Below are positions 1 through 64,000 of a stretch of DNA of 64,000 bases, in pieces. Below the pieces are notes generated by a model. The model made no database searches, had not been told where the DNA came from, and saw only the letters and a list, made by a program, of their open reading frames with translations. The DNA comes from Spirochaetes bacterium ADurb.BinA120. Lineage in GTDB: Bacteria; Spirochaetota; UBA4802; UBA5368. The stretch lies in NCBI GenBank assembly GCA_002069125.1, contig MVZN01000008.1, positions 5,643 through 69,642 of the forward strand, in the 5' to 3' direction. Both the position numbers and the translations under genes were made by a program. Each line of letters opens with the position of its first letter. Within the stretch, counting starts at the first letter, position 1.

Positions 1-3000
1 GTTTCGCTCTCCGATTCGGACTCCCACAGGAGCCCCCATAGGCTTCCCGTCGAGCTGTAGCCGCGCTCGGGCCTTTCCAGATGATAATACGGGATGCCGA
101 GAAGCAGCATGCGCCGCTCGTAGCGCTCGGCCGGTTTAAGATTGCGGTACCACAGCGCCCCCAGGCCCCAGAGCTGGAAGGTGTCGCCGTCGCTCTCCGC
201 GCTCATGTAGCTAAGGAGCGGAGGGATACAGAGCACCCATTCGTCCGAATCGCTCCCATAGTACCAGAACGGAATGAAGCTGTGGCGGAAGTAATCGCCC
301 TCTCGCTTAAGGTTGTAGATGAACCAGAGTAGGCTGAAGTCGTAGCCGTCTCCGGTGCGCGACCACTCGTGGCTTGCAAGGAGGCCCCAGGCCAGGCGGT
401 AGGCCCGGACCTCCGGCGAGACCTCGTAGCTTAACAGGTTGAACGCCAGGCCGTAGCGCTTGTGCCCGGCATCGGCCCACTCCCGACGATCGAAGAGTCC
501 CAGGAGGTTCTGCCGGTTGTAGGCGGGCGAGGAGTGCAGGTATAGCCCCGCTATAAAACGGCTGGATGAGCTTTCCGATTGAGATGAAAAATAGAGGGGC
601 AGAATGAAGCGAGTAGACGCCCGCTCTGAGAGCCAAGAATAATAGAGTGGGAAGAGATGCAGAGACCGCTCGCCCGTGCCGGCGTCGGCGCTTCTCCACA
701 GAAGCAGCTTGAGCGAGCGTTCCTCCCGCGGCGTAGAGGCCGAATAGAAGAGCGGGAATACGTACCGGTAGCTTTTATCCGGCGACGTTCGGGCAAAATA
801 GAAGGGCATAACCCATAGACGGGAGTCCGCGCCGTCGGCGCTCCTCGCGCTATCGACGAGCCATAGCGCGTTGGCGTGCGTATCGCCGTTGTCGGTCGAG
901 CGGTAGAAGAGCGGAACGATCGGAAAGAAGTAGAAACCCGCCTTGCGGCCGTCCACGGTCTCACTTTTTGCGCAGTGCAGAGGGCTGATCGAAAACGAGC
1001 GCGAGTATTTCGTCGCGTCCTCCGCCGCGGCCGAAGCTTTGAAATACAGCGGGCTCGTGGTGCGCTTTATGAGCAGGCCGCTTTCCCTATGCTCCCGGCG
1101 CCAGATAAGCGGGAATATCCTCCAGCCGCTCTTTGCAGGCGAAGAGTACCAGTTGAAGATGGGCCAGAGCACCGTCCTCTCGCGCAGCTCGTTCGTCGCG
1201 TCGTACTCGTCCCAGTACAGGTTTAGCGCATAGCCGCGTTTGAACGAACGACCTTCGCGCTGCATGCCGTACAACGGGAAAAACACAAGGTACTCCGCCT
1301 CGCCCGATTTGTATGAAATGTAATTGAGTATCCATTGTATGCGGTCGTCCGATTCCCTGTCCCAGGTCAGCCAGGAGAGCGGCAGCAGGCGGAAATGGCG
1401 CCTGGAGTCCGCCATCTCGAAGGCCATAAGGCCGAAAAGCAGCCGGAAGCCCCAGAAATACTCGGAATTCTCGCGCGTAAAGGTCTTCTTTTCGCGTATC
1501 TGTACGCCTCCGTCGGGCGTCCCGGCCGCGGATGTATCGATTGGTGTCTCCACTTTCGGCACGCCCGGCCCGTCCTGGCGAGGCGGGCGCGCCAGCGTGA
1601 CTCGAGTCGAGACGCTCACGACATCGTAGAGCCACGAGAGCTCGCTGTCCACATGCCAGCCGCGCTCTCCCCTGCCAAGCCCCAGGCCCACGCCAGGGGC
1701 CGGGCCGGCGGCGACGCTTTTGGACATGCCGAGGATGTTTATGTGCATTTCCCTGTTCGGGCTCTCATAGTCGAAATACAGAGGGAGAAAGAGCGTGATG
1801 TCCCTCTCCGGGGTTTTGCCGTGGAAATAGAGCGGCGCCCAGTACGTGGCCTCCTCGCCCTTTACCGGCGCGCTCCTGCCGTAGTAGATGAGCATCCAGC
1901 GCACCGATTCGTCGGCCGTGCGCTTATTGTAATGAAACAGGCCGTACGAGATGCCCTCGTCGTTTCTCGAACCGGCCGGCCGCATATAGAACGGGAAGGA
2001 GTAGCGATAACCCGATTCGCCCGTTTCGTGGAAGATGATGGGAATCAGCCAGAAGCGTTTAAGGCCGCCCTCGGGCGCGGTGCGCCAGTCGAATACCCAT
2101 AAAAGGTTGCGGTGCGTGCCGTCGATCGCATTCGAGCCCTGGAAGTAGAGCGGGATGACGGGAAACCAGAAGCTCGATTCCAGGCTTTTCCCGGACCACC
2201 GGTCTTCACCGTAGCGGGCGGTAGTGCGGCCGAAGAGCGGTGTGAGTAGGCCGGATGTGTAGATGGCACGAGACTCCTTTTCGCCGGGAACACGGCCGTA
2301 GTCCGTTCCCTTCCACCGGCTAAACAGGGGCAGAAGGTGGGTATAGTACGCACCGTCGGAGTGGCGGTTGTTCAGGAGCAGTGGCGGGAGCAGGTGCGTG
2401 TAGCCGTCGGAGCCAGGCCGGTGAAAGAGAAGCGGCGCGAGCCACAGCCGTGCAAGCCGGTCGCTCCCGTCCTCAGACCTCCAGGAGTAGTCTATAAGCC
2501 ACAGAATATTCCTGTGGCCGTATTTTTGCGTCGTGTGATGATAGGTGAGAGGGATGAGTGGAACCCACCAGGTTCTTTTTTTCAGAGAGCTGTCCCGGTT
2601 ATGCGACGACCAGTAGGCGTGAAGCGGCGAGAGGTTCCAGCGTTCCTCGGCGCCCGGTGCGTAATCGCCGCGGTGGACGGTGTGCTGCGTCCCAAATATC
2701 GGCGAGTAGAAGTACGAATGATCGGCATGGGCCTCCCTGTCGCGGCCCCACCAGAAGAGGTACAGGACAGCCCTGTCGGCGTCGTCGCCGCTGATATTCG
2801 AATAGTACAGCGGGTTTACCATCATGCTCGAATTCCCGTCGCGCTCGCCGTAGTGAAGGAGCAGGGGGATGAAATATCCGCGACGGTCGTCGATCTTGCT
2901 CGTCAGCCGGCACCAGAACGGGAGCAGGCGGAGGGATGTGTACCGGGGATAATCCGTATACTTGAACAGCCACAGGGCCATGAAGGAGTAGTGCCCTTCC

Positions 3001-3188
3001 CAGTCTTCCTTTTCGACGAGAAAGGCGTTGATGCTGTATTTACTCTCCTTCTCGCTTCCGAATACCTTCCGCTCGCCTTCGTCGAGGTCGGACCAGTCGC
3101 ACGCCGCGGCGCTTCCGGCAAGGGCGAGCGTCAAAAGGCATATAACCGCCACTGTACGGCTCGCGCGAATCGCCGCGGTTGCCATCAT
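1..3188 (-). CDS. Large repeat-rich lipoprotein, partial (more than 1060 codons in window; C-terminus beyond position 1)
   Basis: Hand translation of the minus strand from ATGATG at 3188 (MMATAAIRASRTVAVICLLTLALAGSAAAACDW, signal peptide plus lipobox Cys) stays open to the window edge. The protein is built of recurring W/Y-x-x-P-L-F/Y-Y units such as FPLYY, LPLYF, VPLFY and IPLYF. It is absent from the ORF track because its stop lies outside the window. An SD-like GGAGGA sits about 5 nt upstream of the start. Confidence 0.6.
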   Translation of the reverse strand, partial: MMATAAIRASRTVAVICLLTLALAGSAAACDWSDLDEGERKVFGSEKESKYSINAFLVEKEDWEGHYSFMALWLFKYTDYPRYTSLRLLPFWCRLTSKIDDRRGYFIPLLLHYGERDGNSSMMVNPLYYSNISGDDADRAVLYLFWWGRDREAHADHSYFYSPIFGTQHTVHRGDYAPGAEERWNLSPLHAYWSSHNRDSSLKKRTWWVPLIPLTYHHTTQKYGHRNILWLIDYSWRSEDGSDRLARLWLAPLLFHRPGSDGYTHLLPPLLLNNRHSDGAYYTHLLPLFSRWKGTDYGRVPGEKESRAIYTSGLLTPLFGRTTARYGEDRWSGKSLESSFWFPVIPLYFQGSNAIDGTHRNLLWVFDWRTAPEGGLKRFWLIPIIFHETGESGYRYSFPFYMRPAGSRNDEGISYGLFHYNKRTADESVRWMLIYYGRSAPVKGEEATYWAPLYFHGKTPERDITLFLPLYFDYESPNREMHINILGMSKSVAAGPAPGVGLGLGRGERGWHVDSELSWLYDVVSVSTRVTLARPPRQDGPGVPKVETPIDTSAAGTPDGGVQIREKKTFTRENSEYFWGFRLLFGLMAFEMADSRRHFRLLPLSWLTWDRESDDRIQWILNYISYKSGEAEYLVFFPLYGMQREGRSFKRGYALNLYWDEYDATNELRERTVLWPIFNWYSSPAKSGWRIFPLIWRREHRESGLLIKRTTSPLYFKASAAAEDATKYSRSFSISPLHCAKSETVDGRKAGFYFFPIVPLFYRSTDNGDTHANALWLVDSARSADGADSRLWVMPFYFARTSPDKSYRYVFPLFYSASTPREERSLKLLLWRSADAGTGERSLHLFPLYYSWLSERASTRFILPLYFSSQSESSSSRFIAGLYLHSSPAYNRQNLLGLFDRREWADAGHKRYGLAFNLLSYEVSPEVRAYRLAWGLLASHEWSRTGDGYDFSLLWFIYNLKREGDYFRHSFIPFWYYGSDSDEWVLCIPPLLSYMSAESDGDTFQLWGLGALWYRNLKPAERYERRMLLLGIPYYHLERPERGYSSTGSLWGLLWESESESE

Positions 3189-3261
3189 ACCGTCCTCCGG
3201 CCGGGTGATTGAGCTTCAGAGGGAGGGGCGCCGCGGGAATATATCAAGTAAAAATCGCGGG

Positions 3262-4152
3262 CTACTCTGCGAGCCGGCGCACGATCTCGTCGAAGAGGGC
3301 GAAGATGTCCACGGCCTCGGGGACCGAGCCTACGTCGTGGGGAAGCACAACGAGCTTTATCCCGGTCCGCGCGGCGAGATGGTTCGCCGCCGTGGCCGTG
3401 TTGAATACGTCGCGGATTATAAGCGCGGTCCGGTCGGCGGGCGTCTCGGAAAGGATGATGTTCGCCTGTTGCAAAGTGGGCGAAACCCCGGGGGCCGGCT
3501 CGAGCGAGCCCGCGCAGACGATGTCATACCGCCTGAGAAAATAATCGAACAGGGCGTGCCGCTGAATTACGGTGGAGCCCTTTCTGTCGGAAAGCCGCGA
3601 GTCCCATTGCTTCATCCTGCGCTTCCACTCGCCCACGAATGAACGGGCGTTCGCCCGGTAAAGACCGGCGTTCGATTCATCGAGCCTTTGGAGCCTCGCC
3701 GCTATGGCATCCGCGTAAACGGGGATGTTCGCCGGGTCGAGATGGTGATGGGGATTTACCCCGTTATGGGTGAACTGTGGAGTGCGCCTTAGCGTGGTTT
3801 GTCCCTCCGCGATCAGATCCACGAGCTCGGAGAGGTCGAGATGACCGTCCTTTCCGGGTTGGATGGCGGCGTTCTTCGAGCCCTTCAGCATCCCCTCGAG
3901 CCATTCATCCTCGAGACCGGCGCCGTTGACGATCAGGAGATCGGCCTTTCCAATGGCCCGCGCCGCCGCGCCGTTCGCGTTGACGTAATGGGGATGGCTC
4001 GTCCCCGAGGCGAGGGAGTGCACCTCCACCCCGTCGCCGCCCACGATGCGCGTGATGTCGGCGATGTATGGAAAGGCGGTAACGACCAGAACGCGGGCAT
4101 GGATAAGCACGGGCATGAAAAATATGAATGCAATCGTCAGTATGAACCTCAT
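3262..4152 (-). CDS. Metal (Zn/Mn) ABC transporter substrate-binding protein, ZnuA/TroA family
   Basis: Signal peptide MRFILTIAFIFFMPVLIHA and family-typical motifs (His-rich HPHYVNANG; PHHHLDP). The in-window start was chosen at the internal Met that begins the signal peptide. Confidence 0.65.
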   Translation of the reverse strand: MRFILTIAFIFFMPVLIHARVLVVTAFPYIADITRIVGGDGVEVHSLASGTSHPHYVNANGAAARAIGKADLLIVNGAGLEDEWLEGMLKGSKNAAIQPGKDGHLDLSELVDLIAEGQTTLRRTPQFTHNGVNPHHHLDPANIPVYADAIAARLQRLDESNAGLYRANARSFVGEWKRRMKQWDSRLSDRKGSTVIQRHALFDYFLRRYDIVCAGSLEPAPGVSPTLQQANIILSETPADRTALIIRDVFNTATAANHLAARTGIKLVVLPHDVGSVPEAVDIFALFDEIVRRLAE

Positions 4153-4424
4153 CGGCGCCTCTCCGGTCGAGTGTGATTGTCTGCGCGGCGTCGCGAGCCT
4201 CGTCGTCGCCTTGCGCGGGTCGATGTAGTCAGCGTGATCCCCCTCCGTGCGGCGCACGGACGGCAATGCAAATCTTAGGAATATACAACAATTCAGAAGC
4301 GGCGGCAACTGTACAGCCGTTTTTTTTTACATTACGCACTCGTTTTTTTCGTGGGGCGGCTCGGCCTTCGCGGCCACGGATCGGATATACTTCGTTTAAG
4401 CGGTCCGAAACGCCTAAGGGCGCA

Positions 4425-5228
4425 TCAGAAATATCTGCGATAGAAACGCTCGATGCCCTGCCAGATCCTTCGTCTGAGGTCGAGCATGCGCACGTTGTTT
4501 ACGGAGAGATCGTCGTGGCGGAAGTAGCGGTCGTTGATGAAAAGGGCGCGCGATACGGAAAGCCTAAGGAGCGGGATTTTCCCGCGCCCGTGCCGGAGCA
4601 TGATGTGTCCGTCGAACCGCGGGCTGTTGAGCGCAAAGGGTTCGCCAACTGTCCATTCCTCGCTTCCGAGCGATTTCCTCATGGATTCCAGCAGGCCGCG
4701 CGCCGTCTCGTCGGGGCACGTGCGCACCGGCTCGCCGCGGTCCATGACGGTATTGCTTACGGTAACGATGGGGCGCGGCCTTCCCGGATCCGCCGCGTGT
4801 TTGGGGCCCACCGCCATCATCGTGTGGCAATCGAGTACAAGGCGCACCCTGCCGCTCTCGAGTATCTTTTCGACGGTTTGATGGAATCCGTGGTAATAGC
4901 GCATAAGGAGATTGTTTATCGCGATCTCGTCGGGGAACACGCCGGGGGGGTAGATGGGAACGCCCGAGCTCGTTCGCTTTTTTACAACCCCGTCGTCGGT
5001 GCGGGGAGCGAGCGAAAGGTGGTGGCGGTCCAGGTCCACAAACAGGCGGTTTATCTGCGAGTCTATGCGCGCGGCGACGCTATCGCCGAAGTCGAAAAGC
5101 ACGTCGGCGCAGGCGTCGGACTCGAAAAACAGTTCGAAGTCACCCAGAATCTCGTACCCGGCGAGTTCGTCCGGCACGCTCCGTCCGGCGTGCGGCACGA
5201 GGATGAGGATGGGAAGGCCGCTCTTCAT
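4425..5228 (-). CDS. N-formylglutamate amidohydrolase family protein
   Basis: Size of 267 aa and overall pattern (LILVPHAGR...LDCHTM) resemble the FGase family. The long plus-strand ORF opposite it (4173..5342) is Arg-rich antisense. Confidence 0.5.
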   Translation of the reverse strand: MKSGLPILILVPHAGRSVPDELAGYEILGDFELFFESDACADVLFDFGDSVAARIDSQINRLFVDLDRHHLSLAPRTDDGVVKKRTSSGVPIYPPGVFPDEIAINNLLMRYYHGFHQTVEKILESGRVRLVLDCHTMMAVGPKHAADPGRPRPIVTVSNTVMDRGEPVRTCPDETARGLLESMRKSLGSEEWTVGEPFALNSPRFDGHIMLRHGRGKIPLLRLSVSRALFINDRYFRHDDLSVNNVRMLDLRRRIWQGIERFYRRYF

Positions 5229-5531
5229 GGCGCCCGGAGACCGCCCTCCGGGCGCACGCGCGCGCGTCCGGGCCGCGAACGGAAGGGGCCTTCCGCGGCG
5301 GGGAATGATATTTCGTGTTTTTCGTTCATTTTATTAACTTGAGCCGCACGGTAAATTAATTCGGGTATGGCAAAATACTATTGACGGAGCGGGCGGTAAA
5401 GCGTTAATTCGATTGAAGTACGCTCTCCGGACAGGCTGCGGATTTGACCGGCGCGAACGGCGTCCCACACCGGGCGATAGGAGAGCTGAGAGGGCGCCGG
5501 TATCCGGCGTGACGGGGACCAGGAGATCGCG

Positions 5532-6038
5532 ATGCGCGCATACAAGACCGACGAAATTGGGGAGGCAATCCTCGAGATACTTAGCGCCAACGCCAAGGCG
5601 ACAGCGGAGGACATCGCGCGCCAGCTCGACGTGGCCGAGAGCAGGGTGTCGAAATACATAAAGCAGTTCGAGAAGGACAGGATAATCCTGAGATACAAAA
5701 CCCATGTCAACTGGATGAGGGTCCGCAACAACCAGGTGCGCGCGCTCATCGAGGTGAAGGTCATCCCGGAGCGCGGCGTGGGTTTCGACGCGGTCGCGGA
5801 ATCCATCTACCGCTATCCGGAGGTGTCGTCGGTTTTCCTTCTGTCCGGAAGCTACGATCTTCTTGTGCAGGTCGAGGGACCGACCCTTCAAGAGGTTTCG
5901 CTCTTCGTATCGGAAAAGCTCGCCACAATCAAGAACGTGCAGTCCACGGTCACGCATTTCCTCCTTAAAAAATACAAGGAGGACGGTGATGTGCTCGTCG
6001 ATCAGCCGGAATCCAAGCGCCTGCCCATGAGTTTTTAG
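5532..6038 (+). CDS. Lrp/AsnC family transcriptional regulator
   Basis: N-terminal HTH (ILEILSANAKATAEDIARQLDVAESRVSKYIKQFE) followed by an AsnC-type ligand-binding domain; 168 aa. Confidence 0.75.
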   Translation: MRAYKTDEIGEAILEILSANAKATAEDIARQLDVAESRVSKYIKQFEKDRIILRYKTHVNWMRVRNNQVRALIEVKVIPERGVGFDAVAESIYRYPEVSSVFLLSGSYDLLVQVEGPTLQEVSLFVSEKLATIKNVQSTVTHFLLKKYKEDGDVLVDQPESKRLPMSF

Positions 6039-6041
6039 GCC

Positions 6042-6710
6042 GTGGCGTCCATAGCGGCGATCTACCGCGCGCTTTACGCATGCCATGGCCCCCAGCGCTG
6101 GTGGCCCGGCGAAACCGATTTCGAGATCGCTATAGGCGCGATCCTCACCCAGAACGTCTCGTGGGCCAATGTCGAGAAGGCCATCCGAAGGCTGAAGGAG
6201 GAAGGGCTTCTCAACCCGAAAGCCCTGCACCGGGAGCCGGCCGAAAGCCTGGCCCAGCTCATACGACCCACGGGCTACTACAACCAGAAGGCCAAAAAGC
6301 TAAGAAATTTTCTGGACTGGTTTTCCGCATACGGCTATTCGTTCGCCCGGCTGGGCGGGATCGATACCGGTCGCCTTAGAAAGGAGCTTCTTGGGATAAA
6401 TGGGGTGGGCCCGGAAACGGCCGACTCTATTCTTTTGTATGCGCTAAAGCGGCGGGTTTTTGTGGTGGATGCCTACACCATGCGGATCTTCGGCCGGATT
6501 GGCGTGCTTGGGGGCGGCGAGGGCTACGCGGAGACGCAGAGTCTTTTTCATCGGCGGTTCGCCGGTGATGTCGCCGAGTACAACGAGTACCACGCCCTCA
6601 TCGTAAATCACGGCAAGTCCGTTTGTAAAAAGAAGCCCCTGTGCGCGGAATGCTGCCTGGCGCGGTATTGCGCCTTTACGGCTTCCCGCCGGGTTTTTTT
6701 ATCCGGATAA
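6042..6710 (+). CDS. HhH-GPD superfamily DNA glycosylase, endonuclease III-like
   Basis: Helix-hairpin-helix-GPD signature (LLGINGVGPETADSILLYAL...VVDAYTMRIF) and a C-terminal Cys cluster (CKKKPLCAECCLARYC). Confidence 0.7.
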   Translation: MASIAAIYRALYACHGPQRWWPGETDFEIAIGAILTQNVSWANVEKAIRRLKEEGLLNPKALHREPAESLAQLIRPTGYYNQKAKKLRNFLDWFSAYGYSFARLGGIDTGRLRKELLGINGVGPETADSILLYALKRRVFVVDAYTMRIFGRIGVLGGGEGYAETQSLFHRRFAGDVAEYNEYHALIVNHGKSVCKKKPLCAECCLARYCAFTASRRVFLSG

Positions 6711-7425
6711 GAGAGCATATCCGGCCCGTGTCGCTCGAGGCGGTCTCCTTGTTGTACAGGTCGAGCGACCATTCCCCATCGATAATATAACAATAACGAA
6801 AATCGCCCCGGTTAAGCTTTTTTCGCAGCCTCCATATGCCGTCGCGGCCGCGCGTCAGCGGATCGTTCTCGGGGTTCCAGTTGTTGAAATCGCCCACCAG
6901 CGAGATCATACGCGCCTCCGGGCGGCGCAGCCGGAATTCAACCGTGTAGTCGTCTATCGCCCGGTAGGTGAGATGGAGACCCTCCGAGGCGTCCAGGCCG
7001 GGCAGTATTGAAACATATGATCCCATGCCATCGTCGTCGCGGATCGGATTGGCCGTATCATGGGTCCACACGCCATCCACGATGAGTTTATAGCGCGGAC
7101 GTTCCTCCCCGGGCTCACGGACGAGAAAGTGATACCATACGCCGTTCTCACCCCGTTCCATTGGCAGGGGCTTCCAGTGCGAGAAGTCCCCGGCCAGAAG
7201 GACGCGTCGCGCCGAGCGGCTTTTATACGTAATCAGGGTACCCCTTTCCACCACCTGTTTCTGTCGTCCCGTGTCGTACCGGATCAGTTTCATTTCCACC
7301 GGTGTTTGCGCGTTCCGAAGAAAGCGAAGCTGGTAGTGGCTTTTCTCCCCTGGTGGTCCGCCCTCCATGGGGGCTGAGGCGACGAGCAGTACCGGCAGAA
7401 GCGCGAAGATGGTGCGGAATCCCAT
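6676..7425 (-). CDS. Secreted protein with two CBM48/AMPK-beta-like glycogen-binding (E-set) domains
   Basis: Signal peptide MGFRTIFALLPVLLVASAP. It has two repeats of the LAGDFSHWKP / LVGDFNNWNP type typical of CBM48 and isoamylase N-domains. Its 3' end overlaps the glycosylase gene convergently by 35 nt. Confidence 0.55.
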   Translation of the reverse strand: MGFRTIFALLPVLLVASAPMEGGPPGEKSHYQLRFLRNAQTPVEMKLIRYDTGRQKQVVERGTLITYKSRSARRVLLAGDFSHWKPLPMERGENGVWYHFLVREPGEERPRYKLIVDGVWTHDTANPIRDDDGMGSYVSILPGLDASEGLHLTYRAIDDYTVEFRLRRPEARMISLVGDFNNWNPENDPLTRGRDGIWRLRKKLNRGDFRYCYIIDGEWSLDLYNKETASSDTGRICSLIRIKKPGGKP

Positions 7426-7702
7426 GTGCGAGGACCTCTGTGCCAAAATGAGTTACAGCGATATAGTACTTATGTCGATAACTAAAGAGAAAATATTTAT
7501 GTAAAAAAGGATCGTTTCCGGAATTCCGCGCCCGGCCTCGAGCGAAGATGGCGCTTTTCTTCCGCATGACGCGCGGTGGCACGAAAAGTAATTGCTTTTT
7601 ATAAAACGATGGATTCTTCTGAATTATGTCGCTTTTTGGCCCGTCGCGACGCACGAAGCTTAGGGTCGAAGCGAACAATCCGCCTCGGGACTGTAAACGG
7701 TG

Positions 7703-10700
7703 ATGGGCGATAGCGAAGAAAGAACAGCGTACACCCCGGAAGAGCAGAACGAGATCGACAGGATACTGGGACTTCTGCCCGGCGAGCAGACGGAAAAGGG
7801 CCCTGCCGAAGCCGCTCAGGGGCCTCCATCGGGGGAGCCCGGGGGTTTCGAAGACGAGCTCGATCTGAGCTCCGACCTCGTCGAACTGGATGAAACGCCC
7901 CCGCCCGCCTCGGATGAGATAGAGGACATTACCGATATCATCGAAATGGTGGAGGAGCCGCCCGCAGACGAGGTCGCCGATCTCGAGGAGATCGGCTTTG
8001 ACGAAGCGGCGGTCGAGGTCCCGACGGAGATAGAGGCGCCGCCCGGAGAAGAGCCTGCGGCCTTGGAGGAGGCCCCATCTCCGCCGAAGAAAGTTGGAAA
8101 GGCCCGCACCTCGATAGAGGAGCTTGACGAGCTCACCTCGATGGAGCCCGAATCGGTCGATTTACAGGATGTTTCCGACGACCGCTACGTCGAAGAGGCT
8201 GAGGCCCAGAGGGGGCCGATCGCTGAAGAAGCCGCCGGTCCGGAGGAATCCATCGACTCCTTCGACATGGACCTGGGGCCGATCGAGGAGCCCTTTCAGG
8301 CGCCACCCGAAGTGCATATCGAGAAAGAGCCCGAGTTCGACATTGGCGCCCTTTCCGATATCTCCGTCGAGGAGATGCAGGACATGCCCGAGGCCGGCGC
8401 GGCCGATATACCCGAGATAGACCTGGGCGACATGGTCCCGGAAAGCGACCTGCCGTCAAGCCCGCCTCCCGCCGCTGACTTCATGGGGGATTTTCAGGAC
8501 GAGGGGATCCCCGAGCCACTCAGTATGGAGGAAACGCCGCCTCAGGCCCGAAGGGCCGCGCCATCGCCCGATCTCGATATCGGGATGGAGCAGGAGGAGA
8601 TTATTCCCGGCATCGGCCGCATCGAGGAGGCGGTAAGCACCGAGGAGATTCCGGATGTCGAGGAGGAGCCGCCGCCGGAGGTCGAAAAACCCAGGAAGGG
8701 GCGCGCCAGGGCCCGCGAGGAGGAAGAAGACGATCTTTCCGAGCGCGACATCAAGCGCCTCAAAAAGGCGCTATTGCTGTTCCATCCCGCGCTACGAAAG
8801 GCAGTCAAGGAAGCCATCTTAAACGACATCCTGCCGCCCCGGGACTCCCGGCAGCTCATCGATATGATCCTCTCGGGAAAATCCGAGGAGAGCATAAACC
8901 GATTTCTGGAGGGAAAACTCGGCCGAAGCATCGATATAAGCGAAGGCCCGGCGCCGGGAAGGCGCGTGCTAACCTCGCGTCCCGAATACACCCGCGAGGG
9001 ACTGGAGCGCCAGAAGCGCCTGTTCAAGGCCACGCGCATTGGGGCGATAGCCGCGCTGGCCGCCTTTACAGTCACCATACTGAGCTATCAGTTCATCTAC
9101 AAGCCCGTGATGGCCAAACGGCTTATCAAGGAAGGTGTCGCTCTTATCCGCGAACAGGGCGATCCTGTAACCAAGAAAGTGAAGGATTACGAGAAGGCCG
9201 AGACGCTCTTCTCCAGGGTGGACAACGATTACGCCAAGGACTATCTTCCCGGATACAACGCCTACGGCCGGGCCTATTTGGACAGGCGTGAATTTGAGCT
9301 CGCTCTTGGAAAGCTCGAGCGGGCCAATAAAATCAATCCGGTCGATATCGAGACGCTCAACAACCTGGGCTATTTCTACTCCAGGGTGCCGGAGGGCGTA
9401 TATAACAGGATCAAGAAGGCCGACGAGAAGGAGTCGAGGCTAGACAAGGCGATCAAGTACTACAAATACGTCCTAAACCGCAAGCCCGGCAATGAGACGG
9501 CACTCTACGGTATAGGGAATGCGTACATGCACTTGGGGCAGTACGTCAAGGCCCGCCAGTATTATGAGGACATACTCAAACAGGACAGCAAGTCGGTCGT
9601 GGGCCATTCCGGGCTTCTAAACCTCTACATCGAACGCGACGTAATGCCGCGGGTGATGTCCATCCACTCCGACCTCGTGGACAAAAAAATGCTCACCGAT
9701 CTCCCGTCGCCCCTCCTCGGGAAGCTTGCGGCCTATTACATCGGGAAAAAACGCACGGACAGCGTAAATATCCGCGTGGATTACGGGGTCCAGTCCACGC
9801 GATTCAAGGACCCGGCGGACAATCCGTTTCCGGCCGCGAAGGCCGTTCTGGAGGCGCTCCACCAGAAGGACCCGCATTACGCGCAGCAGTACGTGCTTTA
9901 CGCGAGGCTTAACCGGGGGGAGGGGAACCTGAAGCTTATGGAAAACTATGCCGAAAAGGCCTGCAAAGAGATGCCCAATTACTTTGCGGCCCTGCACCTG
10001 CTCGGCGAGTACCATTATCTGGTCAAGGAACCTGCAAAGGCCTACGGGCTTTTCCGGGAGGCAGTGAAGGCCCACGGCTCGCCGCCCGACTTTACCCTCG
10101 AGGATTTCTATTACAAGACCGAGAACCTCGGAAACACCTATTTTCTAATGGGCAATATCTTCTATTACTTCTTCGACAAGGTCAGATACCGTTTCGGCGA
10201 CGAGCTCGAAGAGGAGCCGCTGGACGCCGAACTCGAACAGCAGGCCAATTATACCATCGCCCGCGAAAAGTACGAGGCGGCGCTAAAGGAGGGCTTCGAG
10301 TCGCCCGAGCTCTTCTATAATCTGGGCCGTATCGATTACATGAACGGCCGTTACGAGGCCGCGCTCAACCGCTGGCTCGCGCTCAATGAGGAGTCCGTGG
10401 ACAGCCCCGAGGTAATGCTCGCCATGGGCAACGCCTTTTATCACCTCGACAACCTTCAGGCCGGGCGCGGCGAGTACCTAAAACTCATTTCAATCTTCGA
10501 GCGGCAGGCGGAATCGATTAGCAAGGTATTCCCGGACCGGGCCGACCATGTGAAGATCTTCCAGACGCTTGCCACGGCCTACAACAATCTGGGCGCGATA
10601 TACGAGCTTAGAAAAGATGAAACCCGCAGCAACGTGAGCTACTGGAAGGCCATAGATTACGCGAAGCGCATCGACCGGGAGAACGAGTTCGCACGGGTAA

Positions 10701-10801
10701 ACATGGCCCGCGCCTTCAAGGAGCGGAGCGAGCCAATTAGGCCCATCCTCGACGAAAACATCCCCTTCAGTCTGGGAGTGTACAGCAAGGAGATGCGCTG
10801 A
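7703..10801 (+). CDS. Membrane-anchored TPR-repeat protein with a roughly 450-aa acidic, Pro/Glu/Asp-rich N-terminal region
   Basis: The 1033-aa ORF begins GTG 7700 then ATG 7703. The N-terminal low-complexity acidic region is followed by one predicted TM helix (IGAIAALAAFTVTILSYQFIY) and multiple TPR-like repeats (YNAYGRAY, YGIGNAYMHLGQY, YNLGRIDYMNGRY). Confidence 0.7.
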   Translation: MGDSEERTAYTPEEQNEIDRILGLLPGEQTEKGPAEAAQGPPSGEPGGFEDELDLSSDLVELDETPPPASDEIEDITDIIEMVEEPPADEVADLEEIGFDEAAVEVPTEIEAPPGEEPAALEEAPSPPKKVGKARTSIEELDELTSMEPESVDLQDVSDDRYVEEAEAQRGPIAEEAAGPEESIDSFDMDLGPIEEPFQAPPEVHIEKEPEFDIGALSDISVEEMQDMPEAGAADIPEIDLGDMVPESDLPSSPPPAADFMGDFQDEGIPEPLSMEETPPQARRAAPSPDLDIGMEQEEIIPGIGRIEEAVSTEEIPDVEEEPPPEVEKPRKGRARAREEEEDDLSERDIKRLKKALLLFHPALRKAVKEAILNDILPPRDSRQLIDMILSGKSEESINRFLEGKLGRSIDISEGPAPGRRVLTSRPEYTREGLERQKRLFKATRIGAIAALAAFTVTILSYQFIYKPVMAKRLIKEGVALIREQGDPVTKKVKDYEKAETLFSRVDNDYAKDYLPGYNAYGRAYLDRREFELALGKLERANKINPVDIETLNNLGYFYSRVPEGVYNRIKKADEKESRLDKAIKYYKYVLNRKPGNETALYGIGNAYMHLGQYVKARQYYEDILKQDSKSVVGHSGLLNLYIERDVMPRVMSIHSDLVDKKMLTDLPSPLLGKLAAYYIGKKRTDSVNIRVDYGVQSTRFKDPADNPFPAAKAVLEALHQKDPHYAQQYVLYARLNRGEGNLKLMENYAEKACKEMPNYFAALHLLGEYHYLVKEPAKAYGLFREAVKAHGSPPDFTLEDFYYKTENLGNTYFLMGNIFYYFFDKVRYRFGDELEEEPLDAELEQQANYTIAREKYEAALKEGFESPELFYNLGRIDYMNGRYEAALNRWLALNEESVDSPEVMLAMGNAFYHLDNLQAGRGEYLKLISIFERQAESISKVFPDRADHVKIFQTLATAYNNLGAIYELRKDETRSNVSYWKAIDYAKRIDRENEFARVNMARAFKERSEPIRPILDENIPFSLGVYSKEMR

Positions 10802-10807
10802 GGCGTC

Positions 10808-10840
10808 CCGGGAAGGCCCACGGCCTTCCCAAAAAAAAAC
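10808..10840 (+). terminator. GC-rich hairpin (gggaaggcc-cacg-ggccttccc) followed by an A9 tract
   Basis: Perfect 9-bp stem lies 7 nt after the TPR gene stop. It is followed by A9 rather than a U-tract on the plus transcript, so it is a non-canonical terminator or RNA-stability hairpin. Confidence 0.3.
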
Positions 10841-10868
10841 TTGTAAATCCCGCGGCCGGCCGTATTAT
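10841..10868 (+). promoter_or_regulatory. Candidate sigma70-type promoter (TTGTAA, 16 nt, TATTAT) upstream of the SNF2 helicase gene
   Basis: Hexamers lie at 10841-10846 and 10863-10868 with 16-nt spacing, about 110 nt upstream of the helicase start. Confidence 0.35.
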
Positions 10869-10979
10869 GTCGCATTCGCATAATCCAATCCAGATCGTTT
10901 TTGCCCGGGCATATCCAGGCGTGGCTCCTACAGGGGCCTTTTTTACGGCAGCGCCGGTATGCCGGGCGTGGAAAAAGGA

Positions 10980-13799
10980 ATGAAACCGGAGATATCGACA
11001 ACAGCCGAAGACCTATTCACGTTCGTGCCGGAGGAACCGGCCGAATACGGTATACAGGGCGAGGACGAAATCCGCTCGCTTCTGGAAGCCGGAATCCTTC
11101 CTGCCGGCCGGCGCTTCGAGCTGCGCGCGGAGTCCTGCGCTCTTCGCCTTGCCCACGCCAACGACAAGATACTCTCGCTCTCCAATTCACGCACGCGCAT
11201 ACTGGCCCACCAGGTCGAGAGCACGCACCGCATCGTGAACAGCCTCAACAAGCGCTTCATAATAGCCGACGAGGTCGGTCTGGGCAAGACCATAGAGGCG
11301 GGGCTGGTCATCAAGGAGCTCGTCTACCGTCACGCGTATTCAAGGATACTCATTGTCGCCCCCGCGTCTCTACTTCTTCAGTGGCAGCACGAGATGGAAA
11401 ACAAGTTCAACGAGCGCTTCGAGGTGCTCGACCGGCGCTTCATCCGCCGCGCGGAGGCCCTGTGGGGGCGCGGGTCCAACCCCTGGCAGTATTGCGAAAA
11501 GGCGATATGCTCGCTTGACTTCATCAAGAACAGGGCGTTCGGCGAGGCCCTGGCCTCCTCCCGATGGGACGCGGTCATTTTCGACGAGGCGCACCGCCTG
11601 CGCCGCGATTCGCAGCGCAGCACGCTGGCGTATAATGTCGCCGAGGTCCTGTCGCGCAATGCGCGCTCTCTTCTTCTACTTACGGCGACCCCGTTCCGCG
11701 GAAAAATCGAGGAGCTCTACTATCTGGCGCGGCTCGTAGACAAAAACCTTCTGGGCCCGTTCCAGACCTTTTATAACCGATTTTGCGCGGACGACGCCGA
11801 CCTTGCGGAGCTTCGCGACCGCCTTTCGTCGGTGCTCATCCGCCGGACCAAAAAGGAGGTCGGAGGTTTTACCCGTCGCTACGCACGCACGGTGCGTTTC
11901 GAACTGTACCCCGAAGAGCGCGAGCTCTATGACGCGACCACCCGCTATGTGGTCGAGGAGTTCAACAGGGCCATGCAGTCGGAAAACAGGGCGGTGGGAT
12001 TTGTCATGACCGTATTCCAGAAACTCCTCGACTCCTCCTCTTACGCGCTTCTCTCCGCGCTTGCAAAGAGGCGGGACAACCTTGCAGGCATGCTCGAGCG
12101 CGCCGAATCCCTCCTCGGGACGGATGGGTTCGATCCCGATGACGCCGACATAGACGACGAAAACGCGGACGAATCGCTTGCCGCGCCCGCCCGTAAAAGC
12201 GCCTCGGAGATTCGCGAGGAGATCGCCACGCTGGACCGCCTGCTCGTTCTCGCTCGCTCCATAGAGCGCAATAAAAAGGGGGAAAAACTATTGTCCCTTC
12301 TGCGCCAGCTTCGCGGGAAGGGATGCGCCAGGTTCGTCATATTCACGCAGTTTCGCACTACCCAGGAGTATCTCCACGGCCTTCTCCGTGGATTTCGGGT
12401 AGCGCTGTTTCACGGATCCATGGACAGGGACGAGAAGGAGAGGGCCATCCTCGAGTTCAAGGAAAACGCAGAGGTGCTCATCTGTACGGAGGCGGGAGGC
12501 GAGGGGCGCAATATGCAGTTCTGCAACGTCCTCATCAATTACGATCTTCCCTGGTCGCCGCTCAAAATCGAGCAGCGTATCGGGAGAATTCACAGGTTCG
12601 GCCAGCCGCACGACGTCTTTATCTACAACTTCTCGACCAGGGATACGGTCGCCGAGCGCGTTCTGGAGGTGCTGGAGAAAAAACTCAGGCTCTTCGAGGA
12701 GTCGATCGGGGTGCCCGACGTTTTGCTTGGCCGGATTGAGGACGAGCTGGCGCTCTCGAGACTGTTCATGGAAATGGCGGTCGGAGGGAGCCCGCGCCGA
12801 AAGCTCCTCGCCGAGATCGACGAAAAGATCGAGAACGCGCGCAGGAGCTATGAAAAGCTCTCCGAACTTACAGTTATGCGAAATATGGATTTCAATTACG
12901 ACGAGTATTACTCCATAACCATGAAAGAGCGGCGGTTCTCCAACCGGCGCATAGAGCGTTTCGTCGAGCGCATGGCCGGGGAGGACGGACTGGTCGGCGA
13001 ATATCTCGGAAGAAGGAGCCCCAGGACAGGGCTTTACAGGATAAAGCGCCTCCACGGCCGCGCGCCCGAGCTTCCGCGCTTCGGAAGTTTCGACAGCAGG
13101 GTGGCGCTCGAAAACGAGGGAATGGAGTTTCTCGCCTTCGGACACCATATAGTGGACACCCTCTTCGAGCGATGCGTTTCCGACGACTTCGGCGGAAAGA
13201 CCGGCGTCAAGCAGATACGGTATCGTCAACCATACAGTGGCATGGTCTTCTGTTATCTGGTCACGTTCAACGCGCATTCGAAGACGCAGGAGCTCTTCGT
13301 GGTGGCGTCCGACGGAACAGGAAGGGGGGAGGGAGACCTCGATGAGATCGAAAGGGAGTTTATAGAACAGGAGGGGATGGAACTCGATTCCGATGAGCTT
13401 AAAAGCCAGGTCCAGGCCGTCATGGCGAATATGGATCGATGCTTCGAGGAGTCGCGCCTGAGGCTGTGGAAAAGGGTGGAGCGCAGGCTCGACGAGCTGC
13501 GGGAAACCCTGGGGCTGTCGATGGATCCGGAAATCGAAAAGATAACCGAGGCGTCCGAAAGCCGAATAAGGGAGCTTTCGGAACAACTCGAGCGGCAGGA
13601 ATGCAGGCAGAAGTGGTTCGGCAAGGACATGCGCGGCGCGCTCACCCGCACGAGGAATGAGATCGCACAGGTGGAGCTGGAGCGGGATAGGCTGCTTTCA
13701 GCCTGCAGGCGCTACCGTGAGGCGAAACCGGAGGCGCGGCTTGTGTGCGCCGGGGTACTGATCGCCCTTCCCGAAACGTTCAGCTCAAATGCTTCTTGA
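10980..13799 (+). CDS. SNF2-family ATP-dependent helicase, RapA/HepA-like (RNA polymerase-associated)
   Basis: SNF2_N motifs (IIADEVGLGKTIEAG; DEAH-like VIFDEAH; LLLTATP) and helicase C motif (YDLPWSPLKIEQRIGRIHRFGQ). Size and domain order resemble RapA. The ATG at 10980 is preceded by an AAAGGA RBS; the ORF-track start is 10959. Confidence 0.7.
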   Translation: MKPEISTTAEDLFTFVPEEPAEYGIQGEDEIRSLLEAGILPAGRRFELRAESCALRLAHANDKILSLSNSRTRILAHQVESTHRIVNSLNKRFIIADEVGLGKTIEAGLVIKELVYRHAYSRILIVAPASLLLQWQHEMENKFNERFEVLDRRFIRRAEALWGRGSNPWQYCEKAICSLDFIKNRAFGEALASSRWDAVIFDEAHRLRRDSQRSTLAYNVAEVLSRNARSLLLLTATPFRGKIEELYYLARLVDKNLLGPFQTFYNRFCADDADLAELRDRLSSVLIRRTKKEVGGFTRRYARTVRFELYPEERELYDATTRYVVEEFNRAMQSENRAVGFVMTVFQKLLDSSSYALLSALAKRRDNLAGMLERAESLLGTDGFDPDDADIDDENADESLAAPARKSASEIREEIATLDRLLVLARSIERNKKGEKLLSLLRQLRGKGCARFVIFTQFRTTQEYLHGLLRGFRVALFHGSMDRDEKERAILEFKENAEVLICTEAGGEGRNMQFCNVLINYDLPWSPLKIEQRIGRIHRFGQPHDVFIYNFSTRDTVAERVLEVLEKKLRLFEESIGVPDVLLGRIEDELALSRLFMEMAVGGSPRRKLLAEIDEKIENARRSYEKLSELTVMRNMDFNYDEYYSITMKERRFSNRRIERFVERMAGEDGLVGEYLGRRSPRTGLYRIKRLHGRAPELPRFGSFDSRVALENEGMEFLAFGHHIVDTLFERCVSDDFGGKTGVKQIRYRQPYSGMVFCYLVTFNAHSKTQELFVVASDGTGRGEGDLDEIEREFIEQEGMELDSDELKSQVQAVMANMDRCFEESRLRLWKRVERRLDELRETLGLSMDPEIEKITEASESRIRELSEQLERQECRQKWFGKDMRGALTRTRNEIAQVELERDRLLSACRRYREAKPEARLVCAGVLIALPETFSSNAS

Positions 13800-14100
13800 A
13801 GGCCTCGATGTCCTTCTTCGAGGCATCGAGGAATTCTATGCCCATTCCGGCCTTGCTGTCTTCCGACTCATCCTCGCGTTTCCAGCGAATGACGCCCTTT
13901 AGATTTATGGGTTCCTCGCCGGGGACGTACAGCGCGAGTTCTACCCGGGAGCCCTCTTCCATAGGCTCGGGGGTGGTTATGAACAGCCCGCCCGAGCTGA
14001 GGTCGAATGTCGCGCTGAGCGTGAGCCCCTGGTCGGAATGGACCTCCGTTTTCATGCGTTTTTGAAGCCTGTTGTGTTTCCTTTTCTCTTCCATGATCAT
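13780..14100 (-). CDS. PilZ domain protein (c-di-GMP binding)
   Basis: RxxxR...DxSxGG pattern (KRKHNRLQKR ... DLSSGGLFI). It is 106 aa and overlaps the helicase 3' end by 20 nt on the convergent strand. Confidence 0.65.
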   Translation of the reverse strand: MIMEEKRKHNRLQKRMKTEVHSDQGLTLSATFDLSSGGLFITTPEPMEEGSRVELALYVPGEEPINLKGVIRWKREDESEDSKAGMGIEFLDASKKDIEAFKKHLS

Positions 14101-14322
14101 TTCCCCGATAACGAGTGTAACGCCCTCTCCGCCGCGGCCGTCAGAACGGAAAAGCCCGTATTCCGGCGTTTTCCGCCGCGGGCGGCCGATATTTCATTTC
14201 CCTGTTCCAGCCATTCGTAACTATATACATATTGACAAATAATACAATAATTTTTTTACTTCGTATCATGCGATAAGCGGAAGTCAAATGCGCATCGCTG
14301 TTCGATAAATACGGCGCGGATA

Positions 14323-14919
14323 ATGAACGACAGATCTCTTCCCATAATTTATCTGCAGAGGCAGGTGGTGTTCCCCTATTGCAACCTTTCATTCAGGTCG
14401 GCCGGCCGGAATCTCGCCGGAATAGGCCAGGGGGACAGGGTGGTGGCGCTTCCGGTGCGCACCGTGCTTGACGGCCTGTTTCCTCGAGGAAAGCCGGCCA
14501 CCCTCTCGGAGGTGGTGGAGATAAAGCGGGAGGAGGGGGCCTGGAACCTTCAGCTCAAGGGCATCTCCAGGGTGACCGTCCTTCGCGCAATGAAGTTCCG
14601 TACGGCCGAATACGAGCCTATCGAGGAGGCGGAGCGCCCCGGGCAGGAACGGCTGCGTGAGGGCCTCAGGAAGAAGTCACAGGAACTAATCTTTCTGATA
14701 AACGTCAACGAGTCCGACAAGCTGATCCATCTCCTCAATTTTCTGGTCAGTCTCACGCAGCTTGCAGATTTTGTATCGAATTATTTCATATTGAAATTTC
14801 CGCGAAGGTACGAGGTGTTCGCCGAGAGGGACGTCGAATTGAGGGCGAGAAAGCTATTGTTTGTGCTCGACGAGCTGATATCGGACCTCAAGGCCAAAAG
14901 GGAAAGGGAACGTCAATGA
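14323..14919 (+). CDS. Stand-alone Lon protease N-terminal (LON substrate-binding) domain protein
   Basis: LPIIYLQRQVVFPY start typical of the LON N domain, no ATPase or protease domain, 198 aa. Confidence 0.55.
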   Translation: MNDRSLPIIYLQRQVVFPYCNLSFRSAGRNLAGIGQGDRVVALPVRTVLDGLFPRGKPATLSEVVEIKREEGAWNLQLKGISRVTVLRAMKFRTAEYEPIEEAERPGQERLREGLRKKSQELIFLINVNESDKLIHLLNFLVSLTQLADFVSNYFILKFPRRYEVFAERDVELRARKLLFVLDELISDLKAKRERERQ

Positions 14920-15380
14920 AAAAGACAGTGGTAAACGACGATGTTTTCTACACCATTGCCTGGTCACGCCTTATAGAATACGATAAGCATTCGGCCTCGA
15001 GGATCCTTCCCGAGATGCCGGGCATACTCTGCCTCATGGAACGGCTTGCCGGCGGCGCGATGGAATATCTCATCTTCTATAGCTGCTGGCGTGACGGACT
15101 TCGAATGGCCCTAAAGAATTTTCTCGATCCGGACTTCAGCAAATTCCCCGAAATCAACGCCAGTATTAAAAGGCGGGGCCTTTTTTATAAATACACCGTT
15201 ATCGATACCAATATACAGGACATGCAGGACGTCATGTTCTGGCTGATCAGAACCTATAAGCCCGAGTTCAACGCGCTGGAGGGATTCGGGGACTCGAAGC
15301 GCTACAGGAACATATCGATACGGGAGATGGACCTAGGGGAAAACAGCGTAATAGAGCGGCTTCCAAAAACCGGGCTCTGA
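14916..15380 (+). CDS. Hypothetical protein, translationally coupled to the Lon-N domain gene (ATGA overlap)
   Basis: 154-aa ORF with a 4-nt start/stop overlap with the upstream gene. No recognisable motif. Confidence 0.45.
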   Translation: MKKTVVNDDVFYTIAWSRLIEYDKHSASRILPEMPGILCLMERLAGGAMEYLIFYSCWRDGLRMALKNFLDPDFSKFPEINASIKRRGLFYKYTVIDTNIQDMQDVMFWLIRTYKPEFNALEGFGDSKRYRNISIREMDLGENSVIERLPKTGL

Positions 15381-15386
15381 GGCTTC

Positions 15387-16034
15387 CTACCGCCGTTCCG
15401 GCGCGAGCCTGAGCTCCTCCTCGGTAAATATATGCGAGACGTTCCGGTTCAGCGCGATGAATTCCAGCACGTATTTGAGCCGGCAGGCCGCGTCGAGCGG
15501 GGACGCGACGCTGTTGTCGGTGCGGGGTGATGCCTGCATTATCCGCTTCACGTTTACGCTCCTCGTGTCCGGGTCGGACTCGAAAACGTCGGAACGAAAG
15601 CGAATATATGTTTCGTAGATCGAGCGGATTATATCGTCGGAGCGTATAAGCCATGCGACGTGCAGGTTCGAGTCCGAATCGTGCATGTTTCTGGTAAAAA
15701 ATTTAAGTATCTTGAGCACAATTTCCGGGTAGAGATGCTCGTTTACCAGCTCTATGACCCTGGACTCGAGCTCGGGATCGATCATTCTCATCGAAGGGTA
15801 GGCGAGGCTCGGTATGTACGGAATGCCGGTCCTGGCCTTGAATGCCGCATAGTCCAGGAACCGGTCCAGCGAGTCCTTCCGCATTATGTCGGTGTCCCGG
15901 AAGGTGTCCTCCAACAGGACGGAGGCGATCGTCTCCAGGTCGCGTTCCTTGAGCAGGTTTTCGATATGGATCGAACGGCTGGCCTCGAGCGCCGCCGTTA
16001 GTTCCGTCACGCTTCCGTTGAGATATTCACCCAT
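15387..16034 (-). CDS. Hypothetical protein
   Basis: 215-aa ORF with coding-like composition and no recognisable motif. Confidence 0.45.
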   Translation of the reverse strand: MGEYLNGSVTELTAALEASRSIHIENLLKERDLETIASVLLEDTFRDTDIMRKDSLDRFLDYAAFKARTGIPYIPSLAYPSMRMIDPELESRVIELVNEHLYPEIVLKILKFFTRNMHDSDSNLHVAWLIRSDDIIRSIYETYIRFRSDVFESDPDTRSVNVKRIMQASPRTDNSVASPLDAACRLKYVLEFIALNRNVSHIFTEEELRLAPERR

Positions 16035-16054
16035 CGTTTCGACGCATGCTCGAA

Positions 16055-16894
16055 TTAAAAATGCCGGCGTACGGCAAGCCGTGCCGAACGCTGGAAGGGC
16101 TCCCTGCTGTTGTATTCGTATACATTGCGGACGGAGGATACCAGGGAGTACTGGTATACCGTAAATTCCGCCAGGCTGAATACCGCCATCCTGAATTTAT
16201 TATCGTCCCGCCACGCGTCGTAAATTAGATAGATTAAGGCGGAGTTGGTTAAAAGGGCAAGTAGGCCCTCCAGATATTTTCCGGTATAGAAGTGTCCGAA
16301 GCCTGGAATGAGAATGGAACCTCCAATAGAAAGCGCCAGGTTTTTCCGCGGGCGCTCGATCTCCTCGTCCATGAGCCTCTGAAGCTCGCGCGCCCGGTCC
16401 GCGAAGGCGCCGTCAGGAAAGGAGGCCCCATACGCCGCGAGCGCCGTCCCGGCCCCCTCGAAATCCAACTGAAGCGCCATGGCGTAACAGGCGTCTATTT
16501 CCGCCTCCTCCCGGCCGGGCCCTTCAGGATAGACGTACAGGTATTCCTGATAGGTGCGGAGCGCGAAAAACGGCGAGCCGGTCATAAGACGGATGTATCC
16601 CAGCGAAAGGAGGGCCTTCCGTCCCTCGGGCGCCGATCGGTATGACTGGTAGCAGAGCCTGAAGGATTCCGAGGCTTCGTAGTAATTGCCTCCCCTGTAG
16701 CTGGCCTCCCCGGAGAGGAGGAGCGAGGCCGGTACAAGCGGCCCGTCGGGGTTAAGATGGCGGTATCGCATCCCCTCGGTGACGGCCGAATAGTAGTCGC
16801 CGCTTTTCAGGTTCGCCCTCATGAGCGCTATAATGTCTTCACCCTCGGCGTAAAGCCTCAGCGGGAGCGTGCAGAGGAATATAATGACCGCCAT
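16055..16894 (-). CDS. TPR-like/membrane protein, paralog B of a tandem pair
   Basis: Signal-like N-terminus (MAVIIFLCTLPLRLYA), TPR-like helical region and C-terminal hydrophobic hairpin (LSIGGSILIPGFGHFYTG...EYNSREPF). Architecture and C-terminal motifs match the upstream paralog. Confidence 0.5.
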   Translation of the reverse strand: MAVIIFLCTLPLRLYAEGEDIIALMRANLKSGDYYSAVTEGMRYRHLNPDGPLVPASLLLSGEASYRGGNYYEASESFRLCYQSYRSAPEGRKALLSLGYIRLMTGSPFFALRTYQEYLYVYPEGPGREEAEIDACYAMALQLDFEGAGTALAAYGASFPDGAFADRARELQRLMDEEIERPRKNLALSIGGSILIPGFGHFYTGKYLEGLLALLTNSALIYLIYDAWRDDNKFRMAVFSLAEFTVYQYSLVSSVRNVYEYNSREPFQRSARLAVRRHF

Positions 16895-16942
16895 TCCCGC
16901 GGCGCGGGCGGCGCTTTCGGCGCGGAGCCACATCGGCGCTAC

Positions 16943-17854
16943 CTATCTAAGCGGTCCCGGCAGGTCGCCGTTGCGATATGGCCGGTATTCTGGTATTAAG
17001 CTTTGCGCCTCCGAGGCGAATCGTTCGTTTTGGGACCTGTTGTATTCCCCGGCGGCGTTCCACGCGCCGTATATGCCGCCGCCGTAGGCAAGGGCCGTAA
17101 AAAAGCCAAGCGTAAACGCGACACCGCGATGCCCCGCCCTCCAGGTGAGGACGGAGCCGGCCCCCAGAGCGAGCACCGCAGCCGCGCTGAGAAGGGCGTC
17201 GGCCGTTCTTCCGGCATAGGCCTGTCCCGCGCCCGGAAAGACGGCTGAAAGCGCGGCGGCAAGGCTCCTCGAGCGCGATGCAAGCGCGTCGTGCGACGCG
17301 AGGCGGTCCCGCAGTGAAGGCAGAACGGAATCCGGATGGAGCGCCGCCCCCTCGCGCGCCTTTTCGTACGCCGAGGCGAAATCGCCCGCCAGGAGGCGGA
17401 TCTCCACGGAGCGGACGAAGAGCTCCCCATCGACCGCTCTTCCCGGCGGAGAGGCCGCGTCGTTCAGCGCGCGCACGGCCTCGGCATAGGACCCAAGCCG
17501 GGCAAGGGCCTGGGAGTACAGCATCAGGGCGTCGTTATCGCGTTTTTCGTTGCGAGCCTGTAGATTTCGCACCACGGTTCGGTATTGCCCGGCGAGGTAG
17601 TAATTGACATTAATGAAGTGCTCGAGCTCGCGTTCATGGGCCGCCGGCAGAAGGCCCATGAGCCTTCTGGTCTCGGCTATGCACTCGAAATGCCGACCCT
17701 CGCGGTACAGGGAGCGGACAAAGGCGGATTGAAATCCCACCAAATTGTCCGCGGCGGTCGCCGGGTCCCCGGATAGCGCCGCAATGGCCGACAGGGCCGC
17801 GAGAAGCCCCCGCAGGGCGCATCCGGTGAGAACTGACGTTAGGCGCATGTGCAC
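16943..17854 (-). CDS. TPR-like/membrane protein, paralog A of a tandem pair
   Basis: Signal-like N-terminus, helical repeat region and C-terminal hydrophobic hairpin (LSAVFPGAGQAYAGR...EYNRSQNERF) similar to paralog B. It starts 3 nt after the yidD stop. Confidence 0.5.
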   Translation of the reverse strand: MHMRLTSVLTGCALRGLLAALSAIAALSGDPATAADNLVGFQSAFVRSLYREGRHFECIAETRRLMGLLPAAHERELEHFINVNYYLAGQYRTVVRNLQARNEKRDNDALMLYSQALARLGSYAEAVRALNDAASPPGRAVDGELFVRSVEIRLLAGDFASAYEKAREGAALHPDSVLPSLRDRLASHDALASRSRSLAAALSAVFPGAGQAYAGRTADALLSAAAVLALGAGSVLTWRAGHRGVAFTLGFFTALAYGGGIYGAWNAAGEYNRSQNERFASEAQSLIPEYRPYRNGDLPGPLR

Positions 17855-17857
17855 CGG

Positions 17858-18265
17858 CTATCTCCCGAAGATTTCCATGGGCAGCGGGTCCTCCCCCGGA
17901 GGGGTATAGGGGTTGCACCTCAGCACTCGGTCTCCGGCCAATAGCGAGCCGGCGAACATGCCGAAGCGTTCGACCGCCGCGGCCGCGTAGGCGCTGCAGG
18001 TGGGATGGAAGCGGCAGTTCGGACCGTCCTGGGGCGATATCACCACCTGGAAAAACCGTATGAGCAGGTGCCCGGCCGCCTGTGGGGCGCCGTATACCGC
18101 TCGTTCGCGGCGGGGGCCGGAAGGTGTTTTAGGGAGCAGCTCGTCTCCGACCTTGACGTCCGCATTCCATGGGATGAAGTTGTCTTCCGCCGCCGTCTCT
18201 CCCGCCGAGAGCGCAAATGCCGCAAGGACAAGGCAGCATGTTCGCGATATCATCCTCATGCACAT
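17858..18265 (-). CDS. yidD: Membrane protein insertion efficiency factor YidD family protein (with N-terminal extension)
   Basis: Conserved YidD core (ISPQDGPNCRFHPTCSAYAAAAVERFG) preceded by a signal-like hydrophobic N-terminus. Confidence 0.65.
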   Translation of the reverse strand: MCMRMISRTCCLVLAAFALSAGETAAEDNFIPWNADVKVGDELLPKTPSGPRRERAVYGAPQAAGHLLIRFFQVVISPQDGPNCRFHPTCSAYAAAAVERFGMFAGSLLAGDRVLRCNPYTPPGEDPLPMEIFGR

Positions 18266-18275
18266 CGTTCCGAAC

Positions 18276-18899
18276 TCAGGCGTAATAACGCTTCTGTTCC
18301 CTGACGGTCGAGACGGGGAACCTGCCGTAATTGTGTCCGGGCCAGATTTTGGTATCGTCGGGGAGCCGGAGTATGATGTTGACGATGGAATTCATGATCT
18401 CCGACTGGGACCCGCCCGGAAAATCGGTGCGCCCCATGCCCTCGGTAAAAAGGGTGTCGCCGGTAAACAGATTGCCTTCGGCGAGAATACAGATGCCGCC
18501 GGGAGTATGCCCCGGAGTATGGATGATGTCGAGGCTCAGGCGGCCCAGCGGGATGATCTCTCCGCCTTTGAGGAGCCTGACCGGCTCGGGCGAGATCCTG
18601 CCACCAAGGGTGCGGGACAGCACGCGGTTGGGGATGCTTCGCGCCTGTCTGGCGTCCGACTCGTGGATGAGGAGCGTCGCACCTGTCTCCTTGACCGCAC
18701 GGTCGTTTCCCGATGTATGATCCCAGTGGCCGTGCGTGTTAATTATATAGCGCACGGTCGCCCGATGTCGCTGGACCGCGCCGAAAATTGCATCGAAATC
18801 ACCGGCGGGATCGATAAGCGCGGCCTCGCGCGTCTCCTCGTCGCAGAGGAGATAGCAGAATACCGACATCCATGTGACTTCGATCTGTTCGATAATCAT
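18276..18899 (-). CDS. MBL-fold metallo-hydrolase (glyoxalase II-like)
   Basis: HxHxDH motif (INTHGHWDHTSGN) plus downstream His/Asp ligands (HTPGHTPG; GDTLF). The internal Met MIIEQ was chosen as the start. Confidence 0.7.
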   Translation of the reverse strand: MIIEQIEVTWMSVFCYLLCDEETREAALIDPAGDFDAIFGAVQRHRATVRYIINTHGHWDHTSGNDRAVKETGATLLIHESDARQARSIPNRVLSRTLGGRISPEPVRLLKGGEIIPLGRLSLDIIHTPGHTPGGICILAEGNLFTGDTLFTEGMGRTDFPGGSQSEIMNSIVNIILRLPDDTKIWPGHNYGRFPVSTVREQKRYYA

Positions 18900-19090
18900 G
18901 GCGCCATACCCGCGGTGATGTCCCCGTTTTCGAAGTCCGATGGCCGGCCGTAGCGCGGCCATGCCGGAACGACTTTGTATCAGCGGACGGGGGCTTTTGG
19001 CAAGATAAAAAACGGTTGCATTTATCGATTGGCTGGATGAGCGTTTCCGGAAGGATCGTGTTTCACAGCGGAGGAGCGAATACAAAGCGA

Positions 19091-20233
19091 ATGGGCGCCG
19101 AAACCTTCATCGAACGGCTAATGCGTTCCCTCGATCCGTTGAAAGACACGCTTTCCATCGGCTGTCTGGATGTGATCGTGCGACGGGACGGTTCTTATAT
19201 CTCGAAGATGAAGAAGATGTTCGATGGATCCTTTCCGGTGGTGGCCATCACGCGCCTTGTCGAGACCGGAGCCCTCGATTCGATTGAAGGCTCGCCGGTG
19301 TTGAATCTAAAATTTGCAGATACCGGCGGAGAGGTCTACTCGTCGCTTTTCCCCCTCGCCGGTGAAGCCGGCGCCGGATTTATCGTTATGCAGGGCCACT
19401 CTCCGACGGGGCCGGCGGAAAAGGCGCTTGGTCTGTTTCTCGCGGAGATGCTCGCGGACCAGGCGGACGGACCGGGGCGCGAAGACGCGGAGGCCGGTGG
19501 GAAATACCGCAAGGGCCTGCTCGACATGCGCGAGATCCAGGCGAAGCTGTTTCCCCGCTTCGGAGATGTGGACGGGCTCGACATCGCCTCCGTTTATCTG
19601 CCCGTGGAGCTCATGTCCGGCGATTTTATCGACGCTTTTTTACTCGAAGATGGGCTCTACCAGATCACCGGCTGCGATGTGACCGGTTACGACGCGGCCT
19701 CCTCATACGTGGGGGCGGCGATGCGCACACTCGTCAAGTCGCTCTCGTCGAGGAAAATCGTCCCGTCGGCGCTCATAAATCTTGTGGTCTCCAAGCTGGA
19801 CAGGGCGCTGAGCGAGCTGAATTCGCTGGTCTATATGACGATTTTCCAGATCGAGCCGAAAACCGGCAAGACGAGGGCCTCCTCGCTGGGCCGGATGAAC
19901 ACAATATTGTATAAGGCCATGAAGAAAGGCTTCGTCGTTCTTAACAAGACCGCGATAGGCGGCGACCTGGCCAAGCGGCATTCCTTCAAGGATATCTCCT
20001 TCGTGCTTGAGCCCGGGGACATCCTGCTTTTTTATTCCAACGGCGTGACGGAGATTCCGACCGAGGACGGCAGGAATATTTTCGGGGAGGACAGGATCGT
20101 GCAGTGTTTAAACGAAAACCTCGCCGAGTCCTCGATGGATATAGTCCACGCCCTGGTTGAGGCTCTGTCGACCTTCAACAATCATTCCGGTTTCACGTTC
20201 GACGTTCTGTTGATCAGTATAAAGAAAACTTGA
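19091..20233 (+). CDS. PP2C-type (SpoIIE/RsbU-like) serine phosphatase
   Basis: C-terminal PPM fold signature (SGDFIDAF...GCDVTGYDAASS...FYSNGVTE...DDVLLISIK); start uncertain. Confidence 0.6.
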   Translation: MGAETFIERLMRSLDPLKDTLSIGCLDVIVRRDGSYISKMKKMFDGSFPVVAITRLVETGALDSIEGSPVLNLKFADTGGEVYSSLFPLAGEAGAGFIVMQGHSPTGPAEKALGLFLAEMLADQADGPGREDAEAGGKYRKGLLDMREIQAKLFPRFGDVDGLDIASVYLPVELMSGDFIDAFLLEDGLYQITGCDVTGYDAASSYVGAAMRTLVKSLSSRKIVPSALINLVVSKLDRALSELNSLVYMTIFQIEPKTGKTRASSLGRMNTILYKAMKKGFVVLNKTAIGGDLAKRHSFKDISFVLEPGDILLFYSNGVTEIPTEDGRNIFGEDRIVQCLNENLAESSMDIVHALVEALSTFNNHSGFTFDVLLISIKKT

Positions 20234-20300
20234 CTTTAGTGGATTCCGCGGGGGATGATGTCCCGTCCCTGTGGAGACGACAATTATCATTGGTAAATAT

Positions 20301-21143
20301 ATGAAGTCCCTTTCCATATTTTTGTTCAGGATTATTCCGACCAGCCTGCTCTCCCGCTGTTTCGGATACGCGGCGAGGATTCCGCTTCCGGCCTTTCTGC
20401 TCGAGCGGATAACGGACTGGTACTCCGTGCGCTTCGGCGTAAAAACCGACGAGATCGAGCGTCCGGCCGGAGGCTTCGGCTCGCTCGACGCCTTTTTTAC
20501 GAGAAGGCTAAAACCCGGAGTTCATGTAGTGGACGCCAGTCCCGGCTCCGTCGTGTCCCCGGTCGATGCCCGAGTCGATCAGCATGGACAGATCGAAGGG
20601 GGAACCGTGTTTCAGGCCAAAGGCGTAGGTTATGCGCTTTCGGACCTCATCCCCTCCGATTATCACCGTAATTTCGTAGACGGCTCGTTTTTAACATTGT
20701 ACCTCTCGCCGGGCGATTATCACCGCATACATTCGCCTGTGGCCGGCGAGGTCGCGGGGTACTTCGCGCTGCCCGGCAGGCTCTTCACTGTCCAGGACTT
20801 CATGGTGCGCGGCGTTCCGGGGCTTTTCGCAAGGAACGAAAGGCTAATAAGCTATATCGAGAGCGCCGCGGGGCCTGTGGCCGTAGTGAAGGTCGGGGCC
20901 ATGAACGTTGGACGCATCACCGTTTGCTACGATGGGGTTGTCACCAATCGCGCATTCAGGCGGAGGACCGAACATTTCTATCCCGATGGGGCACGGCCCC
21001 ACGTCGAAAAGGGGGGCGACCTGGGGGCATTCCATCTGGGTTCGACGATCGTGGTCCTTTTTGGCAAGGGCGCCGTCAGGCTGGAGGCGTTCGAGCCTGG
21101 GGCCCGTGTCCGGGTCGGGCAGAGGATCGCCCTGTTCAGATAG
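20301..21143 (+). CDS. psd: Phosphatidylserine decarboxylase proenzyme
   Basis: LSPGDYHR motif and LGST self-cleavage site (FHLGSTIV); typical size. Confidence 0.8.
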   Translation: MKSLSIFLFRIIPTSLLSRCFGYAARIPLPAFLLERITDWYSVRFGVKTDEIERPAGGFGSLDAFFTRRLKPGVHVVDASPGSVVSPVDARVDQHGQIEGGTVFQAKGVGYALSDLIPSDYHRNFVDGSFLTLYLSPGDYHRIHSPVAGEVAGYFALPGRLFTVQDFMVRGVPGLFARNERLISYIESAAGPVAVVKVGAMNVGRITVCYDGVVTNRAFRRRTEHFYPDGARPHVEKGGDLGAFHLGSTIVVLFGKGAVRLEAFEPGARVRVGQRIALFR

Positions 21144-21201
21144 ACGATTTTATTGCCGACACCGCGTTTTGCACATATCTTCCAGTCCAGGAGGCGATGA
21201 T

Positions 21202-21936
21202 ATGGTACCTGCGCGAACGGCATCGATCACTACGCATATCAATTCACAGATCGCGACCTGGCGAAAACAGCGCGAGAGGATGGACCTCGAAACGAAGAGG
21301 CCGGGCCCCATCCGCCCAACGGGCCCATTCGTTACAATCTCTCGCGAGTATGGCTGCGGGGGGTTCGAGATAGCGGAAAAAATGGCCGGCATCCTAAACC
21401 GGGAGCGCCGTCCCTCGCCGCAATGGGCGGCCTACGACCGTGCGATCCTCGATACTATCATGGAGGACCTGGGGCTGAGCTCGAGCCTCATGGAGACCCT
21501 CACATCGCCCGCCCGAAAACAGATCGACGACTTTCTGCAGACGGCGCTTGGCGAACTCCCTTCGCAGGTCGTGGTCTACCGCCGGCTCGCGGAGACCGTC
21601 CGGACGCTTGCCACAAACGGCAACGTAATCATCGTAGGAAGGGCCGGGCGGGCCATTACTCGCGGCCTTGATGGAGGATACCATGTGAGGATAGTCGCGC
21701 CGTTCGAATGGCGCGCGGAGCGCATCGCCGGCCTGTGCGGCCTTTCGCGCAGGGAGGCGGAAAAGATGATAAGGGAGAAGGGTGGCTTGCGAGAGGATTT
21801 CCTGCGCCGTTTCGTAAAATTCGAGAGCACCGAGCCGGGGGACTATCACCTCGTCGTCAATAACGCGCTGCACGGCATGGACGGAACGGCGAGGATGATC
21901 ATCGCCGGGCTTTCGGCGATGGGTCTTTTGGGCTGA
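21202..21936 (+). CDS. Cytidylate kinase-like family protein
   Basis: ISREYGCGG P-loop-like start typical of the cytidylate-kinase-like family. AGGAGG RBS 9 nt upstream of the ATG at 21202. Confidence 0.55.
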   Translation: MVPARTASITTHINSQIATWRKQRERMDLETKRPGPIRPTGPFVTISREYGCGGFEIAEKMAGILNRERRPSPQWAAYDRAILDTIMEDLGLSSSLMETLTSPARKQIDDFLQTALGELPSQVVVYRRLAETVRTLATNGNVIIVGRAGRAITRGLDGGYHVRIVAPFEWRAERIAGLCGLSRREAEKMIREKGGLREDFLRRFVKFESTEPGDYHLVVNNALHGMDGTARMIIAGLSAMGLLG

Positions 21937-21943
21937 GCCTTAT

Positions 21944-22438
21944 ATGGAGTACGCGGGCGCGTTGCAATCGTATACGCTCGACAGCGGCGTGTTATCGTTC
22001 GATCCGGCAAGGGGAATCCTTGTGTGCCGCGAGGCCGGTGAAGAGCGGCGCAAGCGCTGGGTAAAGAAGCTGGATGGCGTCGTCTGGGTGGGGAATATTA
22101 TAGAAGACGGCGAGCGCTATTACGTCGCCTGCGAGAGCGGAGAGGCGAACGGGCAGTTCCTCGCGATCGACAGGCGCACCGGCGCGACGGCGTGGTTCAT
22201 TCCCGGGAGGTCGTTTCTTCAGCTTGTTTACGAAGAGGGCTTGTACATAATTTTCGTCGACGGATCCATGAGGCATTATCTTCTGAGGATCGATACGGCC
22301 GACGGCTCCACGCTGTGGCACCATAAGGTGGACGAGGACCTGGCGGAATACAGTTTCAGGGAGCGCGCCATTACGCTCCGCTACGCCTCCGGAAAGATGG
22401 AGGTCCTCGACCCGCATAGCGGCCTGTGTGCGCGTTAA
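21944..22438 (+). CDS. Hypothetical protein with PQQ-like beta-propeller repeats
   Basis: Repeated G-x-T-x-W motifs (TGATAWF, DGSTLWHH); 164 aa. Confidence 0.4.
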   Translation: MEYAGALQSYTLDSGVLSFDPARGILVCREAGEERRKRWVKKLDGVVWVGNIIEDGERYYVACESGEANGQFLAIDRRTGATAWFIPGRSFLQLVYEEGLYIIFVDGSMRHYLLRIDTADGSTLWHHKVDEDLAEYSFRERAITLRYASGKMEVLDPHSGLCAR

Positions 22439-22592
22439 AAGCGGGCACTTTTCTCTCAAACATCCGGCGCGGGCTGTCGATAATTCCAATTAGAAGGGGC
22501 GTATTGTCGTCGGCTCCCCGCAGGCGGGCGCGGACGGAACGCGCGTTCCGGAATCGATTGGACAACCAAAGGATGACGAGCGAGGACATGCT

Positions 22593-23432
22593 ATGAGAAC
22601 TGCGGTACCGAGGGAAGCGGTCGACATATACAATAACGCCCTGGCCCTGTCCACCAGGGGCGATTACAGTAAGGCGCTCAGCGAGTATTCCAAGGCAATA
22701 GAGCTGTATCCGCGCTTCATCGAGGCGTACAACAACATCGGAGAGATCTATTCGCGCATCGGCGACAGGGAGCACGCGATTTCCACATACATGCGGGCGC
22801 TTTCCATCGAGCGGAACCATAAAATTCTGCTAAATATTGGGGTCGAATATTACAACAGGCACGACTACCAGCAGGCCCTGAAGTATTTCAGGGAATCGCT
22901 TGCAAGCGAGCCCGGCTTTCTGGAGGGGAATTTTTATCTTGGCATGACCCTGTTCAACCTGAAGGAGTTGCGACTGGCCGAGGGCGCGTTTGCGAGGGTC
23001 GTCTCGATCGACAGGCGCCATCTGAAGGCGAATTACATGCTGTCGTACATCTATTACGAATGGAAGGAATACGCGAAGACCATCGAGTGCCTCGACCGCA
23101 TCCGCGACATCGCCGACGACAGGCAGTTCGTCAATAAATACTACGGGTTTTGCCACTTCCACATGGGTAATTTCGACAAGGCGATCGAGTACCTCACGGT
23201 AGCGCTCGAGTCGAACCCGCGCTACGCCAGGTTCCGCAACTACCTGCGGGAGCTCACCTACGAAAACAAGCTAAAGGAGATAGGAGACCTCGACGGGCGC
23301 GTGCGCGAGATGGAGGCGAAGCTTCTGAGGTCCACGCCCTCGATCCGCGAGCTTTCACATCTTAGCATGCTCTATATATTCAAGGGGGAGTACAAGAAGG
23401 CCGAGAACCTGCTCCTTTCCGCCAGGCCCTAG
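22593..23432 (+). CDS. TPR-repeat protein
   Basis: Canonical TPR repeats (AYNNIGEIYSRIGDREHAISTYMRAL etc.). Confidence 0.65.
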   Translation: MRTAVPREAVDIYNNALALSTRGDYSKALSEYSKAIELYPRFIEAYNNIGEIYSRIGDREHAISTYMRALSIERNHKILLNIGVEYYNRHDYQQALKYFRESLASEPGFLEGNFYLGMTLFNLKELRLAEGAFARVVSIDRRHLKANYMLSYIYYEWKEYAKTIECLDRIRDIADDRQFVNKYYGFCHFHMGNFDKAIEYLTVALESNPRYARFRNYLRELTYENKLKEIGDLDGRVREMEAKLLRSTPSIRELSHLSMLYIFKGEYKKAENLLLSARP

Positions 23433-24115
23433 CAGGTCGCCGCGGCCCCCGTCCCCGCCGCGCACCCGTTGAATGGAGCGCGCCTCAGGCCGCAGGCGGC
23501 GCGGGAGCACCTTTCGCAGCTTACGAATCCTTCGCTCGACGTAAAAAATATTCCCGAAATCGACTTAAGCGGCCTCATGACAAGACTGTCGGTAAGCGCC
23601 ACGCCTATCCGGGCCGCGGAGCGGCCCAGGAGCGCGAATAGCTTCCGCTGCTCATCGAGGGGCCAGGTCGCAAGCGAGCCCGGGTTCATCATCGCGAGGG
23701 GGCCGGCGCCATGGCGTTCGGCGATGAGAGTTTTAAGGGAGTCGACAGCCGATTCGAGCGCGAGGTTCGCGATCACATCGGCCCGGTAGCGATCGAGCAT
23801 GTCGCAGAACGAGCCGGCCCATTCCTCCAGATGCGTCCCGCAGGTCGCGATGAACGGGAACACGGTCTTTTGCCCGTCGAGGTTTTCGGCGAGCAGGGTC
23901 CCGTCGAAGGATATGCCGTCTATGTCGACGCCATCGGCGCGCGGGCGGGCCAGGCGTGATATCCTGTACACGGCGGAGGGGGCGCCCGCCGCCTCCGCCT
24001 CCCGCGCCATCTCCTCCGTGCGCAGGGACGAGTATGCGTCGGGCGGCGCGCCGAGCGCGGACTCCAGGCGGGCCCGGTCTACGGAAAAGGGGATGCCTTC
24101 GAGGACGGTTTCCAT
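23429..24115 (-). CDS. Hypothetical protein, possibly methionine-synthase activation-domain-like
   Basis: 228-aa ORF with coding-like composition. Weak resemblance to stand-alone Met_synt_B12-like proteins; not confirmed. Confidence 0.4.
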   Translation of the reverse strand: METVLEGIPFSVDRARLESALGAPPDAYSSLRTEEMAREAEAAGAPSAVYRISRLARPRADGVDIDGISFDGTLLAENLDGQKTVFPFIATCGTHLEEWAGSFCDMLDRYRADVIANLALESAVDSLKTLIAERHGAGPLAMMNPGSLATWPLDEQRKLFALLGRSAARIGVALTDSLVMRPLKSISGIFFTSSEGFVSCERCSRAACGLRRAPFNGCAAGTGAAATC

Positions 24116-24144
24116 CCCGCCTGGCTTCTGTCAGAAAACGCGGC

Positions 24145-24635
24145 CTAACACGAACATCCGGACCCGCATGAATCGCATCCGCCCGCTCCGCACGGGTCGC
24201 CGTATTTTGCGCTGTCGTTTATCTCGAGGAGCTTGATGTGGAAGTGCAGGGCCTTTCCGGAGAGCGGATGGTTGAGGTCTATGGTCACGATTTCGTCGGT
24301 AATTTCCGTTATCGTGGCGGGAACGCGCTCCCCGTTGTCGAGCTGAACGCCTATCGTCATGCCGATCTCGGGTTCGAACTGCGATCGAACGTCGGTCACC
24401 GGAAAGCGGTGTAAAAGCGATTCGTCGTAGTCGCCGTAGGCTTCGGCGGGCGGAAGCACGATGTCTATCTCTTCATCTATCTTCATGCCGGCCACGGCGC
24501 TGTCGAAGCCGGGAATGACCATCCCTGCGCCCAGTTGAAACTCGAGCGGCTCCCCGTCCGTGGAGGTGTCGAACACCTCTCCGTTCTCGAGTGAACCTGT
24601 ATAGTGAACGACCACGTATTTCCCATTCTCAGTCA
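24145..24635 (-). CDS. slyD: FKBP-type peptidyl-prolyl cis-trans isomerase SlyD with C-terminal Cys-rich metal-binding tail
   Basis: FKBP core (VVVHYTGSLENGEVFDTS...LEFQLGAGMVIPGFD) with insert-in-flap domain and tail GDPCGAGGCDSCGSGCSC. AGGAGA RBS upstream. Confidence 0.75.
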
Positions 24636-24674
24636 TGAGTGTTCTCCTTTGATTTTTTTTTGCCCGCGTTGGAC

Positions 24675-25148
24675 CTACCAGTCCGTCATGTCGAATTTCC
24701 AGTACGGTCCCTCCTTTACGAACGAAAGCTCCATGCCGTTCTGGGCCGTAAGGACCGCCCCGGTGTCCTTTATCTCGCATTTCAGTATGCCGCTGTCCAG
24801 GGCCTTCCCCAGCGCGTCGTCGTTCTGCGCGCGCGCGAGGCGCATCTCGAGGCCCAAATAGGCCGTGGGCGAAAGGCTTGAGAGCCGTTCCGCCTCCACC
24901 CCATAGCGTTCGGCGAGCTTTTCGCGCCGCTTTTCCCCCATTGCCGCGATGAGGGAGCTCATCGTCGTGACATGGCGTATGCTCTCCTCCGATAGCGCCG
25001 TAAGCATGAGCTCGGGATTTCCCCTGTGATACGCCTTCTGTATAACGCCGAAAGCCTCCTCCGGCGAAAGGGGACCACGCGAAGAGCACGATGCGGCGAA
25101 TACGATAAGGGCAAGCATTGCCCGAAAGGCCATGCTCAATACACGCAT
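24675..25148 (-). CDS. Hypothetical lipoprotein
   Basis: Signal peptide with lipobox (LIVFAASCSS), 157 aa. Overlaps the panC 3' end by 13 nt. Confidence 0.45.
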   Translation of the reverse strand: MRVLSMAFRAMLALIVFAASCSSRGPLSPEEAFGVIQKAYHRGNPELMLTALSEESIRHVTTMSSLIAAMGEKRREKLAERYGVEAERLSSLSPTAYLGLEMRLARAQNDDALGKALDSGILKCEIKDTGAVLTAQNGMELSFVKEGPYWKFDMTDW

Positions 25149-26005
25149 GAGAACTTTCCCTCCCTCTCTTCGACTATCATGTTGTCGATCAGCCTGGTGG
25201 GCCCGAAAAAGGCCGCAACGGCGAGAACGCTCCTTTCGGAGATTTCGTCGGCTGGCTGGAGGTCACTATAGCGCACCAGGCTCGCGTAATCTATTTTATC
25301 GGGCCTGCCGGTGGAAAGCTCTTTTTTTACCTCGGAAAGAATTTTACGGGCCGAACGCTCGCCGGAGGCTATCATCCCTTCCGCCATCCGCAATGATCGG
25401 ATGATACAGAGCGAGCGCCTTCGTTCGTCCGGGTCCAGGTGCTTGTTACGGGAGCTCATTGCGAGGCCGTCCTCCTCCCGCACGGTTGGGGCTATTACTA
25501 TTTTCAGCGGGAAGTCGAGGTCCATGACCATCTTTTCGAGGCTAACCGCCTGTTGAATGTCCTTCTGGCCGAATACGGCCACGTCGGGCAGCACGATGTT
25601 AAAAAGCTTGCTTACGACGGTAAACACTCCCCGGAAATGGCCGGGCCGATGAGCGCCGCAGAGGTGATCGGTCAACAGCTCCATGTCCACGAACGTGCGC
25701 CGATCGCGGTACATTTCGTCGTCGCCGGGGGCGAAAACAAGATCGACTCCGCAGTCGCGTGCGACGGCGAGGTCGCGCTCGAGGTCCCTCGGATAGCGCG
25801 AGAAGTCGCCGGCATCGTTGAACTGAATCCTGTTGACGAAGATGCTCATCACCTGGAATCCGCTTAGCTTTTTCGAATGCTCGACAAGGCTGGTGTGTCC
25901 CCTGTGCAGGTAGCCCATGGTGGGAACGAACCCGATGCCCTTGCCATCCAGGCGGGCCGAGCGCACTATCGAACGGACTTCCTCTATGGTGCGGACTGTC
26001 TGCAT
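25136..26005 (-). CDS. panC: Pantoate--beta-alanine ligase
   Basis: PanC motifs (GFVPTMGYLHRGH; MSIFVN..QF; VFGQKDIQQ; MSSRN). The internal Met MQTVRT was chosen as the start, with a GGAGG RBS. The longer ORF-track N-terminus is Arg-rich and implausible. Confidence 0.85.
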   Translation of the reverse strand: MQTVRTIEEVRSIVRSARLDGKGIGFVPTMGYLHRGHTSLVEHSKKLSGFQVMSIFVNRIQFNDAGDFSRYPRDLERDLAVARDCGVDLVFAPGDDEMYRDRRTFVDMELLTDHLCGAHRPGHFRGVFTVVSKLFNIVLPDVAVFGQKDIQQAVSLEKMVMDLDFPLKIVIAPTVREEDGLAMSSRNKHLDPDERRRSLCIIRSLRMAEGMIASGERSARKILSEVKKELSTGRPDKIDYASLVRYSDLQPADEISERSVLAVAAFFGPTRLIDNMIVEEREGKFSCVY

Positions 26006-26028
26006 CGTGGCCTCCTTTCCGCGGTCTT

Positions 26029-26892
26029 TTAATCGCTTCCCGGGCCCTGGGCCCTGCGTGCGGCTATTACCATCATGTCCCCCAGCCCGAAACGCTTGGC
26101 CGCGTAATCCGCGGCCTTTCGCACGATGGAGCCGGGAGCGCCGAAACCGCTGCCATAGGTGGACAGGGCCTCGACCTCGAAGCCCTTCATCTCCAGAAGC
26201 CGCTTCAATTGCCTGAACGTAAAGAAATACAGGTGTTCGGGAAAGTTGTAATAACGCCATCTTTCCCCCCGGAGAAGCATAAAGGGTCCCCCGGCGCGGC
26301 AGGTGGATATGTAGAGCCTGCCGCCTTCGGCGAGGTCTTCGCGTATCTTTTCGAGAAAAAGGTCGGGGCGGTGCAGGTGTTCTATGGTGGCCCACAGGCT
26401 TATGAGGTCGAAGCCGCCCTCGTAGCGCTGTTCCAGATAACCGCCCAGCGCAATATCGAGCCCCAGCCGCTCTCGGGCAAAAGCGACACAGCTTTCCGAG
26501 ATGTCGATTCCACGTGCGGTCCAGCCGCGCGAGGCGAGCATATTGACGAAATAGCCCGCGGCGCAGCCTATATCGAGCGATTTGCGCGGCCCTGGAAGAG
26601 AGCGTTCGAAATCCTCGAATCCCAGGTCCTCGAGATTGAGGAGAAAGAGGCGCTCGATCTGGGAGCGTGTCCCCGGCGCGAAGTAATCGTCGTAGCCCCG
26701 GTCGGTGCGCTGCGTGAAGTAGGTCGACTGATAGTACCGGCCTATCTCCGCTTCTGTGGGGCGCGGCGAGAGATAGCGCAGCCCGCAAGAGGCGCAGCGC
26801 ACCAGCGTAAAGGCTTCGCCTTCGGCCGAAGACCGCTCGAAGACGCTCCGGCGATTGTCCGCGCCGCAGAGTATGCAGGGGGGCTCTTCCAT
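26029..26892 (-). CDS. Class I SAM-dependent methyltransferase with N-terminal zinc-ribbon
   Basis: CxxC...CxxC N-terminus (CILCGADN...CASCGLRY) and SAM-binding motif (LDIGCAAGYF). Confidence 0.7.
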   Translation of the reverse strand: MEEPPCILCGADNRRSVFERSSAEGEAFTLVRCASCGLRYLSPRPTEAEIGRYYQSTYFTQRTDRGYDDYFAPGTRSQIERLFLLNLEDLGFEDFERSLPGPRKSLDIGCAAGYFVNMLASRGWTARGIDISESCVAFARERLGLDIALGGYLEQRYEGGFDLISLWATIEHLHRPDLFLEKIREDLAEGGRLYISTCRAGGPFMLLRGERWRYYNFPEHLYFFTFRQLKRLLEMKGFEVEALSTYGSGFGAPGSIVRKAADYAAKRFGLGDMMVIAARRAQGPGSD

Positions 26893-27094
26893 TTGACGGG
26901 GGAATAGCCCGTTTCGACCCGCGCGTCAAGGGTTTTTCCTCTCTATATGCGAAACGGACTTGAGAAGAAATAATCTTGCCATTTTCGGCATCGGGTGTTT
27001 TGAATCGTCCTGTTAAGCCATGCGCCGAACCGCTTCCGGCGCGTTCATTCGGGTTCCCGACATACTTGTGCCGAAAAACAGGCGGATAACGTAA

Positions 27095-28159
27095 ATGGAT
27101 TCATTGAGGACATCCCGGAAGGTACTGTTGATCTCCGATAACAAGCGTGCGTCGGTCGGCGTCCGGGGGGCCCTGGCGAGGGCCGGGCTGGAGGTGGAGA
27201 GCCGATATCTCAATCTATTTTCCATCCCAATGATTAAAAAAATACTCGCGCGCACCGGCAACACCGCGTTCATCCGCACCGGCCTCTTTCGCTTTATCCG
27301 CGAGGAGGGGGCCCCTTTCGCCGTGGTGATGGATTACGCGGCCGGCCTGGGGGCGGACCTGGGCGACGCCGACGGCAGGAAGCTTTTACGCACCTTCCTC
27401 ATCTCATACGTCATCCTATCGAGGGGCCGTGGCTTCGAATCTCTAAGGGCGAATTTCCTTCTGCTCGGGACATCGCGTAACATGGAAGAGATAGAGCGAA
27501 TAGAACGGGACCCGCTTTTGGCGCTCGACATGATCGCGACTGGGGATGCGATCGTGAATTCCTTCGTCCAGGACCTCCGCGCCGACAGGCAGGGCTTTCT
27601 GGGCCGTTTCCTGATACGGGGCCTCAATGCCGAGTCCCCGGGGGGCCATATCGCCGATATCGTGGGCAGATTCGTTCAGAGCGTCAATGACCGGGCGCGC
27701 CTTGCGCCGGCGGCCGTCATCGGCTCGGCCCCCTCGAACGAGGGGCCGGCCGCCCGGCTTCTATACCGTATCGACGAACGCAGGGTGTGGGCGGACGGAG
27801 ATATCTCGGACGTCGATTCCGCGCCCGAATACTCGGCGCTCAGGATGGGGGAGTTCTACCTGGAGGGTTATTACACCAACCGTAACCTCAAAGAGGTCGG
27901 CGATAAACTCAAGAACGCTATCGGAAGGGGTATCGCCACGCTGAAGTTCGACACAGACACGCCCATCGTCATCAACATGCAGGATCGCTGCGTTACCGAC
28001 GCCGGCACCGCCGCGTCCCTCGCCCAGATCCTGGCGCGCGACCTGGCCGGCTATGCCGGTATCCGCGTCAGCGTAAGCGAGGAGAACAGGAGGATTCTGG
28101 AAAAATCGACCGGATACAATCTTCTGCGGGAATACCTGCGTTTCGCCCCGGGGGCCTGA
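27095..28159 (+). CDS. Hypothetical protein with receiver-like N-terminus and STAS-like C-terminus
   Basis: N-terminus KVLLISDNKRASVGVRGALARAGLEV resembles a degenerate receiver. The C-terminus DRCVTDAGTAASLAQILARDL...NRRILEKSTGYNLL resembles the anti-sigma-antagonist (STAS) fold. Confidence 0.45.
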   Translation: MDSLRTSRKVLLISDNKRASVGVRGALARAGLEVESRYLNLFSIPMIKKILARTGNTAFIRTGLFRFIREEGAPFAVVMDYAAGLGADLGDADGRKLLRTFLISYVILSRGRGFESLRANFLLLGTSRNMEEIERIERDPLLALDMIATGDAIVNSFVQDLRADRQGFLGRFLIRGLNAESPGGHIADIVGRFVQSVNDRARLAPAAVIGSAPSNEGPAARLLYRIDERRVWADGDISDVDSAPEYSALRMGEFYLEGYYTNRNLKEVGDKLKNAIGRGIATLKFDTDTPIVINMQDRCVTDAGTAASLAQILARDLAGYAGIRVSVSEENRRILEKSTGYNLLREYLRFAPGA

Positions 28160-28177
28160 TACGCGCCTGCTTTCGCT

Positions 28178-31618
<3,441 letters not shown>

Positions 31619-31806
31619 GACGGGAACCCGCCTATGGTCGGGCAAAGGGGACATAATTTCAAGCACATTAATCAAAAAAATTCCGGCATATTTTTATTGA
31701 CTGATTTTCGGGCGGCTTCGATACTCCGCCTTGACGGTGCGTTTACGTTCCGTGCCGCCCTCCCGGCGCGCCCGGGCGACAAATCCAATAGGTGCGGCTG
31801 GCAATC

Positions 31807-31974
31807 ATGATAGATACCAAACTCCTCGATATTCTGGCCTGCCCGGTATGCAAGGGCGATATAGAATATGACGCCAGAAACGAAAAAATCATATGCACCG
31901 AGTGCGCCCGGAAATATCCGGTCAAAGACGGCATCCCGGTGATGCTGGCCGACGAGGCCGAGCAGGGCTCGTAA
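31807..31974 (+). CDS. Trm112 family protein (UPF0434)
   Basis: LLDILACPVCKGDIEYD...DGIPVML is the Trm112 zinc-ribbon signature; 55 aa. Confidence 0.7.
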   Translation: MIDTKLLDILACPVCKGDIEYDARNEKIICTECARKYPVKDGIPVMLADEAEQGS

Positions 31975-32065
31975 TTATATTGACAAAAATGCGTTACGGA
32001 GTTCATCCCCTTCCCCGGGGCAAGGGCGCGCCGTCGCCCCCATAATCCGATTCTGAAGGTAAACC

Positions 32066-33205
32066 ATGTTCGATTCCAGGTCGCCAGTCATAAAGATCGC
32101 CGGATACGCCATAGTAGGTTTTTTCGTGCTGATCATCATCATCTCCTTCGGGATGCCCGACTTCATGTCGAGGCTCGGCATGGATAAAAGCACAGTGGCG
32201 ATAATAAACGGAGAGAAAATACATCACCTCGATTTTCTGCGCTACCGCAACAGCGTTTCGCAGCGGGTTCCCGACGCCACCAGCAAGGAAATGCAGAATT
32301 ATATCCTGGACAGCATGATCCGCTATCGCCTTCAGCTCCAGAAAGCGCGCGATATAGGCATCAGGGTCTCCGACGAAAGGGTAAAGCGCGTTATCCGCGA
32401 GATGCCCATGTTCAGGGACGATTCGGGCAGGTTCAACCGAAATCACCTAAATCTCTTTTTGGACCACCACCATTTAAGCCTCAACGATTATTACGTCATG
32501 GTCCGCGAAGACCTCGTCAACGAGGAGCTTATACGCCTTATCCAGAGCGGGGCGGGGGTTACGCGTGAGGAGATACTCGTCAATGGGGCGGTCGAAAATT
32601 CCAGGATCCAGATCCGATATTGTTATGCGGCCAATTCCGATCTCAGAAAGCGATGGGCCGGAGACATCCGCGTGACCGACGCGGAGGTTGACGCCGAGCT
32701 CGCGGCGAACCGCTCCGAGGTGAAAGACCCCAAAACGGACCGCCAGCGCATAAAAAGCAAGCTCGAGGACCGCAAGTTCGAGGCCAAAAAAAAGGAGATA
32801 ATCGGCGCTATCGACCGGCTTTCTCTGGATGGAGGCCCGTTCGAGCAGGCGGTTGCGCGCCTCGGGGGAATGGTGCGCACATCGGCGGTTTTCAAGGCGG
32901 GCGAGCCGGTGCGCGAGACGGGCGCGAAGGGCGTCGTAATTTACTCGCTAAGCGATTCGCCGCTTTTCGTGGGCGATTGCCTCTCGCTTAGAAGCGGCGC
33001 CTCCTCGCGCGTAGTCTCCTCCTTCGACGGCCTCTACGTATTTACTCCGCTCGTTAAGGATGTGCCGATGAGGGAGCCCGCCGGGGCTCAATACGAGGCC
33101 ACGGAGATGAGGCTTAGGAACGAGAAGACCAACGCGGTATACATAAACATGATGACGGCATTTCTCGAGAAATCGAAGGTGTCAAAAAATTTAAATTTTG
33201 ATTGA
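32066..33205 (+). CDS. Periplasmic chaperone, SurA N-terminal domain / PpiD-like
   Basis: N-terminal TM anchor followed by a SurA_N-like region (INGEKIHHLDFLRYRNSVSQ...), 379 aa, with no obvious parvulin domain. Confidence 0.5.
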   Translation: MFDSRSPVIKIAGYAIVGFFVLIIIISFGMPDFMSRLGMDKSTVAIINGEKIHHLDFLRYRNSVSQRVPDATSKEMQNYILDSMIRYRLQLQKARDIGIRVSDERVKRVIREMPMFRDDSGRFNRNHLNLFLDHHHLSLNDYYVMVREDLVNEELIRLIQSGAGVTREEILVNGAVENSRIQIRYCYAANSDLRKRWAGDIRVTDAEVDAELAANRSEVKDPKTDRQRIKSKLEDRKFEAKKKEIIGAIDRLSLDGGPFEQAVARLGGMVRTSAVFKAGEPVRETGAKGVVIYSLSDSPLFVGDCLSLRSGASSRVVSSFDGLYVFTPLVKDVPMREPAGAQYEATEMRLRNEKTNAVYINMMTAFLEKSKVSKNLNFD

Positions 33206-33304
33206 AATTGTCCGGTTTTCATGGCATAATTGCCGTTGCGGGAGTCGTTGGCGCCCGCCGGCAGCGGGGGAGACACCGGACACGCGGAAGACAAGAGGGC
33301 AGGT

Positions 33305-33769
33305 ATGAACATAAACGCTGAGTACGTCAATCCGTTTCTCGAGGCCGCGGGCGCGGTATTCAAATCCGTTGTCGGTGTGGATTTAAAAAGAGGTAAGCTT
33401 TCCATAAAGGAATCCCCGGACCCTTCCCACGAGGTGGCGATCCTCATAGGCATCACCGGCTCGATAAGCGGCGATGTGGTGTACAGCATGGGCTATAACA
33501 TGGTATACAAGATAGCGGAGATACTCGCTCCCGGTCTTAGCGAGGCCCAGCTTAAAACCGAGTATAAGGACATCATAGGCGAGCTCGCCAATATGATAAC
33601 GGGGAACGCGATGAACATCTTCGCCTACGCCGGCAAGCGTATTGAGATCACCACGCCAACCGTCATCGACGGCAAGAACTTCACAATCACCCATGTGAAG
33701 CAGACCACGCTGGCCATAAGCCTATACAGCCCCTTCGGTCAGCTCGAAATGAACGTGGCCCTTAAATAG
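33305..33769 (+). CDS. cheX: Chemotaxis protein CheX (CheC-like phosphatase family)
   Basis: CheX-like sequence (INAEYVNPFLEAAGAVFKSVVGV...GITGSISGDVVYSM...ELANMITGNA); 154 aa. Confidence 0.65.
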   Translation: MNINAEYVNPFLEAAGAVFKSVVGVDLKRGKLSIKESPDPSHEVAILIGITGSISGDVVYSMGYNMVYKIAEILAPGLSEAQLKTEYKDIIGELANMITGNAMNIFAYAGKRIEITTPTVIDGKNFTITHVKQTTLAISLYSPFGQLEMNVALK

Positions 33770-33781
33770 GTCCGCTTTGCT

Positions 33782-34648
33782 TTAGTTACCGGTTTTAAAA
33801 TACGTCGATTCGATGTATCGTAGGTCGCGCTCCACCCGCGCCTTCAGTGGGGAATTGCGAAAGTGGGGCGATCCCTCGTCCTCGGCCCTTTTTAAAAAGG
33901 CGCGGTACACCCGCCGGGCAGTCTCCATGTCCCTGAGGGTGGCGTCCTTTTCGAACACCTTCGCCATCAGATAATACGCGTCATCGACCGTTTCGCGGTC
34001 GGGATAATACCTGATGATATTGATCGCCGTTTCCAGCGCCTGTGCGCCCTTGCCGGCGTTTAGATAGATGGTGCCCAGGAAAAGAAGGGCGTCGTCGGAG
34101 CGTTCGTGGTCCGGGAACCGCGACGAAATCGCCATAAAAGACTCTATCGCCCCCGGGAGATTCCCGCTTTTATAGCGCGCCTCGCCGATGGAGTACAGGG
34201 CCATCGGGTACTCGCCGGAGTCTTCGGCTATGGATGAAAATTCGCGTATGGCTTCGTTCGGCCTGTCGGCCCCCATGTGTATCTTGCCCGCCCATATAGC
34301 GGCCGAGTCCCGGTAGGGGCTTTCCGGGAACCTGGACTTCAGCTCGTCGAATTTGGCCAGCGCCGCCCGGTTCATAGCGGCATTGTACAGTTGTATGCCG
34401 GTCTTCAGTAAAACCTCGTCCGGCCCCGGAGCCTGGGCGGCCCTGTCGGGTCCGGCGTCTTTTGCGGGGGACCTGGGCAAACCCGGAGCGGACGGAGGGC
34501 TCGCTTTGGGCGCGATCTCCTTCTTCTCCCCTACCGGTTCGCCCTCGAGTATGCTGCGGATTATGGCCTCGGTTCCGCGGGTCCCCTCCGCAATGAGGCA
34601 GGGGGTGGCAAGCAGCATGAAAAGGAGGATGAATACCGGGCGTTTCAT
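33782..34648 (-). CDS. Secreted TPR protein (YbgF/BamD-like)
   Basis: Signal peptide, Pro/Ala-rich linker, then TPR repeats (ALYSIGEARYKSGNLPGAIESF; ALLFLGTIYLNAG; AYYLMAKVF). Confidence 0.55.
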   Translation of the reverse strand: MKRPVFILLFMLLATPCLIAEGTRGTEAIIRSILEGEPVGEKKEIAPKASPPSAPGLPRSPAKDAGPDRAAQAPGPDEVLLKTGIQLYNAAMNRAALAKFDELKSRFPESPYRDSAAIWAGKIHMGADRPNEAIREFSSIAEDSGEYPMALYSIGEARYKSGNLPGAIESFMAISSRFPDHERSDDALLFLGTIYLNAGKGAQALETAINIIRYYPDRETVDDAYYLMAKVFEKDATLRDMETARRVYRAFLKRAEDEGSPHFRNSPLKARVERDLRYIESTYFKTGN

Positions 34649-35379
34649 TTGGTGATGATCCCGGAATCCTTTCGGATTGGTTTGAGCTCGGCCGGCCGGC
34701 GCTTTATCCCTTTTCCAGGCTCAGTCGACTGTTTCTCCGAAGGGGCCGTTCCCTCGCGGACGAGCGGCCTCTCGACGATAGGCGGCGGGACGCGGTCTTC
34801 GGGTTCAATTTGCCCTGGTTTAAGTGTGCCCTTATCGCGCTCCTCCCGTATAATCTCCGGCTTTTCGTCCGCGCCAGGATACGGATCCCGCCGTTTCAGG
34901 TTTCGTACGTCCGCGGGGACTCGAACGTCGTCGGTGCGGGGAGGTTCCGAGATTCGGTCGCGCAGGTCGAGGCCCGGAGTCGGGCTTATGGACCGTTCGG
35001 GGGAGGGGGGTTCGATGATGCCGTCACCGGTCTCAGGCTCGAGCCGCCCCCGCGCCGGAAATCCAATCTTTCCAATTGACGATTCCCGCACCTCGCTCAT
35101 CAGATCGGAATCGAGCATGAAGCGGGAATCGCCTCCCTTCCGTTCCAGTTTTATGTCGATGTCGAAGGTGTCGTTGGTCTCTCCGGCGATCTGAGTACCC
35201 ATTTTTCGCGCGCCCTTCTTGCCTATCTGGTGCCCGATTATCACGCCGGTCACCATGAGTATCGCGGTGAGCAGAAAAAAGCTCTGCCGTATCGTGTCGG
35301 CCGTCCTTTTGGGCGTGTGTTCGATGGCATTATTCAGCGTCTCGATTATTTTTGATACAATCCGCATAAGTGAATTCAT
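34645..35379 (-). CDS. Membrane-anchored Pro/Glu-rich hypothetical protein
   Basis: One TM helix (FFLLTAILMVTGVIIGHQI) followed by a low-complexity charged C-terminal region. ATGA overlap with the downstream TPR gene. Confidence 0.45.
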   Translation of the reverse strand: MNSLMRIVSKIIETLNNAIEHTPKRTADTIRQSFFLLTAILMVTGVIIGHQIGKKGARKMGTQIAGETNDTFDIDIKLERKGGDSRFMLDSDLMSEVRESSIGKIGFPARGRLEPETGDGIIEPPSPERSISPTPGLDLRDRISEPPRTDDVRVPADVRNLKRRDPYPGADEKPEIIREERDKGTLKPGQIEPEDRVPPPIVERPLVREGTAPSEKQSTEPGKGIKRRPAELKPIRKDSGIITK

Positions 35380-35391
35380 CGTCCCGCCCGG

Positions 35392-36279
35392 TCATCCTTT
35401 TTTATCAAGTATAATGACGACCCTGCAGCGTTTCAAACTATTTCTGGTGGCCTGCGCCCCCAGGACCCTTCGCGCGTCCTTTTCGGATATCACCGGGCAC
35501 GCGTTCAAGCTTTTCAGGGCCACGGAATAATACGGGCGGTCCCCGGCCCTTTTTAGCGCTTTCGCCTCGTCCTCGGTATGGCAGTAGGATGCCATGCCGT
35601 TTTTGAGCGCATAGCGGCTGTCGATGAAGATCCGGCCGAAGATTTCCACCCCGTTCTCGTCATAGATGGACGGGAAAAGCATCGGTTCCAGCTTGAGCCC
35701 GCGGCCGTCCACGATAAGTCCGGTGTAATCGGTCTTGAGCGGAGTGTTGTCGATAACCGGCAGTTCCATGTCGGGGTAGTCCCAGGGGAGCGAAGCGATG
35801 ATTCCGCCGAAGCCCAGGCGCGCTTCGCAGGTGCTCGCGACAAACCCCGAGGGATGGCGCCTGAACCTGGTCTCGGCGGCGATCGTTTCGGAGAGGCGCC
35901 TCTGAACGGTATCGTCCGCCTGGAGGAGATCACCCAGCCGGCGATTGGGATCGACGCGGATGGTTTTCATGGCGCTGAGCAGGCTTTCTATGGAGGCCTC
36001 CTGCGCTCTGCGGCGTGTGTCTTTTCGCGCGCCGTTTATGCCAAGCTCCCTGCCGTCCTCGGGGTCCACCGGCAGGCCCGTGCCCGACACCTCAGCCTCG
36101 AAACGGCCGGTCGAGCTTATAAACGATCGGGTCCAGTTGATGCTTCCGTCGCCGTGTCTAACGATGAGGTCGGCCGCCTCCGCGGAAGCGCAAAGCAGGC
36201 ACAGCGCCGCGCCCGCAATGAAAGCCGCGGCCGTTATCCGTTTTCCAGCCCCGTGGCGGTTATGGTCTCGTTTCGGCAA
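35392..36279 (-). CDS. Secreted hypothetical protein
   Basis: Signal peptide (ITAAAFIAGAALCLLCASAEA); 295 aa; no confident family assignment. Confidence 0.45.
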   Translation of the reverse strand: MPKRDHNRHGAGKRITAAAFIAGAALCLLCASAEAADLIVRHGDGSINWTRSFISSTGRFEAEVSGTGLPVDPEDGRELGINGARKDTRRRAQEASIESLLSAMKTIRVDPNRRLGDLLQADDTVQRRLSETIAAETRFRRHPSGFVASTCEARLGFGGIIASLPWDYPDMELPVIDNTPLKTDYTGLIVDGRGLKLEPMLFPSIYDENGVEIFGRIFIDSRYALKNGMASYCHTEDEAKALKRAGDRPYYSVALKSLNACPVISEKDARRVLGAQATRNSLKRCRVVIILDKKG

Positions 36280-36366
36280 GGGGAGATTCCGTTCGCATTC
36301 AGTATGGAACAGCCATATCCCTCCAATTATCGGTACGAGCGTCGGTCTTTTCCAGTAAAATATGCC

Positions 36367-38082
36367 TTAAGGGAGTTCGTCGAGCCGCGCGCGGCACAGG
36401 GCAAGGTGTCGCTGCAGCCTGTTCGCGGCCGAGACGATATCGGCGAGCAGTATTGCCGTGCTCCTCCCGGAGGGGAGCTCGCCGTGCCTGGCGAGATAGG
36501 CGTTCGTCCTGCGTAACAGCGGGTTGAAGAGCTCCGGTAGGTCCGAAAGGGCGGTATCGAGCAGTGTCTTTCGTTCCTCATCGCTAAGGCTTTCCACCGA
36601 TTTGGACGCCAGCGCCGCGGCGGGCGCGGTCAGATCGAGGGCATGGTCCACGGCCCCCCGGAGCCTCCCGGCGCCTCTTGCGCCGCGGGCGAGGGTGCGG
36701 CGAAGCACTTCGGCCGGACCGGGGGTCCGCACGGGAAATTCCTCGATGAGCGACTCTATCGAACGCTCCTCGGTCCAGGCGATGCGGGCCCCGCCGCCGC
36801 TTGCGTTGATGACCGGCACGGGCACCTTTCGGGCCGAATCCTCGAACCAGCTCCGGTAGAGATCGAAAACATAATCGGAGACGACCCGGCCCTTTCCGCC
36901 GTAGGCCTCCACGTACTTTATCTTCCTCTTGCGGATAACGCGCTGGTTTATGCTGTCGAGGTTTAAAAAGCGCGTGGTCATGGCGAGCCACTCCCCGTTG
37001 TGGTGGGTCCCGGTGCTGTGGATCTCCCTTCCGGTATAGGCGAGGTCCTGCCCCACAAGCACTATCGGGGAACAGCCAAGGTTAAGCATGAGATCGAACG
37101 CGCTGGTGGCGACCGACCCTCCGGACTGAATGTCTCCCGGCGGATCGATAAAGCGCTCGACCCAGTCCATCGCCGGGGTCGGTTCACGCCGCAACGTTCC
37201 GTCGGGAGCGCTGTAATACTTGGCCGTGGTGCTGAAAAACGTTTTACCGGGGTAGAGGTCCGCAATGCGCGGATAGCTGACCAGGTCCGCAAGCAGGACA
37301 GTCCCTCCGGGACGTTCGCCGAGGAAGTGCCTAAGGCTGTGCTTCTGGGCGTCGATTGTCATGACGATGTGCGGTTCGACGCCATGGCGAAGCAATACCT
37401 TAAGGGCGGTGTCCACCGATACGATTAGGGCCCTGCCTTTCATGAGGCCGAGCAGACCGGCGTTCCTTCTCAGTGATGGCCCGGCCGAAACTATGACGCC
37501 CGGAATGCCCGAAAATCCGCCGAAGAGGTCGGCCACCCGGCCGGCGTCGAAGGCGCGGGGGAGGTTTGCGAATATGTTCGCCATCCACCGCTCCTCGAAC
37601 TCGAAGCGCGTGAGTAGGTCGGAGAGTTTGGACGAAAAATAGCGGCCTATGTCGGTGACCATGGAGTCGTAGAACTCCCTGTCGAGCAGATACGAGGGAC
37701 GGTGAAAATAAACGGCCTTGCCGCGGAACGCGTCCACCTCGAAGTTTTCCAGTATCGGAGGGATGTCGTCCGGGGACACAATTATATGAGCCCCCTCGAG
37801 GTTTTCGGGGCATGACTCCAGGGCAAGGCGGACAACATCCCGGTCCTTTTCGAGTACCATTAGGGCGTGATCGGGATAGCGGTGGCGCAGGGCGGCGACA
37901 TGGTATCCCAGGCCGAGCCCGCAGACGAGAATGCCGGTCGCCCTTCCGGTTGCGAACCCGGCCGTGGCGCGTTCGGCCTCGCGCACCGGATCATAGGCCG
38001 AGTGTATCCGTATTTCCGGCGGACCGGTGTAAAGGAGCGTCCGGTGTCCCGAGGGGGTGTCGTTGACGGTAAAGCGGCCCAT
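36367..38082 (-). CDS. Motility-associated factor (Maf, DUF115) glycosyltransferase family protein
   Basis: 571-aa protein with the central DUF115 Rossmann-like region (IVSAGPSL...VDTALKVL) typical of Maf proteins that glycosylate flagellin. Confidence 0.6.
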   Translation of the reverse strand: MGRFTVNDTPSGHRTLLYTGPPEIRIHSAYDPVREAERATAGFATGRATGILVCGLGLGYHVAALRHRYPDHALMVLEKDRDVVRLALESCPENLEGAHIIVSPDDIPPILENFEVDAFRGKAVYFHRPSYLLDREFYDSMVTDIGRYFSSKLSDLLTRFEFEERWMANIFANLPRAFDAGRVADLFGGFSGIPGVIVSAGPSLRRNAGLLGLMKGRALIVSVDTALKVLLRHGVEPHIVMTIDAQKHSLRHFLGERPGGTVLLADLVSYPRIADLYPGKTFFSTTAKYYSAPDGTLRREPTPAMDWVERFIDPPGDIQSGGSVATSAFDLMLNLGCSPIVLVGQDLAYTGREIHSTGTHHNGEWLAMTTRFLNLDSINQRVIRKRKIKYVEAYGGKGRVVSDYVFDLYRSWFEDSARKVPVPVINASGGGARIAWTEERSIESLIEEFPVRTPGPAEVLRRTLARGARGAGRLRGAVDHALDLTAPAAALASKSVESLSDEERKTLLDTALSDLPELFNPLLRRTNAYLARHGELPSGRSTAILLADIVSAANRLQRHLALCRARLDELP

Positions 38083-38102
38083 GCGACACGACCTTAAGGG
38101 GC

Positions 38103-39581
38103 CTATTCGGCCCGGGCTTCGAAGGAGTTTTTAAGCTCGGCATGGAGCTCGTTAAACGCCGAATCGGACAAAATGCCGAAACGCGAGAGTACCTCGTCCT
38201 CCGTGTAGTACATCTGGTAACGGCGCGACTCGATCCCGCAAAGGATATTGGCCAGGTATACGCAGAACACGGTATCCCGGTGTTTCTCCTCCGCGTTCAG
38301 CGGGGCGTGGTGGTTGTGAATCGATTCGACAAGGTAATCGGGGAATCCCCATTTTTCGGCAGTCAAGCGCCCGATGCTGGCGTGGCTGATACCCACGGAG
38401 ATCTCCTCCATTACGGTGGAGGTCCGAATCTTGCGGTCCTTTACGATGTCCGCAATTTTGTTTGTGGTGCCGAGGTCGGTCGAAAGCATTATGATCTTGC
38501 CGAGATCGTGGAGCAGGCCGCCGAGAAAGGCGTTTTCGACTATTTTTGAAAGCCTGTACTTCAGCGCGATACCGCGGGCATAGAAGGCGACCTTGTTGCA
38601 GTGCGCCCATATCTGTTCAAAGCGCGAATAGCGTTTGTCCAGTATCGATCGGGCGCTGGTGGCAAGCAGGATGGCGTTTAGGTTTTTTAACCCGATGATT
38701 TTGACCGCCTCCGGAATGGTCTCGATGCGCTTGCCGGAGATGAATCCGGCGGAGTTTGAGAGTTTCAGCACATCGGAGGAGAGCGCCGGGTCGACCGCGA
38801 TCTTGTCCGATATCTCCGTTATGGACGATTCCGGATTTGCGCAGAGGCGCTGGAGCTCCATGACGTTTTCGGGAAAGGTCGGGATCCCGTCGACCTCCGC
38901 CAGGATCTGCTTCTTTATCGTGGTGGTTACCTCCCACGGCCGGAGTTCAAACGGTATCGCAAGCAGGGAGCGGGTGTCCTTTTCGCCGCGGATCATCTTG
39001 AAATTCTCCGCGCCGATACCGGAATTTTTTAGAAGAAGGATGGTCAGCACAATCCCAAGGCCGGCGCCTTCGGCATCGTCGTAGATCTCCTCGTATGCCT
39101 CGGTGAAGTCCTCGTAATGCCGCGCCTTTTCCATGCGCATGCTGATGCGGGCCATCTCCTCCGGCTGGATCACCGAGTTGTTGAGGACCTGTATCACCAG
39201 GCCGTTGGGGCCCTTTTTAACGCTGAAGTTGACCCTGTAGTCGCTGTTTTTAAGCTCCGGCTCTATGGATTCGAAATGGCCGATGACATTTTTCTTGAAC
39301 TGCGCTATCCCCTCAGCATAGCGTTGGCGGTCACCGATGTCTATGCCGAGCGTACTAAAAAATACGCGCTTCGCGTTGGCCTTCACGGCGTTTATGCAAA
39401 TCTCCCTTATGACAGTGGTAAAGGTGTCCAGCAGGAAAATCTGGTCCACCGAGGCGAAAATTTTGGCGAAAAGCGAGTTTATATAACGTACTACTTCCTC
39501 AGACAGGTAATGGAACGAGAAGCTGAATGGCTCGCCCCTTTTTATCTTTGCGACTGTTTCGGATGTGTTGGGTATGGCCAT
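38103..39581 (-). CDS. Fusion protein: GHKL ATPase (RsbW/SpoIIAB-like anti-sigma kinase fold) plus HDOD domain
   Basis: N-terminal HATPase_c_2-like motifs (EICINAVKAN; GLVIQVLNN; GAGLGIVLT) and C-terminal HDOD domain (LPTFPENVMELQRL...GLLHDLGKIIM). Start chosen at the internal Met MAIPNT. Confidence 0.6.
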   Translation of the reverse strand: MAIPNTSETVAKIKRGEPFSFSFHYLSEEVVRYINSLFAKIFASVDQIFLLDTFTTVIREICINAVKANAKRVFFSTLGIDIGDRQRYAEGIAQFKKNVIGHFESIEPELKNSDYRVNFSVKKGPNGLVIQVLNNSVIQPEEMARISMRMEKARHYEDFTEAYEEIYDDAEGAGLGIVLTILLLKNSGIGAENFKMIRGEKDTRSLLAIPFELRPWEVTTTIKKQILAEVDGIPTFPENVMELQRLCANPESSITEISDKIAVDPALSSDVLKLSNSAGFISGKRIETIPEAVKIIGLKNLNAILLATSARSILDKRYSRFEQIWAHCNKVAFYARGIALKYRLSKIVENAFLGGLLHDLGKIIMLSTDLGTTNKIADIVKDRKIRTSTVMEEISVGISHASIGRLTAEKWGFPDYLVESIHNHHAPLNAEEKHRDTVFCVYLANILCGIESRRYQMYYTEDEVLSRFGILSDSAFNELHAELKNSFEARAE

Positions 39582-39791
39582 AGTGGTACTCTTTTTATTT
39601 TCATGAAAGCTCGGTTTTCGCGCCCTGCATATAATATCGAACAGGCATTCCCTCGACTGTACTGATAATTTGCCGCGGCCAGGGCCCGGTTTTTTAGAGA
39701 CTCGGAGGCGAGGCCGCCTTTTGTCAACCGTGTTTTCCACTGCCCCGGCCGCCGCTGCGACCATCGCCTTCGGAAGGGCGGTCCCGCCTCT

Positions 39792-41825
39792 CTACGAGAC
39801 GGCGGACCGGTGGTGGAAACGCTTAAGCGCCTCTTTGACGGAGGAGAGCGGCCCCTCGCGGACCGGTGGGGCAAAAAGCGCCTTATGGCGGTTAAAATCG
39901 GCGTAAAACCCGGAGGGGGGCGGCACGCGCCTGAATTCCGGCTTGACGCCGTCCCGCTCCAAAATCGCGACCAGCCTGGTAAGCGCTCCGGAAAACCGAA
40001 AGCTCGAATCGATTGCGCATGAGCTAATTATCCATCTGCGGGCCAGGAATGCCGCGCCCGCGAGCGACTGGTAGTCGGTTCCCCACAGCTCCAACTGTAC
40101 GGTGTCGACTCCATCGAGCTCCAGCGCCTCGTGCACCTCCGCGGCCGTTTGGATTCCGGATATCCTTCCGTGAACCAGGGCGTGGTTCCCGTCGGATACG
40201 ACCGCAAGCTCCTCTCCGTGCCCGTACACGATACGCGGAGCGGCGGGACGGGAGTGCCGCGGGGACAGGGTAATCCAGGCCCCGATGAAGGCGGCCAGGA
40301 TGGCCATCGCGGAGAATCTTCTCCACCAGCGCGGAACGAGTAGCGGAAGCGCGTACAATACATAGAAGGGTATAACCATGCCGCATCCCCCATGGGGGCG
40401 GAAGTGCCCTCCGAGCGAGGCAGCGACTCCGACGAATGCGGAGGTCAGCTCTGTGAGGCAATCGACCGGAAGCGCTATGAGCCGTCCCGCCGCTTGGGAG
40501 ACCAGCCCGAAGCAATGCGACGCGATCGAGGCGCCCAGGGCGAAGGTGATCCCCGGAACGGCAACGAGGTTCGAGAGGGGGCCGATTAGGTTGATCTCCC
40601 CCATCTGAAACAGAATGATCGGGAATACGGGCAATTGGGCTGAAAGCGTCATGGCGAGCGGCCCCCGTAGAGCGCGGGGGAGATGCGCGAGCGATTCCTC
40701 GAATCGGCGGGAAAAAAGCAGTATGCCGAGTGTCGCGCCGAAGGTGAGCTGAAAGCCGGGTTCGTAGAGCTCGTGCGGCGCGAACATCAGAATTGCGGAG
40801 GCCGCCAGGAAAAGAGCATTGACGGCGCCCCGGTCCATGTCGAGAAGGCGCTGAGCCGCATAGGCGGAGAACATGATAAAGGCCCGCACCAGCGAGACGG
40901 GCATGTCGGTTATGTATAGATAAAAGCAGAGAAGGACGGTGGTGATGATCAGGATGGTTCGCTTCCCGATTCTGACCGGGGCGAGCAGCATGAAGGGCAC
41001 GGCCGCGACTATGCCCACATGAAGGCCGCTTGCCGCGAGCACGTGCATAACCCCTGCCTTTTTATATGTTTCTATGGTTTTCTTGTCCAGGTGGTTTTTA
41101 TTGCCGAAGTACAGGGCCTTAAGGAGCGCTGCGGTCCGCGGACCGAAGAGCCGGTCGATCGAACGCCCGATAACGGAGCGGACGGCTTCGCGCCTCCCCT
41201 GTGGCGCTGTGGCGATAATTGAAAGCGAATCCTCATCGGCGTAGGCTATGCAGGAAAATCCGCGCCTGACAAGGCCGCGCGTATATGAGGAGTCCCGGGC
41301 GGACTCCAAGTCCACGGGACGGGGCCTGGAAAGTACCGCAACCACGTCCCCCCGGTTTATCGGGCAGTCAAGAGGCGCGAGCACCATGGCCCGCCTTGCG
41401 CCCGGAAGGTCGTGGATTATAAGGCTCAATTCCACGGTATAGCGCAACAGACGCGACTCCTCCACGGTGCCGATGAAGGCCCCCAAGGCCACCCCGGTTG
41501 CGGGAGAGAAAATGCAGGAGCGGATGCGATGGGCCGAAAACGAAGCGGCCCCCAGGGCGATTACGAGGAGCAGGCATGTCCTGAATGGAAAGGGTCTCCG
41601 CACCGGCCCCCCGGCTCCGGTCATCCCGTCTTTGGGCGCTTCCTCGCGCGCCAGCGATGCGCGGAGAACCGGGCGCGTGAGGAAAAACGCGGCCAGAGCC
41701 AGAACCGCGCCCGTAAAGCGTTCCGCGTCGACGCGCATTGCGGTTCCGTACGAATACAGTACGGCGGCCGTAACCGCAAGCAGGACCAAAAGGGACGGTT
41801 GCAGGATTCGGGACGATGGGCTCAC
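39792..41825 (-). CDS. comEC: DNA internalization-related competence protein ComEC/Rec2 (with C-terminal MBL-like domain)
   Basis: Polytopic membrane region with ComEC motifs (VMHVLAASGLHVGIVA) and a C-terminal metallo-beta-lactamase-like part. The proposed GTG start at 41825 overlaps the upstream OMP gene stop (GTGA); an ATG further downstream is an alternative. Confidence 0.6.
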   Translation of the reverse strand: MSPSSRILQPSLLVLLAVTAAVLYSYGTAMRVDAERFTGAVLALAAFFLTRPVLRASLAREEAPKDGMTGAGGPVRRPFPFRTCLLLVIALGAASFSAHRIRSCIFSPATGVALGAFIGTVEESRLLRYTVELSLIIHDLPGARRAMVLAPLDCPINRGDVVAVLSRPRPVDLESARDSSYTRGLVRRGFSCIAYADEDSLSIIATAPQGRREAVRSVIGRSIDRLFGPRTAALLKALYFGNKNHLDKKTIETYKKAGVMHVLAASGLHVGIVAAVPFMLLAPVRIGKRTILIITTVLLCFYLYITDMPVSLVRAFIMFSAYAAQRLLDMDRGAVNALFLAASAILMFAPHELYEPGFQLTFGATLGILLFSRRFEESLAHLPRALRGPLAMTLSAQLPVFPIILFQMGEINLIGPLSNLVAVPGITFALGASIASHCFGLVSQAAGRLIALPVDCLTELTSAFVGVAASLGGHFRPHGGCGMVIPFYVLYALPLLVPRWWRRFSAMAILAAFIGAWITLSPRHSRPAAPRIVYGHGEELAVVSDGNHALVHGRISGIQTAAEVHEALELDGVDTVQLELWGTDYQSLAGAAFLARRWIISSCAIDSSFRFSGALTRLVAILERDGVKPEFRRVPPPSGFYADFNRHKALFAPPVREGPLSSVKEALKRFHHRSAVS

Positions 41826-42439
41826 AGTCTGCCGATCTTGTACACCACCCCCAGGCTCGCGCCGTAGGACATGATGGTGGATTCCTCCCCGAGCCCATAT
41901 GAGCCGTACCGTCCGACGAGGTCGAAAAGGAGGATCCAGTCGCGGGAAAACACCCATCCCAGCCCGGCCGAGGCGGAAAGGCCGGCCCCTCCCTGATAGC
42001 TCTTGTCGGAGGGCCCGGACTCGAGGTAAAGCCCAATGCCGGGGCAAAGGAAAAAGGAGTCACTCAGACGGAAGGCGTATTTACCGGTTACCGAGTAAAG
42101 AAGCCGAAGCGACGCCACCGTATCCTCGGAGGCGCCGGTGTTTATGGCCTGCATGGTGAATTCGCCGATGATGTCGCGAACCACAACATCGAGTAAAAGG
42201 CCTCCCGAGAAATACACCCCCGAGGCGTTTTGGGATTTCCGTTCGTCGACCACCCATTCGTTGTAATCGATGGAGGCTGTGCCCCCTCCAAGGGTGGCGC
42301 CGATATACGTAAAGAAGAGCTCCTGTTGGGCCAGGGCGGGCCGGGCTATTGCCAGTGTTAGGACTGCAAGGACGCACCCGGCCCACGCCCGGGGCCGCTT
42401 GCCTGTTGTTTTTGGAGCGTCGGCGGAGCTTATGTTCAT
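41822..42439 (-). CDS. Outer-membrane beta-barrel protein (OmpW/OmpA-like fold), hypothetical
   Basis: Signal peptide (AVLTLAIARPALAQQ) followed by alternating amphipathic beta-strands with Gly/aromatic residues; 205 aa. Confidence 0.5.
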   Translation of the reverse strand: MNISSADAPKTTGKRPRAWAGCVLAVLTLAIARPALAQQELFFTYIGATLGGGTASIDYNEWVVDERKSQNASGVYFSGGLLLDVVVRDIIGEFTMQAINTGASEDTVASLRLLYSVTGKYAFRLSDSFFLCPGIGLYLESGPSDKSYQGGAGLSASAGLGWVFSRDWILLFDLVGRYGSYGLGEESTIMSYGASLGVVYKIGRL

Positions 42440-42610
42440 TGCGAGCGTTCTCCCGCTACTTTCGTCATACGGCGCGCGAGGAGAACACGCGCCTTTTATG
42501 TTCCTGGCGGCCCGTCACGAGCGGAGCCGGCCGAAAGCACCGGTCCGAATGCCGCTTCGCCCCAATCCGGAGCGCGACCATGTGCGAAACCGCGAGGGAC
42601 GGCCGCCCTA

Positions 42611-42630
42611 AAACGCGATATCGCGCCCCG
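42611..42630 (-). terminator. Small palindromic hairpin (cgcgatatcgcg) followed by TTTT on the minus strand
   Basis: Lies immediately downstream of the LolA-like gene stop at 42632. It is a weak candidate intrinsic terminator. Confidence 0.3.
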
Positions 42631-42631
42631 T

Positions 42632-43240
42632 CTATTTTACATCGAGCGGATTTTTAACCAGTTGCGCGTTTGACGGGACCGAGAAATCGAATATGCCGGG
42701 GGCCATGCTCTCGCCGGTCCGAAGGTTCGAGAACGTGATGGACATCCCGTCCCCCGACTTGTTCAGTAAAACGATCTTTCGGGGAAGGAAACCGCCGTCC
42801 AGCACGAGTGTAATGTCCGAATACGCGCGCTCGCTGTTTTTTAACTTTATGGTATACCCCGAAGGGCCCTGTGCCGTCAGAATCGCCAGATACCCGCTTA
42901 CAAGCCCCGCAAGACCGCCCGAGGCCCCGCGGGCGAGGTCCTGGACGCCGCAGATATTGCTCGAAGAGTCGAATACCCAGAGCCGCCTGCCGTTTGACGA
43001 GATAATCCGCCCCGAGGGGCTGGTGAACTTGACGAGTATCCTTCCGGGCGCCATATATTTGAAGTTGCCGCTGTACCCCTGGCCGCTCTGGTGCATCCAG
43101 GAGATGGTTCCGCTCATCGTGCCGACGCTGTTCAAGCGCGCCTGGAATTTTCCCACGGCCTCGTCCCCGGTCAGCGCGGACACTGCCCCGGCATGCGTAA
43201 GCAACAGGAGGCCCGCGAGTAGTGCGAGTGTTCGTTTCAT
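42632..43240 (-). CDS. LolA-like outer-membrane lipoprotein carrier family protein
   Basis: Signal peptide and a roughly 180-aa mature domain with the LolA-like pattern (ISSNGRRLWVFD). Confidence 0.5.
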   Translation of the reverse strand: MKRTLALLAGLLLLTHAGAVSALTGDEAVGKFQARLNSVGTMSGTISWMHQSGQGYSGNFKYMAPGRILVKFTSPSGRIISSNGRRLWVFDSSSNICGVQDLARGASGGLAGLVSGYLAILTAQGPSGYTIKLKNSERAYSDITLVLDGGFLPRKIVLLNKSGDGMSITFSNLRTGESMAPGIFDFSVPSNAQLVKNPLDVK

Positions 43241-43481
43241 CGGTCTTACGTCCTCACATATACTACGTTTTAAGATTGAAAAAAGTAAAAAGAAAATTTA
43301 GAAATGGCAAAAAATGTACGCCCCAGCCGCGGAAGCACCTCCCGCGGCCGGCATCGGGCGGCCGGCGCTTCCGGTGACACTCATTATGGAAGATAATCGT
43401 AAATGCAATACAATTTCGGTTTCGCTTTTATCTTGATCGGCCTCCATGGGTGGGGTAGAGTAGTCTAAGCGGGGAGGGGCT

Positions 43482-43973
43482 ATGATCGCGCGGTTGTTCA
43501 GGGAAAATATGGATATCGAGGCCTTCCGACAGAAGGTCGTGGCGTTCGACGGAGACTTTCCGTTCGATAAAGAAGACATGATAGCCTTAGGGGACGCCTA
43601 TTTCGAACGATATCCGGACTGCTTTTCAAACCGGAATTGTCAGGACGTCACCCTGGGGTATCGCATGGTCCGCATCTGTGTAATCGAGAAGCTCGTAAGG
43701 CGGTGCGAGGCCGTACCGCGGGCCATCCTTAGGGAAGCCTTCGGCAACGCCTCCTCGATCCAGGCCGGAATAGAACGCCTGATGAGGGAGATCGGTGTCG
43801 AACGAGCGCTCGAATGCCACCGGATGATGGAGGAGGAGCTTGCCGCCGTCCAACATGTTATCGACTCCCTGCCCGTGGGAATGACGAAGGAGCGGTTTAT
43901 CGGCGGCATAAGCTATCTCCACAACGCCCTATACCTCATCAGAAGCGCGATCGACAAGGCTCCGCTGGGCTGA
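43482..43973 (+). CDS. Hypothetical protein
   Basis: 163-aa ORF with coding-like composition and no recognised motif. Confidence 0.45.
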   Translation: MIARLFRENMDIEAFRQKVVAFDGDFPFDKEDMIALGDAYFERYPDCFSNRNCQDVTLGYRMVRICVIEKLVRRCEAVPRAILREAFGNASSIQAGIERLMREIGVERALECHRMMEEELAAVQHVIDSLPVGMTKERFIGGISYLHNALYLIRSAIDKAPLG

Positions 43974-43989
43974 CCGCCAGCCGCGTGGA

Positions 43990-45753
43990 TCAGCATCCCC
44001 CGCGGACCAGCCGGAGCAGTTCGCGGGCGGCCTCCTCCGGTCCCCTCATCTCGAACCCGTTTATCCCCAGCCTGGTGCGCATCTGGCCGACGAACACTCC
44101 GCGCCCGAAGAAGGCGTTGAAGAACACCATGGCCAGACGGTCGTGGATCTCACGGTACTGGGGAGGTCCGAAGATGTTCGCGAAATAGGAGTGTACGATC
44201 CCGGTTGAGGTCGTGGTCCCCTTGCTCATCACCATCCCCTCGCGGAATATAGTGAACGCCCTGTCGACGTCGGAAAAGCGCTCGATGATCGGATGGTCGT
44301 CATCCACCTGCTCGTAGTTGTTCGCGTAGAGCACCATGTCGACACGGTGCCCTTTCATGACGATATCGCATGTGGTGACGGGGATGACGATACGCGCGTT
44401 GACCTGCGCGGGGCTCATTATGATGGAGCGGTCGATCTGACCGAAGGCGTACCCCGGCTGCAGGTCGTCAAGGCGGAGGAACGCCCCGATCTCCGTCCCG
44501 TAGCCGATGATGTCGCCCCTGTCGTCGATGTCCAGCGATCCCATGTCGTCGGCGATGATGGTCATGTCGCGTATATCGTCCCCGCCGATGGTCCTGAAGG
44601 CCTCGAGGGTCTCCGATTTTCCCGCCCCGGTATCTCCGATGATCAGGATGTTCTTCTGCGAGTCTCCGTCCATGACGATACGGACGAACGCGCCGTGAAA
44701 CGGGAGCCGCCCCGCCTGCATCATCCGTATGTTGTGGAGAGTCAACACCATCTTCTTCAGATAGCCGAAGTAGCCGAACTCGTCACGATTCGGTACCGCG
44801 GCGACCAGCATGCCGCCCTCCCTGTCCTCGTGGAACACCGTGGGGAACTCCGCCAGCGTATCGATGGCGTCTCCGGGCACGCCGAAAAGGTACAGTGCGT
44901 CGGGCTTTCGTGCAAGGTCTTCATCGGAGGCCATTTCGAAGAGATTACAGAGCGAAAAGCCCAGCTCGAAGAACCTGGCATGGAAGTAGATGAGTATCAG
45001 GAGCGGCCCCACCTTTGCCGGATAGCACAGCCATTCGTCGTCGACCGGATCGATTACCTCAAGGGGGTTGCGCTCTACGCGTATGAACTGCCCGGTGCGC
45101 TTGTTGATCGGCGGGTTCAGGATGAGCGGCGGATTGATGAGCACCTGCCGGATCACCCTTATGCGCGAAAGCTTCTCGTAGAGTCCGCCCGGAAGCTCGA
45201 GCGGCCGCGGAAGCGAGATGGCGGCTACCTGCGCGCCCGCCGTGAGCTGGCGGTAGATCCTGGGGTGAGTGCAGGTGAGGTTTTCGTCGATGTCCCGGTA
45301 AGCGCCGCGGACCAGGTGCGTCATCCGTTCGACGGTGTCGTTGAAGGTGCGGTACGGCCTCTTGTCCAGGATGTCTCCCTCGGAGTCGCATACGATGAAG
45401 CGGTCGTGCGAGCGCCAGAAGTTATACATCTGCTCGATGAGCCTGCTGAAATTCTGAACATCGCGCAGGAGAACCTCGGCCCCTTTAACGACGTTCGGTA
45501 CTACCGGTGCCGGAAGCTTGGCCAGGTGGCGCATCGTTTCCGCGAGTAGAGCAACCGCCCCTCCGTCTGGAAGCTCGTCAATGCCGGCGGCATCGAGGAT
45601 GGGCGAGCGCTTCTCGCGAAGCATCTCGAGGAAGCGGCCGAGTATTTCATGGAAAAGCTCGCTCGAAAAAAGCTCGTCAGCGGTTTCGCAGACTTTCCCC
45701 CGTGTGTAAATGATCACCTTGTTGTCCATTATTCTGAAACGCATCGTGTTCAT
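43990..45753 (-). CDS. Large protein with C-terminal HprK-like P-loop kinase domain
   Basis: ILIIGDTGAGKSETLEAF Walker A followed by ADD and downstream motifs parallel the HPr kinase C-domain (GDSGVGKSE). The N-terminal 380 aa or so are unrecognised. Confidence 0.55.
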   Translation of the reverse strand: MNTMRFRIMDNKVIIYTRGKVCETADELFSSELFHEILGRFLEMLREKRSPILDAAGIDELPDGGAVALLAETMRHLAKLPAPVVPNVVKGAEVLLRDVQNFSRLIEQMYNFWRSHDRFIVCDSEGDILDKRPYRTFNDTVERMTHLVRGAYRDIDENLTCTHPRIYRQLTAGAQVAAISLPRPLELPGGLYEKLSRIRVIRQVLINPPLILNPPINKRTGQFIRVERNPLEVIDPVDDEWLCYPAKVGPLLILIYFHARFFELGFSLCNLFEMASDEDLARKPDALYLFGVPGDAIDTLAEFPTVFHEDREGGMLVAAVPNRDEFGYFGYLKKMVLTLHNIRMMQAGRLPFHGAFVRIVMDGDSQKNILIIGDTGAGKSETLEAFRTIGGDDIRDMTIIADDMGSLDIDDRGDIIGYGTEIGAFLRLDDLQPGYAFGQIDRSIIMSPAQVNARIVIPVTTCDIVMKGHRVDMVLYANNYEQVDDDHPIIERFSDVDRAFTIFREGMVMSKGTTTSTGIVHSYFANIFGPPQYREIHDRLAMVFFNAFFGRGVFVGQMRTRLGINGFEMRGPEEAARELLRLVRGGC

Positions 45754-46856
45754 AGTTGTTCCTCCCTGTCGTCCTGTGATCGGGCCGTGTCGGGCGAAGT
45801 GCGCTCATTCGGGACCTGGATGTGCCGCCACAGGCCACGCGACCCCTGCCCAAGGCGCCAGAAGGCGGCGGCCTCGATATTTTTATCGCGGCAGAGCTTA
45901 AGTTTCATCCGGGTCGATTCAATGTCATCGTAGAAAACGCTTACTCTTACTTTTTCCTCGTATTCGAAATGGCAGCCCTTCTCGGGATTGTAGGATGGGC
46001 TTAGCTTTTTCGATTCGATCAGTTCGTCGATATGATGGTTGCGGAGCGCCCGGGCGAGGGTCCTGTCCTGCCAGGCCCTTCCGTACAGCGGAAGCCCCGC
46101 TACGAGTTTCCCGCCGGAGACCCTGGTCTTCGCGAACTCCAGTATCTCTTTGAGCCATATCACTGAGCTCACTGGTCCCGGGCCGCTGGCGCTCCAGTGC
46201 TGGTCGTATGCCATTATGATGACCCTGTCGGCGATGCCGGCTATCGCCCGGTAATCGTACGCGTCCGAAACGGATTTTCTGCGGGCGGGCACGGCGACGC
46301 TAAGCGTTTTCGAGGCCGGAAGGCCCTTTTTAAGCTCGCCCAGAAAATCGTGGAAATATTTCGCGTCGTCGGCCGGCACGCTCTCGAAGTCGATCTGCAC
46401 GCCGTCAAAGTTTTCCGCGGCTCGTACGATGTCGCCGGCGAGCCGTTTTCGATAGGGCAGGGACGGGTTTAGGCAGAAATGGGCGAGGGCCGGATTGGAG
46501 AGCTCCGTGATGACGATGTGCAAGCGCGCACGGGCGCGCAGGGCGCCTGGTAATACCGGCGGCGCGGGCACGGCCGCCAATACGCCCTTGGGGGTGATGG
46601 GAACTCCGAAATAACAGATATCGGTGAGAGGCTCCGTGCCTGTTAGCTCCTTCTCTTCCCCTTTCATGAGGTATCCCCAGAGCTCTTTGAAAACCAGCGG
46701 ACGCTCGAAAACCGTATTCCGCTCCTTTGCGTTCTCGATGGGATTCCCGGCAATGGGTTTCCGCCCGGATGAGGCGCTTCCCGCGCCGGCGGTGGAACAG
46801 GCCGATGACACAAGTATCAGGAGGGCCAGGGCGGCCTGTCGTAAAGGTGTGCTCAT
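45750..46856 (-). CDS. Glycoside hydrolase family 18 (chitinase-like/YaaH-like) lipoprotein
   Basis: Signal peptide plus lipobox (LILVSSACS) and the GH18 catalytic-region pattern (GVQIDFESV). ATGA overlap with the upstream kinase-domain gene. Confidence 0.6.
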   Translation of the reverse strand: MSTPLRQAALALLILVSSACSTAGAGSASSGRKPIAGNPIENAKERNTVFERPLVFKELWGYLMKGEEKELTGTEPLTDICYFGVPITPKGVLAAVPAPPVLPGALRARARLHIVITELSNPALAHFCLNPSLPYRKRLAGDIVRAAENFDGVQIDFESVPADDAKYFHDFLGELKKGLPASKTLSVAVPARRKSVSDAYDYRAIAGIADRVIIMAYDQHWSASGPGPVSSVIWLKEILEFAKTRVSGGKLVAGLPLYGRAWQDRTLARALRNHHIDELIESKKLSPSYNPEKGCHFEYEEKVRVSVFYDDIESTRMKLKLCRDKNIEAAAFWRLGQGSRGLWRHIQVPNERTSPDTARSQDDREEQL

Positions 46857-47187
46857 TCTCGATCTCCCGTATCAATTGGATCCGCCGGCTGTCCGGGGAT
46901 GGAGTTCAATCCCCGACCGGCGTAATAATTCCATCGGGCCCCATTGCGCGATGGTCCTTATTCAACATTCGATCGGCATTCGTCCCGGGACAACAAAAAA
47001 GCCACTACCGCTTTTCTCCCGAATGGCGAGGGAGTTAAAACGATACTGGCTTATCGAGCGACGGCCCGCTTACGGCTTCCGCCGGGGTTTCCGCGCCTTC
47101 CGCGCCGAGCTCCCGTCGCAAGAGGCGAAGTGGGCCTTCCCGCAATCTTCCAATCGATTAAAACGAAGCGAACGATTAGTTTGACGG

Positions 47188-47550
47188 TCAGCTTTTGTCA
47201 AGCGTTTTAATTCTGGTCTCCAGGTCGCATTCCATAGTAAATACTATGACCCTCTCGCCGGTGACGGTGCTGATATCGGTGTGCATGCTGCGGCAGGCGC
47301 AGCCGGTGATTTCCGCGAGTATCGCCGAGAGCATGTCTCGCGCCTCCTCGATGAGCCTGATGCGCACCTTCTTGATCAGGTCAAGGCCTTCACCGCTACT
47401 GGTGAGCCGGCTTTCGGCGCGCGTCATGACCCCCTTCATCCTCACGATCACCATGTCTTCGATGATATAGGTGCGCGTCTCGATGGGGCCGCGCCCCATG
47501 TATTCCTTTTCGAACTTGATCAGCGCCTCGCTGATCTCCGCCTCGATCAT
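47188..47550 (-). CDS. DUF2294 family protein
   Basis: About 120-aa conserved pattern (EISEALIKFEKEYMGRGP...DISTVTGERVIVF). Start at the internal Met MIEAEIS. Confidence 0.5.
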   Translation of the reverse strand: MIEAEISEALIKFEKEYMGRGPIETRTYIIEDMVIVRMKGVMTRAESRLTSSGEGLDLIKKVRIRLIEEARDMLSAILAEITGCACRSMHTDISTVTGERVIVFTMECDLETRIKTLDKS

Positions 47551-47789
47551 GCCCCTGCTTTTGGTCTTCACGGCCCCGTTCCTGTGCCTCGTACGGCGCA
47601 AACCGCCGTCGATATTCTCCGATTCACTTAGCACATTCCCGCCCGCGCCGTCCAGTTATTTTCCTTCCGAGGTGAGATTTGGGATATTCCGGAACGGCCG
47701 TCCGTGCGCATTCCGGATTCGAAAAACACCGTGCGGCCGGATGATATTCGCGCCCCGGCTCTGATGTATACGATTGACGCGATCGCCTG

Positions 47790-48105
47790 TCCGGGAAGCC
47801 CTAATAATCGATATATATATGCCCATGAAAAATATTTTTAATCATAATAGTTCAACGATTTAAATGCTCCGCTCCGCCAGCTCGCCCCGCGGCGCCGTGT
47901 TCCATGTGTGCTTTACCGCTGACTACTAACACGGAGGCCGGTGTTCTGCAATATCTGATAATATATTTATCATATTATATTATATGCATATATTATAAGA
48001 TGTATAAAATAATATATTAAATATCCTAATATTGTATGATTAAGAAAAAATAATAAATCACGGCGCATTAGCATTAAAATAATATTGACTAATCCAATGC
48101 CGGGT
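47790..48105. promoter_or_regulatory. About 320-bp AT-rich island upstream of the Fdh-like/hydrogenase operon
   Basis: A stretch at roughly 15-25% GC inside a roughly 62% GC background, with many short A/T palindromes (atatgcatat at 47982-47991) and a TTGACT-16 nt-TACGGT promoter-like pair at 48084-48111. No ORF on either strand. Confidence 0.4.
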
Positions 48106-48309
48106 CTACGGTTGTCGCGTGATAGACGTGTGAGGCGCAACAATCACAAGGCCGCCCGCCACGGGTACCGTAAGCTCTGCTTTAGGTCTTGTCGGTTTGC
48201 GTACAGCCGTCCGCGGCGCTTATGGGCCTGTCTTGTTGAACGGGTCGTAATTGCGGGCGGCGCTGTGCGCGACCGACAACGGAAATTCTAATGCGTGGAG
48301 TGTTATGGT

Positions 48310-50316
48310 ATGAATCAGAAACCTGGCGTGTGCACCTTCTGCGGCACGGGTTGCGGCCATTTCATCGGCGTCGAAAACAACAGGATCGCGCGTGTCTATC
48401 CCTCCCAAAACCATCCCGTAAGCAAGGGGCGTCTTTGCGTTCGGGGCTGGAACATCCACGAACTCCTCGATACTCCCGATAGAATTAAAAAACCGCTGAT
48501 TCGTTCCGACGGCCCTTTCGTGGAGGCGTCCTGCGACGAGGCGGTGGGCCGACTAATTGACTCGTTGAAGAAGTACCCTCCGGAATCCATCGGCTTTCTC
48601 GCCTCGCCCCGCTCCTCCAACGAGGAGCAGTATCTTCTAATGAAGCTCGCCCGTTCGGTCTTCGGGACCAACAACATCTGCTTGGACAGCGAATCGGGCC
48701 ATCGCGCAAGCCTCAATGTTCTGCACGCGGGTACCGGTATGGCTGGAATGCTCGGCTCGATCGAGGAGATATGCGGGGCGGAATTCATCCTTGTAGCCGG
48801 GATAGACATCACCCGGCAGAACCCCATAATAGGAAGCGAGATCCACATGGCCGCGCGGGCGGGGGCCATGGTGGTGACCATGGACAGCCGGCGCACCCAG
48901 ATCGCCAGGCTATCGAAGAAATTTTTACAGGTGAGGCCCGGCGCAAACAAGCTTGCCGTCCTCGCCCTGGCTAAAACCATATATGAGGAAAATCTCCACG
49001 ACCCATCGTTCCTCGAAGCGCATACGGAAGGCTTCGAGGGGTTCCGAAGGGCTTTCGGAAAGCTATCCGAAAACGAATTATACGAAAAGACCGGCCTTAA
49101 GGCCGACGAGATAAAAACGGTCGCCCGCCATCTGGCCAGGGCGAAATCGGCGATGGTATTCTTCTCCTCCGGCATCTCGGGCCTCGATGAGGACACAATA
49201 GGGTATATCTACAATCTCTTTCTTCTGGCCGGAAAAATCGGAAAGGAGGGCTGCGGCGTAAATCCGATAGCCGGGCTCAACAACCTTCAGGGCGGCTACG
49301 ATATGGGGCTGGCCCCGGACCTCCTCACCGGATTCCAGCCGCTTGCCGACGCGGCGACGGCTAAAAAATTCGAAAAGGAGTGGGGGACGGCACTTCCCTC
49401 CTCACCGGGAAAGCCGATCTACCGATCGCTGGCGGACCAGGCATCGGAACTGAAGGCGCTTGTCGTGGTTGACCACGACGAGGGGATAGTGCGCTACGCC
49501 GACGCCATCAAAAAGCTCGACTTCGTGGCATACATAGGGGCCTTCAAGAACCCATTTGCGGAGTACGCTCATGTGGTGCTTCCAATCGCCACCTACGTAC
49601 AGGAGGACGCCACATTCACGAACGCGGAACGGCGCATACAGCTCTCAACGAAAAAGATCGAACCGGAAGACGGGCTGCTCCCCGGATGGAAACTGTATTC
49701 GATGATAGCCGCGAAGGCCGGCAGGGCATGGAAATACGCAAAGGTATCGGAGGTGATGGACGAGATCGCCCGGCTTACTCCTGCGTACGCCGGAGTTACG
49801 CACGCAAAGCTTGCCGGCGGTTTCGGCCTGCAGTGGCCTGTGGACGATAAAAACCCGGGCGGAACCAGGCGCTTCGACCTCGCCAAAGCAGGGCGAAAGC
49901 TCGCTTTTTACGGGGTGAGCGATGTGTTTGAGGCCCCATCGGCCGACGACCGGTTTCCATTCCTCCTCATGGTGGGCAAGGCGCAGCATTTCTGGCACCA
50001 GAACAACCTCATGAAAAAGACGCACATCCCCATGCGCGAATATAACGCGACACTGATGGATTATCCCGAAGGCTACGTCGAGATATGCCCGCAAAGCGCG
50101 AAGGAGATAGGGGTGCGCGACCGCTGGCCTGTGCGAGTGGTATCGCCTCACGGGGAGATGCGCGTGTCGGCTAGGGTTTCGGACGACGTGAGCCCCAATA
50201 CGGCCTATGCGCCCTACTTTGTACAGGAAATGATATCGCGTTTTTTGCTGGGGCACACCGAGGTTCTAAGGCAGGGAGAAGACGCAACGATTCCAGTAAG
50301 GATTGAGAAGGTATGA
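48310..50316 (+). CDS. Molybdopterin oxidoreductase, FdhF (formate dehydrogenase H)-like catalytic-type subunit lacking the Cys/Sec Mo ligand
   Basis: N-terminal 4Fe-4S motif CTFCGTGCG, MGD-binding regions and C-terminal Mo-bisPGD domain. Aligning the E. coli FdhF segment NNVDCCARVUHGPSVAGLHQSVG with NNICLDSESGHRASLNVLHAGTG puts Gly at the U140 position. There is no in-frame TGA. GTG 48295 is an alternative start. Confidence 0.75.
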   Translation: MNQKPGVCTFCGTGCGHFIGVENNRIARVYPSQNHPVSKGRLCVRGWNIHELLDTPDRIKKPLIRSDGPFVEASCDEAVGRLIDSLKKYPPESIGFLASPRSSNEEQYLLMKLARSVFGTNNICLDSESGHRASLNVLHAGTGMAGMLGSIEEICGAEFILVAGIDITRQNPIIGSEIHMAARAGAMVVTMDSRRTQIARLSKKFLQVRPGANKLAVLALAKTIYEENLHDPSFLEAHTEGFEGFRRAFGKLSENELYEKTGLKADEIKTVARHLARAKSAMVFFSSGISGLDEDTIGYIYNLFLLAGKIGKEGCGVNPIAGLNNLQGGYDMGLAPDLLTGFQPLADAATAKKFEKEWGTALPSSPGKPIYRSLADQASELKALVVVDHDEGIVRYADAIKKLDFVAYIGAFKNPFAEYAHVVLPIATYVQEDATFTNAERRIQLSTKKIEPEDGLLPGWKLYSMIAAKAGRAWKYAKVSEVMDEIARLTPAYAGVTHAKLAGGFGLQWPVDDKNPGGTRRFDLAKAGRKLAFYGVSDVFEAPSADDRFPFLLMVGKAQHFWHQNNLMKKTHIPMREYNATLMDYPEGYVEICPQSAKEIGVRDRWPVRVVSPHGEMRVSARVSDDVSPNTAYAPYFVQEMISRFLLGHTEVLRQGEDATIPVRIEKV

Positions 50317-51380
50317 CCATGTTCCTTATCAAGAAATCCGACGTCGGTAAAATTGCAGAGGAGCTCGCACGGGACCACCAGGTGTACGGCCCCATGATAG
50401 AGAAGGGCTCGGGACAGACCTTTTTCGACCGGGCGGACGATGTGTCCGAAATAAGCCTCTCGGCGCCCATCCCGTCGAATCCGCCCAAATCGGTCGTTTT
50501 TCCGCAGATGGAACGAGTCCTTGCCTACGAGTATGACAGGCCTAAAAATTCGGTAAAGATCGAGCCCGATTACAAGGTCGAGCCCAAGGCCCTTGTGGGG
50601 CTTCGTCCCTGCGACCTGGCGGGCATGTTATGCCTGGACCGCTTCTTTATGGGACAGGAATTCGTCGACGAGGTTTATCTCGCGCACCGCAAAAAGATGT
50701 TCATCGTCACCAACACCTGCGTCGCGCCGTTCAAGCAGTGCTTCTGCGTGTGCACGGACAGCGGCCCGGCGGCAAGCGAGGGCTATGACCTTAACCTCAC
50801 GGACTTAGGCGATGAGTTTCTGGTGGAGACCGGTTCCGAAAAGGGCGCAGTATTCGCGGCCGGGCTCGGCCTTGCGGCCGCCGACGACTCGCACCTGGCG
50901 AGGAAAAAGAAGATAGTGGACAAATCGATCTCTCTCTTCGAGGACATCGCGGTCGATTCAAAGGCCTGGATCTCGCGCGTGATGAACCGCGTAACCACCG
51001 GCTTCGTGAAGGAGGAGGTCTGGGAATACATCGGCGACCAGTGCTTCGAGTGCGGGGCCTGCTCCTTCGTGTGCCCGTCCTGCTCGTGCTTCAACATCGC
51101 CGACGTAACCAACCCGGAATGCGAGGGCTGCGCCGACCGTCTGCGCTCCTGGGATTCGTGCTCCTATGAGGGATATTCGCGCATGGCGGGCGGGCACAAT
51201 CCGCGAAAACCGGTCGAGGACCGGCGCAACAAGCGCTTTTTCTGCAAGCTGTCATATTCGCAGATGAAGAAATATCTCAGGCCGGGATGCGTGGGCTGCG
51301 GGCGCTGCGCCTGGGTGTGTCCCGGCGATATCGGCCTGCCGAACGTCGTGACCTATGTCAGAAGGGAAATTACGAGGTAG
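50313..51380 (+). CDS. Fe-S subunit, AsrA/HydB (sulfhydrogenase beta)-like
   Basis: Multiple Cys clusters (CFCVC; CFECGACSFVCPSCSC; CVGCGRCAWVCP). ATGA overlap with the upstream gene. Confidence 0.65.
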   Translation: MTMFLIKKSDVGKIAEELARDHQVYGPMIEKGSGQTFFDRADDVSEISLSAPIPSNPPKSVVFPQMERVLAYEYDRPKNSVKIEPDYKVEPKALVGLRPCDLAGMLCLDRFFMGQEFVDEVYLAHRKKMFIVTNTCVAPFKQCFCVCTDSGPAASEGYDLNLTDLGDEFLVETGSEKGAVFAAGLGLAAADDSHLARKKKIVDKSISLFEDIAVDSKAWISRVMNRVTTGFVKEEVWEYIGDQCFECGACSFVCPSCSCFNIADVTNPECEGCADRLRSWDSCSYEGYSRMAGGHNPRKPVEDRRNKRFFCKLSYSQMKKYLRPGCVGCGRCAWVCPGDIGLPNVVTYVRREITR

Positions 51381-51389
51381 GGGAATCCT

Positions 51390-52241
51390 ATGAGCCAGGT
51401 ACTGAACATCCAGGACGGTAAGATAGTCACCGTGCCCGAGGTCGCCACGATAGAGGAAATAAGGGACGAGATCCGCGAGGTCAAGACCTTCTACCTCTCG
51501 ATCGACAACAGGGAGATATGGAGCGGCTTCAAGTACAAATCGGGGCAGTTCATCATGCTGACGGTTTTCGGTTCGGGCGAGTTCGCCGTTTCGCTCCCGC
51601 CCAGCCCCGAAAACGACCGGTTTCACATAACGGTTCGGACCGTGGGCAAGGTGACGAGCGCCCTCCACGCCCTCAAGCCCGGCGACAAGGTGGGCATAAG
51701 AGGGCCGTTTGGAAACGGCTTTCCCTTCGAGGAGTTCAAGGGGAAAAACTTAGTGTACGTGGCGGGCGGCATAGGGCTCATCCCGCTTCGTTCGTCCATC
51801 GTCCATGCGCTCCAGCACAAGAAAGACTTTGGCAGGGTGCTGGTGCTGCACGGCGCCCGTACGCCCGACGACCTCATGTATAAGGAAAATCTTAAAGAGT
51901 GGCAGAGCTTCGAAGGCTTCGAGACCTACATCACCGTGGATGTCTCGACTCCGGGCTGGACGGGCGAGACAGGCTTCGTCCATACGCTTTTCGACAAGGC
52001 GAACCTCCCCATCGACAATACGGTCGCCTTCGTATGCGGTCCCCCGGTGATGTTCAATACGGTGATAGGGGAGCTCATGAAGCGGGGCCTTTCGGACGAA
52101 AACATATATTCAACACTCGAGCGGCACATGAAATGCGGAGTGGGAAAGTGCCAGCACTGCGCGGTCGGAAGGACCCTGGTCTGCACCGACGGGCCGGTGT
52201 ACACCTACCGGCAGATAAAGACCCTGGGCGAGGAGATATAG
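51390..52241 (+). CDS. FAD/NAD(P)-binding oxidoreductase with C-terminal 2Fe-2S, AsrB/HydG/PyrK-like
   Basis: FAD site (RFHITVRTVGKVT), NAD(P) site (VYVAGGIGLIPL) and C-terminal CxxxxCxxC (CGVGKCQHCAV). Confidence 0.7.
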   Translation: MSQVLNIQDGKIVTVPEVATIEEIRDEIREVKTFYLSIDNREIWSGFKYKSGQFIMLTVFGSGEFAVSLPPSPENDRFHITVRTVGKVTSALHALKPGDKVGIRGPFGNGFPFEEFKGKNLVYVAGGIGLIPLRSSIVHALQHKKDFGRVLVLHGARTPDDLMYKENLKEWQSFEGFETYITVDVSTPGWTGETGFVHTLFDKANLPIDNTVAFVCGPPVMFNTVIGELMKRGLSDENIYSTLERHMKCGVGKCQHCAVGRTLVCTDGPVYTYRQIKTLGEEI

Positions 52242-52262
52242 CCCGCCGGGGACGGAAAGAGC

Positions 52263-52778
52263 ATGAAGGAACAGGCGGTGAACATCGTGGACGACATCCG
52301 CAGCGCACTCTCGCGAAAGACCTGCATCGTGGGCGTGGGGAACACCCTGCTCGGCGATGATGGCGCGGGCGTGCTTCTCGTCGAGACGCTCAGGCGCGAC
52401 GGCGCGGGCGAACGCGTACACTTAGTCAACGCGGAGGATATCATCGAGAGTCATGCTTTCGAAATCGCGGAAGGCGACTGGGGCACCGTGATAGTGGTGG
52501 ACGCGGTGAGTTTCGGCGGAAGCCCCGGAGACGTAATGTTCGGGGACTTTTCTGAGACAGGCGATTTGCTGAACGATTTCTCGACGCATAAGCTTTCGCT
52601 CAGGCTTTCCGAGTCGATCTGGCGGCAAAGCGGAAAAAAGACCTTTCTCCTCGGCATCCAGCCGGAGGCCGTGGATTTCGGCGAGGGGCTCTCGGAGGCC
52701 GTGCGCAGGAGCGTCGATACGCTCGGCGGCATACTACTCGAAGCAGTTAAACAGCACCCCGAAGGAGCGTGTGTATGA
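52263..52778 (+). CDS. [NiFe]-hydrogenase maturation endopeptidase (HycI/HyaD family)
   Basis: GVGNTLLGDDGAGV motif and 171 aa. Confidence 0.8.
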   Translation: MKEQAVNIVDDIRSALSRKTCIVGVGNTLLGDDGAGVLLVETLRRDGAGERVHLVNAEDIIESHAFEIAEGDWGTVIVVDAVSFGGSPGDVMFGDFSETGDLLNDFSTHKLSLRLSESIWRQSGKKTFLLGIQPEAVDFGEGLSEAVRRSVDTLGGILLEAVKQHPEGACV

Positions 52779-54634
52779 GTGACCTTTATGGAAAACTGAT
52801 TCTCGCGATGGCGATACTCCTCTGTTCGGCGGTCGTTGTGCCGTTTATCGCCGAAAAACGCAAGCTGGCGGGCTGGCTCAACTTCATCTTCGTTGCGGTG
52901 GCGGGCGCCATCCTCCTTTCGATCAGCTACAGCGTGATATTCGTGAAGTCCCTTCCGTCGCGGCTCGTTTCGGTGGGCCCTCTGGATATCTACTTTCTGC
53001 TGGACGGCTTTTCAGGGTTTTTCCTGGGGATAATTTCGCTCATGGCGATCGTAAGCGCGTTCTATTCGATAGAATACATGGAGCATTACGGCGATTACGG
53101 CCTCAGGAGCTACTACGCCAATTATCCAATTTTCGTACTGGGCATGGCGGGCATCGTTACGGTCGACGATCTTACTACGGGCTTTTCCATCGCATGGCAG
53201 GCGATGACCATTACGAGCTATTTTCTCGTGCGCTTCGAACATCGAAAAAAAGAGATCGTAAAGGCCGCCAACAAGTACCTCGTCCTCATGGAGCTTGCAT
53301 GGCTCTTCATAGTGATCGCCGCCCTCGCGGCGGGAAGCTCCATGGGCGATTCGGTGCACTCGGTCACCCGCCTCATCGGCGAGACCGGGGGCGCGCTTCC
53401 CTATCTCATCTACGGACTCGTCTTCCTGGGGTTCGGCTTTAAGGCCGCGGTCTTTCCGTTCGGACAGATGTGGCTGCCGGACGCGCACTCCATCGCCCCT
53501 TCGCCCATAAGCGCGCTCCTTTCGGGGGTGATGATAAAGACCGGCGTCTATGGGATCATCCGATCGTTTTTCTGGATGGTGCCGCACTCCGATACCTTTC
53601 ACTTCAGCGGGGCCTTCTGGGGCGCGCTCATCGCCTCCTTCGGCGTGGTCACGCTCTTTATCGGCACGGTGCAGTCCATGAAGCAGAGCCAGTCGAAGCG
53701 GCTGCTGGCTTATTCCTCGATAGGGCAGGTGGGCTATATCATCTTCGGAATCGGCGCCGCCCTCTTCATGGTAAACGCCGAGAGCGCCGCGCTTAAAATG
53801 CTCGGCCTCATAGCGCTCGTCGGGGTGGTGTATCACATACTCAATCACGCGGTGTTCAAGGGGCTGCTCTTTCTTACAAGCGGCAGCGTGCTCTACAGCA
53901 CCGGGACCAAGGACCTCAACAGGTTAGGCGGGCTTATAAACCTCATGCCGGTCACCGCGTTTGTCGCCGGCATAGCCTCCCTGTCCATCTCGGGGGTCCC
54001 TCCGTTCAGCGGTTTCGTGAGCAAATGGACGCTTGTGTCCACTTCGCTTCTTGCCGGAAGCGAGGTGCTGTTCCTTGTCATCTTCGGCATCGTGGCGCTC
54101 TTTACGAGCGCGGTGACGCTTGCGTGTTATGTGAAATTTTTTGGCATGACCTTCACCTCGGCGGGGGCCGAGTGGGGGGTGGGCAGGGAGGTCAGGGAGG
54201 TCCCCGCGGGCATGCTTATCCCCAAGCTCTTTCTTACGGCGCTGTGCCTGCTCCAGGGGCTCATCCCCTTCTTCTACTTCCAGACCATAATAGGCATATT
54301 CGCGGGTTCCGGGGGCTCCCTCATTTCGGCGGCTTTCAGGAACCTGAACGTGCAGGGCCACGTATTCAACTCGGCCATGGGCGTGTCGGTGGGAATTCCG
54401 GGGCTTTCCGCCGTCTCGTCGATCGCGGTTCCCGCGGTGCTTCTTGCGGTTTTCGCGGCGGCGTTCGTCGTCGTAGCTTTTTTAAGAAAGTCCGGCGGAT
54501 CGAAGGAACGCGAGGTCCCGACATGGCTCTGCGGTTATCAGGACCTGCACGATAAAAACAGGTACCGCGACAAGAGCATGTTCGCGGCGCTAAAAAACCT
54601 TCTGTATTGGACCGGCGGAAACGTAAAGGAATAA
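52775..54634 (+). CDS. Hydrogenase membrane subunit, HycC/HyfB (NuoL/antiporter-like) family
   Basis: About 14 TM helices with the NuoL/MrpA-like core. The ATG at 52775 has a GGAG RBS and overlaps the protease stop. Confidence 0.8.
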   Translation: MSDLYGKLILAMAILLCSAVVVPFIAEKRKLAGWLNFIFVAVAGAILLSISYSVIFVKSLPSRLVSVGPLDIYFLLDGFSGFFLGIISLMAIVSAFYSIEYMEHYGDYGLRSYYANYPIFVLGMAGIVTVDDLTTGFSIAWQAMTITSYFLVRFEHRKKEIVKAANKYLVLMELAWLFIVIAALAAGSSMGDSVHSVTRLIGETGGALPYLIYGLVFLGFGFKAAVFPFGQMWLPDAHSIAPSPISALLSGVMIKTGVYGIIRSFFWMVPHSDTFHFSGAFWGALIASFGVVTLFIGTVQSMKQSQSKRLLAYSSIGQVGYIIFGIGAALFMVNAESAALKMLGLIALVGVVYHILNHAVFKGLLFLTSGSVLYSTGTKDLNRLGGLINLMPVTAFVAGIASLSISGVPPFSGFVSKWTLVSTSLLAGSEVLFLVIFGIVALFTSAVTLACYVKFFGMTFTSAGAEWGVGREVREVPAGMLIPKLFLTALCLLQGLIPFFYFQTIIGIFAGSGGSLISAAFRNLNVQGHVFNSAMGVSVGIPGLSAVSSIAVPAVLLAVFAAAFVVVAFLRKSGGSKEREVPTWLCGYQDLHDKNRYRDKSMFAALKNLLYWTGGNVKE

Positions 54635-54665
54635 AAGGGGCCATCCTTATTTAACGAGGTACGCT

Positions 54666-56339
54666 ATGCCAGGCATTGAAGAGATCAAAAACGGCTTGAA
54701 GAAGGGTTTTAAGGACGCCGTCGTCTCGGTCGAGGAGCAGAACCCGACGCGGATGTTCGTTGATATAAAAAGCGCCAAGGTGCGCGATGTTTCCAACGCG
54801 ATCGTCGCGATGGGCGGGCGCTATCTTGTAAGCGTGGGCTACGACAATATCGCGCGTGACGGCACGCTGGGGATGATCCACACCTTCGGCTTCGACCGCG
54901 ACGGCATTTATCTGGCCCTTCGCACGTCGGTGCCCGAATCGAAGCCCGAGATGGACTCCATAACGCCGGATATTCCAAACGCCGGCTGGTCCGAGCGGGA
55001 ATATATGGACCTGTTGGGGATGAGGTTTTCCGGGCACCCCAAACCGAAGAGGCTCGTTCTTGCCGACGACTGGCCCGAGGGCGTGCATCCCCTTCGAAAG
55101 GACATCCCCTGGAACCTCATGCCGCCGGCGGCGGAGGACGTCGCCTACCAACTCGACGAGTGCCCCGAGGGCTGCAGTATAGTCCCGCTCGGGCCGTATC
55201 ATCCCACCCTGCACGAGCCGGAGCACTTCGCCATCTACGTCGATGGGGAGACAGTAAAGGGGTGCGATTACCGCGGTTTTATGACGCACCGCGGAATCGA
55301 AAAGCTGTGCCAGACGCAGCTTACGTACAATGAGGTGCCGTTCGTCGCGGAGCGCATCTGCGGCATCTGCGGCTCGGTCCACGCCACCAGCTATTCGCAG
55401 GCGGTTGAGCTTGCGGGCGGCATAAAAATTTCCCGCAGGGCCGAGTACATCCGCACCATAATGCTCGAGATCGAGCGCATACACTCGCACCTATTGTGGC
55501 TTGGGGTCGCAGGCCACCTCATTGGTTTCGACACGGTCTTCATGCAGTCGTGGCGCATTCGCGAGCCCGTCATGTGGCTCGGAGAGAGGATCACCGGAAA
55601 CAGGAAGACCTATGGGATGATCGTTATCGGCGGAGTGCGCCGGGACATTACGGACGAAATGAAAGACGATATACGGAATGTGATCGGGACGATCGAAAAG
55701 GAGCTTCTGACCGTTCAGAAGGCGATACAGGGCGACACGGCGATTCACAGGCGAACAAGGGGCGTCGGTTACATCTCCACCGATGATACGAAGCTCTGGA
55801 GCCTGGTAGGCCCGGTCGCCAGGGCGCGGAACGTGGACATCGACGTTCGCCGCGACTACCCGTACGCCGCCTACGATGAGATGAAGTTCGACGTTCCGGT
55901 CTTCGATTCAAACGACGTGTGGGCCACCGTGCTGGTTCGCCTGGTCGAGACCTTCGAGGCGATCAAGATCATACGCCAGTGCCTGGACAAAATGCCGAAC
56001 GACGGCCCGGTTCTTACCGAGCTCGATGCGCCCATCCCGGCGCTGAAGCACGGCCTGGCGGCGGTGGAGGCCCCGCGCGGCGAGGTGGTGCACTATGTCA
56101 TCACCGGCGAAAAGAACGCCCCCGAGCGCTGGCGGGTGCGCGCCCCTACCTATCCCAATCTCCAGGGGGTCCCGCTCATGCTTTTGAACAACCAGCTCGC
56201 CGACGTGCCGATCATCATCGGGAGCATAGACCCATGCTTTTCGTGCACCGACCGGATGGAGGTAGTGGACCTGAGATCGGGTGCGGCGAAGATCGCCTCG
56301 CAGGTCGAGCTCGAAGAGCTCTCACGGAACAAAAGGTAG
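54666..56339 (+). CDS. Group-4 [NiFe]-hydrogenase large subunit, fused NuoC-NuoD type (HycE-like)
   Basis: N-terminal NuoC-like domain, Ni-Fe site cysteines RICGICGSVH and DPCFSCTDR, and a C-terminal extension consistent with HycI-type processing. Confidence 0.85.
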   Translation: MPGIEEIKNGLKKGFKDAVVSVEEQNPTRMFVDIKSAKVRDVSNAIVAMGGRYLVSVGYDNIARDGTLGMIHTFGFDRDGIYLALRTSVPESKPEMDSITPDIPNAGWSEREYMDLLGMRFSGHPKPKRLVLADDWPEGVHPLRKDIPWNLMPPAAEDVAYQLDECPEGCSIVPLGPYHPTLHEPEHFAIYVDGETVKGCDYRGFMTHRGIEKLCQTQLTYNEVPFVAERICGICGSVHATSYSQAVELAGGIKISRRAEYIRTIMLEIERIHSHLLWLGVAGHLIGFDTVFMQSWRIREPVMWLGERITGNRKTYGMIVIGGVRRDITDEMKDDIRNVIGTIEKELLTVQKAIQGDTAIHRRTRGVGYISTDDTKLWSLVGPVARARNVDIDVRRDYPYAAYDEMKFDVPVFDSNDVWATVLVRLVETFEAIKIIRQCLDKMPNDGPVLTELDAPIPALKHGLAAVEAPRGEVVHYVITGEKNAPERWRVRAPTYPNLQGVPLMLLNNQLADVPIIIGSIDPCFSCTDRMEVVDLRSGAAKIASQVELEELSRNKR

Positions 56340-56349
56340 AGGAAAGACC

Positions 56350-57249
56350 ATGGATATCCTGACAGCCGTGATCAACGCGTTGATTTTCCTGGCGCTGGCC
56401 CCGTTTTTCGAGGGTGTCATACGAAGGCTTTACGCCAGGGTGCAGTCCCGAAAGGGGCCGCCGCTCATTCAGCCCTATCTCGATCTCCTTAAGCTTCTGG
56501 GCAAGGAGACGCTTTCGGCCGGAAACTGGGCCTTCAGGATCGCACCGATGATGGCGCTGGCGTCCATAATTACGGTGGTGTCGATAATGCCCCTCGGCTA
56601 CAGGGCGGGATACCTGACCCAATACGGCGACATCATCACGGTCATATATCTGCTCATGCTCGGCGGGGTGTCGGTGCTTCTGGGGGCGCTCTCCAGCAAA
56701 AACACATACGCCATGTTAGGGGCGAGCCGCGAGATGGTGACCATGATAATGATCGAGCCGGTCCTGGCCATGACCCTTATATTAGGCGCGCTGAAGGCGA
56801 AAAGCCTTGCGATCGACGCGAGCCTTTCGAGCTCCCTTAACGGCGCTTACGGCATTTCGATGGTGCTCATGCTCGTCGTTTTTCTGATGGCGCTCCAGGC
56901 CTTTGTGGCCAGGCAGCCCTTCGATATTGCCGAGGCGGAGGTCGAGATTATGGAGGGCCCGTTTATCGAATACAGCGGCCCGGGGCTGGCGCTCTTCAAG
57001 TATTACATGATGATTAAGCAGATGTTCTACGCGGCGCTTTTCGCTGCGGTGTTCGTTCCGCTGGTCAACACCGGCTATTATATCGTGGATGTGGCGGTCC
57101 AGCTTGTCGAGATTCTGGCGGTCTTCGTGCTGATCTCGCTCCTCGGCTCGACCAACCCGCGCTTGCGCATAGACCAGGCGGTTAAGTATTATGCCGTGCT
57201 AATATTCGCTTCGCTCGCGGCCGTGGGGCTTACGGCGTACGGAATTTAG
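56350..57249 (+). CDS. Hydrogenase membrane subunit HycD/NuoH-like
   Basis: Polytopic NuoH-family membrane protein with RKGPPLIQPYLDLLKLL. GAGGA RBS. Confidence 0.8.
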   Translation: MDILTAVINALIFLALAPFFEGVIRRLYARVQSRKGPPLIQPYLDLLKLLGKETLSAGNWAFRIAPMMALASIITVVSIMPLGYRAGYLTQYGDIITVIYLLMLGGVSVLLGALSSKNTYAMLGASREMVTMIMIEPVLAMTLILGALKAKSLAIDASLSSSLNGAYGISMVLMLVVFLMALQAFVARQPFDIAEAEVEIMEGPFIEYSGPGLALFKYYMMIKQMFYAALFAAVFVPLVNTGYYIVDVAVQLVEILAVFVLISLLGSTNPRLRIDQAVKYYAVLIFASLAAVGLTAYGI

Positions 57250-57376
57250 AAGATTAAAGATTAGAAGATTAGAAGATTGGAAGATTTGAAGATTATGGAT
57301 AGCATAATGACCGAATTCAAGACGAGTGATTTCCTGCTCAATAGATCTTTTAATCTTGAATCTTAAATCTTAAATC
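57250..57376 (+). repeat. Intergenic element A: direct array of 6 AAGATTA-like heptamers, roughly 47-nt spacer, inverted array of about 4 heptamers
   Basis: The direct array aagattaaagattagaagattagaagattggaagatttgaagatta (57250-57296) starts at the hycD-like stop. The inverted array atcttttaatcttgaatcttaaatcttaaatcc (57344-57376) ends just before the AAGGAG RBS of the hycF-like gene. Confidence 0.6.
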
Positions 57377-57390
57377 CAAGGAGAAACACC

Positions 57391-57936
57391 GTGTGGCTGA
57401 CAAGTAAGATAAAACAGGTATTCATGGTGGCCAAACCCGGAGTGGTGACGCTTCAATATCCTTTCGAGCCGCGCCCGGCTCCGGAGAATTTTCGGGGCCA
57501 GCCCTACTGGGACCATCACAAGTGCATTGGATGCGGCGGCTGTGCGGCCCACTGTCCGGCGCGCACCATACTTGTGCGGGACCTTTGCCAGGAGCTTCGA
57601 GTGATGGTCTACGACGGCTCCCGATGCACCTACTGCGGAAGGTGCGCCGACGTGTGTCCCGAGGACGCCATCACCATGACGGCAAGCTACGAGCTGGCTA
57701 CCGGCAGCAAAGAGGACGTAAACGAGACCATGGAGCTCTTTATGGCGACCTGTCAGCGATGCGGCCGTTGTTACGACCACGAGATCACCAACGCGATCGA
57801 TCGCATGTCGAGGATAGGGTTCAAGTACGACAGCCTGGAGATGAGGGCGGTGGTGCCGGTGAGCTCCGAGCAGTTCGACATGAAGCTGTATGAAAAAACC
57901 GAAAAAATCAAAAGGCCGGAAAAGGCGGGAGAATAG
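57391..57936 (+). CDS. Hydrogenase Fe-S subunit HycF/NuoI-like (two 4Fe-4S)
   Basis: CIGCGGCAAHCP and CTYCGRCADVCP ferredoxin motifs plus a further CQRCGRC. GTG start with an AAGGAG RBS. Confidence 0.8.
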   Translation: MWLTSKIKQVFMVAKPGVVTLQYPFEPRPAPENFRGQPYWDHHKCIGCGGCAAHCPARTILVRDLCQELRVMVYDGSRCTYCGRCADVCPEDAITMTASYELATGSKEDVNETMELFMATCQRCGRCYDHEITNAIDRMSRIGFKYDSLEMRAVVPVSSEQFDMKLYEKTEKIKRPEKAGE

Positions 57937-57938
57937 CC

Positions 57939-58469
57939 ATGCTTGCCAACCTGATCAAAAAGGCGTTTCCCAGATCCCTGTGGGTTTATCATTGCAACTC
58001 GGGAGCGTGCAACGGCTGCGACATCGAGATCCTGAACGTGCTGACCCCTTATTACGATATCGAGCGTTTCGGCATGAAGCTTGTGGGCTCGCCCCGGCAC
58101 GCCGATGTCATGCTCATTTCCGGCGCCGTGACGAGACCGACTCTTCCGATAGTCAAGAAGGCCTATGAAGCGATTCCCGCCCCGAAACTTGTCTTCGGAG
58201 TTGGTTCGTGCGCCGTGGGCGGGGGCTGCTGGTTCGACTGCTACAATGTTACGGGCGGCGCGGACAAGGCCGTGCCGATCGATTATTACATTCCCGGCTG
58301 CCCGCCGCGTCCGGAGGCGATTATCTACGGGGTGGCGCTCGCGCTTGGACTTGTCGAAAAGAAGGTCGCCCCCATAGAGCTCAAGCAGATGGAGTTTCCG
58401 ATCGACATGTACGAGCGGAACAAGGCCTGGGAAGAGCGCAATGTCATATACGAGTTGATTAAAGATTAA
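57939..58469 (+). CDS. Group-4 [NiFe]-hydrogenase small subunit HycG/NuoB-like
   Basis: NuoB-family cysteines (CNGCD; GSCAVGGG; CPPRP). Confidence 0.85.
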   Translation: MLANLIKKAFPRSLWVYHCNSGACNGCDIEILNVLTPYYDIERFGMKLVGSPRHADVMLISGAVTRPTLPIVKKAYEAIPAPKLVFGVGSCAVGGGCWFDCYNVTGGADKAVPIDYYIPGCPPRPEAIIYGVALALGLVEKKVAPIELKQMEFPIDMYERNKAWEERNVIYELIKD

Positions 58470-58578
58470 TAGATTAAAGATTATAAGATTAAAGATAATC
58501 GGCGGCATGACGCCTGGTTTGCCGGAAAGGACTTGCCGCCAGGCGAATGTCTTAATCTTGAACTCATAATCTTTAATA
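58457..58578 (+). repeat. Intergenic element B: direct array of about 5 AAGATTA heptamers overlapping the hycG-like stop, roughly 51-nt GC-rich spacer hairpin, inverted array of about 2 heptamers
   Basis: Direct array ttgattaaagattaatagattaaagattataagattaaagataatc. The spacer ggcggcatgacgcctggtttgccggaaaggacttgccgccagg is self-complementary. Inverted array cttaatcttgaactcataatctttaata. Same design as element A. Confidence 0.6.
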
Positions 58579-58604
58579 CGCAATCCATAACCCTGGAGCG
58601 AGAC

Positions 58605-59006
58605 ATGGCAAAAAAGATACTCTTGGTTGATGACGACAGCGACCTGGTGGCCAGCCTTTCGCAGGCGCTTACAATGAATGGATATGAGGTGTCGGTTGCC
58701 TACAGCGGCGCCGAGGGCCTCGCGAGACTTCTTGAGGTAAGGCCGGACCTCATGATTCTCGACGTTATGATGGAGACCGACACCGCCGGGTTCGAAATGA
58801 CCTATCAGATCCGCGGTACGCGGCCCACGTCCAAATATCGAGACGTGAAGGACACCCCAATAATCATGCTGACAGCCATAAACCAGGTCACCAATTCCAG
58901 GTTCTCGCTAAACGAAGGCCAGAGCTTTCTTCCCGGCGTGAACGATTTCCTCACCAAACCGGTGAAGATCGACGAACTACTCGATAAGGTGAAAAAGCAG
59001 ATTTAG
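58605..59006 (+). CDS. Single-domain response regulator receiver (CheY-like)
   Basis: KILLVDDD...DLMILDVMM...KP receiver signature; 133 aa; no output domain. Confidence 0.8.
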   Translation: MAKKILLVDDDSDLVASLSQALTMNGYEVSVAYSGAEGLARLLEVRPDLMILDVMMETDTAGFEMTYQIRGTRPTSKYRDVKDTPIIMLTAINQVTNSRFSLNEGQSFLPGVNDFLTKPVKIDELLDKVKKQI

Positions 59007-59073
59007 CGGAAAAATGCCTTGCCCTCTGGGCGCCTCTGGTTTCACGATACTACACGTTATGGATAATCGTATA

Positions 59074-59103
59074 AGGGGATATCATTGGATATCCCCCTTT
59101 TCT
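59074..59103 (+). terminator. Candidate intrinsic terminator (ggggatatc-attg-gatatcccc followed by CTTTTCT)
   Basis: Perfect 9-bp stem with a 4-nt loop, about 70 nt after the receiver stop, followed by a T-rich tract. Confidence 0.45.
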
Positions 59104-59118
59104 ATGGCGGGCTATTCG

Positions 59119-59829
59119 ATGAAAATAAGGCATCTGGTATTCATCCTGCTTGTGGCGGTTGTCGCGGGCTCCCTGTACAACAGCCAGCGGCTGTACCACT
59201 GGTACCTCGCCGCGTATTACCAGCGCTTCCTCGGTGAAGATCGGGAAAAATCCATAGAAAGGGCGCGCTCGCTTTACAGGGATGAGCGCTATGAAGAGCT
59301 CGATGCCTATACCGGACGCATGAGGGTCCTCTACCCGGACAATTCCGACCTGCGCCGCCTGAAAGGGTTCGCGATGATTAAAACCGGCCGCGAATCGGAG
59401 GGGGCGCACATGGTTATATCCTCGTTGAGAAAGAACGAGGCCCTTCTTTCGGTTGCCAGTGCCATCGAAATATTGTTCAAGGAAGGGGAGTACGCGGACC
59501 TCGACGACATCATCTCCAGCCACGGGACCATGGGCGACCCGTATCTTCAATATATTCACGGCGTTTCGCTTTATCATGTCAAAAAATACGCTGAGGCGGA
59601 GCGGCGCCTTGCAGGAGCGTTGAGCGCCGGGAAACAGGATTACGACACGCTGTACTACCTTGGTCTGGCCCGTGAGAAAAACGGCAGAACGGTCGAGGCG
59701 CTCGCCGCGATCGAAAAGGCCTATGCGATAGACCCTATACGCCCCGAGGCCCGAAAGGCCCTGGTTCGTCTCTATCGAGTGACAAAACAATACGACAGGG
59801 CGGAAAGAATTCCGCGGAGGACACCATGA
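59119..59829 (+). CDS. TPR-repeat protein with N-terminal membrane anchor
   Basis: Hydrophobic N-terminus (LVFILLVAVVAGSL) and TPR repeats (YYLGLAREKNGRTVEAL). Start uncertain (59059, 59104 or 59119). The longer antisense ORF 59050..59790 was rejected. Confidence 0.5.
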   Translation: MKIRHLVFILLVAVVAGSLYNSQRLYHWYLAAYYQRFLGEDREKSIERARSLYRDERYEELDAYTGRMRVLYPDNSDLRRLKGFAMIKTGRESEGAHMVISSLRKNEALLSVASAIEILFKEGEYADLDDIISSHGTMGDPYLQYIHGVSLYHVKKYAEAERRLAGALSAGKQDYDTLYYLGLAREKNGRTVEALAAIEKAYAIDPIRPEARKALVRLYRVTKQYDRAERIPRRTP

Positions 59830-61220
59830 TCGACCATTTTTTCCATCCTAACGGCGTCGCCATCATCGGCGCGACGGACAACCCGGCAAAGGGCGGCTAT
59901 CATATTCTGCGAAATACGCTGGCCGGCTACAAGGGGCGCGTGTATCCCGTCAATCCGAGGTACGAAGAAATACAGGGGACCAGGTGCTATCCGAACGTCG
60001 AATCGATACCCGAGGATTTCGATCTTGCGATCTATTTTATCCCGGCCAAATTTCTGCCCGACACCATAAAGGCGTGCGCAAAGAAGGGGGTGAAGGCCAT
60101 AATCATTGAGTCCGCGGGCTTCTCGGAGGTGGGCGAGGAGGGGCGGCTCTTGCAGAGGGAATCGGTGGAGCTGGCGCGGAGCCTGGGGATAAGGCTGTGG
60201 GGGCCGAACTGCATGGGGCTTCTCGACGGCCATAGCCGCAACGTCTTCTCGTTCATGTACTCGGATAAATGGATGACCCTTATGAAGCCGGGGGGCGTTT
60301 CGCTGGTGGTCCAGAGCGGGATGCTTTCGGCGGGCTTTCTCATGATGATTCTGGAGAGCGGCGGCATGGGTATCGCCAAGGTGTGTTCCATCGGAAACAA
60401 GTGCGATGTGGATGAGACTGAACTGCTGGAGTACCTGATCGCCGACGAGGAGACCGGCGTCATAGGCCTTTATCTGGAGTCGATAATCGACGGCCGTAAA
60501 TTTCTTGAGCTCGCTCGCTCCACGTCCAAGCCCATTATAGTGCTAAAGGCCGGGCGAAGCGAGGAGGGCGCGAAGGCCGCGATGAGCCATACGGCGAGCC
60601 TGTCGGGCGTGGCGGCGGTCTACGAGGGGGCCTTTCGCCAGGCCGGAATAGTGCAGGTTTACGACGTGCACGAGTTGATGGACTTCGCGCGCGGTTTCTC
60701 CAAGGTGCCGCCTTGCGCCGTGGACGCAGGGACGGCCGTCATCACCTTCTCCGGCGGGGCCGGTATAGTAACCTCGGACCTCCTGTCCGACCGCGGGGTA
60801 AAGCTTGCCGATTTGGGAGAGCAAACCATCTCCGCCCTAAAAGAGGTGTTTCCGCCATGGATGAAGCCCACGCATCCTGTCGACGTATGGCCCTCGGTCG
60901 AGCTTAACGGCCTCGAGCCGGTTTACGCGAAGTCTATTGAGGCGGTCATGAAGGACCCGGGGGTCGATTCTATCATAGTCCAGTCTATCGCCTGGGAGCT
61001 TGCAAGCCCCGGCTATCTCGTCGAGGCCGGGAAGCTGCAGCGGAAGTACCAGAAGCCCATCGTGCTCTGGCAGATAGGCGCCATGGATATAGCCGAAAAG
61101 TACCGTGTCGCGGCGGAGGACGCCGGGATACCGGTCTTCACCGAGATCAGCCGATGTGTTGGGTTTGTCGCCGGGGCAAAGGAGCACTCGAGGAAGAAGG
61201 CCGGGACGGGTGTTTCATAA
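59826..61220 (+). CDS. Acyl-CoA synthetase (NDP-forming) alpha-domain / CoA-binding protein
   Basis: CoA-binding Rossmann motifs (PNGVAIIGATDNPAKGG; GVKAIIIESAGFSE; LWGPNCMGLL). ATGA overlap with the upstream TPR gene. Confidence 0.7.
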   Translation: MIDHFFHPNGVAIIGATDNPAKGGYHILRNTLAGYKGRVYPVNPRYEEIQGTRCYPNVESIPEDFDLAIYFIPAKFLPDTIKACAKKGVKAIIIESAGFSEVGEEGRLLQRESVELARSLGIRLWGPNCMGLLDGHSRNVFSFMYSDKWMTLMKPGGVSLVVQSGMLSAGFLMMILESGGMGIAKVCSIGNKCDVDETELLEYLIADEETGVIGLYLESIIDGRKFLELARSTSKPIIVLKAGRSEEGAKAAMSHTASLSGVAAVYEGAFRQAGIVQVYDVHELMDFARGFSKVPPCAVDAGTAVITFSGGAGIVTSDLLSDRGVKLADLGEQTISALKEVFPPWMKPTHPVDVWPSVELNGLEPVYAKSIEAVMKDPGVDSIIVQSIAWELASPGYLVEAGKLQRKYQKPIVLWQIGAMDIAEKYRVAAEDAGIPVFTEISRCVGFVAGAKEHSRKKAGTGVS

Positions 61221-61350
61221 TCGGCTCCTGCGATTATTGTGATGTCTGTTGAAATAGTATCGCGTGTGCTGTATCATACATTGTATCGGATTGCAAAGAG
61301 GGATTAGGGCGGGGCGTTTATTGAACCGGGTGCCTCGGAAAGGAGATCGT

Positions 61351-61485
61351 TATGATGAAGACGATTTTAATAATCATCGGCATGTCATGCTGGCTTTTTG
61401 TACTGGTGACGAGCAGTATAAGGCTGGTCAATTCACAACTGGATAAAAGCATCGAACAAAAGTTGAAATCAATAAATAATTGAGA
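61351..61485 (+). CDS. Small (44 aa) single-TM membrane peptide in a low-GC islet
   Basis: MMKTILIIIGMSCWLFVLVTSSIRLVNSQLDKSIEQKLKSINN. It has an AAGGAG RBS 7 nt upstream and A/T-rich codon usage unlike its neighbours. It is not in the ORF track because it is under 60 aa. Confidence 0.4.
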
Positions 61486-61536
61486 GGTTCGACAGGGTAC
61501 TTATCCTCCTCGCTTAGTTTGTGATTTCGATTGGAA

Positions 61537-62529
61537 TTAAAACTGCCTGAGCTTTTCGTGCTCGAGGCCGCACTTCTTCTCCTTTTTGTCTAAATACCAG
61601 CCGTAATAGTCCAGGTCGTGCGCAGGGACCATTATGCAATGCTCGTGGTCGTAGTAATCGCGGTAGTGGTTCAAAAAATGGCCGAATTCGTGCGTGGCGT
61701 ATAGCGCGATAACGTCGGTAAGCTTTTCGGGAGGGATCTCCCTTCCGCGCTTAAGGACAAAAAAGCCGTCTTTGGAAAGAAAGGGATAGGTAAAGATGAT
61801 CCCGGCCGCGCGGAATGCGTTGCGCCGATTTTCCTCGACAAGGCCGGTGGTGATACCGTGGCGGAGCGCCACGTAAATCGGTATGTCGAGCTCCATGTCC
61901 GCCATGATGGTATTGGTGAAGATGAAGTGCGCCCCCTCCAGATGGCGCAGGGCCATGTCCCAGAAGGGGTAGGTGAGCGTATCGGCGTATGGCGCCGCCC
62001 CGAGCGGCGTGCCGTCGGCGGTGCGGATGCCCTGTATCTTCCGGAGGTTCTCGACGTATTCTTCGTGGATGTGCGCCGCGATCTCTTTTCGGCCGGCAAA
62101 ACGCCCGTAATCGGGAACGTGGCGGCGCAGGGTCGATTCGGCCGTGTCGGCCACGAGTTTGTCGATATAGTCCTTCAAACGCGTACGGTCCGTTTCGCTT
62201 TCGACGTTTAAAAGGCTTTCCTTAAGCGTGGACATCATCGGGAGGTCGTCCAGCTTTTTCATCTCCTTTCTGAAGTCGGGCAATGGCTGGTTCGCCTGCA
62301 CAAAGAAGCTCACGTTATATCCAAGGTATTCGCGGATGTATTCCCGGCAGCGGTCAAGCATGTCCTGAAACTCGGCCTCGGAAAGGGCCGGCAGGCGCGG
62401 GTCTACGATATGCCGTACCACGATCGGGTATTCGCGGTCGCTCGGGAGCTCCCTTAGCGCGTTTCCAGCCAGTGTGGAACAGGAGAGGGCCAGTATGATT
62501 GCAAGGAATGGGCGCGGACGTCGTTTCAT
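61537..62529 (-). CDS. Putative zinc metalloprotease lipoprotein (HExxH)
   Basis: Signal peptide with lipobox (LAIILALSCS), HEFGH zinc-binding motif near the C-terminus. Confidence 0.55.
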   Translation of the reverse strand: MKRRPRPFLAIILALSCSTLAGNALRELPSDREYPIVVRHIVDPRLPALSEAEFQDMLDRCREYIREYLGYNVSFFVQANQPLPDFRKEMKKLDDLPMMSTLKESLLNVESETDRTRLKDYIDKLVADTAESTLRRHVPDYGRFAGRKEIAAHIHEEYVENLRKIQGIRTADGTPLGAAPYADTLTYPFWDMALRHLEGAHFIFTNTIMADMELDIPIYVALRHGITTGLVEENRRNAFRAAGIIFTYPFLSKDGFFVLKRGREIPPEKLTDVIALYATHEFGHFLNHYRDYYDHEHCIMVPAHDLDYYGWYLDKKEKKCGLEHEKLRQF

Positions 62530-62754
62530 ATCTCATACCTCCCGGAGCGGTTGTTATAGAAGATACGCCTTATGGGGCTTTAGTTCAAGCGAAATCCTGC
62601 GCCCATCCGAGGGTATTTGGGCGCCGGGTAAACGGCCTGAAAATGCCTTTGCCGGCATGGGCGGTGCGCCGGCGAATCATCGGCGAAGGCATAGTAATTT
62701 TCTTGACACGGCGGGGGGATTGGGTAGCCTTAATGCCGCCCTGTTCTAAACACA

Positions 62755-64000
62755 ATGAAAGCGTTTATATCTTATATAGGACGAAATATCTATTTCTCCC
62801 TCCGGGAGATCGTGAGGAATATTCTGCGAAGCCTATTGTCCAGCTTCGGGATCATATTCCTCATCGCCTTCCTGGTGCTCTACCTGTCCCTCAGGCAGTC
62901 GATCAAGGAATATATCGGCGGAACGCTCTTCGGCTCGCTCGATATCAACGAGATTGTGGTTTCCCCGCCGTCCATGGGCGCCGGCGAGCTTATCAGCATG
63001 GGGGCGCGCTCGGAGAAAATACCGGCGGACAGGGTGCGGCGCATCCGGGCCATACAGGGTATCGGCGAGGTGAATTCGATTATCAGGATGGAGTATCCGG
63101 CGAAGGTGAAGCTCGAGATGTTCGGCCGCTCAGTTCGGGAATACATGCCGGTATACGGCATCAGCCCGGCGTTTTTGCGGAAGTCGGAGAAGCGTTGGCG
63201 GCAGTTTGTCTCGGGGACCGAGGTCCCGGTCATAGTGCCCAAATTCGTCCTGGACGTCTTCAATAACCTGGCGGCGGCGCGGGGGCTTCCACAGCTTGGC
63301 GAAAAGGCGCTCTGGGGGTTCCCCATGGAGCTCGCCATCGAAACCGCGGCGCGCGGCGCGCCGGAGCGTAAAAAGTACGATCAGCCGGCCCGTGTGTTCG
63401 GTTTCAGCGCGGAGCTGCCGCTTACGGGGCTGGTAGTGCCTTCCGACTTCATCACCGGATTTGCCGCCTCGCACGCGGGCGATCCAAACGCCATCAAGCC
63501 GGGCTTTTCCTACGCACAGCTTGTGATTATGGTGAAGAATACAGGGGAGCTTCCCGAAATAAGTAAAAAAATCCAGGCCCTGGGCCTCAAGGTCGAATCG
63601 CAGCAGGACATCGCGGCGAAGACCAACAAGGCGCTCGCGGTCATCGACGGTTCGTCGCTGGTCATCATGGGGATATTCCTCTTCCTTACGGTGATCGCGA
63701 TCTTCAATTCCTATCTCACGATAGTCTACAATCGCAGCCATACCTTCTCGCTGTTGCGTGTGATAGGCGTATCGAAGGCCCGCATCATCCTCACCTTTGT
63801 CTTCGAAGCGGGGGTAATCGGAGCGCTCTTCGGGCTTGTAGGATATTATACGGGGGCTATGGCGATCGGTTATCTGAAGCACCATATACCGCACTGGGTC
63901 CCGGTGCTTAAAGGGCTTGCGCTCGGGCGTGAGCCGGGGGTGCTGCCTATGGCGGTTGGGCTTTCGGCGCTGTTGTCATCGGTCTCCGCGTTTATCCCGG
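62755..64000 (+). CDS. ABC transporter permease, FtsX/MacB/LolCE-like family (partial, continues beyond window)
   Basis: N-terminal TM, large periplasmic domain, then a FtsX-type helical bundle (LVIMGIFLFLTVIAIFNS...LLRVIGVSKARI). Found by hand translation; absent from the ORF track because the end is truncated. Confidence 0.7.
   Translation, partial: MKAFISYIGRNIYFSLREIVRNILRSLLSSFGIIFLIAFLVLYLSLRQSIKEYIGGTLFGSLDINEIVVSPPSMGAGELISMGARSEKIPADRVRRIRAIQGIGEVNSIIRMEYPAKVKLEMFGRSVREYMPVYGISPAFLRKSEKRWRQFVSGTEVPVIVPKFVLDVFNNLAAARGLPQLGEKALWGFPMELAIETAARGAPERKKYDQPARVFGFSAELPLTGLVVPSDFITGFAASHAGDPNAIKPGFSYAQLVIMVKNTGELPEISKKIQALGLKVESQQDIAAKTNKALAVIDGSSLVIMGIFLFLTVIAIFNSYLTIVYNRSHTFSLLRVIGVSKARIILTFVFEAGVIGALFGLVGYYTGAMAIGYLKHHIPHWVPVLKGLALGREPGVLPMAVGLSALLSSVSAFIP

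What the first reader, a model, noticed from the sequence alone, without database searches (positions are those of the whole stretch)
1..3188. Lipoprotein of more than 1060 residues built from degenerate aromatic-Pro-Leu-Phe/Tyr-Tyr repeats, invisible to the ORF track
Hand translation of the minus strand gives an uninterrupted reading frame from the ATGATG at 3188 to the window edge. The ORF track shows only spurious antisense ORFs here. The protein has a signal peptide with a lipobox Cys and dozens of roughly 40-50-residue units, each carrying a motif like W-x-x-P-L-F-Y, L-P-L-Y-F or F-P-L-Y-Y separated by Gly/Asp/Arg-rich turns. I could not assign this periodic architecture to a known family. 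It suggests a large beta-solenoid or propeller surface protein.
Basis: seen in the sequence. Interest (0 to 1): 0.55.

Follow-up and report, generated by a model that had tools for sequence, protein, structure and literature searches.

The report
Giant greasy-edged beta-ribbon envelope protein
This is a real, nearly complete gene for a secreted 1093-residue protein of the uncharacterised LA_1737 family of Leptospira-like spirochaetes, predicted to be a very long one-layer beta-sheet ribbon with one oily and one polar edge; it is already catalogued but nobody knows its function.

Summary
The minus strand from 3188 to the window edge is one open frame of 1062 codons. It has a GGAGGA ribosome-binding site and dN/dS of 0.15-0.20 against relatives. 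Independent assemblies give identical DNA and add the last 31 codons, so the full protein is 1093 aa and is identical to GenBank OPZ38881.1, annotated "hypothetical protein".

The protein does belong to a named family: NCBIfam NF047486, "LA_1737 family protein". This family is confined to Leptospirales, includes pathogenic Leptospira, and has no literature. The "lipobox" Cys30 is an Arg/Cys polymorphism within the species and is absent from most of the family.

The basic repeat is a beta-hairpin of about 17-18 residues, not a 40-50-residue unit. AlphaFold2 predicts about 103 short strands. The fold matches single-layer beta-meander ribbons (CPAP G-box, MORN, OspA), not propellers or solenoids. 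The hairpin tips alternate strictly: 49 are hydrophobic (Leu/Pro/Phe) and 49 are polar (Gly/Asp/Glu). A meander therefore has one continuous greasy edge.

My best inference is a cell-envelope ribbon whose greasy edge is buried in a membrane leaflet or a protein interface, with conserved end blocks and a length set by repeat number. The function is untested. Interest is moderate.

The parts
1..3188 (-). Coding sequence, codons 1-1062 of 1093. The last 31 codons and the stop lie 94 nt beyond the window edge.
   Evidence: Open frame. Protein 100% identical to P0119/OPZ38881.1. DNA identical to L060 and L061, which supply the 3' end ...TGFKKFSVLKLLYKRVEMDGEVRHQVLGIGF*. dN/dS 0.15-0.20.
3193..3198 (-). 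Shine-Dalgarno sequence GGAGGA, 4 nt upstream of the ATG at 3188
   Evidence: Read directly from the sequence.
3102..3188 (-). Signal peptide, residues 1-29 (MMATAAIRASRTVAVICLLTLALAGSAAA): Arg-containing n-region, hydrophobic core, A-A-A cleavage motif
   Evidence: Sequence. All homologues have a comparable N-terminal hydrophobic leader before the conserved DWSDLDEGE motif. No signal-peptide predictor was available, so cleavage is inferred from the AXA rule.
3099..3101 (-). Codon 30, TGC (Cys).
   Evidence: Codon read. 4 of 13 cluster members have Cys and 9 have Arg. 118 of 135 family members have no Cys within 3 residues of the conserved Trp.
2874..3101 (-). Conserved N-terminal block, residues 30-105 (DWSDLDEGE..FGSEKE.KY...W..HYS...KYTDYP.Y.S.R.LPF...SKID.R)
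   Evidence: Highest conservation in the alignment: top-residue frequency 0.65 for residues 51-100. Many invariant or near-invariant columns.
1704..2873 (-). Hairpin-repeat array 1, residues 106-495. It contains a length-variation hot spot at residues 351-400.
   Evidence: AF2 strands. Homologues carry on average 131 extra residues here.
1512..1580 (-). Pro/Gly/Ala-rich low-confidence linker, residues 537-559
   Evidence: pLDDT below 50. The only long inter-strand loop in the strand map.
1089..1481 (-). Conserved central block, residues 570-700 (..FWG...LFG..A.E.AD..RHFRLLPLSW.TWD...)
   Evidence: Top-residue frequency 0.60-0.62 and almost no insertions. The peptide LPLSW[IL]TWD was conserved enough to serve as the genome-scan pattern.
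594..1088 (-). Hairpin-repeat array 2, residues 701-865. It contains the second length-variation hot spot, at residues 751-800.
   Evidence: Homologues carry on average 185 extra residues here. AF2 strands.
1..593 (-). Conserved C-terminal block, residues 866-1062, continuing to residue 1093 outside the window. It is predicted to be a 25-strand single-layer beta-meander.
   Evidence: AF2 pLDDT 90.1. Foldseek matches to G-box, MORN and OspA. This block lies at the extreme C-terminus of nearly all of the 150 listed of 954 representative proteins.
6..359 (-). Match to NCBIfam NF047486 LA_1737_Cterm, residues 944-1061, cut off by the window edge
   Evidence: E = 7e-22, 78.1 bits, cutoff 60. The full-length protein scores 110.8 bits over profile positions 7-157 of 158.

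Best explanation
SHOWN. The region encodes an LA_1737-family protein (NCBIfam NF047486) of an uncultured Leptospirales-type spirochaete from anaerobic-digester metagenomes. The protein is Sec-exported and 1093 residues long. Behind the signal peptide it consists of about 49 beta-hairpin repeats of about 17-18 residues. Each hairpin has one hydrophobic tip (consensus Phi-Phi-P-L-Phi, usually followed by Tyr/Phe/Trp) and one tight polar tip rich in Gly, Asp and Glu.

PREDICTED (AlphaFold2 and Foldseek). The hairpins form an extended single-layer antiparallel beta-meander ribbon of about 103 strands, up to about 50 nm long if straight. The ribbon falls into three stretches separated by low-confidence linkers. 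Its architecture resembles the CPAP G-box, MORN arrays and the central sheet of OspA. Links in a meander alternate between the two edges, so all 49 greasy tips lie on one edge and all 49 polar tips on the other.

INFERRED. Such an amphipathic ribbon cannot be free in water. Its greasy, aromatic-flanked edge is most likely embedded in the interfacial zone of an envelope membrane leaflet. It would stand on the membrane like a fence. I consider the periplasmic face of the outer membrane the most probable site.

The three conserved blocks (N-terminal, central, and C-terminal ending in hydrophobic-x-Phe) would be the specific docking or capping elements. Two expandable repeat arrays set the length, which ranges from about 0.9 to 2.5 thousand residues across the family. 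On this reading the protein is a structural scaffold or strut of the Leptospirales cell envelope. It is not an enzyme, a toxin or a transporter. Lipidation is not part of the family mechanism.
For: Family membership: NF047486 scores 78 and 111 bits against a cutoff of 60. 102 homologues were found, all from spirochaetes or Leptospirales where named, apart from a few distant hits (one Myxococcales). The genome scan returned 52 loci from Leptospira, Turneriella, Leptonemataceae and spirochaete MAGs (one titled only 'uncultured bacterium').

Export: a signal-peptide-like leader is seen in most full-length family members inspected, and there is no later TM-like stretch.

Repeats: profile self-alignment E = 5e-40. 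Hydropathy period peaks at 17-18.25 residues in five of six members, with power 138-238 against a shuffle maximum of 98 or less.

Fold: the full-length model has pLDDT 80.6 and 103 strands of median length 6. The C-terminal block has pLDDT 90.1. Its best PDB matches are CPAP TCP10/G-box (probability 1.0, TM 0.39-0.49), MORN1 (TM 0.32-0.34) and OspA. The full-length hits with probability about 1.0 are also ribbon-type: teneurin YD sheet, engineered OspA and a ciliary central-apparatus chain (7sqc_9A).

Amphipathic edges: 98 links split 49 hydrophobic to 49 polar, and 98% of adjacent pairs alternate, with 0 of 10,000 permutations reaching that. Family-mean hydropathy is +1.61 for hydrophobic links and -1.86 for polar links. 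Wimley-White interfacial energy is about -3.0 kcal/mol per greasy tip (sum -148) and +3.6 per polar tip. 37 of 49 greasy tips are followed by an aromatic residue.

Conserved ends and variable middle.

Stand-alone gene: no neighbour is conserved across clades.
Against: No experiment exists for any family member; the literature searches were empty.

The 3D arrangement rests on AlphaFold2 alone. I could not inspect coordinates or PAE. The full-length pTM is only 0.41, so the ribbon may fold back on itself or pair with a partner instead of binding a membrane.

TM-scores to G-box and MORN are moderate (0.5 or less), with rmsd of 7.6-11 A for the best matches.

A twisted single-layer sheet cannot keep one edge in a flat membrane over 50 nm unless it is segmented or coiled.

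Which membrane, and which face, is a guess.

The C-terminal Phe/Leu/Ile is not strictly terminal in all members.

Homology to G-box or MORN is not detectable by sequence.
Confidence: 0.45

Rival explanations
1. Self-zippering or polymerising ribbon. The greasy edge is buried by protein rather than lipid. Either two ribbons (two molecules, or the N- and C-terminal halves of one) zip edge-to-edge, or molecules join head-to-tail through the conserved N- and C-terminal blocks. The result would be a periplasmic or extracellular filament or sheet, as CPAP G-box domains form fibrils.
For: The N-half (residues 88-488) and C-half (636-1009) are internal duplicates (hhalign E about 1e-24). The ends are the most conserved parts. 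The closest fold analogue, the G-box, is a single-layer sheet; that it polymerises is my recollection of the literature, not a tool result. The low pTM (0.41) leaves the higher-order arrangement open.
Against: AlphaFold2 did not confidently fold the halves together. No multimer prediction was possible. The aromatic flank beside the greasy tips (37 of 49) is more typical of membrane interfaces than of protein cores.
Confidence: 0.2
2. Surface-exposed fibrous adhesin or matrix protein. The conserved C-terminal block ending in hydrophobic-x-Phe acts as an outer-membrane targeting or anchoring signal, and the ribbon projects from the cell.
For: It is a large, repeat-number-variable exported beta protein with paralogues, including a tandem pair in L020 and two copies in genome OW818666.1. 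The C-terminus ends in Phe, Leu or Ile in 76 of 92 members, with alternating hydrophobic residues, resembling an OMP beta-signal. It is conserved in pathogenic Leptospira.
Against: No beta-barrel, autotransporter, T1SS or other secretion or anchor domain is detected. Strands are too short (median 6 residues) to span a membrane. The C-terminal block is built from the same hairpins as the rest of the protein. A water-exposed fibre would not be expected to carry 49 greasy tips. dN/dS of 0.15-0.20 does not suggest immune-driven diversification.
Confidence: 0.15
3. One reading: a lipid-anchored lipoprotein folded as a beta-solenoid or multi-propeller.
For: This window's allele has Cys30 after L-A-G-S-A-A-A, and the same allele is present in 4 of 13 near-identical sequences. 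Multi-propeller proteins (DDB1, LRP) appear among the full-length Foldseek hits.
Against: Arg replaces Cys in 9 of 13 conspecific sequences, and 118 of 135 family members lack a Cys there. The -3 position is Ala, not Leu/Val/Ile. Propeller hits have probability 0.3-0.7 and TM below 0.1 for the full-length model, and TM 0.20 or less for the C-terminal block, against 0.39-0.49 for ribbons. No solenoid hit appears. No propeller or solenoid repeat family is found in Pfam even at E up to 1.
Confidence: 0.05
4. An Rhs/YD-type spiral shell that encapsulates a cargo or toxin, or an AsmA/TamB-like lipid-transfer groove spanning the periplasm.
For: Teneurin YD shells, Rhs cocoons, TcdB2-TccC3 and the ApoB100 lipid-binding beta-belt are the top Foldseek hits for the full-length model (E 5e-8 to 2e-3).
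Against: All these hits have TM 0.1 or less, so the similarity is local meander only. There is no DPxGL Rhs core motif, only 3 YD dipeptides and no C-terminal toxin domain. No RHS_repeat, AsmA, DUF490 or TamB Pfam hit is found. The protein has a cleavable signal peptide rather than the N-terminal membrane anchor of AsmA-like proteins. Strands are 6 residues long, against roughly 8-12 in those folds (my recollection; not measured here).
Confidence: 0.05
5. A zinc- or metal-homeostasis accessory protein co-expressed with the ZnuA-like binding protein immediately upstream.
For: A znuA-like gene ends 73 nt upstream on the same strand with no terminator-like site between. A ZIP transporter lies two genes downstream. 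A 44%-identical relative has CDF and Cu/Zn-SOD genes nearby.
Against: The adjacency is limited to close relatives with overall conserved synteny. In L003 a GH4 gene replaces ZnuA. Leptospira, Turneriella and other clades have unrelated neighbours. The protein is not His- or Cys-rich (2.9% His, 4 Cys).
Confidence: 0.05

Closest known systems
LA_1737 family protein (NCBIfam NF047486, LA_1737_Cterm); type member Leptospira interrogans LA_1737 (AAN48936 / Q8F5E5; Copenhageni AAS70638 / Q72QP6)
   Same: The score is above the curated cutoff. The match lies at the extreme C-terminus. The protein has the same N-terminal DWSDL...FGSEKE.KY block and the same hairpin repeats. The taxonomic range is the same (Leptospirales).
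   Different: It is shorter (1093 aa against 1538 aa) because it has fewer repeats at the two hot spots. It is only about 24% identical to the L. interrogans protein. The family has a name but no known function or structure.
CPAP/SAS-4 G-box (TCP10 C-terminal domain), e.g. PDB 4bxr, 4ld3
   Same: It is the best structural match for the C-terminal block (probability 1.0, TM 0.39-0.49). Both are elongated single-layer antiparallel beta-meanders of about 20 short strands with no conventional hydrophobic core.
   Different: There is no sequence similarity. The G-box is a eukaryotic cytoplasmic centriole protein of about 20 strands, whereas this is an exported bacterial protein of about 103 strands. 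As far as I know, the G-box is not described as having a strictly greasy edge.
MORN-repeat arrays (Pfam PF02493), e.g. MORN1, PDB 6t69, 6t68
   Same: Both are tandem beta-hairpin repeats forming an extended single-layer sheet (TM 0.26-0.34, probability 0.98-1.0). MORN proteins are classically discussed as membrane-associated scaffolds (literature knowledge).
   Different: The MORN unit is about 23 residues with a YxGxW..G...GxG signature. Here the unit is about 17-18 residues with a Phi-P-L-Phi-Y signature. There are no MORN motifs and no Pfam hit.
Borrelia OspA central single-layer beta-sheet and engineered OspA hairpin extensions (PDB 2fkj, 2ol7)
   Same: Both are water-exposed single-layer beta-sheets made of consecutive hairpins. 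OspA recurs as a Foldseek hit for both models.
   Different: OspA is a 273-aa lipoprotein with globular end domains. It has no repeat periodicity or greasy edge, and the sequences are unrelated.
YD/Rhs repeat ribbons (teneurin, Rhs, TcB-TcC) and the ApoB100 beta-belt
   Same: All are very long antiparallel beta-hairpin repeat ribbons. They have the best E-values for the full-length model.
   Different: Global TM is 0.1 or less. Those folds have longer strands. This protein has no YD or DPxGL motifs, no enclosed cargo domain and no closed shell.

Membership tests
LA_1737 family (NCBIfam NF047486) | HMM score at or above the curated cutoff of 60 bits | tested here: met
   78.1 bits for the window-truncated protein. 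110.8 bits for the full-length P0001, covering profile positions 7-157 of 158.
LA_1737 family (NCBIfam NF047486) | The domain lies at the extreme C-terminus of a protein of about 1000-2500 aa, with an N-terminal signal peptide and full-length homology to L. interrogans LA_1737 | tested here: met
   The match covers residues 944-1091 of 1093. tblastn aligns query residues 32-1091 to the L. interrogans locus L051, whose product is AAN48936 (LA_1737). In almost all of the 150 listed representatives (of 954) the best match to the block reaches the C-terminal end.
Bacterial lipoprotein (SPase II substrate) | A conserved lipobox [LVI][ASTVI][GAS]C at the end of the signal peptide | tested here: not met
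   The window has A-A-A-C, with Ala at -3. The Cys is polymorphic (4 Cys and 9 Arg among near-identical sequences) and absent in 118 of 135 family members. No lipoprotein predictor or experiment was available for this allele.
MORN repeat (PF02493) | Pfam HMM hit, or a roughly 23-residue YxGxW..G...GxG unit | tested here: not met
   No Pfam family at E up to 1. Zero MORN-like motifs. Period about 17-18 residues. Only an architecture-level fold resemblance.
TCP10_C / G-box | Sequence homology to the CPAP/TCP10 C-terminal domain | tested here: not met
   No Pfam hit. There is no PDB sequence or profile hit to CPAP. Fold similarity is TM 0.39-0.49.
Rhs / YD-repeat proteins | YD repeats (RHS_repeat HMM), a closed shell, a DPxGL aspartyl-protease core end and a C-terminal toxin | tested here: not met
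   No Pfam hit. No DPxG[LWF] motif and 3 YD dipeptides. Foldseek TM 0.1 or less.
Beta-propeller arrays (WD40, PQQ/BamB, YWTD, Kelch and others) | Four-stranded blades closing into toroids, with propeller repeat HMM hits | tested here: not met
   No repeat-family hit in Pfam. For the C-terminal block, propellers (BamB, WIPI, LDLR YWTD) give TM 0.13-0.20 against 0.39-0.49 for ribbons. For the N-terminal and central parts only the full-length model was searched; propeller hits there had probability 0.3-0.7 and TM below 0.1.
Integral outer-membrane beta-barrel protein | Membrane-spanning amphipathic strands of about 9 or more residues closing a barrel, plus a C-terminal beta-signal ending in an aromatic residue | tested here: inconclusive
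   Strands have a median of 6 residues and are polar (family hydropathy -0.72). No barrel-type Foldseek or Pfam hit was found. The C-terminus does end ...VLGIGF, and the last residue is F, L or I in 76 of 92 members. The barrel feature is not met; the beta-signal-like motif is present.
AsmA/TamB-like lipid-transfer proteins | An N-terminal membrane anchor, a continuous hydrophobic beta-taco groove, and AsmA or DUF490 HMM hits | tested here: not met
   No Pfam hits. No such Foldseek hits. The protein has a cleavable-type signal peptide with an AXA site.

The most novel reading that the evidence does not exclude
LA_1737-family proteins define an unrecognised class of bacterial envelope architecture proteins. 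They would be roughly 50-100 nm single-layer beta-ribbons that insert a continuous row of about 50 or more Leu-Pro-Leu/aromatic hairpin tips into one membrane leaflet, forming a molecular fence or hem. They might also polymerise end-to-end through their conserved terminal blocks. In either case they would stiffen, partition or shape the outer membrane or periplasm of Leptospira and its relatives. Nothing comparable to this edge-on mode of membrane binding by a beta-sheet is known to me from bacteria.
Probability: 0.15. Interest if true: 0.7.

Novelty: new member of a known kind. Interest (0 to 1): 0.4.

Why it matters
The gene itself is ordinary in one sense. An identical protein is already in GenBank as "hypothetical", and NCBI has a family model for it. 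The family, however, is a blind spot. It has about 950 clusters at 50% identity and is present in every pathogenic Leptospira checked, as a 1538-aa protein. It has no Pfam model, no structure and no paper.

The analysis gives a concrete, testable picture: a giant one-layer beta-ribbon with a strictly greasy edge, conserved ends and a tunable length. If the ribbon really sits edge-on in a membrane or forms filaments, it would be a new structural element of the spirochaete envelope. It would also be a new example for protein-repeat and design work on single-layer beta-sheets. If it proves surface-exposed in pathogens, it would be a conserved antigen candidate.

Tried and rejected
- **Pfam:** the scan of the protein at E up to 1 found nothing. 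Five long or divergent relatives gave only a spurious PetN fragment.
- **PDB sequence and profile searches:** they found nothing meaningful; HEPN at E 0.2 is chance.
- **RNA genes:** Rfam and tRNA scans of the window found none.
- **Literature:** searches for LA_1737, LA1737, Q8F5E5, Q72QP6, AAN48936, AAS70638, WP_000594761, NF047486 and LIC12047-12050/12065-12071 found no paper on this gene. LIC12048 and LIC12047 turned out to be different genes (LA1762/4, LA1765/6), and LIC12071 could not be mapped.
- **Genome scan:** The search for related loci with the 84-sequence alignment failed because no stretch was conserved enough. It worked with a 20-sequence alignment.
- **Conserved neighbours:** all-vs-all clustering of flanking ORFs from 59 loci found only clade-level synteny and a heterogeneous cluster of signalling proteins. 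An operon-based functional inference was therefore rejected.
- **Paralogues in the window:** the other large window ORFs were considered and rejected. They are a TPR protein, an SNF2 helicase and DnaE.
- **Motif checks:** Rhs, RTX and MORN motif checks were negative.
- **Model inspection:** I could not inspect model coordinates or PAE, so twist, curvature and inter-segment packing remain unknown.

Full report
**1. The observation**

Translating the minus strand from 3188 to base 1 gives 1062 codons with no stop, beginning ATGATG. The mechanical ORF list omits this frame because it does not report ORFs that run off the source. Everything it does list between 1 and 3188 is on the plus strand or in another minus-strand frame.

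A GGAGGA Shine-Dalgarno sequence lies at 3198-3193, 4 nt before the ATG. Against three relatives of 77-88% amino-acid identity, dN/dS is 0.15-0.20.

The protein is 100% identical over all 1062 residues to P0119. This is GenBank OPZ38881.1, "hypothetical protein, Spirochaetes bacterium ADurb.BinA120", 1093 aa. Two independent metagenome assemblies (L060, JGI; L061, ENA) carry DNA identical over the 3188 nt, with 0 (L060) and 1 (L061) differences in the 6000 nt upstream. They extend the frame by 31 codons (TGFKKFSVLKLLYKRVEMDGEVRHQVLGIGF) to a stop.

The frame is therefore a real gene, not an artefact, and only 94 nt of it are missing from the window.

**2. Family**

Pfam finds nothing, even at E up to 1. 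PDB sequences also give nothing.

NCBIfam does give a hit above its curated cutoff: NF047486 "LA_1737_Cterm / LA_1737 family protein". It scores 78 bits on the truncated protein and 111 bits on the full-length protein. Leptospira interrogans LA_1737 itself (AAN48936 / Q8F5E5, 1538 aa) scores 270 bits.

A homology search returned 102 proteins of about 650 to 1860 aa. Where a source names them, all but a few distant hits (one labelled Myxococcales) are from Spirochaetota, Leptospirales, Leptospiraceae or Leptospira.

A scan of species-representative genomes found 52 loci. Nearly all were in Leptospira (including L. interrogans, L. borgpetersenii, L. noguchii, L. alexanderi and L. alstonii), Turneriella, Leptonemataceae and spirochaete or Leptospirales MAGs; one MAG was titled only "uncultured bacterium".

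An exhaustive profile search with the C-terminal block found 954 cluster representatives at E of 1e-3 or better, and 154 at 1e-30 or better. The best match to the block lies at the extreme C-terminus in nearly all of the 150 listed, and lengths reach 2524 aa.

No relative carries any Pfam domain. No paper mentions the gene under any identifier I could derive.

**3. Lipoprotein claim**

The N-terminus looks like a Sec signal peptide: MMATAAIRASRTVAVICLLTLALAGSAAA followed by the mature start.

The Cys at residue 30 is not a family feature. The 99%-identical P0001 has Arg there. Among the 13 members of the 90%-identity cluster that carry the N-terminus, 9 have Arg and 4 have Cys. The codon here is TGC.

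Family-wide, the mature N-terminus is typically (R/x)-[DS]-W-[SD]-D-L-D-E-G-E...FGSEKE.KY. 118 of 135 members have no Cys within three residues of the Trp.

The A-A-A-C box is also non-canonical, with Ala at -3. Lipidation of this particular allele cannot be excluded, but it is not how the family works.

**4. Repeat anatomy**

Profile-against-self alignment gives off-diagonal matches with E = 5e-40 spanning residues 64-1090. It also shows that the N-half (88-488) resembles the C-half (636-1009).

The hydropathy power spectrum peaks at 17-18.25 residues in five of the six family members tested. P0048 peaks at 20.25, with 18.25 second. Peak power is 138-238, against a shuffle maximum of 98 or less. 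About 20 strict P-[LIVFM]-x-aromatic motifs occur, often 17-18 residues apart.

The unit is therefore about 17-18 residues, not 40-50.

Conservation is concentrated in three blocks: residues 30-105, 570-700 and about 1000-1093. Length differences among homologues are concentrated at two hot spots, residues 351-400 (mean +131 aa) and 751-800 (mean +185 aa).

The C-terminus is strongly conserved...LWGLLWEYETESETGFxKFSILKxLYKRVxxxGExxHxVLGIxF. The last residue is Phe, Leu or Ile in 76 of 92 sequences.

**5. Predicted structure**

AlphaFold2 on the full-length protein with an 84-sequence alignment gives mean pLDDT 80.6 and pTM 0.41. The model is entirely beta, with 103 strands of median length 6 and a median start-to-start spacing of 9. 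Low-confidence linkers lie at 496-501, 537-559, 819-824 and 857-871.

Foldseek against the PDB returns long antiparallel beta-ribbon proteins. These include teneurin YD shells, ApoB100, Rhs cocoons, TcdB2-TccC3, engineered OspA and a ciliary central-apparatus chain (7sqc_9A), as well as multi-propeller proteins. All have TM 0.1 or less, so the similarity is local only.

To get an interpretable match I modelled the C-terminal block alone (residues 866-1093, 42 sequences). The model has pLDDT 90.1, pTM 0.63 and 25 strands.

Its best matches are these:
- CPAP TCP10/G-box domain: probability 1.0, TM 0.39-0.49.
- MORN1: TM 0.32-0.34.
- OspA variants.

Propellers such as BamB, WIPI and LDLR-YWTD reach only TM 0.13-0.20, and no beta-solenoid or transmembrane barrel appears.

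The prediction is thus an extended single-layer beta-meander ribbon. With 103 strands at 4.8 A each, it would be up to about 49 nm long if straight.

**6. The key feature**

I mapped the sequence onto the strand map of the model. The hydrophobic motifs (LPL, FPL, LWL, APL, LWGLL, LLGIP and others) fall in every second inter-strand link. The other links are tight polar turns such as GD, DG, NG, GE and PE.

Using family-averaged hydropathy, the 98 classifiable links split into 49 hydrophobic (mean +1.61) and 49 polar (mean -1.86). 98% of adjacent pairs alternate, and 0 of 10,000 permutations reach that level. The strands themselves are polar, at -0.72.

In a meander, successive links lie on opposite edges. 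One edge is therefore a continuous row of Leu/Pro/Phe/Ile/Trp tips, 37 of 49 followed by an aromatic residue. The other edge is Gly/Asp/Glu.

On the Wimley-White interfacial scale (values from memory of the published scale), a greasy tip averages -3.0 kcal/mol, summing to -148. A polar tip averages +3.6 kcal/mol.

**7. Context**

In the window the gene follows a ZnuA-family binding-protein gene (3262-4152, minus strand) by 73 nt, with no terminator-like site between them. Further upstream are genes for an FGase, an AsnC-type regulator, an HhH-GPD glycosylase, a CBM48 protein and a 1033-aa TPR protein.

Downstream, outside the window, a thioredoxin-reductase-like gene converges and overlaps the stop codon by 4 nt. 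A ZIP transporter gene comes next.

This arrangement is shared only by close relatives. A 44%-identical relative has a GH4 gene in place of ZnuA. Leptospira has murJ and a PF1765-like gene upstream. Other clades have MacB/OEP, UvrC or SpoIIE phosphatases as neighbours.

Clustering all flanking ORFs from 59 loci found no neighbour conserved across clades. The gene acts as a stand-alone unit. Paralogues exist: a tandem pair in L020, and two copies on contig OW818666.1.

**8. Interpretation**

Shown: this is an exported member of the LA_1737 family, built from about 49 amphipathic hairpins.

Predicted: it forms a single-layer ribbon with one greasy edge.

Inferred: the greasy, aromatic-flanked edge must be buried. 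The most economical solution for a stand-alone exported protein is insertion into the interfacial region of an envelope membrane leaflet. The conserved N-terminal, central and C-terminal blocks would act as caps or docking sites, and two expandable arrays would set the length. That would make it an envelope scaffold or strut.

The main rival is burial by protein, either edge-to-edge zippering of the duplicated halves or of two molecules, or head-to-tail filaments as in the G-box. A surface fibre anchored through the beta-signal-like C-terminus is possible but fits the greasy edge poorly. The lipoprotein, propeller, solenoid, Rhs-shell, TamB-like and zinc-related readings are each contradicted by specific tests; the evidence is given under rival explanations and the membership tests.

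**9. Novelty and verdict**

The sequence is already deposited and the family is named, so this is a new (in fact already catalogued) member of a known but uncharacterised kind.

What is new here is the architectural description. The family fails every sequence test for MORN, G-box, YD and propeller membership while sharing the single-layer ribbon architecture. Its strictly alternating greasy and polar tips are unusual.

Interest is moderate (0.4). The finding is a well-defined, testable hypothesis about a conserved but ignored protein family of Leptospira. It does not demonstrate a new mechanism.

Noticed in passing
window 3262-4152 (-); L060 10352-11242: The gene sits between a solitary ZnuA-family solute-binding protein gene (73 nt upstream, same strand, no znuBC adjacent) and a ZIP-family metal transporter gene two genes downstream. 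A 44%-identical relative (L003) instead has CDF and Cu/Zn-superoxide-dismutase genes nearby. This is a loose metal-homeostasis neighbourhood, limited to this clade.
   Followed up: partly
window 3099-3101 (-), codon 30: There is an Arg/Cys polymorphism (CGC/TGC-type) exactly at the predicted signal-peptide cleavage site. It occurs within one species-level cluster (4 Cys, 9 Arg). In some strains it could switch the protein between SPase I processing and lipidation.
   Followed up: partly
L020 5983-11181 and 11318-15823; contig OW818666.1 (P0010 and P0040): Some genomes carry two family members, in one case as a head-to-tail tandem pair. The family therefore expands by duplication as well as by internal repeat gain.
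   Followed up: no
P0093-P0102, e.g. P0102 from a Myxococcales MAG: Distant exported proteins outside the spirochaetes carry 22-38 of the same P-L-x-aromatic hairpin motifs, and some pass the NF047486 cutoff on internal repeats. They lack the LA_1737 N- and C-terminal blocks. The hairpin repeat is therefore more widespread than the named family.
   Followed up: partly
L004/L005 6177-8008; L051 4073-5668: Within the genus Leptospira, the LA_1737 gene is preceded by the lipid II flippase gene murJ (Pfam-annotated in L004/L005; a clustering ~531-aa ORF in the other Leptospira loci). In L004/L005 a small PF1765-like (DUF167) gene lies between them and overlaps the start of LA_1737. The upstream synteny is genus-level, in 12 loci.
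   Followed up: partly
L060 9279-10202 (just beyond the window's left edge): A convergent thioredoxin-reductase-like flavoprotein gene (Pyr_redox_2, 307 aa) overlaps the stop codon of the ribbon-protein gene by 4 nt.
   Followed up: no
window 2337-3212 (+), 1335-2102 (+); L008 6490-9258 (-): Long antisense ORFs (291 and 255 aa here, 922 aa in a relative) run inside the gene. This is typical of sequence with about 60% G+C and is a trap for ORF-based annotation.
   Followed up: no
window 7700-10801 (+), 10959-13799 (+), 28178-31675 (-), 6676-7446 (-): The other large genes of the window are unrelated to the finding: a 1033-aa TPR protein, an SNF2/helicase-family protein, DNA polymerase III alpha (DnaE) and a protein with two CBM48/AMPK glycogen-binding modules. 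No tRNA gene or Rfam family was found anywhere in the 64 kb.
   Followed up: partly

Follow-up and report, generated by a model that had tools for sequence, protein, structure and literature searches.

The locus described here lies within a window of 64 kb, the whole stretch of DNA that was analysed, and comprises a gene for a small MpsC/DUF2294 protein, a structured RNA leader, a gene for a GH18 protein and a gene for a protein of 587 aa that we refer to as X (Table 1). All of them are encoded on the reverse strand. X and GH18 are genuine genes and not chance open reading frames; more than 5,900 full-length homologues of X were found. An initial annotation of this DNA had reported the two reading frames, their ATGA overlap and the strings IIGDTGAGKSETLEAF, ADD, GAFLRLDD and VIPVTT in the 587-aa protein, and all of these are present. 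The gene order it gave, with the stop codon of the longer gene lying over the GH18 start, was inverted: GH18 is upstream, and its TGA overlaps the ATG of X. The identical 4-nt overlap is seen in the relatives L001-L003 and L089. A strong Shine-Dalgarno sequence for X is placed 7 nt upstream of its ATG, within the GH18 coding sequence near its 3′ end.

The leader starts 36 nt past the MpsC stop codon and ends 134 nt ahead of the GH18 start. The MpsC reading frame was listed from a GTG at 47634, and its homologues start near Met29. Sigma-70-like matches upstream of mpsC, a candidate promoter, sit in an AT-rich divergent intergenic region.

Table 1. Features of the mpsC-leader-GH18-X locus (positions refer to the window).
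Feature	Position	Strand	Basis or remark
X, 587-aa cytoplasmic enzyme, PEP-carboxykinase/HprK superfamily	43990..45753	-	ORF, homologues, AF2 model, Foldseek
Candidate mobile active-site lid, residues 508-527 of X	44173..44232	-	pLDDT <50 yet highly conserved
NAR, residues 452-454	44392..44400	-	hhalign onto PckA N331-x-R333 (substrate and ATP phosphate binding)
ADD, residues 401-403, kinase-2 / proposed metal-binding Asp pair	44545..44553	-	aligned to HprK 'ADD'
P-loop (kinase-1a) GDTGAGKSE, residues 373-381	44611..44637	-	HprK-like 'GKSE' flavour; hhalign onto PckA G248-T255
FHGA, residues 352-355	44689..44700	-	His353 candidate metal-site His; aligned to HprK 'HG'
YFGYLKK, residues 328-334, PEPCK-specific Y-x-G-x-x-K-K	44752..44772	-	hhalign onto E. 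coli PckA Y207/K212/K213
ATGA overlap, 4 nt	45750..45753	-	X start codon and GH18 stop codon, read from sequence
GH18 protein, 368 aa, YdhD/SleL/YaaH type	45750..46856	-	Pfam PF00704 Glyco_hydro_18, E 1.8e-25
Shine-Dalgarno AGGGAGG for X	45761..45767	-	
DGVQIDFE, GH18 residues 151-158	46383..46406	-	catalytic D-x-E kept
GH18 signal peptide, lipobox-like ...VSSAC to Cys20	46797..46856	-	sequence; lipobox non-canonical at -3
Structured RNA leader, ~160 nt	46991..47151	-	alignments, covariance model, covariation
Intrinsic terminator, hairpin AAGCCAGUAUCG...CGGUAGUGGCUU, then U6 run	46995..47052	-	sequence; minimum-free-energy fold
MpsC/DUF2294 small protein, ~120 aa	47188..47550	-	Pfam PF10057, E 1.8e-36
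Candidate promoter of mpsC-leader-GH18-X, sigma-70-like cluster	47979..48020	-	three overlapping 10/12 consensus matches

The GH18 protein and its pairing with X

The best solved relatives of the GH18 protein were B. subtilis YdhD (E 5.9e-24), the cortical-lytic enzyme 4s3j and YaaH, with E-values ranging from 6e-24 to 2e-17. Of the catalytic motif DxxDxDxE, whose retention the initial annotation had left to be checked, the D-x-E is present, but the middle Asp is replaced by Gln. The aligned motif of B. subtilis YdhD reads GGVTIDFE, with Thr at the middle-Asp position and an identical IDFE, and GH18 homologues in L001 and L007 retain GVQIDFE or GIQIDFE. An IDFE motif with a replaced middle Asp is shared with YdhD, B. 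cereus SleL and YaaH, a peptidoglycan-active subgroup of GH18; the window protein differs from these by a signal peptide or lipobox and by about 120 N-terminal residues that have no match. Cys20 and the S-[ST] that comes after it are kept in four distinct homologues. Of the claim of a secreted GH18 lipoprotein, the Pfam match, the signal peptide and the conserved Cys20 were confirmed; the protein is exported and is probably a lipoprotein. The host is probably a spirochaete that does not sporulate.

Of about 55 non-redundant lineages, 3 have a GH18 gene near X, each in a different gene order, and we therefore regard the pairing as incidental. Conservation of the gene pair, to which the initial annotation had drawn attention, is restricted to a few related spirochaete lineages. 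An insertion of GH18 between leader and X appears to have occurred in the narrow lineage of the window alone, and the ATGA overlap would reflect operon packing and no functional partnership between the two proteins.

Fold and active-site motifs of X

When the full AF2 model of X (pLDDT 83) was compared with the PDB by Foldseek, PEP carboxykinases (PEPCK) of the ATP or GTP type made up 50 of the 50 matches listed (E 2e-14 to 2e-11, 357-636 alignment columns), with just 11-18% identity and TM-scores of 0.38-0.50. With the C-terminal domain alone PEPCKs were again on top, and HPr kinase/phosphorylase (HprK/P) first appeared at rank 30. The predicted model has the two-domain PEPCK fold, and the PEPCK N-terminal domain begins at about residue 200. 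An hhalign comparison of the X family profile with E. coli PckA gave an E-value of 2.3e-4 over 236 columns with a probability of 44%.

No curated PEPCK model reached its threshold. X itself gave no match to the Pfam PEPCK models, and with NCBIfam NF006821, for which the cut-off is 369, it scored 16.9 bits. Weak sub-threshold matches to Pfam PEPCK_ATP, the top weak Pfam match across the family, were found in 28 of 50 members (best E 2.3e-6), and the best-scoring member, P0125, reached 25.2 bits compared to a cut-off of 26.5. Weak matches to DUF4914 (PF16260) were seen in 17 of the 50 (best E 5.6e-5), all below threshold; a literature search for this domain turned up no paper.

Conservation of single residues was counted over 50 family members with identities down to 26%. 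The YFGYLKK motif is kept almost throughout (Y328 in 48, G330 and K333 in 49 each, K334 in 43 members), as is the P-loop, in which G373 and G378 are invariant and K379, S380 and E381 occur in 49, 46 and 48 members. N452 is found in 46 and R454 in 45 members, with Lys in three others. The hhalign comparison aligns K379/S380 and N452/R454 with their PckA counterparts. His353, kept in 44 of 50 members, lies one hairpin off PckA H232 and is not in register; it aligns with the active-site His of HprK, which is presumably the equivalent of H232. D402 (46/50) and D403 (47/50) were aligned by hhalign with 'DDD' in the PckA string 'GWDDDG', some six residues past D268/D269, and their equivalence to D268/D269 is proposed from the reading of the motif, not from the alignment. 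Within the segment that we consider a candidate lid, K511, G512, T513, T514 and G518 are kept in 41-44 members. R118 (50/50), R153 (49/50) and R168 (46/50) are candidates for an equivalent of PckA R65 in a part of the N-domain where the alignment has zero confidence, and the C-terminal RT-x-LGI-x-G resembles the NTGW-x-G nucleotide region of ATP-PEPCK, again at zero alignment confidence. At the sequence level, all PEPCK catalytic motifs that can be aligned are kept in X.

These data bear directly on the initial annotation, which had described X as an HprK-like P-loop kinase with an unrecognised N-terminal part. The P-loop does belong to the PEPCK/HprK superfamily and has local similarity to HprK: an HprK-type P-loop, with HG before it and (V/I)ADD after it, is present at residues 350-408 (hhalign E 2.9e-6). 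The HprK N-domain is indeed absent. The protein as a whole, however, is PEPCK-like, including the PEPCK N-domain in the part called unrecognised. A better fit to PEPCK, which the annotation itself had named as speaking against its view, is what the 236-column alignment with YxGxxKK and the uniform Foldseek result revealed.

It is very improbable that X is an HprK-like protein Ser kinase/phosphorylase working with the exported GH18 protein. Such a role would agree with the common local block of HG, GDSGxGKSE and ADD (hhalign E 3e-6), with sub-threshold Hpr_kinase_C matches in 10 of 50 family members, with the presence of HprK/P 2qmh among the fold matches of the C-domain and with the 4-nt overlap of the two genes. 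The hhalign matches to HprK (E 3e-6 to 9e-6) nevertheless cover only 29-48 columns, X gives no match to Pfam Hpr_kinase_C (PF07475) at E <= 0.1 or to Hpr_kinase_N, and the HprK signature LE[IV]RG was absent from X by inspection. X instead has the PEPCK-specific KK motif together with the PEPCK N-domain. When the window and 87 related loci were searched by tblastn with HPr queries, no HPr gene was detected. Moreover, X is cytoplasmic while GH18 is exported, and their pairing is limited to close relatives with variable gene order. The interpretation of X as an HprK-like kinase is therefore largely refuted. Since PEPCK and HprK form one fold superfamily, it was a near miss within that superfamily and not simply wrong.

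The structured leader and the MpsC cassette

The leader consists of an invariant 5′ GGAAGA, a helix P1 around a variable insert, an invariant UAAGCC and the intrinsic terminator. The window copy scored 106 bits against the covariance model (E about 1e-25). In the alignment 92% of the cells were paired, compared to 78% in shuffled alignments, and 0 of 500 shuffles reached 92%; with 46 sequences the values were 90.8% versus 76%. Compensatory changes were observed in 16 of 23 pairs, and in 7 of the 12 pairs of helix 2, the terminator. A generic terminator scan missed this terminator because the hairpin is long. Rfam gave no match to the leader at gathering scores in the window and 10 related loci, and nothing overlapping the element at E <= 10; at E <= 0.01, 7 further loci were also without a match. 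For the loci searched, the leader is a covariation-supported RNA motif that Rfam lacks.

The MpsC gene was found directly upstream of the leader in 17 of the 17 clade loci first examined, and the MpsC proteins aligned with a mean identity of 67% (alignment A9). The conserved companions of X in this clade are the MpsC/DUF2294 gene and the structured leader, rather than GH18. The cassette of MpsC and leader also precedes genes for citrate synthase (L112, L136, L153) and for a class I/II aminotransferase (L097). In this clade X would be transcribed behind mpsC and the leader and, to go by the anatomy of the locus, read-through of the terminator would set its expression. As a mechanism we prefer binding of the MpsC-like protein to the leader, an arrangement akin to hutP. 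Against it, no recognised RNA-binding fold was found in DUF2294, and in S. aureus deletion of mpsC resulted in no phenotype (PMC6689103).

Sensing of a small molecule by the leader is nearly as likely as binding of MpsC. A metabolite- or ion-sensing riboswitch with MpsC as a merely frequent neighbour is a tentative possibility, in agreement with the typical riboswitch arrangement of conserved nucleotides around a helix that directly adjoins a terminator. It would also account for two leader copies in tandem (L021), for several copies per contig ahead of different genes (DnaK, a BON protein, a P-type ATPase and a GH94/glucoamylase-domain protein), and for a locus with three copies (L107) in which no MpsC gene was found within 11 kb. 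The region inside P1, on the other hand, varies from a loop of 3-4 nt to about 90 nt between copies, which is unusual for a ligand pocket. The constant upstream MpsC gene in the clade loci also speaks against mere neighbourhood, and most metagenome loci with the long form likewise have MpsC in the same locus. We consider it quite unlikely that the leader is just the terminator or 3′ UTR of mpsC with no effect on X, although its position close behind mpsC, both in the window and in most other loci, would fit. Copies immediately before X can lack an adjacent mpsC (the second copy in L007; L059), and others precede mpsC itself (L104, L150) or unrelated genes (L107, L114). A plain terminator would need neither the invariant 5′ GGAAGA nor the covarying P1.

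Function of X and comparison with known systems

Members of the X family occur in hundreds of species of anaerobes from more than 10 phyla, among them Spirochaetota, Thermodesulfobacteriota, Omnitrophota, Atribacterota, Bacteroidales, Planctomycetota and Negativicutes, with about 60% identity between phyla; the best 120 of the more than 5,900 homologues match over full length with 59-100% identity. NCBI labels the family 'phosphoenolpyruvate carboxykinase'. Neither Pfam nor NCBIfam has a model for it, and no characterised or assayed member was found in the literature. Genes for PFOR/POR lie about 2 kb or less from X in five loci (L025, L010, L092, L009, L068), in one of which (L068) an aminotransferase is located downstream of X. 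On one Omnitrophota contig (L067), X lies 7 kb from a canonical ATP-PckA, so that X is no simple replacement of PckA there.

We would place X as a cytoplasmic two-domain enzyme in a large, strongly conserved but sequence-divergent branch of the PEP-carboxykinase/HprK P-loop superfamily. Since the phosphoryl-transfer residues and the putative metal-binding residues of PEPCK appear to be kept, a PEPCK-type reaction is most likely, that is oxaloacetate + NTP <-> PEP + CO2 + NDP. In an anaerobic spirochaete that lives by fermentation, X would then act at the PEP-pyruvate-oxaloacetate node, and the presence of the MpsC-leader cassette before citrate synthase and aminotransferase genes elsewhere fits a role at the oxaloacetate node. 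Overall, we favour with moderate confidence the view that X is a PEPCK-type enzyme behind an MpsC-leader cassette and that GH18 is incidental. Points against it are the low identity and TM-scores to solved PEPCKs, the modest hhalign probability, the sub-threshold scores with all curated PEPCK models, the register of His353 and D402/D403 in hhalign, the longer N-domain with several candidates for Arg65, a P-loop region (GKSE, ADD) closer to that of HprK than to that of PEPCK, and the PckA gene on the L067 contig.

Rather doubtful in comparison is a PEPCK fold that carries out another reaction, with a different 2-oxo or enol acid as substrate or with PPi or polyphosphate as phosphoryl donor. The extreme sequence divergence from PEPCKs, the HprK-like P-loop (HprK/P is able to use PPi), the enlarged N-domain with mere candidates for an Arg65 equivalent, the co-occurrence with canonical PckA on one contig and the weak DUF4914 matches can all be counted in its favour. 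It is opposed by the retention of every alignable PEPCK motif, including the PEPCK-specific Y-x-G-x-x-K-K, by the C-terminal RT-x-LGI-x-G with its likeness to NTGW-x-G, albeit in a zero-confidence alignment, and by gene context and shared regulation, which point to oxaloacetate and pyruvate enzymes. PPi-dependent PEPCKs are about 1,100-1,200 aa in size, and this identity is ruled out for X by its length of 587 aa and its ATP/GTP-type fold. PPi-PEPCK is evolutionarily unrelated to the ATP and GTP types (PMC8100219).

The node at which X would act has a central part in fermentation, in anaplerosis and in CO2 fixation, and a 2020 review lists ATP-, GTP- and PPi-dependent carboxykinases only (PMC8100219). 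We consider it unlikely that X founds a new PEPCK-fold class, differing from these three in its donor or substrate and common among anaerobic bacteria, and that DUF2294/MpsC in addition binds an undescribed leader RNA controlling an intrinsic terminator, as a portable cassette that also stands over citrate synthase, aminotransferase and a hydrogenase operon and, in a shorter form, over stress genes (DnaK, BON protein, P-type ATPase) in other bacteria. If its chemistry differs, a fourth sequence class of carboxykinases would change metabolic reconstructions for many uncultured anaerobes. An HprK-like P-loop in a PEPCK body also bears on the origin of HprK from carboxykinase-like enzymes, and the MpsC-leader cassette offers a testable function for DUF2294, a domain without known role.

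Among known enzymes, ATP-PEPCK (PckA, Pfam PF01293; E. coli 1AQ2/2PXZ) shares with X the two domains and, in identical order, Y-x-G-x-x-K-K, the P-loop and N-x-R; a conserved His and an Asp pair stand at corresponding places in the motif order, out of register with H232 and D268/D269 in hhalign. X differs from PckA by an N-domain about 120 residues longer, a C-domain about 70 residues shorter and GKSE instead of GKTT in the P-loop; its identity is 11-18%, and it scores under every curated threshold. GTP-PEPCK (M. tuberculosis 4WOU, rat cytosolic PEPCK) matches the fold of the full model with an E-value of about 1e-12 and ranks first for the C-domain model (E 4.5e-5); GTP-type PEPCK models gave no match to X at the sequence level, and its guanine-sandwiching Phe triad was not seen in X by eye. 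HPr kinase/phosphorylase (PF07475; 1KO7, 1JB1) has a near-identical block H-G...G-D-S-G-x-G-K-S-E...A-D-D. It is unlike X in its size of about 310 aa, its other N-domain, the lack of the KK motif and its action on HPr-Ser46, and the likeness of X to it is confined to about 50 residues.

For the regulation of X, the closest parallel is one of gene layout. In the hutP-terminator-hutHUIG arrangement of B. subtilis, a small regulator gene is followed directly by a structured RNA that carries an intrinsic terminator, and the regulated enzyme genes come next. MpsC/DUF2294 was not detectably similar to HutP or to a protein of solved structure; the comparison is solely one of how the systems may work, and in layout MpsC, leader and X resemble hutP antitermination and similar protein-dependent attenuators.

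Gene layout and the GH18 gene upstream of X

GH18 is the first of the two genes on the minus strand, and the ATG of X, the 587-aa protein, overlaps the TGA stop codon of GH18 (ctATGAac); a Shine-Dalgarno sequence, AGGGAGG, is read 7 nt 5′ of this ATG. The initial annotation had seen the overlap correctly and had the genes in the wrong order, since GH18 is upstream and X downstream. Every motif string that it quoted is present in the 587-aa ORF, and its observation was largely right; its interpretation, an HPr kinase/phosphorylase (HprK)-like enzyme paired with GH18, was not upheld.

Coordinates of features in the window and in compared loci (L numbers, related or metagenome loci)
Feature	Position	Strand	Remark
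X, 587-aa ORF	43990..45753	−	ORF listing
GH18 gene, 368-aa ORF	45750..46856	−	ORF listing
Leader RNA, window copy	46991..47151	−	36 nt after mpsC stop, 134 nt before GH18 start
Intrinsic terminator of leader	46995..47052	−	within window copy
163-aa ORF	43482..43973	+	convergent with X, 16 nt between stop codons
597-aa ORF	25136..26929	−	pantoate-beta-alanine ligase domain at residues 310-585 only
Oxidoreductase and hydrogenase genes	48295..57249	+	divergent from mpsC
464-aa protein	59826..61220	+	CoA-binding and succinyl-CoA-ligase-like flavodoxin domains
PckA gene, L067	3-1418	−	canonical ATP type
X gene, L067	8001-9752		about 7 kb from PckA gene
X neighbourhood, L092	6809-11767		
X neighbourhood, L025	9758-13551		
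X neighbourhood, L068	2397-11358		
Short-form RNA, L107	1808, 4838, 6926		three copies
Short-form RNA, L104	4423, 4925, 8340		
Short-form RNA, L114	719, 1514		
Partial group II intron, L107	1-117	−	Rfam RF02003, 76.9 bits; metagenome contig end

Assignment of the upstream protein to GH18 is confirmed by its Pfam match (E 1.8e-25); among solved proteins, B. subtilis YdhD, the cortical-lytic enzyme 4s3j and YaaH match it best. The catalytic motif DxxDxDxE is kept in part: DGVQIDFE retains D-x-E and has Gln for the middle Asp, and the aligned stretch of YdhD reads GGVTIDFE. Because the signal peptide ends in ...VSSAC, with a Cys conserved in four distinct homologues, the protein is taken to be exported and probably lipidated.

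Relatives at 85–87% identity have the MpsC-GH18-X layout and the 4-nt overlap of the window (MpsC/DUF2294 is a small protein encoded upstream). Beyond these, tblastn and jackhmmer searches of 87 loci (52 non-redundant groups) found GH18 near X at two loci only, L007 (X-GH18) and L010 (GH18-MpsC-X), and it was absent at loci with 66–71% identity (L008, L009, L025, L090, L091, L092). Conservation of the pair thus fails outside a few related spirochaete lineages, among which gene order varies. A functional GH18-X pair was rejected, since these searches place GH18 close to X in no loci other than the window clade, L007 and L010; the pairing is best read as incidental.

Neither Pfam nor NCBIfam matches the 163-aa ORF that converges on X, and its homologues were found only in the closest relatives (L001-L003, L089). 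Genes divergent from mpsC encode a molybdopterin oxidoreductase that is formate-dehydrogenase-like and has FeS and NAD-binding subunits; behind them come the genes for a HycI protease and for a membrane [NiFe] hydrogenase of the Ech/Hyf type, with NuoL-like, fused NuoC/D-like and NuoH-like subunits. The arrangement resembles formate hydrogenlyase. The 464-aa protein may be the alpha part of an ADP-forming acetyl-CoA synthetase, which, if true, would fit a fermentative lifestyle. The N-terminal 300 residues of the 597-aa ORF are without Pfam match.

Fold and family of X

Only generic P-loop noise was obtained with X against Pfam and in single-sequence and profile searches of PDB sequences, where neither PEP carboxykinase (PEPCK) nor HprK was significant with the X profile; a PEPCK match in NCBIfam was far below threshold. 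A large protein search gave 5,920 homologues with E ≤ 0.001 among 8,000 candidates scored. Clustering at 50% gave 559 clusters of relatives with E ≤ 0.001, and at least 545 stretches coding for an X relative were present in GTDB contigs (one genome per species). The best 120 of the 5,920 homologues are 59–100% identical to X, all but two cover at least 98% of the query, and they come from Spirochaetota, Thermodesulfobacteriota, Omnitrophota, Atribacterota, Auribacterota, Margulisiibacteriota and Negativicutes. None of these 120 has a Pfam domain, and their NCBI name is 'phosphoenolpyruvate carboxykinase'. This name looks like an automatic, superfamily-level label, since our literature search found no description of the X family (nor any paper on DUF4914).

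An AF2 model of X (32 sequences; pLDDT 83, pTM 0.84) was compared to the PDB with Foldseek. All 50 matches listed were ATP- or GTP-dependent PEPCKs (E 2e-14 to 2e-11), with alignments of 357–636 columns, beyond what the C-terminal domain alone could supply. PEPCKs also ranked first for a separate model of residues 345–587 (E 4.5e-5), and HprK/P 2qmh did not appear before rank 30 (E 8e-4).

A profile of 50 X-family members (identity down to 26%) was aligned by hhalign to E. coli PckA, the ATP-dependent enzyme, over 236 columns (E 2.3e-4). This register places Y328-F-G330-Y-L-K333-K334 of X on Y207-G-G209-E-M-K212-K213 of PckA, G373...K379-S380 on G248...K254-T255, and N452-A-R454 on N331-T-R333. 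His353 is not in register with H232, and D402/D403 fall on the DDD of GWDDDG, not on D268/D269. Around PckA Arg65 the N-domain alignment has zero confidence, and R118, R153 and R168 are the candidates for this Arg. Conservation of the catalytic candidates was counted over the 50 members: R118 is present in all 50, K333, K379 and R153 in 49 each, Y328 in 48, D403 in 47, S380, D402 and R168 in 46 each, R454 in 45, H353 in 44 and K334 in 43. In a Pfam scan of the same members PEPCK_ATP matched 28 (best E 2.3e-6) and Hpr_kinase_C 10 (best E 7.7e-5); one member, 44% identical to X, reached 25.2 bits against PEPCK_ATP at a cut-off of 26.5. Weak matches to DUF4914, a likewise uncharacterised Pfam family that may be a sister branch of the X superfamily, were seen in 17 of the 50.

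Based on the fold matches, the PckA register and the conserved catalytic candidates, X is therefore a PEPCK-architecture enzyme with an HprK-flavoured P-loop, and we are highly confident that its architecture is that of PEPCK and not that of HprK. HprK sequences from the PDB gave a better local score than PckA (E 3e-6 to 9e-6) in alignments of only 29–48 columns, which comprise H353-G, the P-loop GDSGxGKSE and ADD. The HprK-type role proposed at the outset was rejected, since X itself gave no Hpr_kinase_C match, has 587 residues against about 310 in HprK, and aligns in its N-terminal part with the PEPCK N-domain. No HPr gene was found in the window or at any of the 87 loci searched.

The MpsC-leader cassette

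The most interesting feature of the locus is the MpsC-leader cassette preceding X. MpsC is carried by 17 of the related loci examined first, in each case with its gene upstream of X on the same strand; all 17 are from Spirochaetota or Thermodesulfobacteriota, with X at least 60% identical to that of the window. Further loci from both phyla, in which X has about 60–62% identity, lack the gene. Alignment of the MpsC-to-X spacers revealed a conserved element, the leader, which runs (5′ to 3′) from an invariant GGAAGA through a helix (P1) with an insert inside it to a likewise invariant UAAGCC, and then to a long hairpin and a U-run. The insert ranges from a 3–4-nt loop to about 90 nt. Of the 23 pairs in the RNAalifold consensus, 14 show compensatory changes. 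With a covariance model each of the 17 MpsC loci gave one copy, and in other phyla X had none ahead of it. At L007 the copy after mpsC precedes an operon for a Hox-type hydrogenase, and another immediately precedes X; at L021 two copies stand in tandem, and at L059 the leader adjoins X, 1.2 kb from mpsC. The window copy ends ahead of the GH18 gene, which in this lineage therefore lies between leader and X.

The alignments used for covariation were fitted to the model's structure and their counts therefore lean towards it: with 19 sequences 92.3% of cells were paired (shuffled mean 77.8%, 0/500 shuffles reaching the observed value; slid controls 25–50%) and 16 of 23 pairs had compensatory change, and with 46 sequences these values were 90.8% (76.1%, 0/500; 23–48%) and 17 of 23. 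The window leader alone has an unremarkable thermodynamic z-score of −1.7, and the case for the structure rests on covariation. No match to Rfam 15 was found at gathering scores or permissive E-values. The leader also occurs at L001, L005-L010, L016, L017, L021, L025, L059, L089-L092 and L095-L153, in loci with an MpsC/DUF2294 gene.

Metagenomes were searched by one pattern scan and then with the covariance model. The cassette is upstream of citrate synthase at L112, L136 and L153, of a class I/II aminotransferase at L097, of X at L113, L115 and L127, and of GH18-X at L126, L129, L099, L155 and L116. The MpsC gene is directly upstream of the leader in these loci, except at L113, where the contig ends first. 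A short form of about 106 nt (GGAUGACUAGAU...GAGUAAGCCGACGUGG...terminator) is present in other bacteria with 2–3 copies per contig (Table; further loci L131, L144, L133, L142, L147, L150). It precedes mpsC-like genes and genes for DnaK, a BON-domain protein, a P-type cation ATPase and a protein that combines GH94 with glucoamylase domains; this appears to be the stress regulon of a different lineage. The L107 contig with three copies also carries a partial group II intron.

The anatomy and covariation of the leader are demonstrated, and a regulatory role is inferred for it. Three points lead us tentatively to favour a model in which MpsC would bind the leader RNA and modulate its terminator: gene and RNA strictly co-occur, the cassette is portable, and the insert in P1 is optional. 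A riboswitch is nearly as likely an explanation, and a plain mpsC terminator is a distinctly less likely one. Single-sequence and profile searches of solved proteins found no relative of MpsC. In S. aureus mpsC has no phenotype (PMC6689103); a CO2 link via S. aureus MpsABC was set aside, as mpsC is dispensable there and elsewhere not syntenic with mpsAB.

Neighbours of X and its possible reaction

Clustering of flanking ORFs from the 52 non-redundant groups gave no conserved operon partner of X across phyla; the largest cluster had generic GGDEF/HD signalling domains, mostly non-adjacent to X. PFOR or POR genes lie beside X at L025, L010, L092, L009 and L068. A Spirochaetota neighbourhood recurs, with a full run of PFOR, PurE (AIRC) and a SAICAR-synthetase-like gene at L092, PFOR and then a short SAICAR-synthetase-like fragment at L025, and PFOR, a DUF4015 glycosyl-hydrolase-like gene, a SAICAR-synthetase-like gene and, downstream of X, an aminotransferase at L068. 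In the family member P0162 the C-terminus of X is joined to a SAICAR-synthetase-like domain, which looks like a fusion or a merged gene call; this domain-fusion hint was rejected, as the domain recurs only as a neighbour (L066, L068, L025, L092).

Since each of the neighbour and cassette enzymes has oxaloacetate or pyruvate as a substrate or product, the citrate synthase, aminotransferase and PFOR/POR contexts support, but do not prove, a role of X at the oxaloacetate/pyruvate node. We consider it somewhat more probable than not that X performs a PEPCK-type reaction. The Omnitrophota contig L067 encodes X and a canonical PckA (57–67% identical to that of E. coli, with apparent frameshifts), so that at least one organism has both enzymes; a PckA-like P-loop match at L060 proved to be an ABC ATPase. 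The PEPCK-fold family to which X belongs is widespread and uncharacterised; the PEPCK types recognised in a 2020 review are the ATP-, GTP- and PPi-dependent enzymes only (PMC8100219).

Follow-up and report, generated by a model that had tools for sequence, protein, structure and literature searches.

Organization of the operon

The window, that is, the whole 64,000-nucleotide stretch of DNA analysed here, comes from a metagenome-assembled genome (MAG) of an uncultured Spirochaetota. Nine open reading frames, all on the + strand, span positions 48310-58469 and were found where the first-pass annotation had placed them; Pfam and NCBIfam assignment confirmed the gene content and order it had given. 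The first gene (48310..50316) encodes an FdhH-fold molybdopterin-oxidoreductase-like protein with Molybdop_Fe4S4, Molybdopterin and Molydop_binding domains (the Fdh-like subunit). It is followed by genes for a beta subunit homologous to AsrA and to the beta subunit of P. furiosus sulfhydrogenase I, SHI (50313..51380; Fer4_22, with AsrA-, ShyB- and HydB-like matches) and a gamma subunit homologous to SHI gamma and AsrB (51390..52241; FAD_binding_6, NAD_binding_1 and DHODB_Fe-S_bind, with HydG-, ShyC- and AsrB-like matches). The remaining genes encode a HycI-type maturation endopeptidase (52263..52778; TIGR00072 at 99.9 bits, above the cut-off), an antiporter-like membrane subunit of the HycC/HyfB/NuoL family (52775..54634; Proton_antipo_M), the [NiFe] large subunit, a HycE-type NuoC-NuoD fusion with the NiFeSe_Hases N-terminal motif (54666..56339), a HycD/NuoH-type membrane subunit (56350..57249; NADHdh), a HycF/NuoI-type 2x[4Fe-4S] subunit assigned by family and by comparison with E. 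coli HycF (57391..57936) and a HycG/NuoB-type small subunit for the proximal [4Fe-4S] cluster (57939..58469; Oxidored_q6).

The public gene call for the Fdh-like gene starts at ATG 48310 (668 aa), with an alternative GTG start at 48295, and that for hycD starts at 56350. Both ATGA overlaps reported earlier, at 50313 and 52775, are present in the sequence, but the public call for the beta gene starts at ATG 50319, which removes the first. Moreover, the tight coupling described for these genes does not hold at every junction, since hycD and hycF are parted by a 141-nt repeat-rich gap.

The intergenic region upstream (47780..48309, + strand) is a putative promoter and 5' UTR of the operon. Sigma-70-like hexamers occur in its AT-rich island (about 47780-48090), after which comes a GC-rich leader of about 200 nt; promoter-like matches are concentrated at 47955-48020 and no Rfam family matched the region. 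Directly 3' of the operon a single-domain response regulator was recognized from its sequence (58605..59006, + strand). In another Spirochaetota-type locus (L089) a receiver-domain gene occupies the equivalent position and is followed by a Cache-HAMP-HisKA kinase. The regulator is thus a conserved neighbour, possibly associated with the operon.

A survey of the synteny of these clusters found the identical nine-gene order in Spirochaetota, Aminicenantes, Terriglobales, Verrucomicrobiota and one further lineage. As this order recurs in at least four phyla, the arrangement is real and far beyond chance. The protease within the operon and the C-E-D-F-G subunit order had been described as atypical; they are instead the conserved norm across the operons compared. 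Searched to a distance of 10 kb, the surroundings of the Hyc-linked operons examined contained neither Moco nor formate-transport genes, and no fdhD or pfl.

The hydrogenase core

The core is complete and of the FHL-1 type. Its large subunit, HycE, has the Ni-Fe ligands and a C-terminus that can be cleaved, and it is accompanied by HycG, HycF, HycD and a single antiporter-like HycC. The large subunit carries the motifs RICGICGSVH and DPCFSCTDR and then extends for another 28 aa to its C-terminus, a stretch on which HycI would act. It matches E. coli HycE (7z0s_E) with E=1.6e-119 and 38% identity by BLASTP, and the identities of HycI, HycD and HycG to their E. coli counterparts are 27%, 31% and 50%, respectively. 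The HycF-like subunit has the C-terminal CxxCxR motif of E. coli HycF. When the antiporter-like subunit was aligned with E. coli HycC and NuoL/M/N, the TM5 Glu was seen to be replaced by Gln, while the TM7 Lys, the TM8 His-His-Lys and the TM12 Lys are kept; judged from this residue change, ion coupling is uncertain.

E. coli FHL-1 (Hyd-3, HycBCDEFG with FdhH; PDB 7Z0S/7Z0T; group 4a) shares with the operon homologs of HycC, D, E, F, G and I at 25-50% identity, a NuoC-NuoD fusion large subunit with a cleavable C-terminus, a two-subunit membrane arm and an FdhH-fold subunit with one [4Fe-4S] cluster. Comparison of the operon with E. coli Hyc revealed neither a HycB nor a HycH homolog. The operon also differs in its gene order and upstream protease, in an Fdh-like subunit that lacks the Sec/Cys, the Arg and the cofactor motifs, and in the addition of the SHI-type beta and gamma subunits.

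The beta and gamma subunits

The best solved homolog of the second and third genes is P. furiosus SHI (group 3b, PDB 9NEZ), to which the Fe-S cysteines, the FAD and NAD domains and the [2Fe-2S] motif all align. The beta subunit matches SHI beta (9nez_B) with E=1.7e-38 and all of its Cys motifs aligned, and the gamma subunit matches SHI gamma (9nez_C) with E=1.8e-56, including the GGxGxxP and C-x4-C-x2-C...C motifs; identities are about 29% and 39%, respectively. Gamma consists of an FNR/PyrK-type FAD and NAD(P)H-binding domain followed by a C-terminal [2Fe-2S] domain, and beta belongs to a large family at 65% identity or more. The Fe-S, FAD and NAD motifs of the pair are all intact, which upholds the earlier proposal that it is the NAD(P)H module of the sulfhydrogenases; the pair proved unrelated to the beta/gamma families known from Fdhs (FdnH/I, FdsB/G and FdhB). 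These comparisons suggest that gamma is the site of NAD(P)H and that beta is an Fe-S hub linking gamma, the Fdh-like subunit and HycF. In the operon the module stands on a membrane group 4 core, whereas in P. furiosus SHI it stands on the cytoplasmic alpha and delta subunits.

The top NCBIfam match of beta is AsrA and gamma matches AsrB, which could indicate a sulfur-linked system. The pair would then supply electrons to a sulfite or polysulfide reductase, after the pattern of AsrABC or of sulfhydrogenase, which reduces sulfur in vitro. However, the scores lie far under the equivalog cut-offs (146 vs 323 bits for AsrA and 189 vs 289 bits for AsrB), no AsrC or siroheme gene was found in the operon or flanks of any locus examined, and the pair always has the Fdh-like gene on one side and the hydrogenase genes on the other. 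We give this explanation the least credence of those considered.

The formate dehydrogenase-like subunit

The Fdh-like subunit retains the [4Fe-4S] ligands C13/C16/C20/C48. It was proposed earlier to lack the ligand to Mo, and this was borne out: HMMER alignments to three solved Fdhs and a 98-sequence MAFFT alignment both place Gly135 at the Sec/Cys140 position, and no conserved Cys/Sec was found anywhere in the clade. The loss goes beyond the ligand, as the whole clade is also missing the catalytic Arg along with many residues of the cofactor motifs. Ala326 stands at the position of Arg333, Leu328 at that of Gln335 and Arg50 at that of Lys44, and the motifs N..H, GE(N)P, Q..T, D477 and TGR, invariant in canonical Fdhs, are altered. 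Out of 102 columns invariant in 71 canonical Fdhs, the query retains 60 and E. coli FdhH 88. Among 121 close sequences (120 homologs and the query) the Arg position is occupied by Thr, Ala, Ser or Val in every case and never by Arg. The motif changes suggest that the pterin cofactor has been lost and that the subunit is probably non-catalytic. A point against this is arsenite oxidase, a Mo-bisPGD enzyme that works without a protein ligand to Mo.

The subunit nevertheless belongs on the Fdh side, as the placement against FdhF and NuoG confirmed. It scores 451 bits against TIGR01591 (Fdh-alpha; cut-off 666 bits) and only 129 bits against NuoG, and its predicted fold is intact (AF2 pLDDT 86), superposing on FdhH and other Fdhs with a TM-score of 0.86-0.89 and on NuoG with 0.69. 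All of 100 NJ bootstraps recovered the Fdh-like clade as monophyletic.

That Fdh-alpha is the best family match, that the fold is that of FdhH, that the core resembles E. coli Hyd-3 most and that the public annotation of the gene reads 'formate dehydrogenase major subunit' would agree with a conventional formate hydrogenlyase, in which this subunit oxidises formate while beta and gamma stand in for HycB in the wiring or provide an outlet to NAD(P)+. Against this, Sec/Cys140 and Arg333 are absent throughout the clade and both present in 71/71 canonical sequences, His141 is lost as well in the Aminicenantes and Terriglobales versions, the TIGR01591 score falls under the cut-off, and focA, pfl and fdhD do not occur near the loci examined. 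A formate hydrogenlyase is therefore very improbable here.

Proposed function

The operon is moderately likely to encode an eight-subunit membrane [NiFe] hydrogenase, together with its HycI protease, that exchanges electrons with NAD(P)H and not with formate. The reading best supported by the sequence would be a membrane hydrogenase whose partner is NAD(P)H instead of formate, because the Fdh-like subunit is without catalytic residues and the SHI-type beta and gamma motifs are intact. Electrons would pass from NAD(P)H to the FAD and [2Fe-2S] cluster of gamma, then through the Fe-S clusters of beta to HycF, HycG and the Ni-Fe site, or in reverse. The Fdh-like subunit may be a structural or docking relic whose cluster lies off the path or bridges it, comparable to the Mo-less molybdopterin-fold domain of NuoG.

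At the textbook E0' values of -320 and -414 mV, making H2 from NAD(P)H costs about 18 kJ/mol in the standard state. The membrane arm would therefore either drive H2 production in fermenters at the expense of ion-motive force or conserve energy as H2 reacts with NAD(P)+. Below about 60-70 Pa H2 the evolution of H2 from NAD(P)H would be exergonic.

The uphill step would disappear if the enzyme were a three-terminal bifurcating or confurcating complex, its Fe-S network branching to Ni-Fe, to the NAD(P)H of gamma and to the Fdh-like subunit, where a third substrate or ferredoxin would be bound or converted, making NAD(P)H-dependent H2 evolution feasible. Such a mechanism was proposed from AlphaFold complex models for related group 4b clusters by Takano et al. 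(2026; PMC13582414), an in silico study of Cys/Sec-less Fdhs with SHI-beta/gamma homologs; their model has three Fe-S branches and they favour bifurcation, the third substrate being unknown. The Fdh-like gene is present in every operon, the cluster cysteines are invariant and the altered pocket is strongly conserved within subclades (among the close sequences G135 in 119/121, H136 in 117/121 and R137 in 119/121). Since the gene is retained everywhere with its fold intact and its pocket conserved inside each subclade, the subunit clearly does something, which also suits a third terminal. However, the changes fall in motifs invariant in all canonical Fdhs, and no ligand or catalytic residue is common to the subclades: at the ligand site the residue triplet reads G-H-R, G-[L/Q]-E or Y-[C/S/G]-N, with further variants among 50%-identity representatives, and only 5/54 altered columns carry the same new residue across the three subclades. 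Because the replacement residues differ in this way, they point to a vestigial site. The Fdh-like protein also evolves faster than the other redox subunits (45% identity to Aminicenantes orthologs vs 62-75% for beta, gamma, HycE, HycF and HycG), beta and gamma hold a single FNR/PyrK-type FAD and no GltD/NfnB-, EtfAB- or NuoF-type bifurcating flavin, and Moco accessory genes are not nearby, unlike in the canonical trios described below. We consider bifurcation unlikely, the residue analysis favouring a vestigial third branch.

Relationship to known systems

The operon is a streamlined variant of the clusters in PMC13582414, which likewise join a group 4 hydrogenase to P. furiosus SHI-beta/gamma homologs and to an Fdh in which the Mo ligand is missing. 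The typical cluster there includes a HyfE-like subunit as well as several antiporter subunits and several ferredoxins, whereas the operon has a single antiporter-like subunit, has HycF as its one ferredoxin-like subunit and lacks HyfE. An 'enigmatic' group 4 hydrogenase of Saganbacteria RX5A (Matheus Carnevali et al. 2019, Supplementary Note 5; PMC6349859) also resembles it in having an fdhH-like gene (its product has one Fe-S domain and was not placeable as Fdh), asrA- and asrB-like genes and NuoB/C/D/H/I homologs, and differs in its CooF-like ferredoxin and Mrp antiporter subunits. That report gave the cluster no function and made no active-site analysis. With related clusters noted in 2019 and 2026, the novelty is lower than the first-pass annotation assumed.

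That annotation also saw a possible evolutionary intermediate between formate hydrogenlyase and complex I, a suggestion that is not supported. The protein groups with FdhH/FdhA and has no NuoG-type N-terminal Fe-S domain, and the input module is of the FNR/PyrK and AsrA types, non-homologous to the NuoE/NuoF of complex I. Both systems place a nicotinamide-dependent flavin module and a cofactor-less molybdopterin-fold subunit on a core homologous to NuoB/C/D/I/H/L, and in concept both have a relic subunit derived from formate dehydrogenase. The operon, however, keeps a Ni-Fe site where complex I has its quinone site and has no NuoA/J/K/M/N. Since NuoE/F and the NuoG N-terminal domain are missing, the likeness is one of analogy, by parallel (convergent) recruitment of an input module, and not of ancestry.

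The three-gene input module most likely originated from soluble FdhA-beta-gamma NAD(P)-type formate dehydrogenases. Such an enzyme would have joined a Hyc core and lost its formate chemistry afterwards. We found no paper characterising an FdhA(Cys/Sec)-beta-gamma trio; examples occur in Thermodesulfovibrionia (L008), in Clostridium (L011) and at locus L090. They share the fdh-beta-gamma order of the operon and rank among the canonical Fdhs closest to the Fdh-like clade. Unlike the operon they keep CARL[C/U]H and NPLRGQNNVQG, are adjoined by MoaA, MobA or FdhD, and are without hydrogenase genes. In the L011 trio beta and gamma are fused.

Operon organization and gene content

Nine open reading frames lie in the same orientation on the forward strand between positions 48295 and 58469 of the window, and the nine-gene operon described in the first-pass annotation is confirmed as a unit of 10 kb. 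Its gene list agrees one to one with the Pfam and NCBIfam assignments for all nine genes. The first gene (48310..50316) encodes an FdhH-type protein of molybdopterin-oxidoreductase fold, here called the Fdh-like subunit, the second (beta, 50313..51380) an AsrA/HydB-like Fe-S protein with a Fer4_22 domain and the third (gamma, 51390..52241) an AsrB/HydG-like protein that combines FAD and NAD(P) domains with a [2Fe-2S] site (PF00970, PF00175 and PF10418). They are followed by the genes encoding a HycI protease, a HycC/HyfB/NuoL-like antiporter subunit (52775-54634; Proton_antipo_M), a HycE-type large subunit which is a NuoC-NuoD fusion, and the homologs of HycD/NuoH, HycF/NuoI and HycG/NuoB. The ATGA overlaps claimed at 50313 and 52775 were both found in the sequence, and the spacer between hycD and hycF measures 141 nt. 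Public calls on identical contigs place some gene starts slightly differently (48310, 50319, 52775 and 56350), and the Fdh-like protein is 100% identical to one annotated in an uncultured Spirochaetota MAG. The operon is flanked by unrelated housekeeping genes, and no hyp, Moco, formate, formate-transport or pfl genes were found in the window flanks or among 10 further window genes.

The hydrogenase core

The large subunit carries the N-terminal motif RICGICGSVH and the C-terminal motif DPCFSCTDR, followed by a 28-residue extension. These correspond to the RxCGxCxxxH and DPCxxCxxR signatures and the HycI-type extension of group 4 [NiFe] large subunits, and the extension is predicted to be the kind of substrate that HycI, whose gene is present, cleaves. 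Among solved proteins, its closest homolog is HycE of E. coli (7Z0S_E, group 4a; E=1.6e-119), and BLASTP identities to E. coli HycI, HycC, HycE, HycD, HycF and HycG are 27, 25, 38, 31, 36 and 50%, respectively. By these motifs and matches the core is intact and of the E. coli Hyd-3 (FHL-1) type, with homologs of HycC, HycD, HycF and HycG, and would work alike. E. coli HycB and HycH found no match among the operon proteins at E<=1e-3, and a HycB-type gene is also missing from the nine-gene inventory. An extra Fe-S cluster in HycF was considered as a stand-in for HycB and rejected, because the C-terminal CxxCxR occurs in E. coli HycF too.

In the antiporter-like subunit the TM5 Glu (NuoL E144), conserved in NuoL/M/N and in E. 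coli HycC, is replaced by Gln in the motif AWQAM. This Gln is present in all four orthologs checked (the window and the related loci L001, L004 and L007), and none of the four has lost the TM8 His-His-Lys or the TM12 Lys. L007 differs from the other three in having Leu for the TM7 Lys, a change it shares with E. coli HycC. The TM5 replacement suggests that ion coupling by this subunit may be altered.

Predicted loss of formate chemistry in the Fdh-like subunit

HMMER alignments with three solved Fdhs place Gly135 at the Sec/Cys140 position and Ala326 at the catalytic Arg333 of NPLRGQNNVQG, a motif that reads NPIAGLNNLQG in the window; Leu stands at the Gln335 position and Lys44 is also changed. 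The missing Mo ligand suspected in the first-pass annotation is thus borne out: the conserved Cys/Sec that it expected a conventional enzyme to reveal on proper alignment was looked for and Gly was found instead, the catalytic Arg being gone too. Where the window protein has Gly135-His136, each of the 71 canonical sequences compared has C/U-H, and all of these keep the catalytic Arg too. Among the query and 120 close homologs, 119 of 121 sequences have Gly at the ligand position, and Thr, Ala, Ser or Val always stands in for the catalytic Arg (Arg in 0/121). A GTDB scan gave at least 600 pattern matches, from which 80 loci were kept, species counts being lower bounds. All canonical Fdhs among these 80 loci (L008-L080) have CARL[C/U]H and NPLRGQNNVQG; neither motif occurs in L001-L007, in which the Fdh-like gene is accompanied by beta, gamma and, where the contig extends, hyc genes.

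Moreover, the 71 canonical Fdhs have 102 columns that are at least 95% invariant, of which 60 are retained in the query, 68 in the Terriglobales form and 88 in E. coli FdhH. The 42 columns altered in the query include N175D, H180N, GE(N)P to DH, Q427I, T434F, D477G and TGR to VGK, and we take the N..H, GE(N)P, Q..T, D477 and TGR motifs to be pterin-guanine-dinucleotide contacts. The [4Fe-4S] cysteines C13/C16/C20/C48 (CxxCxxxC...C motif) are invariant. The AlphaFold (AF2) model (pLDDT 86) has the four-domain Fdh fold, with TM scores of 0.86-0.89 to FdhH and other Fdhs (1AA6, 9KTL and 8RQZ) versus 0.69 to NuoG, and the protein scores 450.8 bits against a cut-off of 666.25 for the Fdh equivalog TIGR01591. 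From its residues, the subunit is predicted to have lost formate-dehydrogenase chemistry. A conventional formate hydrogenlyase is contradicted by the missing catalytic residues and is very improbable; of the features that define FHL, the window complex is without HycB and without a competent FdhH. The operon family is routinely annotated as 'formate dehydrogenase / formate hydrogenlyase' in public records; these labels are likely misleading, and reconstructions inferring formate-driven H2 from them are therefore probably wrong.

About half of the 150 best 50%-identity representatives in a search with the clade profile are without the Cys/Arg pair, and Cys-less Fdh-fold proteins are therefore far more diverse than the operon family. 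Many of the Cys/Arg-less forms among the protein representatives P0373-P0509 are about 900 aa long, their N-termini being extended by about 220 aa in a way that may resemble NuoG or FdsA.

Vestigial or remodelled site

The 102 canonical columns were compared among three subclades (Spirochaetota, Aminicenantes and Terriglobales/Verrucomicrobiota). All three retain 48 columns, and a further 31 are retained in some subclades only. Eighteen are lost in all three with replacements not common to all, and in five the same new residue is found throughout. The ligand-site triplets are G-H-R in Spirochaetota, G-[L/Q]-E in Aminicenantes and Y-[C/S/G]-N in Terriglobales, with further forms among the 50%-identity representatives. 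The Fdh-like subunit is the least conserved redox protein of the operon, with 45% identity between Spirochaetota and Aminicenantes versus 62-75% for beta, gamma, HycE, HycF and HycG. This pattern fits the decay of a former active site whose structure stayed under selection, and does not match a new catalytic centre common to the subclades. It falls short of proof of decay, since pocket residues are well conserved inside each subclade. The Fdh-like branch is probably vestigial. A one-residue-shifted Cys was also considered as ligand in the Terriglobales subclade and rejected, the position varying between C, S and G.

Takano et al. 2026 (PMC13582414) propose, from AlphaFold models with three Fe-S branches, bifurcation or confurcation with an unknown third substrate for group 4b clusters. 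The universal retention of the Fdh-like subunit supports such a role here. However, the subclades have no pocket signature in common, the subunit evolves faster, and neither a known bifurcating flavin type nor Moco genes are present, so that we regard this role as unlikely. It is also conceivable, if quite improbable, that the Fdh-like subunit has become a remodelled site for a third redox partner, either cofactor-less or holding an unligated metal, and that the complex is a three-terminal, ion-motive-force-coupled confurcating hydrogenase of NAD(P)H, H2 and a substrate X. If true, this would be a bifurcation architecture without any known bifurcating flavin type.

The NAD(P)H module

The best solved homologs of the beta and gamma proteins are the corresponding subunits of P. 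furiosus sulfhydrogenase I (SHI, group 3b; 9NEZ), with E=1.7e-38 and 1.8e-56, respectively. Every Fe-S Cys motif of beta aligns with 9nez_B, and in gamma the nucleotide-binding GGxGxxP and the [2Fe-2S] motif at the C-terminus align with 9nez_C. Scores to the NCBIfam HydB/HydG/ShyB/ShyC models are 136-143 bits versus cut-offs of 690-750, and 200-206 versus 600-650. Both proteins lie far under all NCBIfam equivalog cut-offs (HydB/G, ShyB/C and AsrA/B), and so form a subfamily of their own and are not orthologs of the named enzymes. In addition, the adjoining hydrogenase is of group 4, not the alpha/delta subunits of group 3b. By their motifs beta and gamma are an intact NAD(P)H module, with NAD(P)H activity predicted. 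Their identity to Fdh-linked and to SHI versions is equal (about 29-30% for beta, 38-41% for gamma), and this equidistance would favour neither as their source. A sulfite or sulfur role for the complex is contradicted by the absence of the siroheme subunit AsrC from every locus examined (the operon with 10 kb to each side, for the window and for five related loci) and seems extremely remote.

Distribution and origin

The identical nine-gene order was found in Spirochaetota (L001, L002 and L089), Aminicenantes (L004 and L006), Terriglobales/Acidobacteriia (L088), Verrucomicrobiota (L086) and a further lineage (L092). On the shorter contigs L003, L005 and L007 the first part of the operon is present in unchanged order up to the contig end, and the flanks differ between all loci carrying it. 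The synteny survey proposed in the first-pass annotation therefore reveals an Fdh-like/beta/gamma/hyc cluster conserved across at least four phyla, with abundant members of the family in metagenomes of Spirochaetota, Aminicenantes, soil Terriglobales and Verrucomicrobiota.

Fdh-like proteins from the operon loci form one clade in 100 of 100 NJ bootstraps. Candidate canonical sister groups have NJ support of at most 40%, and long-branch attraction to a YjgC-like sequence is probable. Beta- and gamma-like genes also stand beside a canonical Cys/Sec Fdh, with no hydrogenase, in L008-L012, L014, L020, L023, L060 and L069. In L008 (6918-12065) a MoaA gene is directly upstream, and L011 (9983-15346) has a single 643-aa beta-gamma fusion, with MobA and FdhD after it. 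In L090 too a canonical Cys/Sec FdhA is followed or flanked by SHI-beta/gamma-like genes, with MoaA, MobA or FdhD nearby and no hydrogenase. P0370, the top-scoring canonical representative against the profile of the degenerate clade, is flanked by gamma, MobA and beta. We infer that a soluble NAD(P)-type FdhA-beta-gamma module joined a Hyc core and then lost its formate chemistry. As the NJ sister relation is unsupported, this origin is argued from shared gene order and from nearest-distance and profile ranking. The canonical trios (L008, L011 and L090) are probably an undescribed type of soluble NAD(P)-dependent formate dehydrogenase.

Proposed function and comparison with known systems

The best hypothesis from the predicted proteins is an NAD(P)H-linked membrane hydrogenase. 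Electrons would pass from NAD(P)H to FAD and the [2Fe-2S] cluster of gamma, to the Fe-S clusters of beta and by HycF and HycG to the Ni-Fe site, in a contact order that is presumed. By textbook potentials the reaction from NAD(P)H to H2 costs about 18 kJ/mol under standard conditions, and it would be favourable only at H2 below about 60-70 Pa. The two-subunit membrane arm could therefore spend ion-motive force to drive H2 evolution, or conserve energy in the direction from H2 to NAD(P)+. Electron-confurcating [FeFe] hydrogenases are the usual explanation for the disposal of NAD(P)H as H2 by fermenters and syntrophs. If true, a direct connection of NAD(P)H to a membrane [NiFe] hydrogenase would offer another solution, able to spend or make ion-motive force. 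Its compact operon suits heterologous expression and cryo-EM.

Like complex I, the window complex combines a flavin module linked to nicotinamide with a dead subunit of molybdopterin fold, both on a core of NuoBCDIHL type. However, its input module is not homologous to NuoE/F, no operon protein matching these families in Pfam or NCBIfam. Unlike NuoG, the Fdh-like protein begins at the Molybdop_Fe4S4 domain, without the N-terminal 2Fe-2S/4Fe-4S domains, and it scores 129 bits versus a cut-off of 470 with the NuoG model. These differences point to convergence and not to the intermediate between formate hydrogenlyase and complex I that had been put forward; of the earlier interpretation, it is the NAD(P)H link that stands, as best hypothesis. 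If true, the operon would independently replay the way in which complex I acquired an input module for nicotinamide and a dead subunit of formate-dehydrogenase fold.

According to PMC13582414, roughly half of all Fdh subunits encoded in group 4b clusters are without Cys/Sec and co-occur with SHI-beta/gamma homologs. Moreover, Matheus Carnevali et al. 2019 (Supplementary Note 5; PMC6349859) termed 'enigmatic', and left unexplained, a Saganbacteria cluster of fdhH-like, asrA-like, asrB-like and cooF-like genes with Mrp subunits. The gene combination is therefore already on record, in silico. The window operon shares with these clusters the Cys/Sec-less Fdh, the SHI-beta/gamma homologs and the group 4 large and small subunits; the closest solved homolog of its large subunit is the group 4a HycE. 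The published clusters combine a HyfE-like subunit with several antiporter-like subunits and several ferredoxins or CooF, whereas the window operon has one Proton_antipo_M protein, one 2x[4Fe-4S] protein and no small membrane ORF in its gaps. It is thus a streamlined nine-gene version, with one antiporter-like subunit and no HyfE, extra ferredoxin or Mrp, present in at least four phyla. No description of the operon was found in the literature on Saccharicenans/Aminicenantes hydrogenases, Acidobacteria group 4a or complex I evolution. The additions to the published record are the probably vestigial third branch, the link to Moco-neighboured FdhA-beta-gamma trios and the likely misleading annotations.

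Flanking signals and regulation

Upstream of the operon (47780-48310) an AT-rich island (about 47780-48090) carries overlapping promoter-like hexamers on both strands, and a GC-rich leader of about 200 nt separates it from the start codon of the Fdh-like gene. An Rfam scan of 47000-59200 gave nothing credible, with a sole match at E=0.99 and none for 47780-48310.

A stand-alone receiver-domain response regulator (58605-59006) follows hycG. In the Spirochaetota-type locus L089 a receiver-domain gene (20065-20469) likewise follows hycG, and then a Cache-HAMP-HisKA sensor kinase. L094 has an Fdh-like/beta pair adjoined by a Rex-like gene, a Cache kinase and a sigma-54 activator. These neighbours hint at redox- or signal-dependent regulation.

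The intergenic regions around hycF-hycG (57247-57375 and 58458-58578) contain octamer arrays of (A/G/T)GAAGATT or TAAAGATT, with inverted AATCTT copies about 50 nt after them (6 matches to the pattern versus 0.3 expected). The predicted folds of the array RNAs are long, imperfect hairpins, with energies of -35.8 and -38.7 kcal/mol and z values of -3.1 and -3.8. Contig L081, identical in other respects, has its coordinates offset by 15 nt after hycG, so array length may vary. The arrays may act between cistrons in processing, stability or attenuation.
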